Assembly: GCA_036172245.1 (NCBI GenBank)
Contig: JAYWIR010000001.1
Coordinates: forward strand, 1,736,001-1,800,000
Origin: Raillietiella orientalis
Taxonomy: Eukaryota
Direction: 5' to 3'
DNA: 64,000 nucleotides
Shown: positions 1-64,000 of the stretch, one piece after another
Layout of the letters: the number at the start of each line of letters is the position of its first letter
Position numbering within the stretch: position 1 is the stretch's first letter
Program-made: the position numbers and the translations under genes
Notes under the pieces: model-generated
Databases searched by the model: none
What the model was told of the DNA's origin: nothing
Seen by the model: only the letters and a program-made list of their open reading frames with translations

Positions 1-3000
1 CGTGGAGGTGGCGGAGCGTTTCCAAGACTGCCGCGCTGCCGTTGCGTGGCAGCGAGCCGACGACCGCTCGGAGGGCTGCGGGCTCGCCACGGGGTCGAAG
101 GCGACCTCACCCGGACGGATTTCGTCCCCCTTCTCGTCCCCTCAGTTTCTCCTGTGCCGAAGGACGGCCCGGGAAGTTCAAGCAGCCGTCCCAGGCGACG
201 ATGCGGTGCTCCCGCAGGTTTCCCGCGGCGCCGAATGCTGGCGCTGCCTCCGACGCAGTGGCCGCTGCAGGGTCGCGCGTATGTCTTCGCCGCGGCACTT
301 GCTGTTGGGGCGAGGAGCGCGGCCGGTCCCGGTAGCCAGCAGGTCTTCTTCCGAGCATCCCTGCAACGGTGCTATGACTTTTCCCTTCTTTCGCTTCTCT
401 CCGCGTCGTGGCTCGCGGACGGGCGGGAACGCGCTGCGTCGCATTGCTTCGCGTGCGCCGAAAACGCACTTCCCGCGTCCGCTGCGCGGTTGCCACGACT
501 GCGACCTTCCCAGGGCGCCTTCTCCCGCTCCGATCCTCCCTGAAAAGGGACGCCGCCGCGTCCGCCAAGTGCATCCGGGAAAATGCGTATCCGCGGCCTA
601 TTAGCAAGGATGCCCGCCCACTCAGCGGACGGGGACGCAGGAGAGCTAGCGCCCCCGTCGGATCATCCCAGGACCAACGTCCACCAAAGCGCCGCCTCTT
701 GTGCTGGCGCCCGTAGGACAGCTCCACCGTCAAACGGGCGTCCATAGTGAGGCAGCGCCGCCACAGTCGCCGTAAGACCGTCCACGGACAAGGAAGCCCC
801 ACCCCTCCTCTCCCCCGTTGCGCCTGCCGTTTGCGACCAGACGGGCGCTCCTTGAGCCGCGACCTCCCTCTTTCACGGCGTGCCGTCGCGCTTCCTGTCA
901 CGTGACCTGTCCCGCGCGGGTTTCGCCGGCGTCGCCTGCGAATCGAGGGCCGCCTCGCCCGCAGCGGGCGGGTTCCGGGCACTACGAGCGGCCGCCCGTT
1001 GCCCCGCGCCACCGGCGACGCGGAGCCGCAGCTGAGGAACGGCCGGCACGGAAGCGTGCGCGAACGAGCGCCGCGAAACCGTCGCGCATCCCAGGAGGCA
1101 AATGCTCTTTCGCTCCCACCCCACGGCTCTCGGAAACGGTCCCCGGCGACCACCACCATACGCTTCCGGGTCGCTCCACGCTCTTCTCGCAAGGATGGCA
1201 CATCGCCGACGCCGACCGCCTGCGACCGCGGCATCCGCAAGGGTGACGCGAGCCGCACGCCCGAGACGCGCCTTTTCAGTTCGCCTCTCTCGGTGGACAA
1301 GGCAAGGGAAGCGCGGCGTACCCTGACGGTGGAGACCCGAGGTCGCGCCGGAAGTTTCCACCTTGGCGGGGAGCGCACCTCCGCCTCCGGCTCGTCCAGC
1401 GCCATCGGCGCCCATCCCTTCCTGGGTGCGCTTCCGGGCCAGAGAGACCTGCCGGTGAGGAGCGTCGCCCGCATTCACCGACACCCTCGCGGCCAGCAGG
1501 GGAACCGCGCATGCGCGACCCATCCCCGTACGGCTGGCACCCCTCTTCACCCACCGCATCATTGGAACCGGTGTACCGGAGACGCCCACCCGCCTGCGAG
1601 GCTTGCTGCTGCTGGCGGTCGCCACGCGGAGCTCCTCGCAGCCATGCACTTCCCTCTCGCACGAATTCCGCAACGAGAAACGCGGAAGGAAACGCCGCGG
1701 GCTGCGCCACCGGAGCTCTCGGCGCCAGTCGACGGAGTCTCCGCCCTCCCACCGAGCACCCGGATGCCGCGGCTCCGCTCCTGCGCGGCCTCCGGGATGG
1801 AGAATGGCGGCGGACGGTGCTCCTGCGCGCTGCGACGACGACCGGCAAACGAGCGAGTCAACGACCCGTCTCCACGGCAACCGCGGATTCCTACGAGGCC
1901 GTCGCGCCTCAGGGGAGCCATCTCGATCCGCGCGCGTCTCGCCGCAAGGATCGCGGCAAAACTGCAGCAACCACCCACGCGCAGTCGGGGCGCTCCGGAT
2001 GCCTCCGACGCTGCAGACGAACGGCGCCACCTACCGCCACGTGCCTCTCGGTGACCGCCACCTCGGCGTTCGAAAGTCGAAGACGCCGCGGAGAGGCGGG
2101 AACGGGAACGCCAGGGACAGCGGCGATCGCCATCTCTTCTTGAGCACCGCGCAGCCGCACCGACGCCGCATTTTGCGCAAAGAGGACTGACGCGCGAAAC
2201 CAAGCACAGGTGGCGGCGGCGGTCGGGAAACTCTGCCGTACTTCAGCAGCGCCTTGTCCCTCCGTGCAGCACCGGGCTCGGGCTGCGACCCGTAGCTCGA
2301 AAGTGTTGGGGGGCGCAAGGCAAATGCCCGCAGAAGGCGGCCAGCACGGCGCCGAAAAGAGGAAGGTGGTCCGAGACCTCGGGCCACCACCAGCAGCCCG
2401 CCAGCGAGAGCAAGGGGGACCGAGCACCGAGGCGCGAGAGAAGCGGACGCCAGCACCGGAAGGCGGAGGCGCCGACCGACGTCCGCGGAGGAGCGAGCGA
2501 GCGACAGGCAGGTGCCGGGACGGGAAAAGGGGACGACGGCGCCGCCAAGCGGGTTGCCGAGCAGCGTCCCAGGGCGCGCGGGACCAGCAGGGAAAGCGCT
2601 GCGGTGACTCGTGGAGCTGCAGTAGCGGGACGCGAAGGGAGGCGGTACGCAAGGAATCGGTTCCCGGGACGACGACTTTGCGTTCGACGGACCGTCTCCG
2701 GAGGAAGGGGAAACGGGCGCGCTCCCGCACCCATGCGCGGGAGCACGGAGCAGAAGAGGAGCACCACTCCAGCATCACCTCTTTCCTGCAGCAGTCATCC
2801 ATCCAACAAGGCCACCAACAACGAGAAAGACAAGCGGGACGGAGGTGGAAGAAAGGAGGCAGCGATCGGAGAGTCTGGACCTCTGCGCAGGGTTGGGAAT
2901 GCCGCAAGCGGGAAAGACACGGGCGGAAGCGAGTCGAAAGTCGGTTGCAGGCCAGTTCCCGAGAGCCAGCTACGCGCCACTTCTTTCCGGAAGAAGGCGC

Positions 3001-3790
3001 AGCCGACCACTCTGCAGAGCACCGGGGAGCTCGCCTCCGTCGTCCTGGTGACGCGCGATCGGTGGGAGGGAAGGGTCGCAGGGTGGCGACGTGTCTCTCG
3101 GCTCGGTTGTTCGGCTGCAAGAGCCTCGATTCCTTGGGCCCGCCGCAAGGCGACCCCACGCGCGTGGCTGCTGGAGCAGCAGCGCCTCGAGGCGGAAACC
3201 AAGGCGCCACCCGAGATGACGTGCGTTCGCCAGCGCACGGACAGCGCAGCAAGGGACGTGCGGTCCGAGACCGCCGCTCCCTGAGCGCTACAGCGACAGC
3301 TTGCGGCCGCCTCCCGCGTCGACCAAGGACGACTCGAGCAGGTCGGATGGATTCGGGGAAAAGCGGACGGACCTTTCCGGCCCTCCTCTGAGAAGAGTCC
3401 CGAAGGGAAGCCCTGAGAAACGCGTGCCGCTAAGGCAGCAGCAGAGCGTGGCTCGTCTCCGCGCGCGCACCAACGTCCAGCCCCTCGCCCGTTGGCCTTC
3501 CGTAACGGAAGGAGCGAGGCTGCCGGCCGAAGGTGTGCATCGGCAATCCGAAGGAGCCTGCTCCATGGTGCCGGCGCCGGGTTGCGAACGGAACTCCGGG
3601 ACGGGCCGGGGAGCTGTGCTGCGGAAGGCGAGCGTCACGTCGGATGTCTTGGGAACGGGGCGGGAGGACAGGACGTTCCGGGAATGGGTCCGTAGTCGGG
3701 GAAAGCGCGCCGGGACCCGCCAGGCGTGCGGTCAGCGGTCGCGGCCGGGCGGGTTCGTAGCGGAAGATGCGTGCGGGGGAGGGGAGGCTG
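1..3790 (+). repeat. Inverted duplication IR1, left arm (open-ended at window edge)
   Basis: Position x mirrors 15976-x. ORF translations in all frames match those of 12186-15975 on the opposite strand. Only one substitution seen (3776 vs 12200). Homology ends at about 3790/12186. Confidence 0.97.
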
Positions 3791-3849
3791 TGATGTAGGA
3801 ACTCAGCTGATCGTTTTCTCTGTGTCTTCAACTGCTGAGGAAGGCGATT

Positions 3850-4150
3850 CGGTCTGTTGGGACTTCTCACGGGAAGGATGAGAATGATGGGGAAGGGAAT
3901 GTTCCCGTACAAAGGCAGGAAGAACGCGGAGATTTTTTTGGAAGGCAGCGATGTCATTTCTGATGTCATTTTCTTCATTTCTGTCATTTTCTGTCATTTC
4001 GGGTAACGAAAATGCATCAGTGTGCTTTGATGCCTGGGTTCCAGGCAAATTTACTTCGGAAAGGTGTGGGGCGCGGTGGTCACTCTCCCTGTCGCAGTCG
4101 AGACGCTTCACTAAGTTAAATCCACCCGCCTCAATGCTGCGTTTCCAGGT
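3850..4150 (-). mobile_element. Possible degenerate L1/Tx1 ORF2 fragment (endonuclease C-terminus and linker)
   Basis: Minus-strand peptides KRLDCDRESDHRA (resembles APE SRLD...SDH) and KKISAFFLPLYG (resembles the FY..LY linker motif). Short and frameshifted. Confidence 0.3.
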
Positions 4151-7089
4151 CGGCGGTAGTTCTTCCGACTATCTTCAGCGAATCCGTGAGGGTCGGTGGA
4201 TCCCAGGGTTTGAGTAGCAAACCAGGGAGGCTGGGAAGGAGCGATTCCCCCAGGAAGGGGGACTGACCACCTAAGTATGCGCGCGGACACGCAGCGAGAC
4301 TGCCACCGCCTTTCGGCCGAAACTCATCCCGTTTAAGAGGAGCTCAGGTGGCGAACGGACAGTGTCTGGACCGCGCAGCCGAGGCAGCTTTCTTTCTGAA
4401 AGGTAGCCGGCGAGGCAGGCGCGATCTGCTGGAATTGGCAGTCCAGATGCATACGAAGATCCGCGGAGGTAGGCGGTTCGAGGATTTGGAGGTGGGCAAC
4501 CGAGGATTAGCCGCATCCGAAGACACCGGGATTACAAGAGGGAGGGGCGGTCTCCATCTCCGCAACTTCGGTTAGCGGACCACGGCGGTGCGAGGACGCC
4601 CTTCCGCTCAGTCTCCCACCCCGCGCGAAGGACGCAGCCTTTGTGGCGGCGATACCGTCCCTGAGGAGGTGCCGCTGCCTTCCTCAGGCGACCAACCGAA
4701 GGCAGGTCGGGTTGGAAGTCCTCCGACGTGCCTCGTGGGAGGGGAGGAGGCGGAGCTGAAACGCCTGGCGTCGACCGGGATAGAAAGAAGCAGCAGTCAT
4801 CGGCGCGAGGGCTGCAGAGGAGGACTGAAGCACTGACGGCTACTTCCTGCTGACGAAGAAGCGGAGCGAAAAAGTCCCGGGAACGGTCCGAAGCGCCCGC
4901 AAGAAGCGGACGTGAAAAACGGAAGACGGGGGACTGGCGTCGCCGCTGATGCCAATCCTGGAAGTTGAAGGACCGGGAAATGAGAAGAGAGGGAAGGCGG
5001 AAAGAGGGGCATTCATTGCACCCGGTTGCCATGCCGTCAGGGGCACAGCGGGGCGACCGCGCGCAGGCGCTGCGAGGAGCACTCTGAGAGAACGCGGGCG
5101 CGAGCTGCTCATCCGCAGGGAAGGCTCCGCGGGCGGGACCGCGGAGGTACGGTCGTCGGCACCGGCCGAAGCGGACGAGCGGCGGTCCTCCCGAAGGACA
5201 ACGCGCGGACGAACGGGGAGGTCTCGCACATGCGCGCCGGCGCAAGAGCGAGGAGCTCCCGCCTTCCTCAGCTCCGCAACCTCCTGTTGCGTTGCAGCCT
5301 CGAGATCCGCTTCCTGGCGTGGTCCGCGGCGAGACCCGAGGCTGCAGGAGTTGGGAGGTCTTTCGATCCAGGCAGGAGCAGATGGAAAGCAACGGTCGGC
5401 AGAAGAGCAAGGCGAACACGAAGGGCGAGGAGTACGTAAGGTTCCAGGGTACGCGGTACCCGTGCCCGAGGCATTCCTCGTCATCTTCCTCCGGTCTTCT
5501 AAGGATGCGAAGGGACCCAGAAGAGCAGGACTCCGCGCCGCCAGCACCTGGAGCTCAGGACAGCGAAAGTCGCGACTGTGCAGCAGAGAGGACGGGCCAA
5601 GGGTGGCGCCCGTCGGAGGGAACCCACGGGCCTTTGGCTGCTGATCTTTTCCGGTCTCTCGCCCGAACTGTCGGCCGCGGTCGTCGCTTCACTCGAACGG
5701 AGCCGCTGCCACGTTTGCGATGGAGTCGAGGTCGACTCTATGAAAAAGGAAGCACCGGTAGACGCCCCTGGAGCGTAGTGGTCGCCTTGCCCCCGTTGTC
5801 GACTCCTCGTCGCTTCGCTGCTCTCTTTGGCGCTCTTGCGAAACGCACTGCGATACTGAGCGGCAGCCGCGCACCCCCGGTGCTTTCTGGCGATCCCGCG
5901 ACTTCCTTCCCCAAGCTCGTGGGGCTTCCGACCGGAGTCGCACCCGCTTCTACGGGAGAGGCTCTTCGACAATGTGGCTTGGACGTCGTCGGGTCCGCGA
6001 AGGGACGCTGGCAGCGCGCGACCGCGTCGGCGGGACTCCTGGACCGCTCCCCGGAATCCCATTTCCAGGTGAGCTCGTTAGCTTGTCTCCTGACCTGCGC
6101 GTCCTTCCCTCCTTCCGGACTTTCGGGAAACGCCACCGCGCGTTGCGCTCCGTGCTTGAAGTTCGCCTTCCGGCCGAGGTGGCGTCTCCTGCTGGCGCGA
6201 CGCGTGCCGCGGGTAGATGTTGGCGGCGACGAATCCGAGGTCAGCACCGCGCGGAACGCCCTCCTTTCTCCTCCGCGCGCCCGGCTTCGGGTCTCTTCTG
6301 GAAACGCGGCTGGCACAGGCGCGCTCATGCGGTTTGTGACGTCACCTTCGCCTCAACCCTGGCTTCCGCTGTACAGCGTTCGTTGCAAGGAAGCGGACGC
6401 GAGAGCCACGTCTGCACTGGAAAGGCGCCTGGCCGTGGCCCGCGAGCCCGTTTCCTCGAAAATGGCGACCGCGAGCGAGGAGACCCGTGCGGAGACCCAC
6501 CGCGCCAACGCCGGATGCTCCGCAAGTGGCACACGGATGCGTGGCGCGCTGCTCGTCCTTCGGGCGGAGACCCGACTTCTCGGAACGCGGTCGGCCGTGG
6601 GGCGTCGGAGGCAAATGCTCCGAGACCTCTTTCGGAGCTCGCAAGTGTCCGCCAGGGCGCTCCCGCCGAATCTGCCGCTTAGAAAATCAGCAATAGGGGG
6701 CGGTGGTGCGCACGCGTTCGGACTGAGTGGCTCAGCGAGTCGAATGAATGGGCGGTGGCGGTGCACAGGAAAGTGAAACGCGCCCTCGCGAGCGATCGAT
6801 TTGGCTGCTGCTGTTTACTGCTCTTTGGATTCGACCTGCGTATGTTGGATGTGACCTGTAGACAACGGATATCCGGCAATAGAGTGGCATGGTCCACCGG
6901 TCGTGGAGCGAAACGCCGCCTGCGACCTTTCGTGTTGTTCGGATCATCTGCATCACCCTGAACCAAGAACGGAGCCCGCTGATGTTCTTTTGCTTGATGA
7001 GATGGAACACCCGAGATGGTATTAAACCACCTCGGTTGCGCCGGGGCGTTTATGCAGCAGAACTGAACAAGCCATCTGGAAACTGAGTT

Positions 7090-7800
7090 CCTAGACTAAG
7101 GGATTAGGAGTTCAAGGGGAGGGCTCCCCGACACGCAGGTCGGGCACCATGAAAGTCCAGAACGGGAGGGAGAGGACCACAAATAGATATAAAAAATACA
7201 AAAAAGATATGGGGAGGGACAAGGGTCTTTGGTTTCGGTCGTTCCTTCGTTTCAGAACCGGCGCTGAATGCCGGCGAGATCCTTCCTCACTTCTTCCTTC
7301 AGGTGAGGCTACCTGGAAGCCATCATGTTGGCACATCTGGTGACCTCTACCGCTTGCGAGTGCAACACGTGATGGGCCATGACGGTGGCGCGGATGCAAC
7401 TCATCGCTGCGATGACCACGCCTAGCGAGAGGCCTCCACGCGTGAAGAAGCGGCGCATGACGTCGATGGTGGCGTCCCCTTGGCGCAGGAGCGTTGAAGG
7501 CAGCTTCCGCCACAGTCCTTGGAGATCACAGAAGTCGAAGAGCAGGTGCGGGAGCGATTCCACTGCTCCGCACCTTCCACAGTTCGGGGAGGCTACCTGA
7601 GGTGGTGGTTTCCGAGAGGAATATCGGTCTTTGTGATATATGTTTGATTCGATTAAGAAGTATTTTATAAGGAAACACTAGAGGGACAGTAAAAGACAGT
7701 AATAGGCACGGAATGTGGGAGTTTATTCGAACACGAACCAGTTTGAGGGCCGTATTTATCTTACGACCCACTTATACATGGAGGAACTTGCTTTGACCAA
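7090..7800 (-). mobile_element. 3' part of a degenerate L1/Tx1-like LINE (C-terminal zinc knuckle plus T-rich 3' UTR)
   Basis: Minus frame reads SPNCGRCGAVESLPHLLFDFC, a CxxC...E...H...C motif typical of L1-clade ORF2 C-termini, followed by a T-rich 3' UTR. A homologous copy lies at 20380-20900. Confidence 0.6.
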
Positions 7801-8917
7801 CTTGTTTTGACTGCTGTTCCAAGCCAAGAGTGTGCTCATGCCGATCACACAGGTTGGTGGCGCCTTTGTGTTCTTTGTATACACCGCTGGAAGTTCGGAA
7901 TCATTGCGGATGGAGGAAGAAGCTGCAGCATCTTTGGTGCACGCGACGATGTGGAATCATCTGCTCTGGCCGCAGTGCCGCAATTTGTACCTGGATGGGT
8001 AGCCATTCCTGGAAATAGTTCCGGGATCAGCGTTGGAGGTACAATTTAAACATCGTAGCTTTTCGATTACATTGGTGCTGCATTCGTTTCCTTCTTGAAT
8101 GACCGAATCGGGGATTGAATGGGTACATAATTGATAGTTATAAGAAAAGGGTGGAGCAAGCTTACATCTCACAGGAAGTTTGGTCTCCCTCTTGGCTCTT
8201 TGGAATTCGGTACAAACAAACGTCTTGCTTTCCCCCGAAAGCGTGTTTTCCTGATAGAAACTGTTGTTCCTGTCTTCTTCGAAGTTCCCTTTGAGGAAAT
8301 GTTTCCAACTTTTAATGAAGCACGATGACACGTGACGTTAACTTGCAAATAATTGAATCCGTATTGCAGGGGTCATTCCAATAACTTTGTGCATTCCGAA
8401 TGAGGGGATACGACAGACAGAAATTCATGTGACTGGAGCTCCTGATGACTTCACGTTGCTTGCTGCTCGCAGATAGAACACAGAGCATGAGGAGCGGCAC
8501 GTGTGCCACCTGGTTCTGCAGGAGTTGAGCAGCCTGTCGAAATCTCCTTTTCGCAAGACAAGCGCGGACCCTCCTGATCCCCTTTAGAGACTTCCGAGGG
8601 CTTTCCAGAACTCAGCAAACTGCGCGTTTCTGGTGCTCATTTAGAAATGCCTGCCGACGGCACTGGGGACGACTCTTCGACCTCTCATTCCATCACATAC
8701 AACCAGCTAGCAGTTAGCCCTCTCCTCAGATGCTTCTGGGTGTCTACCCAAGCAACCTATTTCTACTCTAAAGGTGTCATCAATGGACCAAAGGAAGTAC
8801 CATTAGGTTCGCAGTGGCAGATCGGACCTCCATTCAGAAATCACAGCTTATTTTCCATAGTTCCAATTTTTCCTCAAGAAATGCTCGGAGTCCACTCTGT
8901 CATAGCTCAGCTCTGGT

Positions 8918-9669
8918 GTCCGCGTTGGCGGCGGTGTGGCTGCGTTCTCCACTCGTGGCAGGAAACGTTGCGGATTCGAATCCTTCACGGGGAAGGATCG
9001 ACGCCGAGAAATGACGGGTGCGTCGTGGGTTTCCAGTTCCTCTGGCAGGATGCCTCTGGTTGGCCTCGGTTGGCTTCGGGTACGGCACCGGTGGAACCGA
9101 ATGCCTCCGTTGACCGGCCTGGACTGGAAGTTGACCTTCCGGATGATTCAAGGACGCCCTCGGGGTTCCACTCCTGTTGGGGGAAGGGAGCCCCTCTCCC
9201 CCTCCGGCAAGGATCCTCCATCGCCTACCATGAAGCTGGTTGATACCCGCTTCGGAGGTCGCCTCTCCAGGAGCGCTCTGTTCCCTCCGGCGAGCACCCT
9301 TCACAGACATTGGGAAGCGTCCCTTTAGGGTCCTCTTCAGAGGAGGAAAGCAGGAGCAGTTCCCTCCAGAGAAGATATTTCAGGAACGGATCATTTTCGG
9401 ATTTCCTTAGGAAAAGAAACGAAGAGCGGAACCCTCCGAAAAGAATGAGGAAAAGGTTCCCTCCAGAGACGACCAGGGCAAGGGTTCCCTCCCAAGCGTG
9501 AGAGAAACGGAATCCTTCTCCTGGAGCCCTTCCTGGATTCATAGGGTGGTCTCCTCCCTGGGTGCCCCCTATCTTGAAGAATACACGCACCCTCGGGTGG
9601 CGCGGAAGATGCCAAAGAGCTTCGTGACCACTTCCCCCTAAGGAGGTGAGAGGTTATTCAGCAACACTA
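8918..9669 (+). mobile_element. Long tRNA-headed SINE-like element, copy A (older, no poly(A) tail)
   Basis: Head GTCCGCG...GCGGATTCGAATCC (B-box-like). Flanked by direct repeat AGCTCTGGT(G) at 8909-8918 and 9670-9679. Body aligns with 43082-44187 and 30009-30680 (e.g. GCACCCTCGGGTGGCG, AAGAGCTTCGTGA, TTCCTGGATTCA). Confidence 0.8.
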
Positions 9670-10899
9670 AGCTCTGGTGCTAGACTCAACATCTGCGCTC
9701 CCTGGTGCCTTTACTACCAAAGCACTGGTAGTGGAGACGTCAAGCACTAAGGCACCTGACACCACTGTTATAGGTTTCCGATTGACGGAGTCTTCTTTCT
9801 GCCTTCCTTGGTCACGTGCTAGTCTGCCACCTTGAGACACCCATGCTAGTCCTGAGGGCAGAGGGGAAAGAGTCCGGAAGGATTCGTAGAGCGGGGTGCG
9901 ATGTGTTGTTCATATGGGTGTTCGTCCGCACTTGCGGAATTGGGGGGCAACCAGGGAGGTGGTGAGTTTCTCGACACGACCGCTTCTGCGAGGCTGAAGA
10001 AGGAGATGGCAGCTGCTCTCTGCCGCCCGCCCACTGAGGCACCGGAATGACTGAAAGTGAACTTTGGAGTCTCCCCACCCTTCCTCCCGTCACCGGGGCA
10101 TGGGAGAGAGGTTTCCCGATTGAGCTTCCGGTGTGACGGGACTCGGTTCTCACTGGGAATTCTCGTTCCCGGAGATGGGCTGCTCCTTCCCCAGAGCTGG
10201 CGGGAACAGATGTGGAACTGCGTCGCGAGGCGGGGACAGGACTCCCCGTTTGCTTACAGGCGTCCAGCGGGAGTTTCGTGGGAACCTGCGAAGCACTAAA
10301 ATCCGGAGAGCACTTCTTCTCCAGGGGAGTTCCACATAAACAACGGTTCAGGAGGAGAAAGCAGCGCCACCAGGAAAGGTCGATGTGTTTACATGAAAAA
10401 CCTGGAAGTTGATTCGGGGGACTGCAATTACTGAAACGTGAGCATTATTGAGCACAAGAACGCTCTCTTCTTTGCTTGCATTGATTGGGACACCGCGTGG
10501 TCGGGAATGATCACTACGGGAACTTTATTGCCCCGAGTGTTTACTGTCTCTGCAAGGGCCTCTGAGGCGAATGCAGCGCAGGAAAGCCCAACGGCTGCTC
10601 CGGGCGGCTCCGGAAAGATCACGTGATCACCACTCCGCAGCGGCGTGCGACCGGGGAGCATGCAAGCAGCGGTGCATGGCCTCACAAGCTTCGGCAAAAC
10701 TCTGGGTCGAGAGCTGTGGGGGGCTCTTCAGTCTGCTCTGCTGCGGAGGGCGCGATCCACGCATCCCGAATCTTCCTTGTTTCCTGGGCTCGCCGGACCC
10801 CGGTGAGCAGACGGGAAGAGAGTCTCGGACGCTCCGGCGCGCGCGCGTCTTTGTGAAGTGAAGGCTGTGCACCCTTGCTGCGGAAAGCCTCTGACTAAG

Positions 10900-12185
10900 G
10901 GGACAGCAGTCGGATCACTCTCCCTCAAGAGGCGGTAAAGATGGAGGATACTTGCTGTCCAGCATGGGGACACCGCAGGTCACCGTAGCCCAATTCGCAC
11001 CTTTTTTCTTGTCTCCATTTTCGATGAGCGGTTGAACGCGAATGCGAAGAGTGGAGGTGGCAGATGCGGCCATCTTCCAGTTCCATAAGCTCCTTCTGTG
11101 CCTGGAAATAATAATCATAATAAGCTGCTTCCGGTTGTTGCAACACCGTGCGTGGCGAAAAGAGTCATCGCAAATCTGACATGGCGACACATGCCGGATC
11201 CTGTTGGAGCTCAGTGGGCGGATTTCTTCCCCCTGTGCGTGAGAATTGCAAGCGGGTAGACGAGCAGATCGAAAGCATCCGAACCCTTCCTGCATCCTCC
11301 GTCTCTCCTTTCGTTCCGGATTCCTCGAGACCCATGGAAGACTTCCGCGATGCCAAAGTTGAACAGGTCGAGGACAGGTTTGCAAGAGCTCCGGAAGAAG
11401 TTAACTCCCGCGAGAAAGTCCGTTGCCGAGCGAGCGATAGCAACGTCCAACAAATCAGCACAATGATGAGCGACCTCGTTTGGCCCGCAAGAAAGCTTTT
11501 CTGGGTGAGCATCAGGAGAAAGAAAGGTGAAAGGCGAGTGACACCCCGAACGAGAGAAGAAAGGCACAACGCGCATCGCGACGTGCTCTCGAAGGAAAGC
11601 AGTCTGACCAGTGGTGAGGCCACCTTCCCCTGGTGCGCTTTTGATCTTTTTAGTGCTCCTCCAGTTTCGCGCCGTCCACCTCATTTGCTTGTGGACCCAC
11701 ATGGATCATTAGCGCATCGATACAGAAGCACCAGATTGAACGAAATGCCATCGCTGAGAAAGGAAGTCGTTTAGAAAGGACGCGCAGACAGCAGCGGTGA
11801 TACTGAATGGAAAGAGGAGAGCTCCGGGAAACCAAGAATCCACGATGCAGGCGCGCTACTCATTAACTGCAAGACCGCCTTGGCAGATGCACTCGATGCA
11901 AACGATGCAGCCGAGACACGATGGAACGAATTTGCTGACGCAGGGCCGTTTATACAACGGAAGACATCTCAGCTTGTTGGACTGGAGTGCATTCTGCTGA
12001 ATTACAAGCTTTTCTATTCGTCTGAAGCTTTAATCCAACAACTCCCACAAAGATCTTCTCTCGCTCCCTTTGCGACCAACCCTGAAGCTACCATGTCTTG
12101 AGGAGTGCGCACTTGGTACCAAAAAAGGATCGCTACAGCCGGCAAACCTTACGCACACCCTTCCGGTCCTACAGAGTTCACTTCG
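10900..12185 (-). mobile_element. Degenerate L1/Tx1-like ORF2, 3' half
   Basis: Minus-strand peptides in L1 order across frameshifts: KSAPGEGGL (post-RT P...GGL motif), VSPCQICDDSFRH (Cys knuckle), IIISRHRRSLWNWK (terminal ..IW motif). Confidence 0.45.
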
Positions 12186-15100
12186 CAGCCTCCCCTCCCT
12201 CGCACGCATCTTCCGCTACGAACCCGCCCGGCCGCGACCGCTGACCGCACGCCTGGCGGGTCCCGGCGCGCTTTCCCCGACTACGGACCCATTCCCGGAA
12301 CGTCCTGTCCTCCCGCCCCGTTCCCAAGACATCCGACGTGACGCTCGCCTTCCGCAGCACAGCTCCCCGGCCCGTCCCGGAGTTCCGTTCGCAACCCGGC
12401 GCCGGCACCATGGAGCAGGCTCCTTCGGATTGCCGATGCACACCTTCGGCCGGCAGCCTCGCTCCTTCCGTTACGGAAGGCCAACGGGCGAGGGGCTGGA
12501 CGTTGGTGCGCGCGCGGAGACGAGCCACGCTCTGCTGCTGCCTTAGCGGCACGCGTTTCTCAGGGCTTCCCTTCGGGACTCTTCTCAGAGGAGGGCCGGA
12601 AAGGTCCGTCCGCTTTTCCCCGAATCCATCCGACCTGCTCGAGTCGTCCTTGGTCGACGCGGGAGGCGGCCGCAAGCTGTCGCTGTAGCGCTCAGGGAGC
12701 GGCGGTCTCGGACCGCACGTCCCTTGCTGCGCTGTCCGTGCGCTGGCGAACGCACGTCATCTCGGGTGGCGCCTTGGTTTCCGCCTCGAGGCGCTGCTGC
12801 TCCAGCAGCCACGCGCGTGGGGTCGCCTTGCGGCGGGCCCAAGGAATCGAGGCTCTTGCAGCCGAACAACCGAGCCGAGAGACACGTCGCCACCCTGCGA
12901 CCCTTCCCTCCCACCGATCGCGCGTCACCAGGACGACGGAGGCGAGCTCCCCGGTGCTCTGCAGAGTGGTCGGCTGCGCCTTCTTCCGGAAAGAAGTGGC
13001 GCGTAGCTGGCTCTCGGGAACTGGCCTGCAACCGACTTTCGACTCGCTTCCGCCCGTGTCTTTCCCGCTTGCGGCATTCCCAACCCTGCGCAGAGGTCCA
13101 GACTCTCCGATCGCTGCCTCCTTTCTTCCACCTCCGTCCCGCTTGTCTTTCTCGTTGTTGGTGGCCTTGTTGGATGGATGACTGCTGCAGGAAAGAGGTG
13201 ATGCTGGAGTGGTGCTCCTCTTCTGCTCCGTGCTCCCGCGCATGGGTGCGGGAGCGCGCCCGTTTCCCCTTCCTCCGGAGACGGTCCGTCGAACGCAAAG
13301 TCGTCGTCCCGGGAACCGATTCCTTGCGTACCGCCTCCCTTCGCGTCCCGCTACTGCAGCTCCACGAGTCACCGCAGCGCTTTCCCTGCTGGTCCCGCGC
13401 GCCCTGGGACGCTGCTCGGCAACCCGCTTGGCGGCGCCGTCGTCCCCTTTTCCCGTCCCGGCACCTGCCTGTCGCTCGCTCGCTCCTCCGCGGACGTCGG
13501 TCGGCGCCTCCGCCTTCCGGTGCTGGCGTCCGCTTCTCTCGCGCCTCGGTGCTCGGTCCCCCTTGCTCTCGCTGGCGGGCTGCTGGTGGTGGCCCGAGGT
13601 CTCGGACCACCTTCCTCTTTTCGGCGCCGTGCTGGCCGCCTTCTGCGGGCATTTGCCTTGCGCCCCCCAACACTTTCGAGCTACGGGTCGCAGCCCGAGC
13701 CCGGTGCTGCACGGAGGGACAAGGCGCTGCTGAAGTACGGCAGAGTTTCCCGACCGCCGCCGCCACCTGTGCTTGGTTTCGCGCGTCAGTCCTCTTTGCG
13801 CAAAATGCGGCGTCGGTGCGGCTGCGCGGTGCTCAAGAAGAGATGGCGATCGCCGCTGTCCCTGGCGTTCCCGTTCCCGCCTCTCCGCGGCGTCTTCGAC
13901 TTTCGAACGCCGAGGTGGCGGTCACCGAGAGGCACGTGGCGGTAGGTGGCGCCGTTCGTCTGCAGCGTCGGAGGCATCCGGAGCGCCCCGACTGCGCGTG
14001 GGTGGTTGCTGCAGTTTTGCCGCGATCCTTGCGGCGAGACGCGCGCGGATCGAGATGGCTCCCCTGAGGCGCGACGGCCTCGTAGGAATCCGCGGTTGCC
14101 GTGGAGACGGGTCGTTGACTCGCTCGTTTGCCGGTCGTCGTCGCAGCGCGCAGGAGCACCGTCCGCCGCCATTCTCCATCCCGGAGGCCGCGCAGGAGCG
14201 GAGCCGCGGCATCCGGGTGCTCGGTGGGAGGGCGGAGACTCCGTCGACTGGCGCCGAGAGCTCCGGTGGCGCAGCCCGCGGCGTTTCCTTCCGCGTTTCT
14301 CGTTGCGGAATTCGTGCGAGAGGGAAGTGCATGGCTGCGAGGAGCTCCGCGTGGCGACCGCCAGCAGCAGCAAGCCTCGCAGGCGGGTGGGCGTCTCCGG
14401 TACACCGGTTCCAATGATGCGGTGGGTGAAGAGGGGTGCCAGCCGTACGGGGATGGGTCGCGCATGCGCGGTTCCCCTGCTGGCCGCGAGGGTGTCGGTG
14501 AATGCGGGCGACGCTCCTCACCGGCAGGTCTCTCTGGCCCGGAAGCGCACCCAGGAAGGGATGGGCGCCGATGGCGCTGGACGAGCCGGAGGCGGAGGTG
14601 CGCTCCCCGCCAAGGTGGAAACTTCCGGCGCGACCTCGGGTCTCCACCGTCAGGGTACGCCGCGCTTCCCTTGCCTTGTCCACCGAGAGAGGCGAACTGA
14701 AAAGGCGCGTCTCGGGCGTGCGGCTCGCGTCACCCTTGCGGATGCCGCGGTCGCAGGCGGTCGGCGTCGGCGATGTGCCATCCTTGCGAGAAGAGCGTGG
14801 AGCGACCCGGAAGCGTATGGTGGTGGTCGCCGGGGACCGTTTCCGAGAGCCGTGGGGTGGGAGCGAAAGAGCATTTGCCTCCTGGGATGCGCGACGGTTT
14901 CGCGGCGCTCGTTCGCGCACGCTTCCGTGCCGGCCGTTCCTCAGCTGCGGCTCCGCGTCGCCGGTGGCGCGGGGCAACGGGCGGCCGCTCGTAGTGCCCG
15001 GAACCCGCCCGCTGCGGGCGAGGCGGCCCTCGATTCGCAGGCGACGCCGGCGAAACCCGCGCGGGACAGGTCACGTGACAGGAAGCGCGACGGCACGCCG

Positions 15101-15975
15101 TGAAAGAGGGAGGTCGCGGCTCAAGGAGCGCCCGTCTGGTCGCAAACGGCAGGCGCAACGGGGGAGAGGAGGGGTGGGGCTTCCTTGTCCGTGGACGGTC
15201 TTACGGCGACTGTGGCGGCGCTGCCTCACTATGGACGCCCGTTTGACGGTGGAGCTGTCCTACGGGCGCCAGCACAAGAGGCGGCGCTTTGGTGGACGTT
15301 GGTCCTGGGATGATCCGACGGGGGCGCTAGCTCTCCTGCGTCCCCGTCCGCTGAGTGGGCGGGCATCCTTGCTAATAGGCCGCGGATACGCATTTTCCCG
15401 GATGCACTTGGCGGACGCGGCGGCGTCCCTTTTCAGGGAGGATCGGAGCGGGAGAAGGCGCCCTGGGAAGGTCGCAGTCGTGGCAACCGCGCAGCGGACG
15501 CGGGAAGTGCGTTTTCGGCGCACGCGAAGCAATGCGACGCAGCGCGTTCCCGCCCGTCCGCGAGCCACGACGCGGAGAGAAGCGAAAGAAGGGAAAAGTC
15601 ATAGCACCGTTGCAGGGATGCTCGGAAGAAGACCTGCTGGCTACCGGGACCGGCCGCGCTCCTCGCCCCAACAGCAAGTGCCGCGGCGAAGACATACGCG
15701 CGACCCTGCAGCGGCCACTGCGTCGGAGGCAGCGCCAGCATTCGGCGCCGCGGGAAACCTGCGGGAGCACCGCATCGTCGCCTGGGACGGCTGCTTGAAC
15801 TTCCCGGGCCGTCCTTCGGCACAGGAGAAACTGAGGGGACGAGAAGGGGGACGAAATCCGTCCGGGTGAGGTCGCCTTCGACCCCGTGGCGAGCCCGCAG
15901 CCCTCCGAGCGGTCGTCGGCTCGCTGCCACGCAACGGCAGCGCGGCAGTCTTGGAAACGCTCCGCCACCTCCACG
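12186..15975 (-). repeat. Inverted duplication IR1, right arm (partner of 1-3790)
   Basis: Reverse complement of 1-3790. GC-rich sequence continues without a break to about 22300, so the arm may be longer. Confidence 0.97.
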
Positions 15976-18900
15976 CGAATCGGAGACGACGCTGGCGCGC
16001 GTCGCGTGCAGCAGATCTCCCAGGAGACAAGCGGGGTAGAGTGACGGGCGGTCCGGGAGGGCAGCCGTCGCCGGCCGGTCTGGCGGCGAACTCTGGACCA
16101 CGGGAAGCGGTGGAGGTGGAGGAGTCGAGGTTGCCGGGCGCCGACACGATCTCGGAAGGCCTTCGGGAAGAGGGCGCGCCCTTATTCGACCCGTGGCGAG
16201 CCAAGTGCGCGCGCACGTCGGCGATCCCGCCGTGGACGCCGAACGGAAGCGTGGCGCTGGAAACGCGCGGGAAAGGGGAGGGAGCGGGTGGGGGTGGGGG
16301 TGGGGGCGCGCAGCAGGGACTTGCCCGCCGGAGCTGCGCCGCCAACGCGGTCTCCTTTCGCGGCCGGAGCCCCGGTTCGTGACCTTCGCCGTGATCGGGT
16401 GCTCCGGGCGATCCTTCGCCGACGTAGCGTATGGGGTCCGTGACCTTCGCGCTCCGGGGGGCGTGTAAGCCTCCCAGAGTCGCAGGAACACCTGCAACTC
16501 TGGAGAACTTCCGCGACGGCGTCTTTCCACCCTTCCCTTCTTGCGTCCCGCTCGTTCCGCATCCACGGAGGCTGGCGGTGCGATCCGGACAACGTCGCCA
16601 TGTGCGACCGCGCAGCTACCAGTGGACCGTGCAATCCTCTCGAAGGTCCCCTCGTCCCCCTTCTCGCGTGCGTGAGCCTTCCTCGTTGACGCTGCCTACG
16701 ACGGGGCGGGCGTCACCACGGCGCGGGCAAGATGGCTACCTCGGAAAGTGGCGGCGCACGGGTCTCTCGACGAAGAAGCACGGTTGCGGCGTTCTCGAGA
16801 AACTGTGCGCCGCCCTGTTCGGGCGTGTTGGCGCGAAACGGGACGCTCCCGTCGCCGGTCCTTTGGTAGGATCGTCCTTGCAGAAGGACGAAGCAGATCT
16901 CGTGGACGCGTGAAGTGCAAACTGCTGCACGAGAGAAGCTGCGTCACGCGGGAGGCGCGGCGCGTCCCTGCGCAGGCCGCTGCGGACGCGGACGCGGCAG
17001 GTGTGGCGTCCACCGATGGTCCCTTCCCGGTTTGTCCACGGTCTTCGGATGCAGCATCCTCAATGTACCCTCACCGACGGCGTCGTATCGCTTGCGCGCG
17101 CGCGGGGCGAGGGCCGTCCCTTCTAGGAGACGCCCGCCGGCAGCAAGAGCGATTCGCCCGTGTTGGGAACGTACAGGCCGCTCCTGCGGCGTTGACCCTT
17201 CCCCGAACAAACGGGTAGAAGGACGACGCACGTCTTCCTGGGAGTGGAAGTCTCCGTAGGGCGGTGAGGTCGGAGAGGCGCTGGCTGCGGTCGGGACGGA
17301 GGTCGCCGTCCGGCAGCGAGCGTAGTCGCGCTTGGTGGATGGTCGGGCGAGGGACGCGAGGTGGGAGATGCAGGCGAGGCTGCCGGCTTTCCTTTCCGCG
17401 AACGGACGCGGTGGGCTACCTCGAGGTCGGACTTCCTCCTCCCCTTCCTCGGCGCCGGGTCGGCCGGCGGTCCACGCATGTGGCATGCGAGGAGAGGTGA
17501 GGAAGGGGAACGTCCCCTGCGAGGTTGGCGCGTGACTTCCAGTAGGAACCTGAGGTCCACCCCGCGTAGGACCGTGGCGGAGAGACGCCCCTGGATCCCG
17601 TCAGTGTTGCCGTGGGGCGGCGAAAGGCCCCGCCGCCGAGCTGTCCGCGGTTCCCGGTCGGGGAGGCAGTCCTCGCGGCATCGACTTCATCCCGGCGCGG
17701 AAGGGTAGCGTCGCTTCCTCTTTGGAACCCCCAGGATGGAAGGGCGTGACCTCGCCGCGCGCCGACTAGCGCGAGTTGGCACCGCGCTTCCGTTCCCGTC
17801 GAGTAGCCCCGGCAAGAGGAGGAGGAGGCTTCGGCGCTCCTCCGCGAAGCGGCCGCCGGGAGATTTCCCGCGCGGGATGAAAGCGCAGCCTCTCGTTGCG
17901 CGCCCTCTCCGTGGATATCGGCTGGGTGGGCGGCAGCCCGATGTTCCCAGGGGCGCGTGGGCGCTCCTTTTCGCTGAGCGGTGGCACAGCGAAGGCGCAG
18001 GACCCGAGTACCATGGGCGTCGGCGGATCCGTGCGCCGCAACGCCCCGTCCGGAGCGGAGTCGGCGCTCCGCTGCCGGCGGCGATGCGATGTCCGCGGGG
18101 GGAGGCCAACGTGGCAGTCTCTCCGGGAGCCTTGCAAGGACGAAGAGCTCTCCGGGATGCGCACGTCGCGCGTCCAGCTCGCACCTGCGGGCCACCGCTG
18201 CTTCTCGATTGGTGGGAGTTTCCAGGGCGCGCGCGGTGAATCCTAGCTCCCGGCGCGCCGCGACTGGACCCGGGATGCCTCGCACCGACCTACGACCAAA
18301 TGCCTCGCGTTTTTTCTCCACGGACCTTCGTTTCCTGGTAGGTCGAGGTTGGTCTGACAGCCGTGGTGGCGCTGTCGACCCTTCTGCTCCGCTCATGTCG
18401 GAAGGAGGGGTTGGTGGTGGGTGCCGACGCGCCCTTCGGCCGCCCTTTGAGGACCGCGGCCTCTTGCTTTTCTTCGTTGGCACCGTGGGGCGTTGGTGGC
18501 CCAGCGGATATCTCCGCCTTGCGTGGCGGAAATGGCGACCGAGGGCGTAGCGCGCAACGTAAGGACGAGTTGGGCGAAGTGCGCTGCGTGCGTGCGTACG
18601 GCGGGGGCGCCGCCGTCGAGCACGAGCACCAGAGCGGAGCTGCAGCGTTACCCTGCTCGGCGCTGAAGACGTCCCGGGAGACGGCGGGCGCGCTCCGCCG
18701 GCCGCCAACTGGACGGAGGTATCGGGCATGCGCAGCAGCATTGCTGTTGGATGGGGACGGCAGGAAGTGAGTGAGGCTGCAGGGGTGGGGCGGGTGTGAG
18801 GTGTCGGGAAGGAGGCTTGGAGTGCAGCGAGCCTGTCGACTTTTGGTCAACGGTCCTCGGAGGGGACCCTCCGTTCCGGAGGAGAGGGTGGGGGATCGCC

Positions 18901-20379
18901 GTGGGAAGGGGCAGCACGGAGGAAGCGATGGATCTCGACACCTCCGGACGCCAGGTCCAGGGCGTGCCGGTAGAAGCACCCTCGCCGCGTGCCTGGCAAC
19001 GGTCGTTCCGAGCGTCTCTCTGGACATGCCTTCCTCGTCGCTTGAGGGAGGTGGGCATTTCTTCAGCTTCGCTAGCGCGGTCAGCCACTCGCCTTCGATC
19101 GGTGCGGTCGGTGGCGCAGGGACGGACTGTGGCTGCCCGTTGAATGTTCCTCGCAGGCATCTCTTCGTGGTTGCGGCAAGCAGGGAATTCCCCGCTCGTC
19201 GGAGCAGCCTGAGAGCGGAGGACCTCCTTAGTTCTTCTGCGGGCGTGTTGTTGCTCCGGAGGAGTGTCGCTTCCGCCTCGCCGGCGTTCCCGGGACTTGC
19301 CGAGGGCGCGTCCATGGGAAAGGTGGTGCAACCCGTCGAGATTCTTCGCTTCTCTTCCAGAGGTCGTGTGGGCTGGAGGCTTCATTGGATCTCCCGCGCC
19401 CCGCTCGTTCTTTTCTGCATTGCTGGTTCCATGCTTACCCATTGATTTCGTCGCGGTCGCCGCTGCGACCTTGGAGATCCCGAGACTCTCCGCCCGAGTG
19501 CTAAAGACGAGCGCCCGCAACTAGCGCGCTGTTGCGAGTCCTGGAAGCTCTTCTTTGTCGGTGCTGACGAAAGGTCTAGGAACGCGTCGGAATGGTGAAA
19601 GATGCGTCTCGGCGGACGGAAGGGTGCTCGAGATGTGCGGAGGCACGCCGCCTGCTTCCTGGTTTGCTCGGAAGGGCGTGTATCCGGGAGAGGGGTAAGG
19701 GGAGTGGAAGAGCGAGGAGGTTCACGGCGAGGAGGTTCGGAGAAGTCTCGGAGGATGCCGACGCTTGGGGGGCAGGGGAACTCGACCTGTACCGTCGGAG
19801 ATGAAGGGCGGTGGGTGACGAAACCCGGAGCGGCAGCGTATTGCGTTGGGAAACGCAGGCAGCCACCTGAGGTCATCGGTGCGAGCGCTCCTCGTACGTC
19901 CACCTCGTGGCGATCGGAGTCAGCGCCTTTCGCAGCTTGAGCGCCGTCTGTCCTCGGGCCTACAAGTGCTTGTGCACCGCGCTCGGGATGTGGGCGCGAA
20001 GCGGTCGCTTCTTCGGCTGCGATCAGGAGCTCCGAGAAGGCGAGCGAAGGGTGCCCCCGCAGCGCGGGGCGCCGTGGGCCACCCGATCCTCCCGTCCGGG
20101 AGGGAGGGCGCGCGATTCCGACGACCGTCGAAGAACCTGGCGGAGCACGGAAGGGCGGCCGGCTGCGCGGATGCGGGCCGCTCGTGAAGGAGAGCTCCCG
20201 CGTCTCGCCGGAGGCCTTCTGTTTGTTTGTGGACGTTGCCTTTGCAGTCTTTCGGAGCAGAAGTTGCGAAGCGAACTACGGGAGGATGGGTGAGATGGCT
20301 TCACGGCTGCGACCGTGGGCAGCGATCGGCTGGGTCCGCGGCCCGAAGCATGCGAGGGTTTTCACCAGGTCACTGCGGG

Positions 20380-20900
20380 ACTTTTATTTAAGAGCAAAGT
20401 ACCAGTCAGGGGTGAGCGGCCGGAGTCGGAGGGGAGGATCCCCTGAACACACGAGACGTCAGAAGAACAAATTCCATGAGGATGAACACGTGTGCTTACA
20501 AGGTAGGGAACGGAGGGAGGGGACGAAAAAGAAATAAAAAAGGACGGAGGCAGGCTAGAGACAGGAGCCTTCGATTTGATTCGTTCGTTTCTTCGCAGAA
20601 GCGGCCGCGATGGTGGCTATTTTACGGGTGACTTCTTGTTGCAGATCAGGTCCACCTTGCAGGCGTCGTCCTGAAGGAAGGGGGCTGCCGTGCTGGCGGT
20701 GGATTCCTTTCATTGCGAAGGAAACTGCAAGAAATGCAGGCCGTCACCGTGGAGCGGATGGTGAACATCCGGTGGCGATCACCGCGCCTTGAGTGAATAA
20801 GCGTTGCAGCAAGTGCGAATCGGCGCCCCCGGTTGACGGACCGCCCCCTGGTTAGTGTGCGCTACACGTTATGCAGGCCACTGCAGCGCAACAGGAGTTG
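20380..20900 (-). mobile_element. 3' end of a degenerate LINE, same family as 7090-7800
   Basis: Minus peptides RLFTQGAVIA / IRSTVTA match RFFTRG..VVIA / IRATVMA at about 7380-7460. UTR segment GAACGGAGGGAGGGGAC (20508) matches GAACGGGAGGGAGAGGAC (7160). AATAAA on the minus strand at about 20383-20388. Confidence 0.55.
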
Positions 20901-23399
20901 TGGGAAAGATCCCGTCGCCTCGCACCTGGTTCCGTTCGGGGCGGCGTGTTCCCTGCAAACCGGGTGCCTGCGCGCGCTGGACGGGGGAATCTTCGTGTGC
21001 GGAGACAGCAGGCAGTCGTCCCGTTTCCGACGGAGCGGGAACACGGAGGTGTCCGAACGCAGGGAAGGGACCACTGGTTCTTCGGGGGGCAGACCGAGCA
21101 GTCGCATCTCCAGGGAAGGACGAGCGGCGGTGCCCGCCTGCTCGCTCGTCTTGTAGCCGTCCAGGAGTTTCTCGGCTCCTGCTTTTCAGCAGAGCAAGTC
21201 TCATCTCTCCCCGCCGGTTGGCTTTTGTCGTTGGTTTTCCGGAGGGCAGACACGACTGCGTCAAGGGGTTTGACAGCCATCCGTGTCCACTGCGTCGAGT
21301 CCCGCAGAGGAAGACCTCTACCGGCGGTTCGCGTAGGAGTTTCGGCGGCGTACGCGGTTCCTATGGGCGCGCATCCAAAATGGCTACTGAGGACTCCAGC
21401 GCCTCGTGTCTCCGGGCGTTGCGGCTTTCGGGGCGGCAGGAGATCCACTGGTGAGCTACCAGAAGCGAGGAGAGCGTCGGGGCGTTGCGGTTCTCTTTCT
21501 CAATCTGGCGGGAAGGCGCGTGAGTCGATTCGGGATTGCGTCGACTTTGTTTCGGTCTTTTTGAACCGGGCTTGCAGCTCTCCAGGCCTGCGCGGTCATA
21601 GCGTGGCGTCCGCTGACGGCGGCTGTTCCGTAGGAGGACTCGCACTCGATGGCCCCCGCGCGCTCCGTCCTGCTGTCCGGCAGCCGGGGCAGTTGTCTCC
21701 GTGCGAGGTGAGCGCGCCGGGATGCGGGAACGGCTCCTGCTCTCACGTTGGGTCTGGGCTGTTGGGCGCCGCGCTGATTGATGGCCGGAGGTGTCGTCGA
21801 GAGGACCGCTGGACGGTGCGTGTGGGGCCGGGTCGCCCGTGTTTGCGACCGTCCTGCAGTCCATGGCAGCCGACGGCTTCCTTGGGAACTGATCCTCCTC
21901 CCATGGCGTGGTTGGCATGCGAGGATGTGCGCTTGCTCTTTGTCGCAGCCACAGATTGGATGTTGGCTGGTCTGCCAGGAGGAAAAGACATCGGATTGGA
22001 GTCGGCCTGAGGGTCGATAGGCAACTGCGTCTTTCGCTTTTCCGATGTCGCGGCTGCTTTCATCCTTCGCGGTGACCCTTGGAGGCAGTTGCGGGCAGGG
22101 GGAGCGTGGCATGTAGCCCGAAGGGGCGCCGGCAGGAAACCTCCGCGTCGATGGCTTCTTGCAGGGATTCACCCCCTCCAAGTAGAGGGCGTGTTTGTGT
22201 GGAAAGGACGTTTTTGCCCACTGAGCGGTTGTTCCACCCGAGGCAAGCATGCGTTGTACGATGTGTATGTGCAAGGCATAGGTGTGGTGCAGGTTTGCAG
22301 GACTGTGAGAGTGTTCGGTTTTTGATAAGGGAGTCTTTATGCTAGGAATGCGTTTATCAATATGTTGGTTTAGATTCTTGTTTTCTTATTTGAAAGAGTG
22401 GATATGTGTATTGATAATTTTCATTCAGGATGATGATGGATAGAATGTAAATTTGTGGCTTTTTCGGGTTGCATAATGAACATTTGGAGCTGCTTGCATA
22501 CATCTTTGTGTGCACTTGTTGCTCGAATCTGATACCTTTCTGGTCTCCCCCTGGCTGAGGCTGCCCCATTGAGTTGGGTCCGCTCTCCTCGTTGTGTCCC
22601 TATAATGAAAATAGCAGGCCTTCGGTATTCAGTTCGTTTTGTACAAGGTCGATGATGTATGATAAAAGTGTTTGCAGCATGCTGTTTTGCCTGAATGTGA
22701 GGACGTTAATTGATGTGAGTATGCTGTTTTGCATGACACATAGCCTGAATTATTTTGGCGTTTGATCTCCACCTCAGTTTTTGGTTTTCATTTGTTCGTG
22801 GCAAGGGCTAAAACGTGGGAAGTTTTCTACTTTTCTGCACATCGTAAAGTGAAATCTGGGTCTGCCCCAAAGTTACAATGGAAGCTTTAGCAGTTATCCG
22901 AGGAAAAAATGTTTTTCGGTGTCTCTGAACACGTTTTCCTTAGGGGATACTTGTGCATGCATCTAAGGTTGAATTGAATGGAACCGGATGGAGAACATTT
23001 CCAGGAGCTGAATATTGAAATAATCGAATATGTGTGCTGTATACAGAATTGTAATAAGGATTTCAAATTTTTAAGTATTTGAGATTTGACACTTATTTCG
23101 GTGGAGCATGTTACCATTCGGTAATATAAGACATTTGCATTTAATGGTTTGTTGGGTATGACTTGCTTCCTGGATTACTAAGTCACAATTGTGTTTTTGA
23201 AAAGGATGCAAAAGTGTTCTGTGTTGAACTCTTATAAGGTTAATAAAGAATCTGTGTGAATCATGACTATGGGGTTCGTTTTTTTTTACCCTTTTCACAG
23301 CACTCCAGTCTCACTAGAGAAATGTAATCAACCTATTTATCACTAGGGATGTTCTTGAACTAGTTATTTCCGGTCATGTTTGCACAGGAACTTCAATAC

Positions 23400-24700
23400 T
23401 TACTTGTACAATGAAATGTAACTGCAATTGTACAATGCTTATCTGGACTTTTAAGAAAACATTTGTAAGCCTTTTTCAAGAACTGCATTCAAGTTCTGAA
23501 AGTTACATCATAGAACAAGACACATACATAAGTTTGTGTGTATGAAGGTAATTCTTGGATTTTCTTAACAGCTCATTCATCAGGAAGCATTGGTCATATA
23601 TTAAGTGTTTGCCACACTTTGAAAATACATGCTTTGGAGAAAAATAATGAAAGAGATCTTTTAGGTAATGACTTAGGAACTGTTGTTGGTTGGATTAGAT
23701 CTGTGCATCAGGTAAGTTGTCAAAATAAGAACTCTATATAAAACAGTGAACTGTTTTATGTAGAGTGAAAATAAGATATCAAAGGTTGGCAACGTGTTAG
23801 GAGAATTTTTCAAGAAAGAAATGTTATAAGAGGAAGCCATAGAAGCACCATGTAATTTGAGATTTGCTTTCTTTGAGAGGCATCCAGTTGATGCCAAAGA
23901 TTTATCAACTTTCCAGGCATGTTTCATGTAATAAATTTTGCAATTAAAATTCTTTCTTAGCTTAAGAATTCAATATCGTTGATCTCATTGAGTTTAACTT
24001 GAATTTTTCACTTCATGCCAAAGCAATGAATAAAAATTGAAATAAGAGAGAATTGAAGGCCTGTGCTTGTGCCTCAGTGTAGACAAATTCAGCTGTTTGA
24101 GCACTCTGAAGTTAATAGAAAAAGAAGTCCCTTCAGGGGTGCCATTTTTGGTGTAAATGCACTAGTTCCAGAAAAGGTCCTAGAAGTTCCAAGAAAAAAG
24201 TTCCAGTTAACCAGTTCATTGCTTCGAAAAATAATTCAAATTCTGCTGGTTTCCTGGACTATAGATGTTTAATGCTTATGCTTATAATGTTTTGTTTATT
24301 GATAACTTTAGAAATGAATTTCTACAAATGCTTTCAGAATAACTCCTGATTAACATGTGTCAACTTCATTTAAAAAAGAAACTGCTGTTGAATTGGATTA
24401 ATTATTTTCTGAAACATTCAATTCAATCAGAAAAGCAAGTAATAGAATTAGAATCAGATTTTCAATTTGAGAGAAATTCAGATGCTATTAAAGGAATGTT
24501 ACTAAAGTCTTTTTTACAGAGTCATTGTGCATGTGTGGTCACTGAATGTAATTAAAGACCTCAACTCATAATTACAAGCAAATATTGATTTTCAAATGTG
24601 AATTGCCCAAAATTCCTTTTTGCTGACTAAAATATCATGAAGATTGCAGCATAAGGTTACAGAACAAAATTATATGGTAGGTAGTGTTGAACTGAAGAAG
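23400..24700 (+). mobile_element. Degenerate AT-rich L1/Tx1 APE endonuclease and linker
   Basis: Ordered motif remnants YIIEQDT (IFLQET), HSSGSIGHIL (S.GV.IL), VI*DL (GDFN), ERIE (SRID), FEHSEV (SDH), AIKGMLLKS (GA.LRS), with many stops and frameshifts. Confidence 0.5.
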
Positions 24701-26199
24701 CTAGTAAATCAGGAAAAATTCTAATGATAGTCACTTTATGTTTAGGGTAGCATTATTTGTGTACATCGTTTAGAAAACTTTTGTGAAAACACATTTCAGA
24801 AAATGCAGTGTTCTTATAGGACAGGGTTCAGGTGTACTAATAAGTTATAACCCAGGGAGGAAATAAAGTAACTAATTAGGATGGCTTTCACCCATAGTAC
24901 ACGGAAAAAAATATTTTGGTTGATACATCACTGGTTATATAAAAGTCTATAATGAAAAGTTGAGTCAAGATTTCCAAAGCCAAAACTCGAAATTTCAAAC
25001 TACCCCGGTTTTCAGTGATCATGCACTTTTCTGATTATTACTATTACAATTTTTGTTTTCCATTTGGCGATTAAATGAAACGAATGCACACCAAAGACTG
25101 CTGAGTACAAAAAGGAACCTTTAGTGAAAGTTTCAGAACTGCAAAGTACATTAAAGTCATCAATACTCATAAGATCACGTTCTGACAAAAGAAATGTATT
25201 TCCTTGAATTCGAAATTAACTGTAGAACGTTTGAAAACCGATCAGAATCCACGTTGCGTAATCAGCAAAAAGTCCCACCAATTAGAAAATTAAGATATAA
25301 CCAAATAATGGGGTTTGTGGAGGAGGAAAACATAAATTAGAGAAGTAACTTTGTTCAGTTAAAAACAAAACGCTACATTGCAGATACATAGATATAAAAT
25401 TCAGCAGTATCTACTGCAATAACTGAAACAATTCTTTGGATAGAATTTATTAGCAGTATACCAAAATTGGATACTAGCAGGGTTGCCCGATTTGTCATGC
25501 AGTTCCTTGAGTTCATGTGCTGTACCACCGATGAACCAGATTACCTAGGATTCCTAAAAAGTCCTAAGCAGTTAAGTGAACAGCCCTTACAATATGTTCA
25601 TCATAACTATTTATTCCTTATAATCACAACGCTAATGTATTTCTCATCGAAACAAATGCTTTGATGAAACACTTCTAAGGGGAAGGAATCAGTGGCATGT
25701 ATTCGATATGAGCGTGGTCAGTACACTCATTGATTTCTACTTGTACCCTTTTCCCATTGTGTTGTGTCCGTACATGTGAGTATAGTTAACTCTGCATGTA
25801 CAGTTGCTAGGCATAATTCCTCCGGCATGACAAAAACGGGCAATGAAATCTGCAGCTTTTTCAGAACGTTGGGTTTTCTGTAGATGCCTTCCAGTGCTTG
25901 CCCAGTCAGCATCAAAGGGGCAGCAACTTGCATGCTGATGAATAGTGGTCCAGAGTAGGGATCGAGGAGAGCAGCCAGGCAGTTGACCATGCCTTGTGCT
26001 GGAATTTCTGAATTTTCTAAAGAGTTCCAATACGCACGGGTACTCACTTCATCCTGTGAGCTTACTCGATTCTACTTCAGAAGCGATACTTTCGTCTTAA
26101 GCAGATGGAAGGATGGACAGATGGATTTTCAATCTCGGTAGCTAAAGCAACTAAGGTTATTCACGGAAGTTTGAGGAGCGACAGACTCCGGAGTAAGAA

Positions 26200-29100
26200 T
26201 GCATGGTAGAAATCCACAGCTTTAGCTGCCGAATACGACGAACAAAAAGTAGGTTCCGTTGGAATGTAAGTGCTGGACGTCTAATAGAGTTCAAGTTAGT
26301 GAAGATTAGTGGAAGGAAAATCCCGGTTGTATTTATCAAGTATGCAAAAATGTTTCTGTACAGAAGACTCAGTGTGAAGGCATGGGGGCATTATACAACT
26401 TTTCGCTTCCCAGCACGCATCTGCCTTGCGTCCATTTGCAAACATCTCATAGTCTCTGTCTGTTGTAGCGTGAGTCTACACTGCTTCAGACACCTTTCAA
26501 CTTGCCCACTCATTTCGATTTGTAAGAATCAACATGAGCAGATGAAAATAAATTGAATACCTTCCGCATCTTTCTCGAGGGCAGCGGAATGCAGCTTCCA
26601 GATCGTTGATGGAACATGAAGAGGAAACCTGCCTTACGAAATTTGTCACTAAGAAAAATTGGAAATCTCTCTGAACGTTTCCTTTAATTCTGGGAAAGGG
26701 AAAACAGACCTATTTTTGACAGCTGAGGTTGTGTCAATGGCTTTTGTTAAAGTGGAATTCGACCTTCCAGTCATAACGACTGAGCATTGCACCAAACGTC
26801 TTGCATCCTGTGCTTGTTTCTTGTCATAGAGATCCAGTATCAAGGTTCTCTGCATTGTAATGTCATATCGATTGCTCAATCTCATCTCGGAAGAGTCGCT
26901 CCGTCCGTGGATAATTCTGGAGAAACGATTGCTCCGGGAACTGGCGCTCTGGCTGAAATTCTACTTCACGCCAACCTATCGAGCGCGAACAGCACGGATG
27001 TTGGTGTGGGAAACTGACGTAATGTCAACTGCACTGTCATCTCTTTTTCTCTGATCTGCATTTGTCTTTCATACAGCCGCTTAGGGTTGTCCCTTTGTCA
27101 CTTGCAATCTAGATCGATCCTCCTCCTATGATTTGAGTTCATCTCTGGGAATGCTTCTCAGAAAAGAAGGATGCCCTTCACAGGCGATTACCGTGTACAT
27201 GGACGAGATAAATGCGCGTGAGACGTGAGCAGGTTGCAAGCAAGGATATACAGGAATCCTTTGAAATGTTTAGGATGAGTGAGGAACGCCTTTGATTTGT
27301 AAACGGTAAACGTAGAGCACGGATTGTTACTGGAAGTGAATAGAAAGCGAAGCTGAGCACTATGTAAGATCTCAAAACAATTCAGTGAAATCGAACGCTC
27401 GATATGATACAAAAGGTGGAGAACAATCTCGAAAACACGAAATAGTTTCAAATTTATTTTTGAGCATACCCACTCTCTTCTGTTACGATCAGCAGTCCAC
27501 CCTCGGATTCTACGTCCGCTGTTTATGACGTCATCACTCTTAGAATGCATGACGAACGATCACGTTCCGAAAGTCAGCATACTTTTCTTTCATTGAAAAC
27601 ATTATTCTTTTTTCATGCATTCGCCACAGATCTTTGCTACCTTTGGTCCCTATCTCATCAAATATTTGCACTAGTTCCAACACACAGTTCTTCCTTCAGC
27701 ACTTCAGCTGGGTTTCAAGTGCCCAAGCCTCTAAGTGAAATGGACCTGAAATATTAAATCCTGTGAACTGGGGTTTGTATTCTTTGGTCGTTATTCTTTG
27801 GTCACAAGTTGACTCGACACTCACAATCAGAGGCCACCTTCAGCAGTCCAGTTTCCAATCAGTTTTAACTTGCATGATCCATGACAATAACCCCGTTCTC
27901 AAGATGTGCGTTCTCTTCGTATCATTCATCCTTCATTTGAGGCAGAATTCCCAAGAGACGCCTGGTTACCTGATCGGGATAGCGGGGTACTTTCGATTCT
28001 GTGCGCTGCTCTTTTCGACAAAGTAAATCTGCATCGCATCTCGGCACACCAAAAGAAAAGCCTCCCTCTGGGAAGAAAAAATCTTGGATCTGAGCTCCTT
28101 TTGTCGCTTCAGGTAGATATGCAGCTGCGTTGTTCTTGTTCCACACGTAGCGCTGCTAGTCTCGAGGTGCACGCTGTAACCACGCAACGAAGTCTACATC
28201 TCGCTTCGCCTCTCCTTAGCGAAACGTAGACTTTTTGGTTCTTTGATGGGTGGGCTTTAAAACTTTAAAAGTTTAAATTTGGTTCCTTGAGAAAGAGGCT
28301 TTCTCCAGTGTTCCAGGACGTGAGTGTTTCACCACGAAGAGCGTGGAGTTTCGAAGTGGGAGCAGCGTCCGCGCGTGACCGGGATTCAAAATCCACACGA
28401 AACAGAGAATCGGTAGAAGTGACCCACAAGCGAATCCCCGATCTGAGGTGTCACTGCTTGTGCATCGCAAGAAGCCTGCGCACTTTCAGCCATTCGATTC
28501 TGGCGACCCGCCAGCTTTTCGGAATGTCTTGGACCTCACCGATGGTTGCACTCACAGTCATCTGCGGCAAACGAGACGTGTGCTGAGGCTGGAAGAGGAG
28601 CTCTGTGGTCCAGATATCGCTCGCTGGACGACGGCATGCTTCCCCTTCATAAACCTGGTCTGTCGTCCATTCGGACCCAGCAAAGTGGACTCCCACTCCG
28701 CTATATTGCTCGAATTCTCGGGTGGTGGCACATTCTCGGGTTTCATTTCTTCCTCCACTACGCCATACACGAGATCGATATGGGAATCGCACGCGTGCAT
28801 TCCAGCATCCGGTAGCAGCACTCGTCCTCATGAAACATGCTGCTAAATGACGGAAGAAAGCCTCACTAGCGTTCGTGGAGGAGCACAACTTTTGCATGCC
28901 CACACACCATTCTTCTAATCCTGTCATCTTGGCTCCCATAAATGCATTCGAATTTTTGGCAACCTCAAAATGATCTGACGCATGGCTGTTTTCCATCGTC
29001 CGACGGAACCATCACACGCCACTGCACTCAGAAGCGCGGCCATTTCCAGCATGAAGAGCTAATAATTCGTTCGAGATCGATGCCAGTGAATAACAGCCAA

Positions 29101-29218
29101 AGGGTCGTAAAAAGGCCATAATCATCTCCAAAATTATATATAACACAGCAAATCCTAATCAGGAAAATGATTGCAGACAACATGGACATGCACCAGGAAT
29201 TCCGGGAGTTGAAGCTCA
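26200..29218 (-). mobile_element. Degenerate L1/Tx1-like ORF2
   Basis: Minus-strand remnants in order: FGDDY (about 29130), HASDHFEV (about 28975), SAVDIT (YADD position, about 27025), LKETFREISNF (about 26670). Confidence 0.4.
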
Positions 29219-30008
29219 CGAAGGATCGACGCTCGCAACCCATGTGACTCGACAACGCCTAGGGCTCGACACGCGTCTTCTCTTCTCGTTGCTTCCAGGC
29301 AGCCTCCTCGCTTTGCAGCAAACCGAGGGCGACGCCTTCGCACACCGAGACCCTCTCTGGTGCAGGCTACTCGTCCGTCCTAGCAACCGGGTATCGACGA
29401 CAACGCGTGCGTGCGTGGGGGGGGCGACTCGTGGAGAGAAGAACGAAGCACCGCGTGGACTAGGCGCGCGCGCGCGGCGCCTCGGACTCCCATGGGAAGA
29501 GTGCGCGAACCTGATTGCGACCGAGGTTCGAAGTCAGACGAGTGGCGCCAGCCAAGTGTTGGCGGACGGCCGCAGGGACCGATCGGCTCCAGCAGGTTCG
29601 ACCTACCTCGAATTCGAAGACGCGTGCCTCTTCCGCCCTGTAGGAGCGTTCCGCGCAGCTTCCGAGAAATCTTCCCCCATCTCCGGGGGGGGGGGGGAGG
29701 AGCGAAGCCCGGCTCGCTCGTCCTCGCCCGCTCCTCGGTTCCCGTCGAAAAAAGGCTCGCAAGCGGAGCGCAGCGCTCCCGGGTCCACCAGCTTCCGACT
29801 CGTGCCGATACCCCAGTCACCTGCACTCACCTCTTCACGACGACCCGGTTGGCGCCACTCTCCAGGCCAACCCAACTTTGCCAGTGTATCCGCCATTTCT
29901 CGCTTGCTCGCTGCTACCATGGTAGCAGCGTCCCGGGCAACGGCCGCGATTCCTCGAGCGCGGATGGTCCTTTGGGGTTTTTCTGTTTTCTCTCCCTTCC
30001 TTCCTGTG

Positions 30009-30680
30009 TTTTTTTTTCTTTTTCTTTTTTTTTTCCGCATTGCTAATTGCTGAAGAACCGTTCGCGCGCTTAGGGAGGACTCACGAAGCTCTTCAGCACC
30101 GTCCACGCCACCCGAGGGTGCGCGTAACTCTTCAGGTTACAGGGGCAACGCCACGCCACAGGAATCCAGGAACGGTTCCTGTGAATCCAGGAAGGCTTCG
30201 GTGGAAGAAATCCGTTCTGTTTATGCTTGAGAGCTCCCTTTATGCGAGCCGGACCCTCGCCCTGGTCGTCTCGCAAGGAAACCCCGAAGGGAAGCTGTTC
30301 CTCATTGTGTGCGGAGGGCTTCCCGGACGAAGCCGCTCCTCGCTTCTTCTCCGAAAGCAACCCGGAAAGGATTCGGTCCTTGAATTTCTTCTCTGGAGGG
30401 AACCCGCGAGGGAACTGCTCCTTGTTCCCTCCTCTGGGGAGAACCCCAAAGGGAGCAGCGCGCTTTTTACACCCTGGAGAGGCGACCCCCGAAGCGGGTA
30501 GCAACCAGCTTCACGGTGCGCGGTAGGTCTCTCCGCGAGGCGGAGGACGGAAGGCAGCGGAGGGGAACCCCGAAAAAAGGCGCCCTTGATTCCTCCGGAA
30601 GGAACCCGGAAAGTCAAATTCCAGTCCCGGGAGGGGAAGGGGGGGGGGGCATCCGTCTTCCACCAGTGCCACCAGTTCCA
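30009..30680 (-). mobile_element. Long SINE-like element, copy C (5'-truncated, A-rich tail); mirrored at about 42755-43081 plus 44199-44543
   Basis: Aligns with the bodies of copies A and B and ends in an A-rich run (T-run 30009-30034 on plus). No tRNA head found. Confidence 0.7.
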
Positions 30681-30951
30681 CCGAGAGGAGAATGGAGGGA
30701 AGCGGAGCGGTCGCGTGCCTTTCCGGGAAGAAGGTGCGAGACGGAAGTGCGCCGGTTCGTCGTCGGAGGAGGACGGCGAGCGGAGATCGTGGACGAAGGC
30801 AGGGAGGAAGGATCCATCCACCGTCTCTTCTGGGAGGAGAGCCTCCTCCGCGCCGGGTCTCCTCAGAGGAATGAGATGACGCAGTGACCGCTGCCCATCG
30901 CCCAATCATCCGTGACGACCGAGTGCGGTCGCGGTGGTTTCGACGCGGGAT

Positions 30952-30972
30952 GTCGTCGTCGTCGTCGTCGTC
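30952..30972. repeat. (GTC)7 microsatellite, mirrored as (GAC)n at about 42462-42482
   Basis: Read directly from the sequence. Confidence 0.9.
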
Positions 30973-33900
30973 TTGCCGCCGCAGAGGGGGAAGGGCGCGC
31001 GCGGTCCAAGTCGAATCGCGGGAGTGCGAACGCCAAGATGAGGATGAGGGAGCAGCGCATCACCGTCCGTGCGGGTGGATGCAGGTTGGGCAGGCGACGT
31101 CGTCGACGCTGTGCGGAAATCGGGTGGCGGGACTGCGTCGGTGCAGTCGTGCAGAGAGCCGATTCCCGTGAGCCGTCGGCTGGCTGGGAGCATTGTGGAA
31201 GCCTCGACCGCCTCCTCGGTCCACGGAGCGAGTCGCCGGGCGCTGCTCGGAAGGCGGCAGGTCGTAGCAGCGTCGGACAGCACCGACCGCGCAACCGTTC
31301 GGCACGCTTGCGAGGGCGCTCTTGCGAGGCTGCTGGCACGCGCCGGTACGAACGCAGCCCCCCGGAGCCGGCACCCAAGATCACCCCCTCGCCATCGGAT
31401 GGCGCCCTGCCATGGCCGGCGGGCAGGGGCAGAGAGCACCATCGTTGGCATTCGTCTGTACGTAGCTGTGCACGTGGGCTGCCACTCGTAGACCGCCGAT
31501 CGCGCCATTGTTGGCAAACACTCGCGCCCGCATGTGTGCAATCGCCCGTTGCTAGGTGCCCGCGCGACACGGCGGAAGCGCAACGTGCCCACCGGTGCTC
31601 CGGAACCAAGGCGACGGCAGGCCTTGGCCGTCCGGTGCGTGCTCTCCGGGGGGCACATTTCTTGACGGGAAGACGCGCGAGTCGTGGACCGAAGGCCTTC
31701 TCCGGCTCGCGGCCGCGCCACGGGCCGTCCAGCGCGTGCCCCATCCCTGCAGGCGAGGGAGGAGCAGCACCCCAAGGCGATGCTCGCACCCACCCGGAAT
31801 CCCTGGAACACGTGCACCTGGCGAACACGCCTTCGGCAGCGCCGGCTGTGCTTTGATGCGCGAGTGTCTGGCGGTCGGCGGTCGCTTTGCGCACCGATGC
31901 TGACGGTGGCTGCGTGCGTGCTGATGGAGGTCGGAGAGCGCGCGTGCAGCACGCGCTCCCGCAGGCTGCTCGCTGGGACCTCGACTCCGGGATCGGCGGT
32001 TCTGTGGGACCGGGGCCTGCTGGGGAGCTGCCTTGAACGATCCGCTACTGCGGCAACTTGTTTGCAGCTCCGAGCGACGTGGCTCCGGGACCGCTCGGGA
32101 TGCACTCGTGGTGAGACAAGAAACATGCAATCCGTTCTCGCTGACTTCGATGAGTATTTGCGTCGCGTCCGACAGCCGCTGCACCTGGGAGGACGGATTG
32201 GCTGGATGCACGCAGCACTTTCCTTGCATCTGTGTGGGATGCAGGTCGGAGAGCAGGTTTTGGAGTTTTTTTTTTTTTTTGTCCTTTTTTCCTTCATCGG
32301 GGACTTTCTGTTTTTCTGGTTGCGCGGTTCAGAGTAGCGGCGAAGGTGCAGCGCCTCCAGATATTTGAGAGCACGCCTATTGGTTTGCTCCTGCTCTCCC
32401 TCTTCCGGCACCCGTTGGTGCCCTTTCCTGGTTCCACCCTCGAGTCAGGGTATCCGGCTCGAGAACAGCCTTCGACGCAACCTGAGGAGGAGTTCCGTTC
32501 TCCAGTCCTCCAGTCCTGTCGCGCTATCCCCTCCCTTTCGCCTTCCCCTTGTCCGCAGCACCCTTCTCAGATGGCACGGGAAAAGGCGAGGTTTTCCCGG
32601 ACACAAGGAAAGGCCAAGAGAGAAAGGTCAACAGAGGTCACTGGAAAGGACGAGGGAGAGGGAAGAGGGGAGGAGATAAGTTCCCCCAAAGCATCAAAAG
32701 AACATTTCCGAAAGGGTACCCATTCTCTTCGGATTTCCCAAGAGCACCGGGTCTTGCATGAGGTGGAAGATGAGTAAACGACCTTGGAGACGATGGGGTT
32801 AGCGAGGGAAAGAGAGGAAGAAAGCTTTGCTCCCGGAATCCTCGCCAGTGCTTGCTACTAGGAGGGACGTCTTCCGCGGCATGGAAGGAAGTACTGAGTC
32901 GGACCCACTTCCTTCAGTTTCCCCTCTTTCTGCGAGAAGTGTCGGTGCGGTCAGATGCGGTCGGTGTCCACCTGAGGATAGTGCGACGAGCAGATGCTGT
33001 CATATCCGGAGGGGAAAGGAGATATCAGTACATTGCCAATCGTGCGATCACCATGGTTGACATTCGTCTATATACAGTTCCGTACGCGAGCTATTAAACA
33101 ATCACCAATCGCGACGCGCGGCATTGTTGCTGCAAACGGAAGCGCGCGCGTCACGGACGCATGCGCCACTCGAGTGTCGTCAGTCGCCATCATGGGAGCC
33201 AGCACCCCTTGGCCTGGAGAGTGGAAAAGGTAGAAGCGCGCACCAGGTGTGTCGTCATCCTCCCACGCGCGGCACGCAAAGTCCCAGGCGAGAAGGTATG
33301 CGGCCGAAGACGGGCAAAGACGGGGGGTCCTCGTACGGTCCGAGTGAAACTACGCCAGCGCGCGTCCGCGTCGCGTGCCGTGCGCAGAGCTCGAGGAAGG
33401 GTGCGAGCTCCCCGAAGAGGCAGCAGAAGGAAAATGGAAGGAGGCAGAGTAGAGAGATTGCGCAGCGTTTCACGGCTGCACGCTTGCGCGAGATCCGCTC
33501 GAAGGCCGAGCTCCCAAAGACGGACGCGCACCCTGCAACCGCGGCGTTCGGCGGCGCGTACCGCTGCGGCAGCAGCCGGAAGAACCCACTGTGGACACGA
33601 ACAGGAGGGAGAGAACCAAGCCTCTGGTGTGGGCAGGACAGCACGGGACAACGGCGCCACAGCAACCAGAGCGTGCCCACTCCTCGCTCACTCCCGACGC
33701 CCGATGCGGGAGTCCTGCCTTTCCCACGTCCCGTGGAATGCATCCCGCGCCCCGACGTCTACGTCGCACCTCTGGCCCGCCCCAGAGCTGCAAGCGCTCT
33801 GCTCCTGCAGAGGTGAGCCCGCGCCAGCGCGGGCGTCCGGTCGCACCTGAAAGAGAGCGGATGAGACTACCGGGAGTTGCCTGGCGATCCTGAGAGATGA

Positions 33901-34163
33901 GGGGAGAGGAGGTGCCCAGTCTTCTAGCTGCCTTTGAGATGTTCCAGACGAACCCGCTCTTGACGAAGCAGAGGAAGGAAGAAAGGAAGGGAAAGAGGCA
34001 AGGGATCGGCTTACCGAGGTGTCGAACCGGAGGAGACGCCGCACGTCGAGCGAGACGTCCGGGATCCGCAGGCGGACAAATTGGTAACCCAAGAAAGCCC
34101 AGCACCTATCGTGTTCTCCCGCGTTCTTCCCGACAGGAACCGGAGAGCCGCGGGCAACCCGAT

Positions 34164-34298
34164 CCGCCCAATTAAATCTTCCGCGCCGACACTGAGCAGC
34201 CTCCTGAGAGCCCCTGCTTCTTCCTGTCCTCCGCCGCCACCTCCCTCTCCGGCGCACCCGCGAGCCCCTTGCGATCCACGCGAGCGCGCCTTTATAAG
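34164..34298 (+). promoter_or_regulatory. Putative core promoter of the KLF15-like gene (GC box, CCAAT, TATA)
   Basis: CCGCCC 34164-34169 overlaps CCAAT 34168-34172. TATAAG 34293-34298 lies about 125 nt upstream of the ATG at 34423. Confidence 0.45.
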
Positions 34299-34422
34299 GC
34301 AGGGACGTCCTTCCTCCGTTCGCGAGGTGTGCGCGCGCGCGCGTCGCGTCAGTGGTCGTCGCCTCCCCCGCGAGAAGACTCCGGGGGCCTCCGGAAAGCG
34401 CCCTGAAGGGCGCTGCGTAACC

Positions 34423-36177
34423 ATGGACGAGCAACCTCCGTACTTGGAGCAGAGCTTCGAAGAGGAACCGGGCTCTGCCTTGCAACTGCTGCTGCCGCCG
34501 CCACCGGCGCCGTGGGAAGGCGAGAGCAGCGCTGACTGCTGGACAGAAGCCACCGAGAGGAACGAATGGCCGCTCCCCCTCCAGGATCTCGCCGCCGGTT
34601 GGTATGGAACCACTCTGTCGGGAGGGAAGAAGGGAAGAGGAGGAATTCCGTCCCCCACCCCCACCTTCGCCCCCCTTTCTCTCCGTGGTCCAGCTGGCTG
34701 CCGTTTTCTCATTCCGCCTTCGCGGCGGAAGCAGTGACCTCTACCATCATTCGCCCGCGCGCTGGGTGCGAGATCTCCCTGCTATTCGGAAGTGGATCTG
34801 CTTCTTTCCTCAAGAGAGGATGGGGGCGACCGTCCCCTGACTCCCCCTCTCTTCGATCCCGACCCCCGCGATTTGCAGACTTGAATTTCCAGGCGTGAGG
34901 GGAATGGAGAAGAAAGGATGAGCGAAAAATCAAGGAAAACAGGGGGATGGAGAGGTGTCCCTTCCTTCAGTCCTTTGCTCTGGAACGAGGAGGAAATCTC
35001 TCTGGACATGACGGTTTCTATCGCTGCAATTTCCTCTTCCCTGATGCGCCTTCTTCTTCGGTCTCTTCTCACACCTCCGCTGATGCCCTGTCTCGTAACT
35101 CCGCGCCTCCTTTCCCCCTCCCACGTGCCACTGATTCCTGTATCTTCTCTAGGATGCTGTTGCTGCGCAGGATGCGTGCGGGAGCTCTTCGGTTTTTCCG
35201 TCTCCGAAGGGCCTTCGGAGGAGGCTTTCGGGGGCACGGGGCTCTCCGAAGGAGGAGCGGATGACGATGATGATGATGGTTGCGAAGAGGAGGAGGAGGA
35301 AGATGCCTTTGCCGGCGCCGACCCGGACCCCTTCGCCGTCCCGGAGTCAGTGGTACCCCTTCTTCCTCACGAAAGTATGGGACCGTTGGACTTCCCGGAC
35401 CTGCAGAGCTTCGACTGCTGCCTGGGGGAGCCGCTGGACTTCAATGTGGCGCGGCTGCTGGACGAGGACGCCTGCGGCCTCGACCTCGAGTCGCTCTCTT
35501 CTGCGGATGCCCTGGACCTCATCGTGGGCGCAGGAATTTCCCGCTCCCCTCAACGGGAGCTGCTGGAGGTGGAACTCCCTCGTGCTGGGGTTGCTGGCGG
35601 GGCTGGAGGAGGGCCGGAGAGGCCCTCCAGGACGGCCCTTCCCCGCCCGCGTCCCCTGCTGCAAGGCGGGACCGGAAGAGGGCGAGGAAGGGCGGCAGCT
35701 CTATGGGGAAGGGGGCTCGGGAGCGGCCCCCGTCCCCCGGAGAGGGAGGACAAGTGCTACGCATGCCCCTACCCGGGGTGCGGGAAGACCTACGCCAAGT
35801 CCTCCCACTTGCGAGCCCATTACCGCAGACACACCGGGGAGAAACCCTTCGCCTGCTCCTGGCCCGGGTGCTGCTGGAAGTTCTCCCGCTCGGACGAGCT
35901 GTCCCGCCACTGCCGCTCGCACTCCGGGGTCAAGCCTTACGAGTGCCCCGAGTGCCGCAAGCGGTTCTCCCGCAGTGACCACCTGACCAAGCACAACAAA
36001 GTTCATAGGAAGGACAGGCTGGGTCCGGGTAGACCCGCTTCCCGGTCACCGTGCGACGGCGGCGGCTGCAAGGGCAGGACGGTGGCAGAGGCAGCCTTGC
36101 CCCCCGCGGCTTGCTTCCAGGACGGCTACTGCCGTCCGCGGCTGCTGCTCCTAAGCAACGAGGAAGCTCCGACGTGA
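34423..36177 (+). CDS. KLF15: Kruppel-like factor 15-like C2H2 zinc-finger transcription factor (2 exons: 34423-34597, 35153-36177; about 399 aa)
   Basis: Three C2H2 fingers with [48 protein letters not shown]...RSDHLTKH, matching KLF15-subfamily residues. A phase-1 GT..AG intron (34598-35152) joins CCATGG at 34423 in frame. Exon 1 is inferred. Confidence 0.85.
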
Positions 36178-36899
36178 GCAAGAGCCAGAGACGATGCGGC
36201 CCCTCCATTAGACAGGATTGGAGGAGGAGAAGAGAAGAGGAACGTCCATCCATCACCCCCCTCCCTTCCCCTCTTTCTCTCCACCTTCTCTCTATGTGGG
36301 GTGGGTGGGGCTTCGGCTCATACGAGTCCATTTGAAGAGTAGATGCCAAGGGATGGTCCATTCCGGGCCAGCAAGCCACCGTTCTTGGGTGCAGGCTGGA
36401 AATCCCACGGGATACGTCATCCAGCATCCTTCCTGAACAGGATACGGAGATTCAGAAGGGCTACTTCCACCCCCCTGAACCGTCCCGATTCCCCCGACAT
36501 TCGACCGCTCCTTGCGAGCGCGAGCGCCGGAGCTCACCCTGCAGAGCTGGCAGGAAGGCTCAGTGCGGCAACTGGCCCAGAAAGGTCTCTGTGTGCAGGG
36601 CATTCCAGGAATAAAAACAAAAAAAAACAGGGAGACAAGGCGCTAGCTCTTTGACAAAGATCGTTTCTCTTCCCTTCTATCCCCTACTCAAACCCCGCGG
36701 GGGGATGATGACCTCTTCCCGCCAACAGCCTGTGTGGTCTTTTGCTTCATCCATCGCCCCGCTCTACGAGTGTCCCAAATGCCGCAAGCGCCTTCTTCTT
36801 CATCAACTTCTTCTTCCCCCCTCTGTTGCTCCTGAGCCTTCTTCAGCCCCTTCCCGTTCTGCCGCTCCTATGCCTTCTCACACTTCCGCCGATGCTGCC

Positions 36900-39000
36900 A
36901 CTGGGTACGCCCCAAGCCCCGCGGCGTACCCAGTGACTGCGTAGTGTTCCCTTGAGGCGGCCCCCTCGCCGGTTTTGTCAGCCCTCCCCAGAAGCCCGGA
37001 ATGCTAACGAGAGTCCCGAAGGGGAGTGACTCTCGCAGCGAGCGAAGCCGAGCGATCTGCATTCTCGCACAGCAGCAGCACGCTGGCAAGAAAAATACGG
37101 CAGGCGGCACCGATGGCCAAAGCGAGCAATCGGCGAGATTCTTCGCGCTTCTACTTGCCAGCACTCGCAAGCAAGAGGTGGGGAGTCGTCCCGATTTCCG
37201 ACTTACGGGAATTTGCCAGACTCAGGGTTGCCATCCCTCCGACCCGTTCGATTCGCCCACACCGCCGAAGGCGTCACGTGTTGCTCGGATGAAACTGTTG
37301 CCTGGACTCGTCTCTGGACCACGCGCGTGCACAGCACGACCTCGGAGGCCATCCGGGAACACGAGAAAGCTACGAGAAATCTCTTTCCTCTGGAATTCGG
37401 TGCTTTGCCGGTTCTGTTGCACCGCACTCTCCACTCAGGCACATCTGATTCTCCGAACTCATGGACCTGATCCCGATCACATGGACCCCATGTGCGGTGG
37501 ATAGCATTCGCGGCGTGCATTTTCAGGTGTGCTTCTTGCTGGGAAAAAGATTAGAATGTAAAGGCAGCGTCGAAAAGTGGACGAGGGAGAGGACAAAAGT
37601 GGATAAGTGAATACTCTGTTGAAGGGGAACATGCTTAAGACTTTTCCTTGAAAGAGACTCTGAGTCTCATTGAGCTTTTCTTGCGAGGAAGCAACAACAG
37701 CGCAAAAAAGAAAAATTCAAGTTTTTAGAATTTGTTATTAGACTTTGGTAGCAAAAGCAAAACAAAGCAGGACTCACTCGACCATATGAGCATCTTGCAT
37801 TTGCAGCTAGGCACTCTGTAACATTATCGTAATAGCAAAATCCTCACCAAAGAAGCATGAGATGTTTCCAGAAATCTCAAGCTAACCTTAGAGAGAAGAT
37901 TTCTTTGTGTTTCGACAGAAGAGACAAAGAACAATCTCACAGAAATTTTGTAGTTATAACGAGCAGTATCTTTGCTCATTACAAGAATGGGACAAGACTA
38001 AGAAAAGGAAAAGACAGAACTGGTTTCTTGCCGGGTGATTATCAGAATCTACTTCACGGAAAGCATCGGGTCACTTAGGTTACTACCAGCATAAATGGTT
38101 AGCAAAAGAAGTGTTTGCTAATAATGTGGGCGTAGCTTCCTTTCGAAAACACTATGATACTTGATGATCATCAACAAAAGGCGCTGTTGCTCCCTGAATT
38201 TAGAAAACAGAAATGAATCTGATGGGATCCCCATAACTTAGGATGCTTTTTGTTGGAATTATGAGGATGTAGAACAGAAACCGATCGTTAGAGACACCGA
38301 CTCCACCATTCTGTCCTGTATCTAAGAAACCTACGGAGAATGTGAAACACCACTCGAATGGCATGAGTGTAATGTGTTAACACTTCTAGATAGGAAACTC
38401 CAGATATACGCATGTTGTTGAATGTTCCACGAAGAGCCATAAGAAATCTTGTCCATTTTTCTCGCAAATAAAATTAGCTTCTTCCTCCCAGTTCTCCAGG
38501 CCGAAGAAATTCCCCAGATTTCAGGGGAAAAAACAAAACAAATGGCCACGATTCCCAGAAAGGCTGATGAAAAAGCACGATAACGCAAGTAAAATGGCAG
38601 CGAGATTCCTGCAGAACATGAGTGGACATGATGAATGCATCGAAAATCGTCTTTCTTGTTTAGAGAGCCAACTTCCTTGCCAAATCTTCGTACAAATATA
38701 CTCTTATGTTGACTCTCAGATGGAGCAAAATTGAAAAATCGTTATTTTAGCTCATCCTTATCTGACTTCCACAGAATATGGTCTTTCAGTAGATATGAAT
38801 GAACCGACTTGGCATAAGGCCTTGTTCAGAAATGGAAGTTGTCAAACACAAGCTTCCCTATTACTTGAGCTTGAAGAGCAGCTTTCACGACAAAGGGACC
38901 ATTGAGTTCCCTGTATTCATACAGTTGTTTTACAAAATTATTATTGTATAGTGCTAGTATTTTATACTTTGAACATTCTGTGTAGATTCACTGGGACCCA
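36900..39000 (+). mobile_element. Degenerate L1/Tx1-like reverse transcriptase region
   Basis: RVPKGSDS..RAICIL..KNTA..EQSARF resembles LIPK..WRPISLL..K..Q.GF. Weaker LG, F.W and WK..P remnants follow downstream. Confidence 0.35.
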
Positions 39001-39597
39001 CTAACGTGTTACCACTGAATTTTGCATAATAAAAAACGAAACCAGTAAATGCATACGCAGCTGCCAGCTGCTGAAGCAATTTCCAAGCCTTTCGGGATGC
39101 TTAGTTACCCATGAAGCTGTCTATGTACACGCCACGAAAAGCAGAGAAAGAACGTTTCGTAACCAAGCAATCTCCTTAATTTAAAACACTGACTCGATTT
39201 CGTTTTCAAGTCCCTGCCAAGCCCGCAAGTCGAGCACCTTCAACCGCTCAAAGAGGATAGAGAAGGCCGAAACCCCTAGGAGATCAAGCCCAGGAGCACC
39301 ATCATTCGAAATCCTTGCCCCCTGGAATGATACGCGTCGTCATGCATCCCTCGAAGATGTGGCTGCAGCCCTTCCAAGGGGAGGGGGGAGGGGTGCATGA
39401 TCACAAGTGCGCGTAAATCGCAGGGCCGCGAGGAACGTGCGGTAGGCCTGCTCGTCGGGGAATTCGTCTGCGTAGGCCGCCCAAGGGATGCGCTTCGAGT
39501 GTCGTTACCATCGCTTTGTCCTCCTCTTGTGCTGGGCAGGTGATGTGGAAGCTGTGCTTCCCAGTGCTCGTCTGGACTTGTGGATTTCAGTGTGATA

Positions 39598-40465
<868 letters not shown>

Positions 40466-41156
40466 CTGTGAGCACCATATTTAATCTTAAGGTTTTAAGC
40501 AACTTAAATTTGATTGAATAAAACTTCTCTGCATTTATTGTTAAGTTTTGTGTGTGCTTTAGAAAAAACATTACTGCATTTGCTAATAATTCTTACAAGA
40601 AATCTGATTTCCATTTGACAGATTGGATGTAATAAAGATTACAAGTTCCCAAACGATTTGATCCAATTGAATAGCCAAAATTAGTTTGCTGAAGTAGTCA
40701 GTCATCTTAAACTGAGTGGCCTAAACATACTTGATTTTCTCCTTTTTGTGTAGGTTGTGTAATGCATCAATGAATCCCCAAAAGTTACTATAAACATGCT
40801 TCAGAGAAAAATGCTTAATCTCAAAGATTCTGCTTGGCAGTAAAACTTACAACTGCCTAGAAGATTCTACAGAATTTCACAAAGGAACCTATGACCATTA
40901 TGGCACAGGAATAATCTCAAATTCATCAGAAGCAAATGAAGGTTCAGTTTCTAGGTATTTTACATAGTACAGACGTATTTCATTAACATCACTAAGGCAT
41001 ACAGTACCCTTAAAAGCTCAAATCAAGTAATAAATGGCTGTGGTAAATATTTTAATAAATTTGTTACATATTCATTGAAAAGTTTGTGGGAACTCTCAAA
41101 GCCATTTGGGTTAGCAAAGGAAGAGATCACCACCACCAACTACTAAATTGTGGCAC

Positions 41157-44100
41157 ACAAAAAAAAAACTCCAAAACCTGCTCTCCGACCTGCATCCCAC
41201 ACAGATGCAAGGAAAGTGCTGCGTGCATCCAGCCAATCCGTCCTCCCAGGTGCAGCGGCTGTCGGACGCGACGCAAATACTCATCGAAGTCAGCGAGAAC
41301 GGATTGCATGTTTCTTGTCTCACCACGAGTGCATCCCGAGCGGTCCCGGAGCCACGTCGCTCGGAGCTGCAAACAAGTTGCCGCAGTAGCGGATCGTTCA
41401 AGGCAGCTCCCCAGCAGGCCCCGGTCCCACAGAACCGCCGATCCCGGAGTCGAGGTCCCAGCGAGCAGCCTGCGGGAGCGCGTGCTGCACGCGCGCTCTC
41501 CGACCTCCATCAGCACGCACGCAGCCACCGTCAGCATCGGTGCGCAAAGCGACCGCCGACCGCCAGACACTCGCGCATCAAAGCACAGCCGGCGCTGCCG
41601 AAGGCGTGTTCGCCAGGTGCACGTGTTCCAGGGATTCCGGGTGGGTGCGAGCATCGCCTTGGGGTGCTGCTCCTCCCTCGCCTGCAGGGATGGGGCACGC
41701 GCTGGACGGCCCGTGGCGCGGCCGCGAGCCGGAGAAGGCCTTCGGTCCACGACTCGCGCGTCTTCCCGTCAAGAAATGTGCCCCCCGGAGAGCACGCACC
41801 GGACGGCCAAGGCCTGCCGTCGCCTTGGTTCCGGAGCACCGGTGGGCACGTTGCGCTTCCGCCGTGTCGCGCGGGCACCTAGCAACGGGCGATTGCACAC
41901 ATGCGGGCGCGAGTGTTTGCCAACAATGGCGCGATCGGCGGTCTACGAGTGGCAGCCCACGTGCACAGCTACGTACAGACGAATGCCAACGATGGTGCTC
42001 TCTGCCCCTGCCCGCCGGCCATGGCAGGGCGCCATCCGATGGCGAGGGGGTGATCTTGGGTGCCGGCTCCGGGGGGCTGCGTTCGTACCGGCGCGTGCCA
42101 GCAGCCTCGCAAGAGCGCCCTCGCAAGCGTGCCGAACGGTTGCGCGGTCGGTGCTGTCCGACGCTGCTACGACCTGCCGCCTTCCGAGCAGCGCCCGGCG
42201 ACTCGCTCCGTGGACCGAGGAGGCGGTCGAGGCTTCCACAATGCTCCCAGCCAGCCGACGGCTCACGGGAATCGGCTCTCTGCACGACTGCACCGACGCA
42301 GTCCCGCCACCCGATTTCCGCACAGCGTCGACGACGTCGCCTGCCCAACCTGCATCCACCCGCACGGACGGTGATGCGCTGCTCCCTCATCCTCATCTTG
42401 GCGTTCGCACTCCCGCGATTCGACTTGGACCGCGCGCGCCCTTCCCCCTCTGCGGCGGCAAGACGACGACGACGACGACGACATCCCGCGTCGAAACCAC
42501 CGCGACCGCACTCGGTCGTCACGGATGATTGGGCGATGGGCAGCGGTCACTGCGTCATCTCATTCCTCTGAGGAGACCCGGCGCGGAGGAGGCTCTCCTC
42601 CCAGAAGAGACGGTGGATGGATCCTTCCTCCCTGCCTTCGTCCACGATCTCCGCTCGCCGTCCTCCTCCGACGACGAACCGGCGCACTTCCGTCTCGCAC
42701 CTTCTTCCCGGAAAGGCACGCGACCGCTCCGCTTCCCTCCATTCTCCTCTCGGTGGAACTGGTGGCACTGGTGGAAGACGGATGCCCCCCCCCCCTTCCC
42801 CCTCCCGGGACTGGAATTTGACTTTCCGGGTTCCTTCCGGAGGAATCAAGGGCGCCTTTTTTCGGGGTTCCCCTCCGCTGCCTTCCGTCCTCCGCCTCGC
42901 GGAGAGACCTACCGCGCACCGTGAAGCTGGTTGCTACCCGCTTCGGGGGTCGCCTCTCCAGGGTGTAAAAAGCGCGCTGCTCCCTTTGGGGTTCTCCCCA
43001 GAGGAGGGAACAAGGAGCAGTTCCCTCGCGGGTTCCCTCCAGAGAAGAAATTCAAGGACCGAATCCTTTCCGGGTTGCTTTTTTTTTTTTCTTTTTTTTT
43101 TTTAAGGCCAGTAGTGACCTCCACGAGGAGATCGTTACTATTGGCCTAGGATGATGGAAATCCTTGGGTCCTTCTTTTTTCTTCTGTCTTCGCTGTTTTT
43201 CTTTCAGTTTTTTTTTTTTTTAAGAGTTTTTTTTTTTTTTTGGTTTGCTAAGTACCTCAGAGCCGGTCGCGTGCCTCGCGGCGCACGTGGCTCTTTTTAA
43301 ACATTAACACACTGTTTGGTTCCCACGCCCCTCCGCCCGCGGCAACCCGCAGGGGGGCGTGTAATTTCTTCAGTGTAATTCTTCAGGATAGGGGGCACCC
43401 CGGGATGGGGTCCGCCCTATGAATCCAGGAAGGGCTCGGAGTCCGTTCCTCTCACGCTCGGGGAGGGATCCCCCCCGGACGGGGGGGATCGCACCTCCCA
43501 CCCTGGTTGTCTCCGAAGGGGAAGCCCGAAGGGAATCTCCTTCCTCATTCTCTCCGGAGGGACACCCCCTGGGAGGGGGGTGGTCCTCTCCATTTTTTCT
43601 TCTCCGAAGAGAACCCGGAAAGGATCTGCTTGTAGGAATTTCTTCTCCAGAGGGAACCCGCAAGGGAACTGCCCCTTTATTCACTCCTCTGAAGACAACC
43701 CCGAAGGGACGCTTCCGAAACTCAGAAGGGGCGCTGCAGCTTCCCGCAGGGAATCGCTCTCGCTTGCTTCCTTGTGCACACTCTGTGAAGAGTCGACGAC
43801 TCGGAGGGGCCCCCCCGCAACAGGGGGAATCCGCTCCTTTGAACTGGAGAGGTGTCCGTGAGGGCTCCTGCTCCATCTTGAAACCGGAGGCGGTCCCTCT
43901 GGTGAGCGGGTCCGCTCTCCATTGCACGACCGGAGGGGGAACTCCCAACTCCTTGATTCCTGGGAGGACCCGAAGGTCGACTCCCATTGTTCCGGCCTTC
44001 ATCGGGAGCCTCCGGCTCATCCACCGCCGTGGCCACGCCCGAATGTCTCGGCCAACCAGCGCCATCTTGCAGGAGAAACTCGTAACCCAACGACGCAGTG

Positions 44101-45333
44101 GCGTCAGTTTCTGCCGAAGTATTCGAACCCGCGACGCATGGTACCACACGCGGAAGCCTTAACCACAAGGCCTCCGACGCGGGCTTTCGGGTTGCTTTCG
44201 GAGAAGAAGCGAGGAGCGGCTTCGTCCGGGAAGCCCTCCGCACACAATGAGGAACAGCTTCCCTTCGGGGTTTCCTTGCGAGACGACCAGGGCGAGGGTC
44301 CGGCTCGCATAAAGGGAGCTCTCAAGCATAAACAGAACGGATTTCTTCCACCGAAGCCTTCCTGGATTCACAGGAACCGTTCCTGGATTCCTGTGGCGTG
44401 GCGTTGCCCCTGTAACCTGAAGAGTTACGCGCACCCTCGGGTGGCGTGGACGGTGCTGAAGAGCTTCGTGAGTCCTCCCTAAGCGCGCGAACGGTTCTTC
44501 AGCAATTAGCAATGCGGAAAAAAAAAAGAAAAAGAAAAAAAAACACAGGAAGGAAGGGAGAGAAAACAGAAAAACCCCAAAGGACCATCCGCGCTCGAGG
44601 AATCGCGGCCGTTGCCCGGGACGCTGCTACCATGGTAGCAGCGAGCAAGCGAGAAATGGCGGATACACTGGCAAAGTTGGGTTGGCCTGGAGAGTGGCGC
44701 CAACCGGGTCGTCGTGAAGAGGTGAGTGCAGGTGACTGGGGTATCGGCACGAGTCGGAAGCTGGTGGACCCGGGAGCGCTGCGCTCCGCTTGCGAGCCTT
44801 TTTTCGACGGGAACCGAGGAGCGGGCGAGGACGAGCGAGCCGGGCTTCGCTCCTCCCCCCCCCCCCCGGAGATGGGGGAAGATTTCTCGGAAGCTGCGCG
44901 GAACGCTCCTACAGGGCGGAAGAGGCACGCGTCTTCGAATTCGAGGTAGGTCGAACCTGCTGGAGCCGATCGGTCCCTGCGGCCGTCCGCCAACACTTGG
45001 CTGGCGCCACTCGTCTGACTTCGAACCTCGGTCGCAATCAGGTTCGCGCACTCTTCCCATGGGAGTCCGAGGCGCCGCGCGCGCGCGCCTAGTCCACGCG
45101 GTGCTTCGTTCTTCTCTCCACGAGTCGCCCCCCCCACGCACGCACGCGTTGTCGTCGATACCCGGTTGCTAGGACGGACGAGTAGCCTGCACCAGAGAGG
45201 GTCTCGGTGTGCGAAGGCGTCGCCCTCGGTTTGCTGCAAAGCGAGGAGGCTGCCTGGAAGCAACGAGAAGAGAAGACGCGTGTCGAGCCCTAGGCGTTGT
45301 CGAGTCACATGGGTTGCGAGCGTCGATCCTTCG
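41157..45333 (-). repeat. Inverted duplication IR2, right arm (contains 1.1-kb SINE insertion)
   Basis: Reverse complement of 29219-32282 plus 1117 extra bp (1106-bp element and 11-bp TSD). GC content changes abruptly at both ends. Confidence 0.97.
43082..44187 (-). mobile_element. Full-length long tRNA-derived SINE-like retroposon, copy B (young)
   Basis: TSD CGGGTTGCTTT at 43071-43081 and 44188-44198, with the empty site visible in the other arm (about 30354-30364). Head GCCCGCGTCGGAGGCCTTGTGGTTAAGGC...GCGGGTTCGAATAC carries A/B-box-like motifs. A 3' stem-loop (43106-43146) precedes the poly(A) tail. Confidence 0.9.
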
Positions 45334-48023
45334 CCAGATGCTTTCTCGTCATTGATGATCTTGTTCTTCATTTGAGTATCCTTAAGTACTGAAGATCACG
45401 TTGTTCAAAGCTTTATTGCTACAATGACCGAACTCTGTATTGATTTCAACTTAATGTTATGGGGGCTGCAATAGTGTTAACATTCGGAATAGATGAACAC
45501 ACTCCAAGCAGTGCACCTCCTTGCACATTCCATATGGAAGAAAAAACAACTGCTTCAAGTTTCTGCGAATTTCAAGAAGTTGAGGGCAACGACCAATGGA
45601 AACTGTATCGAATCTTTTGCAAACTTAAGAACAAAAAAGAATCAAACATTGTGGAAGTGTACATCTCATCAGGGTAGTGGCCTGATTGTACATCTACAGG
45701 CCGAGCGGAAGTTCATGCTATTCAGGGCCACCGTGTAGAGCAATTCATGGAGAAGTCTGCACTTGAAATAAAACGGAAAAGAGAGAAGAGGAAAAGATGG
45801 ATAAGATGCCATCGCGCTACTTTTTAGCCCACTGAAGAATACCTCGAGCTGGAAAGTGGTATCTTTTTTCCTTTGCTTAGGTCCTTAACAGCGTTGAATT
45901 CGCACACCAGAATTCGTATGTTTGCTTCCGTACGTCCCGTTATTTCGTACGGCAATTTTCCATCCTTTCGTGGACATGCCAGACGCCGGGGTTAATTGAC
46001 AGTCACCAGAGGGCAGTTGCTTGAAAACGAGCTTTCTATCCCATACGGTCGTTTACCTAATTGAAGCTTTACGTTGCTATGTTTTTTTGGGGGGGAGGAT
46101 TACACACCTACGACGAAAGAATGTAAGGCTGAGAATCCGCAAATCACGCGGGTATTCACCTCGGAAGAGAGAAACCGACTTCATACGAAGCTACCAAAGA
46201 TCAACACGACAGCAAATAGGAGCAATTCTGCAAGCATCTACGGGAGGCCTTGATTTCAAGTTACCAAGATTTTGCAAAAATCCAAACGGAACCGAAACCT
46301 CGGGGTGAAGCCATGAACCACAACGAAAACTTCAGTGCTCCAAGACTTCAACTCGCACCCTAAATACTTATGGTACCTGCCTCACATTGCTTCAAAGGGC
46401 AAAATGAATAGGTAAATACAGTTTTACAACTGAAACTACGATGCTGATACTTATTCAATACAAAACCCAAGTAAAATTTTTTTACTGAAAGTAATACAAG
46501 CGTTATACAAGTAAAAGCAATACAAGTAATACAAGTTCAATGTCCATGGTTAACATGCGTTCCCTAATGCATTTGGCGATGCAGTACGATGAATCAAAAG
46601 TATTATGCATGCATTTTCGACTTTTTGATATGAAGATACGATGACTGCTCAGAATCCACACTCACACATCTGTTGGCATAAAACATGCTGCTAGTTTACC
46701 ATTTGTTTATTCATTTACAATGTGTGGTTTTCTCCCGTTTGTAATTTGCGAAAATGTCTCTGTAGAAAACGTTAACTGGAGTACCAAGCCATGGTAGGCA
46801 AAGTATTTTTTCTCATCAATCGTCTCTCTGCCAGAATAATCGGGCGAAAACACATATATGCTTTCCATTTGCTTGGTGGAAGAGTTCTCAGCATGAATTG
46901 CTTGCTGCATAAAATTAGCAAATGCTTCCTCTGCACACTTTCTCTGGCCAAAAACAAAAAACAAAAACTTCCCAATCTATCAACCTTGGCTTCCAAGAAC
47001 CATTCAAGGATTCTGAAACAGCCAATGAAAATTTGACATCGAAAGTTATAGCCCCATGCTTGTATCAGCTGTCGAATGTGAACTACTTAATGCCTACACA
47101 GCACTCGATGGAAAACATTTCTTCAATTGAAACCTAGACTGTCTAATTTCAGATCAGATATTGTTGTACTCAGGAAATGCCTCAGCTGAAGACCAATCTG
47201 GAAAAGTAGATGGATAAATATGACACTGACAAAAATAATGACAACAAAATACATGATTAATTTATGCTGTTACTGAAGAAACAACTACCCTCTAGTTAAA
47301 ACAAATGTTGAATTCTGAACATTCCGGAAATCGGAAATACGTTTGCAGTAACTAGGTTCAAGGTAAAATGGCATGGTACTGTACTGGCATCCAATCTTGA
47401 ATATTACTTCATTGGAAAAACAGAACTGAATACAAAACTTACTTTATGTAATGTTGCCTATTCCTTGGGATATGCAAAATTTTCGGTTACTATTGTAAAC
47501 AAACAAGCAAAATGCCTTCTACTTAAAAATTCATGAATAACTTAAAACATTTGTGAGAAAACTAAAATACAGGATCCATTACAGAAACAAAACAAAATAA
47601 CTGCTTACAGGGACAAAAATTAATGTACATTATGAGCAATGCACTCTATTCATGAACTAATGATGTGGCAGTGAAGGGATCAAACAGTAATTTATGCAAA
47701 TACACTTTCTACAGATCAAATATGACTTGAAATTCATTAATACGATCACTGTTCTTCAAACTTGCTCTTACTGACCACTAAATTCACAACACAAGGTTAA
47801 TAATACTGGTGTTTAACATGCATTAGCAGCAGACAAGCAAATCAAAAACAGTTCTCCTAAAGAATGGATTTCATAATTCCAGCAATTCACTTTTCTACAA
47901 ATACTCCAACAAGCCAAAAAAATGTAAATGTATGGTTCCAGACTTATACAACTATTCCCATAATTCCCAGACATTCGAGTTTCATCCAATTTTAACTATT
48001 CCACATGCTTACCGTTTAATACC

Positions 48024-49345
48024 TCATTCATCTTGCATAGAATCAGACTCACTGCTGGACTCTTGTTGGCAAGGATTGAACACAAAGTCTTCCATGTCAC
48101 TCTCACATGAATTTTCTACTATAAAATTGTAGAAGCAATTTCTTACAGAGTGTTTCTACCTCACCTAGCTTCCAAAAATGACTTTCTTGTTTTGAGTTAC
48201 CATCTAGAAAACCATGATGACATAACAATCCTGGTACAGTCAAAATAGCAGTACACAAAATGTAAAAAAACGAGCTGCTCAGAAGAACAAACTTCACAAA
48301 GACACAAACCAAGATAACAGAGATCTGTGAAATCAATGGAACCATTACATCATTTTCAATCAAAATAACTGAAGTCATTCACTCACAATTTTCTGAGGAA
48401 CAGGTGCACTGAGAAAATATCTGAATACCTCTTGCAGCTGAATGATGAGCTTCTTCAAATAATAACTAAGCTCAGGAGCACTCAGAATACTTCACAAGAA
48501 ATTAAAAATATGGTCAACATATTTTTAAACAAGAAATTAAAAAATTGGTTAGAGAATGAAAATGTCATTTAATTATTGAAATTTATTAAAGACATTGCAA
48601 CATAAATGCACAAAAAAATTTACTTTAACAACTAATAGGGTTCTCGTAATGGTGAAAGCTTAAATTAACTGAATGGCATGGAGGTATCCATAACTACAAA
48701 ATAATACTTTGAGGACACATCATACGAATATAAAATGATACATTTCATATTTATCGGCTGCAAGCTGAACAACACTTTACGCATACGATTATACACTTTA
48801 TGATACACTTTATGCATATCAGCATATGATTATCAAAGCAACACAGATAATAAAATCATCAACATATCATGGAAAACTGAGTTACAACTCTGTTCACCAG
48901 TCAATGGTTTTCTGAATCTGTATCTAACATATTCATGCTTACTGAGAATCCAAAATGATCCAAGAATCCACATCATCCTCTGAAGACTTTACTTTAACAG
49001 TTGTCCATATCACACTTTTATACAAAAGATAACATACATATATTACAAGTAACTGCAAAAACACCAAAGGAGTGCACATGTTGCAAACTTCCAACATCCT
49101 ATCAAGAAAAGTAGCACGCATAATTACAAACAAAAACCTTACCAAAACATTAAGTTGAAGTACAAAACAATTTTCATACTCAAATTATAATCTTTCCATA
49201 GGCAGATTTTTTGCCAAAATATTAAAGTGGGCTCCAACTTATTTATAAGTTTATCGATAAATTCCTGATTATCACGTTTGATGGATGGTGGAGCGTAAAA
49301 CCTATGATTCAGTTTTTGCAATCCAAAACTAATACAGTTCTGCAT
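48024..49345 (-). CDS. Reticulophagy regulator (RETREG/FAM134)-like reticulon-homology protein; exons 49345-49143, 49098-48943, 48489-48387, 48324-48165, 48118-48024
   Basis: In-frame GT-AG splicing gives QKICLWKD...YFNLMFW, DSWIILDS, ILSAPELSYY, a second hydrophobic hairpin (ILTVPGLL) and acidic SCESDMEDFVFNP. These match FAM134-family motifs as recalled (LLSW..P, NLLFW, SWEVI, LSVPEL). Confidence 0.75.
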
Positions 49346-49849
49346 TGTGTGAGCTCATGGGGAAAACTTTCAAATGCTGATAATTCACCCTCGAATCCGA
49401 CAGTTGACTTCTGAAAAAACCAATCCAATGGCATGAATGTCCCTTCCAGAGACACATAGCAATTACCTATTTCTTGTTAAACACACGAGGAAATGGAAAA
49501 ATCAGACGCAAAATGCTTGTTTTCAAACACACTGCATCACCCCTAGCACTGCAGGAAAACATTTCTTGAGGAAAACTTGCGCGAAACAAATATCAAAACT
49601 TTTGTTCTTTGCCAAATCGTTATGCATTTTGTGTTAGAACTGCTTCAGAAATTTGTTTCCCATTCTGTAACCAAAAGAAAGCAGATTTTCGAAGAAATTT
49701 TTTTCATAAATAGAAAAATGGAATAATTGATTAAAAGTTTTTCTCATTCTGTCAGCAATAATCATTTCAAAGCCAATACATAATAACAAATTTATATTTG
49801 TGCAGTCTTCGATATACACTTTATTCCATGAATCTTGTTCTGGTCACAG

Positions 49850-52800
49850 CATTCCAGTCAAAAGACTCGGAAGAATCGAGAAATCGATTGCATAGTAAGC
49901 AGAATCATTACTCTTTGTATAAGTGACATCAACAAGCCCAGTTTTGAAGTGCTCGAGGGTGGCAGGCAGGCCTATTGGAACATCTCCCTGCTCATTTTCA
50001 GAAAGTGTGAAACACCGGAAATCCGAAAATGGTAATGATGATACTCGCAAGGAAGAGAAGATGGGAAAAGGTTCCAGAGAGACTGGCACCCAGTAATGGC
50101 GCGGACGTATGGTGCATGCGTTCCTGGTGGGATATTCGTCGCAAGCGTGCATGGTGCATACTTTCAGCATGGTACAAAACCACAATAAAATGAATATCTA
50201 TTTCGTGGCTTGATTGCCCCAAGCACTAAAGAAAAATGCTTTCCAAAAACACATACGATCCATTTTGCAGCGCTAAGATAATACTGGGAAACATTTCCAA
50301 GCGCTTTCCTGAAAGCACTGATTTCTGTCACACAGAAGGAAAGATCGAAAATTTCCTGGCTCTCTCTTTTTTTTTTCTCACCCCCGAACGAGGAGATGAT
50401 TCCTAGCTCTACGATCCTACGAATGAAGACATGACAACTCATATGAAGAAACTGTGCTCAGTTTCAGCTATGGTTCTTTCAAATCTTTCAAATTGTTTCA
50501 AGTGGCATCCTCAGTAATCAGCATGTCTCGGTTTAATCTTTGCATAAATGTGAGACCATAGTTACTATCTATGGACAAAAATAAGAAAGCCTTACTAAGG
50601 CTTGACTTTCATGAAGAAATGTTCACCTAGAAGCTAAGGGATGCTGTAAACACAAACTTGAACGAATTCGTGCAAACATAGTAAAATATCTTTTAAAGTG
50701 TTTCCAGTCATAAAGATTGCACATGTAGCAAATATAGCAGCATAATGTAATAATGGAGCTGAAGCTAGAAAATATAATAATAAAATGGTATTGTTTTTCA
50801 AACGCAGATAAAATACTGTACAAGTTTAAAAAGAGCGTTGATACTCTCCAGGGAAAGTTACTTTATCCATGTGTGTAAAGGTCTATCAGATATTCTGAGC
50901 GCTTTGCTCTGGACATTGTTTGTTTTCCTAAAGTGCTCTGAAACCAAACTATTTTCATCCTCTGAATTCAAAAAGATGACAACTTGATCGTAGTTATTAT
51001 TTCGAAGCACGGTCATAGTGATCATTTGCTTGGATTTCATGTCGTTGAACGTCTCATTTCTCAAGCTCGTAATCTCTTTGTGGATTCAGTTCCTATTATC
51101 CTAGCAGAATATGTGGCTGCAGCGAAAAGCAACATTTTTGAGTACCCTATTTCTAAAAGCATAGATTTCCGTCCTCATTCTCTCTGTAATATGTGCCTCT
51201 ACTTTCTTTACATAAATGAATAATTGCGTCAGTCCGTTGATAAGATCTATTTCGAAGTGAAATTGAAGATGGCCAATATCATACTCAGATAGCATGACCA
51301 AAATAATTTGTAAGGATTCATAAATTCATAGGAATTTCTAGTTAATGCCGTCAAGATATGGCACGCGTATATGTAACTTACACATGTGTCCATATAACTC
51401 GGGTGATGGCATTTTTAAAATAAAAGATCTGTATCAGGAAAGTTGTAACTGTGCCGTTGCCATGAACCATGCTAATCTCTTGCGTTATCTGGTTTTCAAT
51501 ACCTGAAAGTAGTTCCCATTCCATTGGAAATTGATTTGGGCACATAAGGATTTGTGGTTTCAGTCTTTAAGTTTTGGTTTTTCTTTTTTCTCAAATTATA
51601 TCAGCAATTGTTGTATTCAAAAAATCAATTCATGTCTTGAAATGTCTCAAATGAGCGGAGTAGACATTCATCAATCCAAGTTGCAAATGTATTATTACAA
51701 TTTCTTTACTATTTTTGACTGTTGAAGCTTTGAAAATTATCACCATCTTTTAAAATTCCTAATGGACTTTACTCATACAGCCCTCGATCCTTATGGGCTA
51801 CATCAAAGCGAAAAGGTCCATTTTTATGTCATTCAAATCATTCTTTCAATATGGCACATGATAAATCACATTACCTTTTGTTTCTCGAATGAATGTTTAT
51901 AGCTCTGGATGTAACTGTGAAAATTTTTTCCCTGTCTGTTTCAAAGTTGTGATCATTTTTCTCTAATAATGCCAGAGGTGCAATCGAAATGGCATGAAAT
52001 TATACCTTTGTTCTTGTTCACAGTCTTTTTTGAAAAAAATAATCGCAAAGATATGTTTTAGGTGAAACATTTCGAATGTCTGTGCTCATCATGAAACAAG
52101 TAACGATTTCTCGACGTTCCTGAGGTTGAAGGTGTTTCCAAAGTCGGACAGAAGGTTGAAGAATCACTTTCCGTCCATGGATGATCAAGTGTTTAAAGAA
52201 TGTATTTCATGCTTCGAGGCTCTTGAAATTTTCTGTACTTATACTAGAAGGAATTACAGTTTTTTTTTTTTTTTTAAAAAATTTTTATACTTGTTTTAAG
52301 AGATCAGAATTATTGTTTTCATGTTTTTGCTTGCAATTTTCATATTCAGCTTGGTCTTTTGAAATAAATGAAATCCAAGAATCCAAGTGAGACCCAACAT
52401 ACCTTCTTTCTCAGTCTTTTTCCAAAACAAGAGCAATCATATACTTTTATCTATACACAGAATTCTTTTCCTATCTTTGAATATTTATACTCGAATTCTG
52501 TTTTGGGAAGATCTTTGAAGGCGATTGCACGTCAGGCACGAGTTTGACTACTGAATTCAATAGCACCCTGCAAGTCACTGTATGCAATTTCCACTCCCTT
52601 CAAAAGGCTATGTTTTTATTCTGTATTATTCACATGTCCATATCTCTAGAATAATGAGACACTATTCTTCAACCATTTTACACATGGGTATGGCTTTTTT
52701 TGATCATGGTTGAGATGCATCGTTCCAACATCCTTCGAGTTATTGCATCCTTCCAATTAAGAAGTAAAAAAAAATTATTTATGCATTATTTATTTGTTTC

Positions 52801-52900
52801 CACCTTCATTGAACCTACACTAAACTCTCTCAGTCCCATGTACAATTATGGTAAGTGAGGAACAAGATTTTGAAGCATTTCTTTTAATAAAAAAACAGTG
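49850..52900 (-). mobile_element. Degenerate AT-rich L1-like ORF2 (RT region)
   Basis: Ordered weak remnants: SP.G at about 51795, QVLKTR..KRL at about 51490, and NYDQVVIFL at the YADD position (about 50985). Boundaries are approximate. Confidence 0.35.
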
Positions 52901-54249
52901 GAAATATTATGGAACACTATCATAAAAGAGGGCCGCTTTTTTTAGGGTTTATAAAATCATGTTTTTTTTAGTGGATTATTAAATGAATCCACTGGTAATA
53001 ATATAATTATACACAAAGCATAAACACATGATTCATGTTCTAAATAAGATATACATTTGCTTCAATAATTTAAAATGAAAAAGCATGAACAATTATATAC
53101 TTTATTTTTATAAAAAATTCCTATAAAAAAGCATGAGACCAATTTTTAGTATGAAGATTCTTATATTTTGATCCATTAAATAGGTGTGGGTATAACGTCC
53201 CATCGTTTTGGCACAAATCAGCTTCAGCACGTTCAATAGTGAATACCACAAAGTCCATTTTTCACCTTCAAAAATCAATTACCAATGATCTTAAAACTTA
53301 GAGGATGTGTCGACAGGGCTGTTTCCTATTTTTTTTCTCTTACAATCAAATGTGCACGTACAAAACGAAACAAAAGGAGTATTTAGATCAATCCCGATTT
53401 CTGAATCATGGATTTTTATTTTTCAATATAAGCAGCATTATGATTCACGCAGTCATCCCAACGTCGAAAGAATTCCGTGATTGCATTTGGATTAAACTAC
53501 TCTTAACGTTGAACTAAAGAAGCTAATTTCATTACAATAAAAATGCCTTGTATCCACGAAGATTCTCCCCATGCTTGGTGAAAAGAAGAAAGAACAAGGC
53601 CAAGCCATAGTTTGCCAATGGCAATGTGCCGCCTCTGATCTGATGCTCCAAAGTAGCACTAATGACCAAGGCGGATAAATTCAGTTTCCAATGCATCCAG
53701 CTTATCGGTGAGCCTTACTTGAATCCAAAGAGTCGTCATCACAAACAGTTCTGATTTTTGGATAAATATGTATAGACAAATATGTCATGTTTCCTATTCA
53801 GTAACCGCCTATGCGTCAACAGAACTGATATAATGTCACTGAACTTAGCGTGAACTGTATCACTGGCACGTTTACAATCAAAAGCACTGAAACTTTCTGC
53901 TTATGATTTCTAAGAATTATAGATATAGCTGTTGTTTTAATTCACACGGTCCAATGGGTGATTGCAAACACGTTCTTCCAGTGAGTTCTTGCAGTATGTT
54001 GACACCCATCAATTCATGAGTAGAATTCCGTCAGTCTGAACTAAGTGGTTCATTCTTCCACCCAGTTCGAGGCTCCAATGGAGTACGAATGCATTTTAGA
54101 ATACTCCAATGGAGTTTTTCTATAAGAAAACTTCAAGATGCTATTCTGCAGTGAATTCCGGTTTTTTCTGTAGGAAACAAACGAAAGGCATTTAAGACTT
54201 ACGGATTATTCGGACTTCCAAGCAATGTAACAAGTCCTTGACTTTTCGT

Positions 54250-54900
54250 AAAGCAAGATTCGCATTATTTACCAATTGTCATTACTTACCCAAGGCGAAA
54301 GTGGTATCAAAAGTGCATGGATGCCACAGTCCTGGCATCCTTGGGAGCGCTGAATAAATTTCTAAAAATTCAGAATATTTTTTTTTTCTAGGGAATTTCG
54401 AAATAAGTGTTTAGCTTTAACAAGAACTTTTTAAGGAGGATCTCAGTAAACACGATCTCACTAAATACTGGAACTTCCACTCGTTAGATAGGTCTTGATG
54501 AAATCGAAATCAGTTGGAGAGCCAATTGTATTGTATTGTATTTATCTTAATTGGTTCTGCTAATTTAATTTGAACCCATTATGGCATAATGTAATGGAAA
54601 CTTTAAAGTTCTTCAGCAAGTATTTCCAACATGATTACATTAAGAATCAGCAAGTGCATAAAGTAATATAAGGAAATCGACTCCTTTAAAAAATTTTGGA
54701 TAAAATCTCAAGATAATTTTCAAGTTTTGCACTTTTGACAATTGTCTTTCCTTTCATTTGCACGGTTTCATTAAAATTCAACAGCAATCGAATTTTGGCC
54801 AGTCATTAATCACCTTAATGTAACCATACTGAAGATTTATAATTCATCGTACGATAGGTTCAGATTTGATAGAGTGGAAAGATTGAAATTCAAATATGTT
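54250..54900 (+). mobile_element. Degenerate L1-like RT N-terminal region
   Basis: HSPGILG (SPG.DG), SWR-PIVL across a frameshift (WRPISL), NFKVLQQVFPT*L (DYKIL.K....RL) and SYDR (KAYDR), in the correct order. Confidence 0.45.
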
Positions 54901-55062
54901 TAAATGCCACAAATTCATTTCAAGACATTCTTAAAGCAATAAATGTCCATATATTGTAATTCCTCGCAGCATTGGAAGTCATCTGAAATCCGAACGTGAG
55001 AATTCCATTTGTTCGGTGTATGTTTTGCCGGGAAGTAAATGCATTTCAACTAGCAAAAAACA

Positions 55063-57071
55063 ATGCAGATTTGCGGGTAGGAAATTTCACAAAAAGTTTT
55101 TGAGCCAATTGCACCGAAGTGTGCTAATAATTTTGAATTAAGAGCATTGTCATGTATAGAGTTGAGGTAGGTGTATCATGAAAAATTGGAAAATAATGGA
55201 TTGCACGATATAAAAAAAGTGGACACATCCCCGCCATCTTCGTGTGGAATGTTGGGAATTTCCGAAGGGCATTTATATATATATGAATGCAAAATGTTTC
55301 TTTTCCAACAAATGTGTAATGCATTGATGAAATTTTCATATTAATAAAGAGTGAAGTAAATGTCGTTTTTTTTTTTTTTCTTTATATAATCAGGAAGCCT
55401 TATTTTAAAATGCGGCATTCAAATGATGTAACAATGAATGTATTATATGTTGTGGTGAGTTTATCACTGTTGAATTTGTTACTTTTAGGAAACTTACGGG
55501 GAAAACAGTTTTTATTACTGGAGCAAGTAGAGGAATAGGTGCCTCAATTGCCAAAAAGTTGGCTGAAGATGGAGCTAATATTGTTATAGCAGCCAAGACC
55601 GATAAACCTCATGCAAAACTTCAAGGAACAATCTATACAGTTGCTGAAGAAGGTGCCAAAAATGTAACATGTGCAAAACTTGTGATTCCTCTTTGCAGTG
55701 GAAAAAAGTGGAGGGAAATGCCTACCATGTGTTGTGGATATCAGGCTTGAGGATCAGGTGCAGAATGCAGTAGATGAAGCAGTTAAAAAATTTGGAGGAA
55801 TTGATGTAGTGGTAAATAATGCTAGTGCTATTTCACTGACTGGAACTTTGGACACCCCTATGAAGAAATTCGATTTAATGCATTCAGTGAATGTACGTGG
55901 AACTTACATGGTGTGAGTGATAAGTGCTGCACCTGCTCAACATATCTAAAATAGTTCCAAGATTTGCTTGCCTCATCTTGTCAAGAGTACCAATCCACAT
56001 ATCCTTAACCTAAGTCCCCCACTAAACATGAAACCAACATGGTTCCAGAATAACTTAGCATACACTATGTCAAAATATGGCATGTCCATGTGTGTGCTGG
56101 GAATGGCTGAGGAGTTTAGGCATAGCAAAGTAGCTGTGAATGCTCTTTGGCCTCGTACAGGTGCAATGAGACATTGAGAGTGAAAATTCGCAATTAATTT
56201 CTGCCCTGTGCAGCCATTATGACAGCTGCAATGGAGATGCTTGCTGGTGATAAAAATATAGCTGACAATTGCCGCCACCCTACTATTGTAGCTGATGCTG
56301 CATATGCCATTTTGTGCAAGGATAGCAGTGGCTATTCTGGTAATTTCGCCATAGATGAGACTGTGTTACTAGATGCTGGCATTACTGATTTTAAGCAATA
56401 TGCTGTGCATCCAGGTAAACCATAATCTTAAGCACACCTGTTTCATAAACACAGGCAATGAACTTTTGTTGGACTTTTTCCTGGATGATGACAGGATTGA
56501 AGCAAGTTCTACAAAAGAAAGGACTATTTCAATGAAATCCATAAAAGATTTGAGCTCTGGATCCAAGAAAAATAGAAACAATAGTCAGATCAGCAATGGA
56601 GTAATTACAGCAGATATAGACAGAGTATTCCATTCCATTCAGGATTCAATCACTCAAGAGGTTGTGCAGAAAGTGAATGCTGTATATCATTTTCGAATTA
56701 GTGGTGAGGTTGTGAAGAATGTTGTATGCACTTATTACAAGTCATCTTAGGTGAAGATGCACAAACAGTATGGTACATAGACCTTAAAAATGAACCTGGA
56801 AAAGCAGGTTCTGGAGAAGGCATATGTGAACCCGATGTTGTCTTCTTCATGGAGATGAAAAACTTCAGAGACATATTTCTTGGTAAATATGAGGAAAAGT
56901 AGTCTAGATTTTCAACCCACATTGATTTAATTAGGTCGTCTTTCACCCACCCTGGCTTTCATGTCAGGAAAAATGAAAATTGTTGGTGATATAAACAAAG
57001 CTAGAAAACTAGATACACTATTGCAAACATGGAAATCGAAGGATAAACTAAACAACATGGAAAGCCATTAA
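55063..57071 (+). CDS. HSDL2: Hydroxysteroid dehydrogenase-like protein 2 (SDR plus C-terminal SCP2 domain); exons 55063-55076 (inferred), 55489-55652, 55699-55912, 55955-56160, 56214-56414, 56455-56703, 56751-56882, 56935-57071
   Basis: TVFITGASRGIG, GANIVIAAKT, VVNNASAISLT, YTMSKYGMS (YxxxK), VNALWPRT, DFFLD, then WYIDLKN..G..GSG and AFMSGKMKIVGD. Six internal introns are 40-53 nt. The first exon is uncertain (alternative ATG at 55447). Confidence 0.95.
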
Positions 57072-57104
57072 ACAAAGCAAAAATAAAAATTTATAATTTC
57101 CGAA

Positions 57105-57737
57105 TTAGACTTCTTTAATTTCTCTCAATCTGCGCACTGCAGAGCGCACCATAGCAGCTGATGTAGTGCTGTACAACCATGCTCCTCCAGCAACTGTGCG
57201 TTTACATCGCTGACAATGCCAAACACCAACTACCTTTCTTTTCATGCTTTCCTGTAACAAAAAAACAAGTTAGCAGGAACAGTACAATACAATTAATATA
57301 CCTTTCCACAAAAAGTGCAGGTGTACTTAGCATGCTGAGTTATTTCCATTTTTTTAATTGTTTTTCTAAGAGATGCTCCATATCGAGTCCCATACTTCCC
57401 CACAATTCCAACCTTCTTGGTACGTTTGGCCTTCAAAGCAATAACAGCATAAATAATAAGCAAGATGCCACATGGTCATTCACAATAATCTTAAAAGTAG
57501 CGTTTTGAAATGACTGTGGGCCCTGTATTAATTAGCATTGGTTTGGATGAACTGTAGAAACCACCTGAAGGCACCACAGTATTTTTGTTCCACCTTTAAA
57601 ATTTCAACAATGCGGCCACAAAATTTAATCGAAAAGTGAACTGGACATTCACATATTAAATTCATAAAATGGAAAAGTAAAGAGAACTATCAGTGCTTTT
57701 TTGAAACACATTTGAATTAGATCACAAGCTGCACCAT
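57105..57737 (-). CDS. RPL37A: 60S ribosomal protein L37a (eL43); ATG exon about 57737-57735 (inferred), exons 57430-57302 and 57251-57105
   Basis: [91 protein letters not shown]. The ORF track misses this gene. The start position is inferred from the nearest ATG|GT. Confidence 0.95.
57512..57645 (-). ncRNA. Candidate intronic H/ACA snoRNA in RPL37A intron 1
   Basis: About 135 nt: hairpin (GTTCACTTTT/AAAGGTGGAAC), ANANNA (AAAATA), second hairpin (TGGTTT/AAACCA), then ACA plus 3 nt. Ribosomal-protein introns commonly host snoRNAs. Confidence 0.3.
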
Positions 57738-60700
57738 GCTTAGGGATCGTGGGCTATCACTTTCAAATACATTACTTACTTGGCTTAATATGTTTATTTA
57801 TAAGTTACGCAAAAAATTACTTAAGAATCGCACTCATGATCGGGTAGCAATTTTAAACGTTTTACGCACTGATTTTTACTAAGCTTAAAGTACATTCATG
57901 TATCATCGTTTAAAACAATTAAATGACTGCCACTTGCGAAAAATCCCCCTCGAAACAACGAAACAAAACTTATCCATGTATAATGACGGACTAGTTTTTG
58001 TTCCTAGATGAATAAAAATTAAGAATCAAATCGTTCAATTATGTGCAAACACGGGAATGCTCGTTTTGAAAAATTGCTCAAGCATACAGCTTTAACTGTG
58101 CAAGCAAACGAGATTAAAATAACCGTGCATTTTCGTAGAAGTTTTTCCACGAAAAACTTCTTTACCAGTAAGCTACACTACAAATTGGTTGCTTGAATGC
58201 AAATCATCTACAAATTAACCCATAATCTTTTACTTGATGTTTGTATTCAGTTTGAATACAAAAGAACACAAACACATACTTTAGACAACTTATTTTAAAA
58301 TAAATACTTTGTGGCCTTCAATACTACATTTAAAATACAAAAATAATGAATTGTTAGTTTACAAAAATTACCATTGCTTTCTGACTGCACGACAGGAAAT
58401 ACTATCCCATTACTACCAAGTGTGCTCACATTCACAAATCCATTTCTCCAATAAATTTAGAATTCCATTATTATTAATACTTGCAAGGCTTTAATAATTA
58501 TGGATTGCATTTAATCCTACTCAATTAGAATTATACTCTTGTTATGATATCTGCAGTCTCCTGAATGAATTTTCAAAACTATCTTAATGCATTTTAGACT
58601 ATTTCCTCCACAGTTCAAGCTCAAATTTTGATACGTTCAAACTAAAGAAAGTTTCTGCTCTGTTTTTGTACTCCATGTGAGATGATTAAATTTAAGACGA
58701 TGTGAGTAAGTGGAAATCGATTTTCATTCTTAGATAATTTAATGTCACACTATTTATGTGAAAATCCTCCGCATAATAATGGGCTAAAAAAAACTGGAAG
58801 GAAAAAAAATGAAAAGGATAAACAAGGGTTGATTTCTAAGGAAGTGTAATATCTTATTCCATTCATTTAATTGTAAGCCTCTCGACAGATTGATTTTTTT
58901 CTTTGAAATTAATAATTGTCAAATATTCTGTTTTTATCCCTTATAGCAACAATAAATGTAACACAAAAATACTTTACTCAACAAATTTTAGGAAAAGAAA
59001 ATCTGAATTTTTGCTGTTCACTGTTCCTGTTTTTTTTCATTCATTACACAAAAGGTCAGAAAAATTTTTCCACGATTGCTTAGATTAAATTGCCATTATG
59101 GAAAGTTTATTTGGAATTTGTAGTGCTTATCATCTTTAATTTCTCTTCTTGCACTCACTGATAGGATATCTCTGTGCTGATATTTTCTATTTACTACACA
59201 TGTACGAAATTTAGTTCTTAATATAGGATTTGGAATAAAAAAGTGCGCTTCGATTTGTAGAGCTATATGAGATTTCACTTCATTGATGCAATCTCAGATC
59301 GTTTTACGAAGACAAATTGTATGATGACTGAAGGCGCAGTCGCTCACAAATACAGAGTTCCTGTCGGTGTGGTTCGTATAATCAAAAATGATAATACAGT
59401 ATTTATTTGATCATTCCTATTTTCGAATTCAGAAAATTAATGTCTTTGTTTCAACAAACTCCCAAACTTTTATCCGTTTAAACAGGTAAGGAAAGTGCCT
59501 TTCGTTTCAGGTTGCTATCTCCGTACGTTAAAAGTTAAAATATGTCTTTTTTCTCAAGAACGGAAAATCACAAGAATTGAATCCATTTTTTTCATATTTA
59601 CATAACATAGATACCAATTGATGACATAAAAGTAATGCCACATTCTTAAATGAAAGCCTGAATTTCTGCCATCCGTATTCCGTTTCCTGCTAACCTACGT
59701 TTAAGCCACAGAGAACTGGGATGAAATCGTGAAAATTATCTTCTTTACTATGAGAGCGACTGTTTTTCTGCGGAATAAGCAGCTCTGGATTTCGTACACT
59801 CGAGTAAGATACATGGCAATGCTTTCTTTCATGATTTCTCCACAACGGAGTTATTGGAAGCGAAGTCATGTGTGTGCGTGCGTTTTTTCATACGAAAGAC
59901 TGAAGAATGCAAATGTTTGCCGAATCCAACAAGGCTTCCACGACAGCCCAAATGATAGAAATTGTGGCAAAATGCAAATTATTGCAATGTTTTAAAATCG
60001 CTGTCGTGTTTTACTCGGTTTTAAGGGAGGGGGGCAATTAATTTCAAGAGTCTTTGGAGTCGTCAAAGGTCCCTAAGGATACTCACGAATATACTTAAAC
60101 TGATCGAGCTGCACTTGGGATGAAATGACTTCATGAACAAAAAAATTGTGGATAAAGTCTTGAAAACGGAGGAAATTTGAATATTGCTTTAGCATCCCTA
60201 GGAGAGATAACAGATTTGTTTTCTTATTTAGGATCTGGTGTTGCAAGTCAAAGCTTCTCGTTCGATTCCTGAATTCCACGTTCCGTTTGCTCTTTTTTGC
60301 GTTCCTTCGCTGCTTTCTTTGTCAATCCGTAAGCTTTCCGTTTCTTTCATCCGCAGTTTTGAAGAACTCTGAAGAATTTGAAACTTTTCGAGAGACGAGA
60401 GCAAACCATAACTTTGGGAAGAATCCACACACAAGAAGAAATTTTGTTTATTTTTCTTGCTCGTGCTTATTTGGATAGGATGTGTCAGCTCCGAGGCCTC
60501 TGGGCACGTGTGCACCACGCTTGAACGAGGATCCAGGGATGATCACATTACATAACCCGCGGAGTTGAAAATACTCATCCTCGATCACTCTTTCGATTGG
60601 TTTCCGGTGTGTCAGGTGTTGTGGCGGGCAGTGTACTTGAGTGTTGCACCTCTGTCGGTTTGGTGCTGGCCGTTTTGCTTAATTAGGTGTTTTGCAGAAT

Positions 60701-62899
60701 ACCCGCCACCGTGTTTTGCTTTCTCTGGGAACACTTTCCTCATGAGGGCCTGACGTCCCATTATCGCGAATAGCCGATTCAGGAGCTGCTCCAAATCAGC
60801 TGACGTTATTTAACAAGTTGAATAGTTAGGGAAGATCATTTCAATATTGAGGAAGGGGGAATTTACCGGGCGGCAAAAAGCAATTTCGTATTCAGGATGC
60901 AAGCATCTGAGCAGGATATGTACCAGCTCCACGTCCATCTTTATTTTGGTTACATCAGAACTAATCATCCACAGATTGCAATGCCAGTCTAGAGCTACGG
61001 GACGCACTTAGCAGACGGTACTTTTATGTTGCCGTTGTACAGGTTCTGTAATGGCAAAATGCCTTGAGCTGAATTTGGGTTTCGAAATATCTTTGGACTT
61101 TAAAAAATGGAATGACGTCAGAGCGATGGTTCTCTTCTGGGTCTTCATTTCATTTTCCCGCTGATCTGAACGATCAGCACTCGGCAACGGCCTCCGCCTT
61201 ATGGTGTGCTCATGGATGGTTTGGAAAGCATCTCTTTAGCATGACACTGTAATGAGTGTTCCAGGAAATTCGAATAATCTTCCTCGTCCTCGTTTCGCTC
61301 TTGCATCCTTCCGTGCGTGCGAATCCTATTCTCTACTAAGTGATGCATCATCTCTCATCATCGTCATTCGGTTCTATTACTGCAAGGGAGAGCAGCCTCA
61401 GTCCGGTTCTCTACCACCGACGCAGAGGTCATCAGAGACCTGTTTGAAGTGATGGTAAGATAGCTGGCCATTGATTCTTTGGATTGGGAAACACGCTCCA
61501 TGCAAGTGTGTTCCAGAAAGAAAGCTTGGACTCTTTGTCCACAGCCAGAAGCTGTATCTGTTTTCCCAGAACGTATACTTTTATTTAATAACAGGCACTC
61601 TTTTAACTCTAGCAGAAGTTTGTTTAAATAGCTCCTGTTTTTATGTCGCGAATCGCTTTTTGCATACAAATAAGCAATTCATGTACATCAGAATGTGTAT
61701 GTGGCGCGTTTTGTACGCTTTTCAGAAAATAAACGGAACTTCCATAAATTCTGGATATTTTTTTGTTTGAAGGAAAAAAGCGCACTGAAATCCAAGCTTT
61801 ATGCTTTCTTTCGTACTATCCATCCCATACATTTCTTGAACCCAAACCTCGCCATGCAAACGGGAATCCTAAATTCAACGTTTTCCTTATACAGTTTAGG
61901 GTCCTTTTCCATTTCTTTTCCTTTTTTTCCCCAAGGTCGTTATGATTAATCAAGATTATTGAATCACGAGAGAAAGGAAGCAGGAAAAAACCTCTGTTTT
62001 TCTTTTTTTTTTTCTGAAGTACAGCAAAAAATTAGTTCCTCATGTTGCTGCTGCTGGTATGAGCACTCTTGCGGAACTCGGTGCCCAGTAAGCAGTGAAG
62101 ATGGAACCAAAGGAAAGGCAGATAAAGGTAATACCTTAACCAGCTCTTTCAAACGGGAACTACTGTGACTTCCGAGTTTTCCACATGCCTTTAATCCCCC
62201 AGGAGCGTAGTCCCCTCAGTGCTTTTCATCTTGTTTTCTCTTCCGAGTATGCACCTTTATGCAAAAATCACATTATTTCATTACTGTTTTGCCAAAGAAA
62301 GAGAAAAAAAAAAAAAAAGGTAAAGTCCACCCTTTAAGCCGATGCTTTCGGTCCTATAAACCCCAATGGTTGCTCCTGACCGCCCATGTGTGCTCTGTGG
62401 ACATTCACGTCTTGCTAAATTTTGCATTGCAATGCCTACAACCTACTTTCCGCTCGGTCCTTGATCGCGATACAGTAGAAAGTAGGTTTTTCAAACGACC
62501 GGAAAATGTTCGGTAGGGATGTCGGTGATCTCAGGTCGAATTTCTTGACCCGACATACTTTTTCCCCATTCCCTGTAAAAATTCCGACTGGGGGATCCGC
62601 TCAGTGAAACTTCTTGCTGGACCCGAAGTGCAGGAGGAATCCGGGCAGAGTGCCTTGCACCTTCATCATCTGCACGTTTCTCATTTGCATAGAGTGCCTC
62701 CTCGTCTTCCCACTCGCCATTCTGCTTTTTCATCTCTCCTCGGAATTATCCCGAGCGGTCGGGATGCATTGCCGGTAGAAGGAAGGGAGTTCTGGAAGGA
62801 ACAGATGGATCCGCTCCCTTCGCTTTTCACCTTACTGTCCATCGCTCCTCAGACCTGCTTCAGTTCATGGGACGAGAACGCACGTCTTACACTGCCTTG

Positions 62900-63300
62900 A
62901 GCCTTTTCAATACTGCATTACAAAAGCGTGTGACCTGGGAGACCGTGTGGGTGAATTTGACCAGTTCGTAAATGGTCAGTTTGCTCGAGGTGCATGCTCT
63001 GCACCCCTCTCCGGGTGTCAGGAAGCAGATGCTTCAAAAATTCCCATGTGGTAAAAGTGAAAATGCTTTTGTTTTGTGGGCAGGCGATGCTGGAAAGGCT
63101 CTAGCTTGAGACTTATTATTTTCTTGATCATTCTGCCATCGGTTTCGCTCTTGGACGACAAAATTGCAGATCTCAGTGACCACTCGGCGTGGCTTGCCGT
63201 CTTCAAATTCATGGACCGCGCGATCACCGCCCCAGTGATGGCATGGGGCGCAGAAAAAATTGCAGGCGTTGGCGTATATATTCGGGGTCACGGATTAATT
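62900..63300 (-). mobile_element. Possible degenerate L1-like ORF2 C-terminal fragment
   Basis: FQHRLPTK followed, across a frameshift, by GCRAC. This resembles H..LPT....CxxC. Confidence 0.3.
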
Positions 63301-63404
63301 AATTGGTCAATGAATTGATATTTAATCAGGTGAATTCATATTGCTCCTGGCCTATTTCATGAAGCCCTTTTAAATGATTTTTTTCTGCTTTCCCATTTTG
63401 TTTT

Positions 63405-64000
63405 AAAAAAAGGCCAGTAGTGACCTCACCAGGAGATAGTTACTATTAGACCGTGTACTATTGGACCGGTCATGTGGCCACGGTCATTAAAATCCTCAGC
63501 CATGTCTCTATCTATCAATACCGCGCACGTCCATTACATTCTGTGAAATGATAAGGTTAGTAAAGGAGTGGTGAAAACATAAGAAATCTCAAGTGAAAGC
63601 GAACCTGATTTACAGTAGGTACCGTTTAATATAAAATAAGTAAGACAGTGACGGGTTATGTAATGTGAAATTGGGGGAATGATATGTTTTGGGAATCCTT
63701 TTAGGAATTGGTTCCCCCCCCCCAGCCCTATTGTTCTCTTTTTCGACCCGTGATCGCCATGTGTGTTTTCGTCTGCTCCATCCGTTCCTGGACGCCTGCA
63801 GCTTCGGTTCCTCCAGCGACACGGATGCGCTTCCTTTCTTTCGGCGTGCTTCCTATTCGTAGCTTTCTACGTGGGACTTCAGGAGGGAAAAGACCTACTG
63901 AACGGATTAATCATGGCGCTTCGTTCATCACGTTCATAGTGACCTGCCGCTGGCGCGTCCTGAGCTCTTGAGCTCGCTCGTGACCTGTCTTGCTGTAAGC
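63405..64000 (-). mobile_element. 3' end of a retroelement (probable LINE) carrying the same terminal stem-loop as SINE copy B
   Basis: 63411-63447 matches 43105-43142 at 35/38 nt and is followed on the minus strand by T7 and an A-rich tail. Upstream sequence is unrelated to the SINE body. Confidence 0.6.

Follow-up and report, generated by a model that had tools for sequence, protein, structure and literature searches.

According to extracts of the SINEBase description, tRNA-derived SINEs consist of a head, a body whose origin is unknown, and a tail, and one listed family, the quasi-oligomeric SINE CHRS, carries a degenerate tandem motif of about 20 nt that recurs more than 10 times and in variable number (PMC3531059). 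For the RNAs of SINEs, loss of the tRNA fold and selection on structure were proposed earlier, for plant SB1 and as a general trend (Sun et al. 2007) (both as cited in an extract of PMC2408557), and RNA structure affects the jumping of Alu (extract of PMC12062377). SVA and LAVA, as portrayed in an extract of PMC4432496, are non-autonomous elements mobilised by L1; their central array of GC-rich units, 30 to 50 bp each, has been rearranged through microhomology from one subfamily to the next and, in LAVA, affects mobilisation. Finally, compensatory changes have been reported in the 3' stems that SINEs share with LINEs (extracts of PMC3747384 and PMC4824008).

Set against these excerpted accounts, the family described here resembles the tRNA-derived SINEs of SINEBase: its head holds A and B boxes, its body is non-coding, its tail is A-rich, and it has target-site duplications, subfamilies and a large number of copies. 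It differs in size, measuring 0.78 to 0.96 kb without the tail (about 1.1 kb when extended) while the 175 SINEBase families span 75 to 662 nt, an observed range rather than a formal criterion, which our consensuses of 764 to 963 nt exceed; it also differs in that its body is almost wholly an array of hairpin units. CHRS is a listed precedent for a tandem-motif SINE body and is likened here by description, with no homology implied; its motif is about 20 nt, whereas here the units are bulged hairpins of about 42 nt with co-evolving arms. As in SB1 and other SINE RNAs, the tRNA fold is predicted to have been given up for bulged stem-loops; however, there are three stem-loops in SB1 and two arms derived from 7SL in Alu, against 13 to 16 paralogous hairpins here, and our evidence is a contrast of master and private mutations within one genome. 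Among functional arrays of GC-rich units, SVA/LAVA comes nearest, but these are hominoid composites with an Alu-like 5' domain, whereas this family has a tRNA head, no T4 run and hairpin units, and as far as known the two are unrelated in sequence. The likeness to SINE/LINE 3' stem-loop pairs lies in a CCC-YYGY-GGG hairpin tip of an L1-like LINE that recurs in this SINE; in contrast to such pairs, no significant homology was seen between the SINE and LINE 3' ends compared, and the constraint covers the body and not just the tail. In a literature search mostly outside subscription journals, we found no description of this family or of any hairpin-array SINE.

Three copies were studied in the window, the whole stretch of 64,000 nt of Raillietiella orientalis DNA that was analysed. 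Copy A (8918..9669, forward strand) is a full-length old copy of SINE type belonging to subfamily O; its A-tail is gone, it covers positions 2-767 of the 768 positions of the family HMM, and it diverges from the O consensus by 18.8%. It is flanked on the same strand by target-site duplications at 8909..8918 and 9670..9679 (10 bp exact, 13 with one mismatch). A genome search found no close relative, the best matches being 65 to 75% alike over long stretches and the nearest 71% over 31-747. The tRNA-related head (8918..8990, forward) holds an A-box-like motif at about 8926-8939 and a B-box motif at 8972-8983, the latter read off the sequence by the box consensus. The body (9040..9665, forward) is a decayed array of bulged-hairpin units of about 42 nt and includes, all on the forward strand, the place of a 12-nt deletion between direct repeats (9356..9372), a hairpin unit with the stem ATAGG/CCTAT (9541..9572) and the YACGC/GCGYG hairpin (9584..9604), imperfect in A, whose tip is extended by a new 7-bp stem in subfamilies B1 and B2.

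Copies B and C were found by self-comparison of the window. Copy B (approximately 43082..44184, reverse strand) is a young long-form B1 copy of about 1.1 kb, flanked by an 11-bp target-site duplication (43071-43081 and 44188-44198); at its 3' end an extension of about 135 nt terminates in a hairpin and a short T run and is followed by the A-tail, and the copy has at least 39 other copies at 87 to 94% among the matches listed. Copy C (approximately 30025..30670, reverse strand) is a headless old O copy with an A-rich tail at about 30035-30008; it aligns to positions 164-785 of the O consensus with 21.8% divergence, and no close relative was found in the genome search. A near-identical duplicate of it lies at 42762..44505 on the forward strand, in two pieces (42762-43081 and 44185-44505) interrupted by the inserted copy B. 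Rfam, ARAGORN and Tandem Repeats Finder reported nothing over the element; in the window as a whole ARAGORN made no call and Rfam gave 0 matches at gathering score, and thus no known structured RNA of that collection.

The window also contains two long inverted duplications of 99.9% identity, 1-3804 with 12174-15975 and 29219-32275 with 41159-45333, their arms arranged around spacers of 8.4 to 8.9 kb. The spacer of the second holds a C2H2 zinc-finger frame (34885-36177), presumably of KLF type and in keeping with an animal genome, and copy B entered one of its arms after the duplicating event. The two structures could represent recent duplications, large inverted-repeat elements or assembly effects. 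In composition the window is a sharp mosaic in which blocks of about 30 to 40% GC adjoin blocks of 60 to 70% GC, as seen on comparing 22000-28000, 38000-41000 and 46000-60000 with 1-7000 and 12000-22000.

The family of copy A is a tRNA-headed SINE-type retroposon of unusual length (0.78 to 1.1 kb), and it has the properties of a tRNA-derived SINE by the SINEBase criteria of head, dispersal in many copies, retroposition marks and absence of a coding frame, with the observed length range excepted; transcription by Pol III and dependence on a LINE partner are putative. The B-box motif is present in all consensuses, and the head aligns end to end with genomic tRNAs, the best local match being Arg(CCT) with a score of 63; with runners-up at 61 and 60 there is no clear winner among the 45 distinct sequences compared, taken from 50 of the 62 listed genes. 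The head is predicted to refold into one long hairpin instead of a cloverleaf. Heads were present in 3 of 10 arbitrary 10-kb stretches, so that the family probably has thousands of copies, in agreement with the 5274 first-look candidates in the 210-Mb genome; an exact 20-mer matched 416 times. Young copies carry A-tails and target-site duplications of 9 to 20 bp that often begin A-rich, and such duplications were detected in 16 of 33 B1, 5 of 9 B2 and 4 of 39 O copies (2, 0 and 0 in controls). None of the seven consensuses contains a T4 run, while 28 of the 39 old copies carry one; the shuffle probability of this absence is 0.02 to 0.27 per consensus, the seven not being independent. Fifteen long-form copies end in T2 to T5 ahead of the A-tail. 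The same flank, rich in A and G and about 14 bases long or longer, borders the young copies L032, L033, L036 and L040, which suggests either that they inserted time and again into another repeat or that a 3' flank was carried along.

Removal of duplicates reduced 188 head matches to 176. Of these, 122 came close to full length, namely 43 O, 31 I and 48 B copies, and the tree is a ladder with I3 as a side branch. Seven consensuses were built from 114 of the 122 copies, leaving out four O copies by length, two L233 copies, L139 and L095. Mean divergence is 18.4% in O (39 copies, consensus of 786 nt), 14.9% in I1 (12 copies, 817 nt), 11.6% in I2 (8 copies, 793 nt), 8.2% in I3 (8 copies, 764 nt), 9.9% in B0 (only 5 copies, 894 nt), 5.2% in B1 (33 copies, including sublineages, 948 nt) and 1.5% in B2 (9 copies, 963 nt). 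The source elements thus lengthened along the ladder from about 0.78 to 0.96 kb, or to about 1.1 kb if we count an extra stretch of about 135 nt that 15 B copies carry at the 3' end. This extension ends in a hairpin (z -3.2), and we infer that it is 3' flank captured through Pol III read-through.

The first-pass annotation had described compensatory base changes and hairpin-tip indels among copies A, B and C. All the motifs it quoted were found in these copies, but three of its four examples are private decay of dead copies. For the 5' helix it had proposed a swap from C-G to T-A; the halves GTCCGCG (8918) and TGCGGAT (8969) in copy A and GCCCGCG (44184) and CGCGGGT (44133) in copy B are there, yet T-A occurs in copy A alone, the pair being C-G in 23 of 38 old copies, T-G in 4 and T-A in 1. 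In 19 of 21 consensus folds this helix is predicted with a probability no higher than 0.06, and a rival pairing with the segment just upstream is predicted at 0.91 to 1.0; at span 70 the helix reaches 0.65 in B1 and 0.47 in B2. In copy A the helix appeared when the first 130 nt were folded, and its predicted probability was 0.0 in the whole-copy ensemble. CpG decay was considered as the origin of the swap and rejected, since C>T changes occur at 0.127 at CpG and 0.138 elsewhere. The old copies show no CpG hypermutability family-wide, and at non-CpG sites C>T mildly exceeds G>A on the sense strand (0.138 versus 0.104).

Similarly, the replacement of ATAGG/CCTAT by ACAGG/CCTGT is real in copy C, but both halves had changed together in only 2 of 109 matched windows (C and L122). 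Six of these windows begin with ACA, plus one shifted by an insertion, and about 8 carry CCTGT; by a hand estimate, about 0.5 joint occurrences are expected by chance. In copy C, moreover, CCTGT is accompanied by a private 2-nt insertion and a local duplication. The clean presence or absence of 12 nt is a real gap as well, but it is flanked by two GTTCCCT direct repeats and occurs in no subfamily consensus; of 39 old copies examined, 27 could be scored and one of these has the gap (12 could not be scored), as does 1 of 33 B1 copies. The fourth example held up: the stems YACGC/GCGYG and AGAGC/GYTCT are present, imperfect in A, and their loops, described as differing greatly in length, lengthen along the subfamily ladder.

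Covariation among the old copies was assessed by permutation tests, and over 156 predicted pairs in 38 copies we observed 93 pair-keeping double changes versus 97.4 by permutation. Paired sites changed at 0.191 and unpaired sites at 0.175. The tree of the old copies is star-like, with terminal branches of 0.15 to 0.29, and the fold of copy A was no better than its own shuffles (z 0.38, 8 shuffles). There is no structural signal in dead copies, and what look like compensatory changes when two or three of them are compared are mostly due to chance. Independent variation of paired positions in a larger sample, which the annotation had named as evidence against structural selection, was thus found for the old copies; it was not found for the masters.

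The body of the element is made up of about 13 to 16 hairpin units of roughly 42 nt (in O, 10 by iterated profile and about 13 to 14 by eye; in B1, 16 by eye), and it grew through duplication of such a unit. Most units are predicted to fold as a bulged hairpin with a CCC/GGG tip. When arms were swapped between units, with unit centres placed by eye, the two arms of a unit paired better together than with the arms of other units (p 0.0007 for the 10 profile-defined O units, p 0.004 for the outer stems). Units only 61% alike keep a predicted mean fold of -15.0 kcal/mol, while neutral simulations of a real unit at matched divergence gave means of -8.5 to -12.1 kcal/mol. Along the ladder, one outer-stem pair went from A-U through G-U to G-C, a loop-closing pair went from U-G through U-A to C-G while its loop grew from 4 to 10 nt, and in two units both arms lengthened in matched fashion.

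For each master branch, the structure was taken from the older consensus and the substitutions leading to the next consensus were scored against it, the expectation being given by identical changes assigned at random to sites of matching base type. The 103 substitutions on the six branches broke 25 predicted pairs versus 40.9 expected, and 23 versus 37.6 with the head excluded; this latter depletion was unchanged under local shuffling in 20 or 40 nt or with site-mutability weights. Dropping the O-I1 branch, whose direction is unsure, left 15 versus 27.8 (p 0.0005). Taken singly, two of the six branches were significant (I2-I3, p 0.004, and B0-B1, p 0.046), and I1-I2 showed no depletion (4 versus 3.4). 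As a negative control, copies compared with their own consensus gave break ratios of 0.97 (O), 0.89 (I1), 1.01 (I2) and 0.95 (I3).

The B1 copies gave a lower ratio, 0.81, in a subfamily that contains sublineages, and this was resolved by splitting the derived variants of 84 B copies by frequency. Singletons broke 171 pairs versus 166.7 expected, variants shared by 2 to 3 copies 97 versus 96.4 and those shared by 4 to 7 copies 27 versus 29.1, whereas variants in at least 8 copies broke 3 versus 8.6 (p 0.001). This last class still gave 3 versus 7.4 without homopolymer runs (p 0.009) and 5 versus 11.4 at span 150. The 14 newly fetched B copies (from 20 stretches) pointed in the same direction on their own (2 versus 3.5, p 0.19); with I2 as outgroup, the class of at least 5 copies was not significant (p 0.07 and 0.19).

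The antisense fold was also depleted of breaks (24 versus 30.5, p 0.053, and 27 versus 39.6, p 0.002), as expected for palindromes; pair-keeping changes nonetheless favour the sense strand, with 16 versus 12 on the sense fold and 7 versus 14 on the antisense fold. Two-sided swaps were in no clear excess on adjacent branches (1 to 3 versus 0.5 to 0.8 expected, p 0.045 to 0.49), and end to end one of eight tests gave a p below 0.05. With the head excluded, master substitutions still broke 23 of the 39 pairs they changed, about six in ten, indicating that the constraint is moderate. A bias of the permutation nulls from consensus-building or alignment is conceivable. These comparisons of predicted structures suggest that the copying ancestors avoided pair-breaking changes and that RNA shape matters for jumping. 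The conclusion of the first-pass annotation, namely, that masters evolved under selection on RNA structure and not on a reading frame, is therefore supported by the master tests, although the three-copy examples on which it was built do not carry it.

We thus favor, with a probability of about 0.68, the reading that this is a long SINE whose source elements were filtered for a fold consisting of a row of hairpins and whose copies then decayed neutrally. A source copy would be transcribed by Pol III from its internal A and B boxes to the first T run, and a LINE reverse transcriptase that primes on the A-tail would then copy the RNA into new genomic sites, as the duplications and tails imply. 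Source elements succeeded one another in the ladder, lengthening as observed; judging from the statistics on predicted structures, only copies still folding into a row of short bulged hairpins went on to serve as source, with pair-breaking changes filtered out while loops and stem tips were free to grow or shrink. After insertion, copies such as A and C decay regardless of structure, as the tests on old copies show. Most likely, the fold would serve to hold a Pol III transcript of such great length in a compact and stable state and to let it join the LINE machinery.

The main remaining rivals are a mutational bias confined to reverse transcription and a constraint on sequence motifs. That no selection is involved, the hairpins being kept or perfected by the mutational process at retrotransposition (template switching or fold-back in reverse transcription, or loop-biased errors) and the pattern showing up only in lineages with many rounds behind them, is unlikely, even though several of the master changes double a self-complementary word or lengthen C and G runs in step, and copy C has a private duplication resembling fold-back. 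Indels speak partly for such a process. The annotation had likened the pattern to expansion segments and proposed to ask whether indels fall in loops, and master indels do touch hairpin loops more often than expected (36 of 111 versus 20.5), but private indels are enriched there too, 1.2- to 1.3-fold (170 of 488 versus 130 and 39 of 118 versus 32), so that part of the loop bias in master indels is mutational. Against this explanation, pair breakage by singletons of young copies is as frequent as under neutrality (ratio 0.99 to 1.03) and the old copies lack an excess of double changes (93 versus 97.4), and templated repair at the DNA level is thus not detectable; moreover, the signal consists mostly of missing single substitutions and not of templated multi-base events. 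Singletons are mostly post-insertion, which leaves room for a process confined to reverse transcription.

A constraint on primary sequence, each unit having a motif that binds protein or supports the promoter and falls in stems by coincidence, is improbable. It would account for one block of 80 nt that hardly changed between O and B2 (70 of 73 aligned bases unchanged) and for the finding that paired sites take fewer substitutions of all kinds (40 versus 50.7). However, units differ by about 40% and yet their own arms match better than the arms of others, pair-keeping changes are not depleted (16 versus 12), and the outer-stem pair that passed from A-U to G-C by way of G-U kept pairing while its sequence changed.

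It is very unlikely that the element is an ordinary SINE in decay, with hairpins that came about passively from a single palindromic minisatellite unit. This description does hold for the dead copies, with their star-like tree, absence of covariation and unremarkable fold of copy A (z 0.38), and many UUCG loops trace to the repeated unit; but it predicts that arms pair as well across units as within them and that master branches break pairs at the neutral rate, and both predictions fail. Finally, the idea of a remnant protein-coding repeat of 14-residue units under reading-frame constraint, prompted by the unit length of about 42 nt and by long stop-free frames in this GC-rich DNA, can be dismissed for the period spanned by the ladder, since only 22 of 111 consensus indels are multiples of three (89 are not) and three long frames tested over copies A, B and C have no Pfam match, as the annotation had anticipated in arguing against a reading frame.

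A search of the genome for reverse transcriptases listed at least 150 matches; of 20 loci fetched, 18 belong to one family, 77 to 97% alike where the reverse transcriptase stretch is comparable. A search with the endonuclease hit 4 loci, all from a single tandem family. For a related ORF2, which has its C-terminal motif and 3' hairpin in common with the family of 18, the best match is human L1 ORF2p, and its endonuclease matches solely L1-type chains. The A-rich starts of the duplications are compatible with the target preference of L1. An L1-type enzyme fits both these starts and the A-tails, and relaxed recognition of poly(A) has been described (extract of PMC3747384). No SINE-LINE tail homology was found in 25 comparisons of UTRs with consensuses covering 20 of the at least 150 reverse transcriptase loci, the two with a p below 0.05 being one A-run and one internal gapped match, and a profile search gave a best E of 0.93. 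By these comparisons the family is not a stringent-type SINE, in which the 3' 50 to 150 nt are homologous to a LINE 3' UTR.

An L1-like LINE has an open ORF2 of 1177 residues and occurs in head-to-tail arrays of about 5.5 kb (L257-L260; G000 C188, C51, C71), three of which run to contig ends, and many other reverse transcriptase matches lie about 5.6 kb apart; the arrays are possibly target-specific or located at chromosome ends. At one locus (L264:2288-2946) a LINE 3' end directly adjoins an old SINE copy in opposite orientation. The LINE 3' end carries a conserved bulged hairpin after an AATAAA motif (L261-L279; L257:6326-6360), and its tip, CCC-YYGY-GGG, shows a two-sided change between LINE families, in the L257 family. 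The same tip, noticed post hoc, is found in the most conserved unit and block of the SINE, once in O to I3, twice in B0 and B1 and three times in B2, against 0.03 to 0.07 in shuffles. It is conceivable, though we consider it doubtful, that the hairpin array is a multimerised mimic of the 3'-terminal stem-loop of the partner LINE, capturing the LINE protein by multivalent shape mimicry. If so, it would be the SINE body, and not a LINE-derived tail, that captures the LINE protein.

To our knowledge, what the bodies of SINEs do is largely open, and structural selection has so far been proposed between families and shown for Alu. The present family extends the size range of tRNA-headed SINEs past the 2012 catalogue and parallels the repeat arrays of SVA and LAVA in an unrelated setting. 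It represents a natural experiment in one genome, with seven age-ordered subfamilies and 13 to 16 paralogous hairpins, for which dead copies, probably numbering in the thousands, serve as neutral control, and the contrast between neutral private changes and constrained master changes gives a clean prediction for a retrotransposition assay.

Follow-up and report, generated by a model that had tools for sequence, protein, structure and literature searches.

A very recent 1.1-kb retroposon insertion with an exceptional hairpin density in its 64-kb window

The rodent B2 and ID elements are examples of tRNA-derived SINEs with A-rich tails. The box motifs of such heads have the consensus TRGCNNAGTGG (box A) and GGTTCGANNCC (box B), and a length of 1.1 kb lies far above that of the usual pol III product. 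SVA and its kin are modular, non-coding retroposons of about 1-2 kb that are moved in trans and can carry extra 3′ sequence; SVA itself is transcribed by pol II, carries a polyadenylation signal and lacks a head of the pol III type.

The SINEBase paper (PMC3531059) gives 75-662 nt as the span of 175 SINE families, places SINEs at '<700 bp' in its general definition, and describes them in its operational criterion (i) as short (<1 kb), interspersed, non-tandem repeats. For assignment to tRNA (or 5S or 7SL) the same paper asks for an identity of 60% or more across 60 nt or more, and it treats boxes A and B as an indication and not as proof (PMC3531059).

The locus analyzed here, a 64-kb stretch of DNA referred to as the window, contains an element (A) that measures 1,106 bp between its TSDs, with head plus body accounting for ~947 nt, and an older relative (B) of ~750 nt. 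Both A and B (751 bp) are longer than 700 bp and lie beyond the 75-662 nt span of SINEBase (PMC3531059), for A as the sequence-only reading had supposed when it called the length unusual. Its head plus body stays below 1 kb and the copies are dispersed, A exceeding 1 kb only with its composite tail, so that the general and the operational descriptions place it differently. Like tRNA-derived SINEs, whose head-body-tail architecture is defined there (PMC3531059), the A family is non-coding and has a head with box A and box B motifs, a body of obscure origin and an A-rich tail, as well as 10-11 bp TSDs, full-length and 5′-truncated copies, and subfamilies defined by indels. Unlike the SINEs of that description, it is longer, its head resembles a tRNA too faintly to be called by ARAGORN or Rfam, its body is exceptionally dense in short hairpins and its tail is composite.

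Resemblances to other systems are also partial. Element A shares with SVA and other composite LINE-dependent retroposons a length in the ~1-2 kb range, modularity, lack of coding capacity, a putative movement in trans and extra 3′ sequence, but it differs from SVA in its box A/B head and in having no AATAAA near its tails. As in chimeras of the U6-L1 type or in 3′ transduction, two unrelated RNA-derived parts are joined at an A run within a single TSD; a single copy cannot separate these two processes, and, unlike in those cases, the 3′ part recurs at 63395-63452 as a 41-nt hairpin module. With described structured RNAs (Rfam 15) it has in common a high GC content, many hairpins and some UUCG loops, but no Rfam family matches it at the gathering score or at E<=0.05. 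In kind, element A is ordinary, and two quantitative traits make it unusual: how long it is and how densely its hairpins are packed. A search confined to the literature found no paper describing it, and four element-derived 14-18-mers sought in full texts returned one chance primer match only. Coordinates are collected in Table 1.

Table 1. Features of element A, its target sites and its relatives in the 64-kb window
Feature	Position	Strand	Remarks
Element A, whole insert	43082-44187	minus = sense	1,106 bp; missing from the other palindrome arm
TSD, left copy	43071-43081		CGGGTTGCTTT (+ strand), 11 bp
TSD, right copy	44188-44198		11-mer identical to left copy
Unoccupied target site	30354-30364		other palindrome arm; CGGGTTGCTTT single, without insert
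Putative tRNA-related head of A	44113-44187	minus	box motifs; 5′ end aligns with that of B
GC-rich body	43242-44112	minus	61% GC; dense in short hairpins; all CUUCGG except the one at 44114
Internal A-rich junction	43208-43241	minus	A15, CTCTT, A14 (sense)
3′ unique segment	43104-43207	minus	ends in 41-nt hairpin module 43106-43146
Terminal A tail	43082-43103	minus	A12-G-A9 (sense)
Perfect 10-bp hairpin	43467-43490	minus	GATCCCCCCC-GTCC-GGGGGGGATC (sense), 4-nt loop
Hairpin	43560-43586	minus	GGACCACCCCC...GGGGGTGTCC
Most conserved A-B block	43355-43462	minus	identity 88% or higher per 25-column window; 63% over the whole
Older full-length relative B	8919-9669	+	751 bp; ~63% identical to A
TSD of B	8909-8918 and 9670-9679		10-bp AGCTCTGGTG
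Older 5′-truncated relative C	29939-30671	minus	found by nhmmer
C′, palindromic duplicate of C	42764-43081 plus 44185-44613	+	

A filled and an empty target site in a near-identical palindrome

The window contains an inverted duplication. Between its arms, at 29219-32275 and 45333-41159, identity is 99.91-99.95% once the 1,106 bp insert is set aside. Since the filled site in one arm is matched by an empty one in the other, element A is an insertion, and since the empty site lies in an arm that is 99.9% identical, its retroposition is recent. Element A is thus the product of a very recent retroposition of a mobile element, and the filled/empty pair within the palindrome provides a clean marker of this activity. 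The 11-bp TSD claimed by the sequence-only reading is present on both flanks and as a single copy at the empty site, and the claim of a retroposon is borne out by a defined 5′ end, box motifs, A tails, the TSD, the empty paralogous site and two older relatives. The insertion site itself lies inside C′, the palindromic duplicate of relative C.

Within the 64-kb window, nhmmer recovers B over 8919-9592 (E 3e-49) and C over 30580-29966 (E 3.7e-45), and a profile built from the three copies finds no additional ones there. At least three independent insertions of the family are therefore present within 64 kb, dispersed (8919, 29939 and 43082) and not in tandem. Elements A and B begin at the same nucleotide, each adjoining its own TSD; B has a TSD without an A tail, so priming in this family may not in every case depend on poly(A). 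The CpG observed/expected ratios of 0.82 (A), 0.76 (B) and 0.91 (C) carry no clear age signal. GAGCCCTTCCTGGATTCATAGGG falls within the stretch that A and B share most closely, and five segments of A of at least 8 nt, several of them self-complementary, are missing from both B and C. An exact-pattern scan of metagenome, prokaryote-genome and viral contigs with two conserved family motifs yielded no relatives: the first motif gave 0 matches in the metagenome set, the second gave 28 metagenome, 25 prokaryote and 1 viral match, and all 54 loci proved by blastn and nhmmer to be seed-only chance matches.

Taken together with the head and tail features described below, element A is probably a copy, made very recently, of an active SINE-type retroposon that is unusually long, non-coding and non-autonomous, putatively transcribed by pol III and moved by a LINE, and composite in its tail. 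If the family turns out to be abundant and transcribed by pol III, the length accepted for SINEs, as for pol III transcripts, would have to be raised, and the family would offer a natural case in which to ask why an active retroposon RNA keeps many hairpins.

Head, tails and proposed transcription of the element

A tRNA-like head with A and B boxes had been proposed for the element. The box motifs are present: the B-box-like GGTTCGAATAC at 44119-44129 agrees with the consensus at 10 of 11 positions and the A-box-like AGGCCTTGTGG at 44163-44173 at 9 of 11, with a distance of 44 nt between them. The tRNA itself is harder to recognize, because ARAGORN calls none in the head of A or B at default settings and the Rfam tRNA model matches neither at E<=10. 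A tRNA-like fold is drawn by ARAGORN only at the 70% threshold for the head of A, and a tRNA-like cloverleaf only at the 80% threshold for that of B; against one bacterial tRNA, the sole comparison sequence, the match is confined to the B-box region. The motifs are weakly suggestive of a tRNA ancestry for the head of A.

The absence of runs of four or more T from the sense strand, which the earlier reading had also pointed out, is real but only marginally unusual: dinucleotide shuffles contain 2.5 such runs on average, and 4.5% of 5000 are free of them. The nearest T5 downstream on the sense strand lies at 42967-42971, ~111 nt beyond the 3′ end of the element.

The sense strand ends, as claimed, in a poly(A) tail (A12-G-A9), which is preceded by a second, internal A-rich junction and a unique 3′ segment. 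The hairpin module closing this segment recurs standalone at 63395-63452, and the A-C mismatches of its sense strand become G-U pairs on the opposite strand in both module copies. The segment with its module has no counterpart in the tail of relative C, and the composite tail is lacking in both B and C, so that it is specific to the A lineage. AATAAA is missing from the 30 nt next to each A run, and neither it nor ATTAAA stands just upstream.

A composite or chimeric retrocopy derived from pol II, whether it resembled SVA or was formed from two RNAs by template switching, its tRNA-like boxes being incidental, would account for the two A runs split by unrelated sequence, for a length of 1.1 kb that is unusual for pol III, and for the failure of tRNA detectors on the head. 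We regard such an origin as very unlikely, since the 5′ ends of A and B coincide beside two different TSDs, as expected if transcription begins at a set position under an internal promoter, since polyadenylation signals are missing upstream of both A runs and T4+ runs from the sense strand, and since the extra tail belongs to the A lineage only.

Under the preferred reading of a SINE-type retroposon, RNA polymerase III would transcribe the element from an internal promoter formed by the box-A-like and box-B-like motifs of a degenerate tRNA-related head and, without an internal T4+ run, would not be stopped inside it. The A tail would serve a LINE-encoded endonuclease and reverse transcriptase in target-primed reverse transcription, with priming predicted at the + strand nick 5′-GCTTT^CGGAG-3′. 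The last ~150 nt, comprising A15-CTCTT-A14, the unique stretch, the hairpin module and the second A tail, may have been gained by read-through into the 3′ flank of the source or by template switching. No LINE and no reverse-transcriptase ORF was found among the 30 ORFs of the window compared with Pfam, a zinc-finger ORF being the sole match.

A coding role for element A was considered and ruled out. Its longest open frame, of 262 codons on the sense strand, has an equal in 3.6% of shuffles, and the antisense strand has one nearly as long, of 256 codons. The 262-aa product of the sense frame is without a Pfam match, and none of 704 candidates is a protein homologue. Consistent with the notion of non-autonomy in SINEBase, the element encodes neither reverse transcriptase nor endonuclease.

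Hairpin density and its possible origins

Element A contains 53 Watson-Crick hairpins (stem of at least 4 bp, loop of 3-6 nt), compared with about 20 +/- 5 in shuffles. In a scan of the window in 68 segments the excess reaches z = 8.6 for A, and the other 67 segments range from -1.9 to +2.6; within the family, A stands at z 6.1 to 8.6, and B and C at only 1.0 and 0.7, respectively. The hairpin density of element A is therefore real and exceptional for the window. The long hairpin singled out at 43467-43490 indeed forms a perfect 10-bp stem; it is flanked by an enclosing GGGAGG/CCTCCC, is missing in B and is replaced by other sequence in C. At the position of the hairpin at 43560-43586, C has a different one, GGCTTC-GTCCGG-GAAGCC, and B has none.

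The motif CUUCGG occurs six times on the sense strand (plus-strand CCGAAG at 43513, 43526, 43604, 43701, 43970 and 44114) and zero times on the antisense strand. The count, the strand and the expectation of fewer than 0.5 by chance all hold as the sequence-only reading gave them, with a dinucleotide-shuffle mean of 0.48 and none of 5000 shuffles reaching six, so that the counts stand above the controls that the reading had proposed. Its statement that several of the motifs close stems holds in part: three of the six close Watson-Crick stems of at least 3 bp, a fourth closes 2 bp, and the remaining two less than that. Two pairs of the motif are located in repeated 9-10-mers; internal tandem duplication was rejected as the origin of the six, the repeats found being only 9-13 nt long.

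These features had been read as the mark of a large, structurally conserved RNA. That the body is a selected multi-domain fold with variable hairpin arms, the element being a functional non-coding RNA or a descendant of one, is favored by the hairpin excess unique to it in the window and by the six-to-zero bias of CUUCGG toward the sense strand. It also draws on the whole-body MFE (z -5.4 sense versus -3.5 antisense), on the G-U pairs of the whole-body fold (37 sense versus 25 antisense), on the two alignment positions where lineages differ in their hairpin or have none, on a stem TTCTC/GAGAA in A aligned with TTTCC/GGAAA in B, and on an uneven conservation along the element, with a block of ~100 nt at 88% identity or more. 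We nevertheless consider this reading unlikely. Rfam 15 (4227 families) has no match in the whole 64-kb window at the gathering score or at E<=0.05, and its best matches in element A (E 0.38 to 8.8) are miRNA and sRNA models far under threshold and at chance level. An rRNA, ribozyme or IRES origin was rejected for want of an Rfam signal, and nothing points to the IRES-like or catalytic role that had been suggested.

Comparison of the copies and of the strands leads in the same direction. RNAalifold on the three copies returns a covariation term of +1.69, with double changes in 7 of 70 pairs, and double-sided changes that keep a pair number 11 of 213 for B (slid controls 7-11) and 9 of 154 for C (slid controls 9-13); compensatory changes are thus not above controls in a test to which three copies lend little power, and conserved structure is for this reason unproven rather than excluded. 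Hairpins allowing G-U pairs number 69 on the sense and 69 on the antisense strand, stable tetraloop classes on stems of at least 3 bp number 5 per strand, only half of the CUUCGG motifs close such stems, and fourteen 120-nt windows give ordinary local folding scores (z -2.3 to +1.5). In the terminal module, the pairing of A-C mismatches as G-U on the other strand also speaks against a selected fold of the sense-strand RNA. On balance, the hairpin tests lean toward no strand-specific RNA signal. A more specific version, a 'long structured SINE' lineage in which the source RNA of an active ~1-kb retroposon with a pol III-type head is selected for many short hairpins, their arms variable and their scaffold conserved, its fold serving stability or capture of the LINE machinery, appears quite improbable.

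The hairpins may instead have arisen at the DNA or cDNA level, through quasi-palindrome correction, snap-back or template switching, as a by-product without an RNA role, a possibility that we hold only tentatively. Such processes would act as the element is reverse-transcribed or replicated time and again. They would explain why perfect Watson-Crick stems make up the excess, in equal measure on the two strands, why the longest stems are perfectly palindromic and cap shorter ones found in B, and why the segments of A lacking in B and C are in several cases self-complementary; the strand bias of CUUCGG and the somewhat lower sense-strand MFE are not predicted by them. This explanation is compatible with the preferred reading of element A as a SINE-type retroposon and is not exclusive of it. 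For that retroposon, the dense short hairpins would belong to the RNA or DNA of the active source, and the near disappearance of the excess in old copies would be in line with neutral decay. The hairpins may be maintained by selection acting on the RNA, for stability or RNP formation, or may be products of mutations that create palindromes.

Elsewhere in the window, an ORF at 34885-36177 encodes a KLF15-like protein with three zinc fingers; its N-terminal part has no matches, and those that it does have are limited to the finger region and occur across many animals.

The insertion and its empty site

The 1,106-bp insertion under study (element A) is most probably a recently inserted copy of a SINE-type retroposon that is unusually long and dense in hairpins. 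Comparison of the window with itself placed it within a large inverted duplication, whose arms align as 29219-30367 against 45333-44185 (99.913% identity over 1,149 bp) and 30354-32275 against 43081-41159 (99.948% identity over 1,923 bp), with 14 bases of the first arm covered by both alignments; A lies in the second arm. As the 1,106 bp are absent from the first arm and the flanking 11-mer is single there, the window holds the filled and the empty version of one site. What the sequence-only reading observed, the 11-bp target duplication included, is confirmed, and its claim of a mobile element is strengthened by this empty site and by two older relatives. The insertion is thus younger than the two mismatches per ~3 kb between the arms; gene conversion between the arms could alternatively cause their likeness. 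As deduced from the junctions, the priming nick would lie at 5'-GCTTT^CGGAG-3' on the plus strand, a position that would fit target-primed reverse transcription of the LINE type.

Element A landed, in opposite orientation, in C', an older member of the same family. Its insertion point (43071-43081) corresponds by homology to the TTCTC-TTCG-GAGAA hairpin of A itself, which probably reflects chance in repeats nested within one another. The window contains two unrelated large inverted duplications, with arms 99.87-99.95% identical and a unit size of ~16 kb in either case; copy B lies within the spacer of the first, and the spacer of the second has a KLF-like ORF at its centre.

Coordinates of the features discussed (window positions)
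Feature	Position	Strand	Remarks
Element A	43082-44187	minus	flanked by 11-mer direct repeats
Target duplication of A, CGGGTTGCTTT	43071-43081 and 44188-44198		11-mer, bounds A on both sides
Empty site, ...CCTTTCCGGGTTGCTTTCGGAGAAG...	30354-30364		11-mer in single copy, other arm
Copy B	8919-9669	+	alignable from the first bases of the head to A position ~830
Target duplication of B, AGCTCTGGTG	8909-8918 and 9670-9679		10 bp
Copy C	30671-29939	minus	5'-truncated, A-rich tail
Copy C'	42764-43081 plus 44185-44613	+	mirror copy of C, interrupted by A
Hairpin module	43106-43146		41 nt; closes the ~100-nt segment, then final A tail
Motif CAAGATGG, as CAAGATGGCGC and CAAGATGGAGC	44064-44074, 43873-43883	minus	twice on the sense strand of A
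Inverted duplication 1	1-3804 / 12174-15975		spacer ~8.4 kb; first arm clipped by window edge
Inverted duplication 2	29219-32275 / 41159-45333		spacer ~8.9 kb
KLF15-like ORF	34885-36177	+	intron-less; three C-terminal C2H2 zinc fingers of KLF/SP type

Relatives, head and tail of the element

With A as query, nhmmer detected two older relatives in the window (copies B and C), and C has a mirror copy, C', in the opposite arm; a profile built from A, B and C recovered no further copies in the window, and no relatives were found in the public metagenome, prokaryote-genome and viral collections. Pairwise identity in the MAFFT alignment is 63% for A and B, 62% for A and C, and 73% for B and C. A and B, both full-length, share their 5' end, and either lies next to a target duplication of its own; this points to a fixed start of transcription, as expected from an internal promoter. 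B combines a clean target duplication with the lack of an A tail, so its lineage may have inserted without poly(A)-dependent priming.

The head of A comprises ~75 nt of the sense strand and contains the box A-like AGGCCTTGTGG (9 of 11 positions of the box A consensus) and, 44 nt downstream, the box B-like GGTTCGAATAC (10 of 11 positions of the box B consensus). A tRNA-like fold is returned by ARAGORN only at the 70% threshold for A and, as a cloverleaf starting at the first base of the element, only at the 80% threshold for B, while neither default ARAGORN nor the Rfam tRNA model (E<=10) detects a tRNA in either head. The box-like motifs of the head are present as noted earlier, and tRNA ancestry is therefore plausible but weak. 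The motif CAAGATGG, which may resemble a YY1-type site, also occurs in A.

The GC-rich body extends to sense position ~947 and is followed by the junction A15-CTCTT-A14, ~100 nt of unrelated sequence and a final tail of A12-G-A9, so that the poly(A) noted previously is present together with an internal A-rich junction; neither A run has an AATAAA or ATTAAA immediately upstream. A second copy of the 41-nt hairpin module (~88% identical) stands at 63395-63452 with no SINE body alongside, and the tail of C lacks the module. Both module copies have two mismatches that are A-C on the sense strand of A and would be G-U on the opposite strand. The simplest reading is that the module comes from outside the family, acquired via read-through or template switching, between which a single tail copy does not discriminate. 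Both copies end at GGCCTT; the one at 63395-63452 is followed by repeated ACTATTRGACC-like subunits and may represent the terminus of a different mobile element.

No run of four or more T occurs on the sense strand, as the sequence-only reading had stated, but 4.5% of the dinucleotide shuffles (mean 2.5 runs) likewise have none, and the absence agrees weakly with a pol III constraint. Beyond A, the first T5 of the sense strand lies at 42967-42971; pol III transcription of this copy would therefore yield an RNA of ~1.2 kb. A coding reading of A was rejected: its 262-codon sense frame has no Pfam match and no homologue among 704 candidates from a search of a large protein collection, and this length is reached in 3.6% of dinucleotide shuffles and nearly matched by a 256-codon frame on the antisense strand.

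Hairpin density and the origin of the palindromes

The six CUUCGG motifs on the sense strand (plus-strand CCGAAG at 43513, 43526, 43604, 43701, 43970 and 44114), with none antisense and fewer than 0.5 expected, are borne out by dinucleotide shuffles of the 941-nt body (mean 0.48, maximum 4, 0 of 5000 reaching six). With 29 CTTCGG and 32 CCGAAG on its plus strand, the window shows that the motif is not rare here; its clustering in A is unmatched elsewhere in the window. The six are partly non-independent, TCCCTTCGGG and CTTCGGAGA occurring twice each. Only three of them close Watson-Crick stems of at least 3 bp (4, 3 and 5 bp); one closes 2 bp and the other two fewer. Across the six sites the exact motif recurs in a relative only once, in C; variants in B and C include CTTTAG, CTTTGG, CTTAGG and TTCCGG.

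Perfect Watson-Crick hairpins, with stems of at least 4 bp and loops of 3-6 nt
Segment	Hairpins	Shuffles	z	Shuffles reaching
A body	53	~20 ± 5	6.1	0/500
A head-containing half (44184-43714)	25	9.5 ± 3.4	4.5	1/500
A 3' half (43713-43244)	27	11.5 ± 4.4	3.5	2/500
B	21	16.4 ± 4.8	1.0	99/500
C	19	15.6 ± 4.6	0.7	127/500

The hairpin density of A is real: in a scan of 68 segments of 940 nt, its segment reaches z 8.6 and the other 67 range from -1.9 to +2.6. As A is the sole outlier and the excess is nearly lost in B and C, the hairpins seem to characterise the active lineage, not the GC-rich DNA of this genome generally, and the small residual excess in B and C would be in line with neutral decay of a hairpin-rich ancestor.

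That the body is a large, structurally conserved RNA, as the sequence-only reading suggested, is unsupported rather than refuted. In favour of a selected fold, the sense strand folds more stably as a whole (-438.7 kcal/mol, z -5.4, versus -416.8, z -3.5, for the antisense strand), with 37 G-U pairs versus 25, CUUCGG is confined to it, and in two places of the alignment the hairpin differs or is missing between lineages; however, fourteen local windows of 120 nt give ordinary values (z -2.3 to +1.5), G-U-allowing hairpins number 69 versus 69 per strand for stems of at least 5 bp and 33 versus 27 for at least 6 bp, and the 36 tetraloop hairpins with stems of at least 3 bp include five UNCG/GNRA loops on each strand. 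An Rfam search of the whole window gave no match at gathering scores and none at E<=0.05. One 5-bp stem, read off the alignment, has two compensating changes between A and B, but in tests of little power, with three sequences of which two are dead copies, such changes are not in excess. For the best-aligned 380 columns, RNAalifold returns a covariation term of +1.69, with double changes in 7 of 70 pairs; when the 213 minimum-free-energy pairs of A are projected onto B, 68 are broken and 145 can still pair, 102 of these without change, 32 with one side altered and 11 with both. Two-sided changes do not rise above slid controls, either in B (11 versus 7-11) or in C (9 of 154 versus 9-13). Palindromes of DNA- or cDNA-level origin fit the strand symmetry equally well. 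A has five segments of at least 8 nt absent from B and C, several of them self-complementary.

Known SINEs and the surrounding window

SINEBase (PMC3531059) describes SINEs as non-autonomous retroposons that are transcribed by pol III and short (<700 bp, operationally <1 kb); for tRNA relationship, a stretch of at least 60 nt must match a tRNA with an identity of at least 60%. Boxes A and B are taken there as only an indication, and 175 families span 75-662 nt (mean 253). By these definitions, A exceeds the size criterion or is borderline. In its mode of working, A resembles the tRNA-related SINEs that have an A tail, and its two unusual traits, length and hairpin density, are quantitative. 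Literature searches found no published description of its family.

The only recognisable gene in the window is the KLF15-like ORF, whose fingers are 60-77% identical to the KLF15 fingers of many animals and for whose N-terminal 200 residues no relative could be detected. Window composition is a sharp mosaic of GC-rich and AT-rich blocks: those at 62-70% GC have a CpG o/e of 0.93-1.15, and those at 22.5-28 kb and 46-60 kb have 32-38% GC, a CpG o/e of ~0.6 and a TpG+CpA excess of 1.2-1.3.
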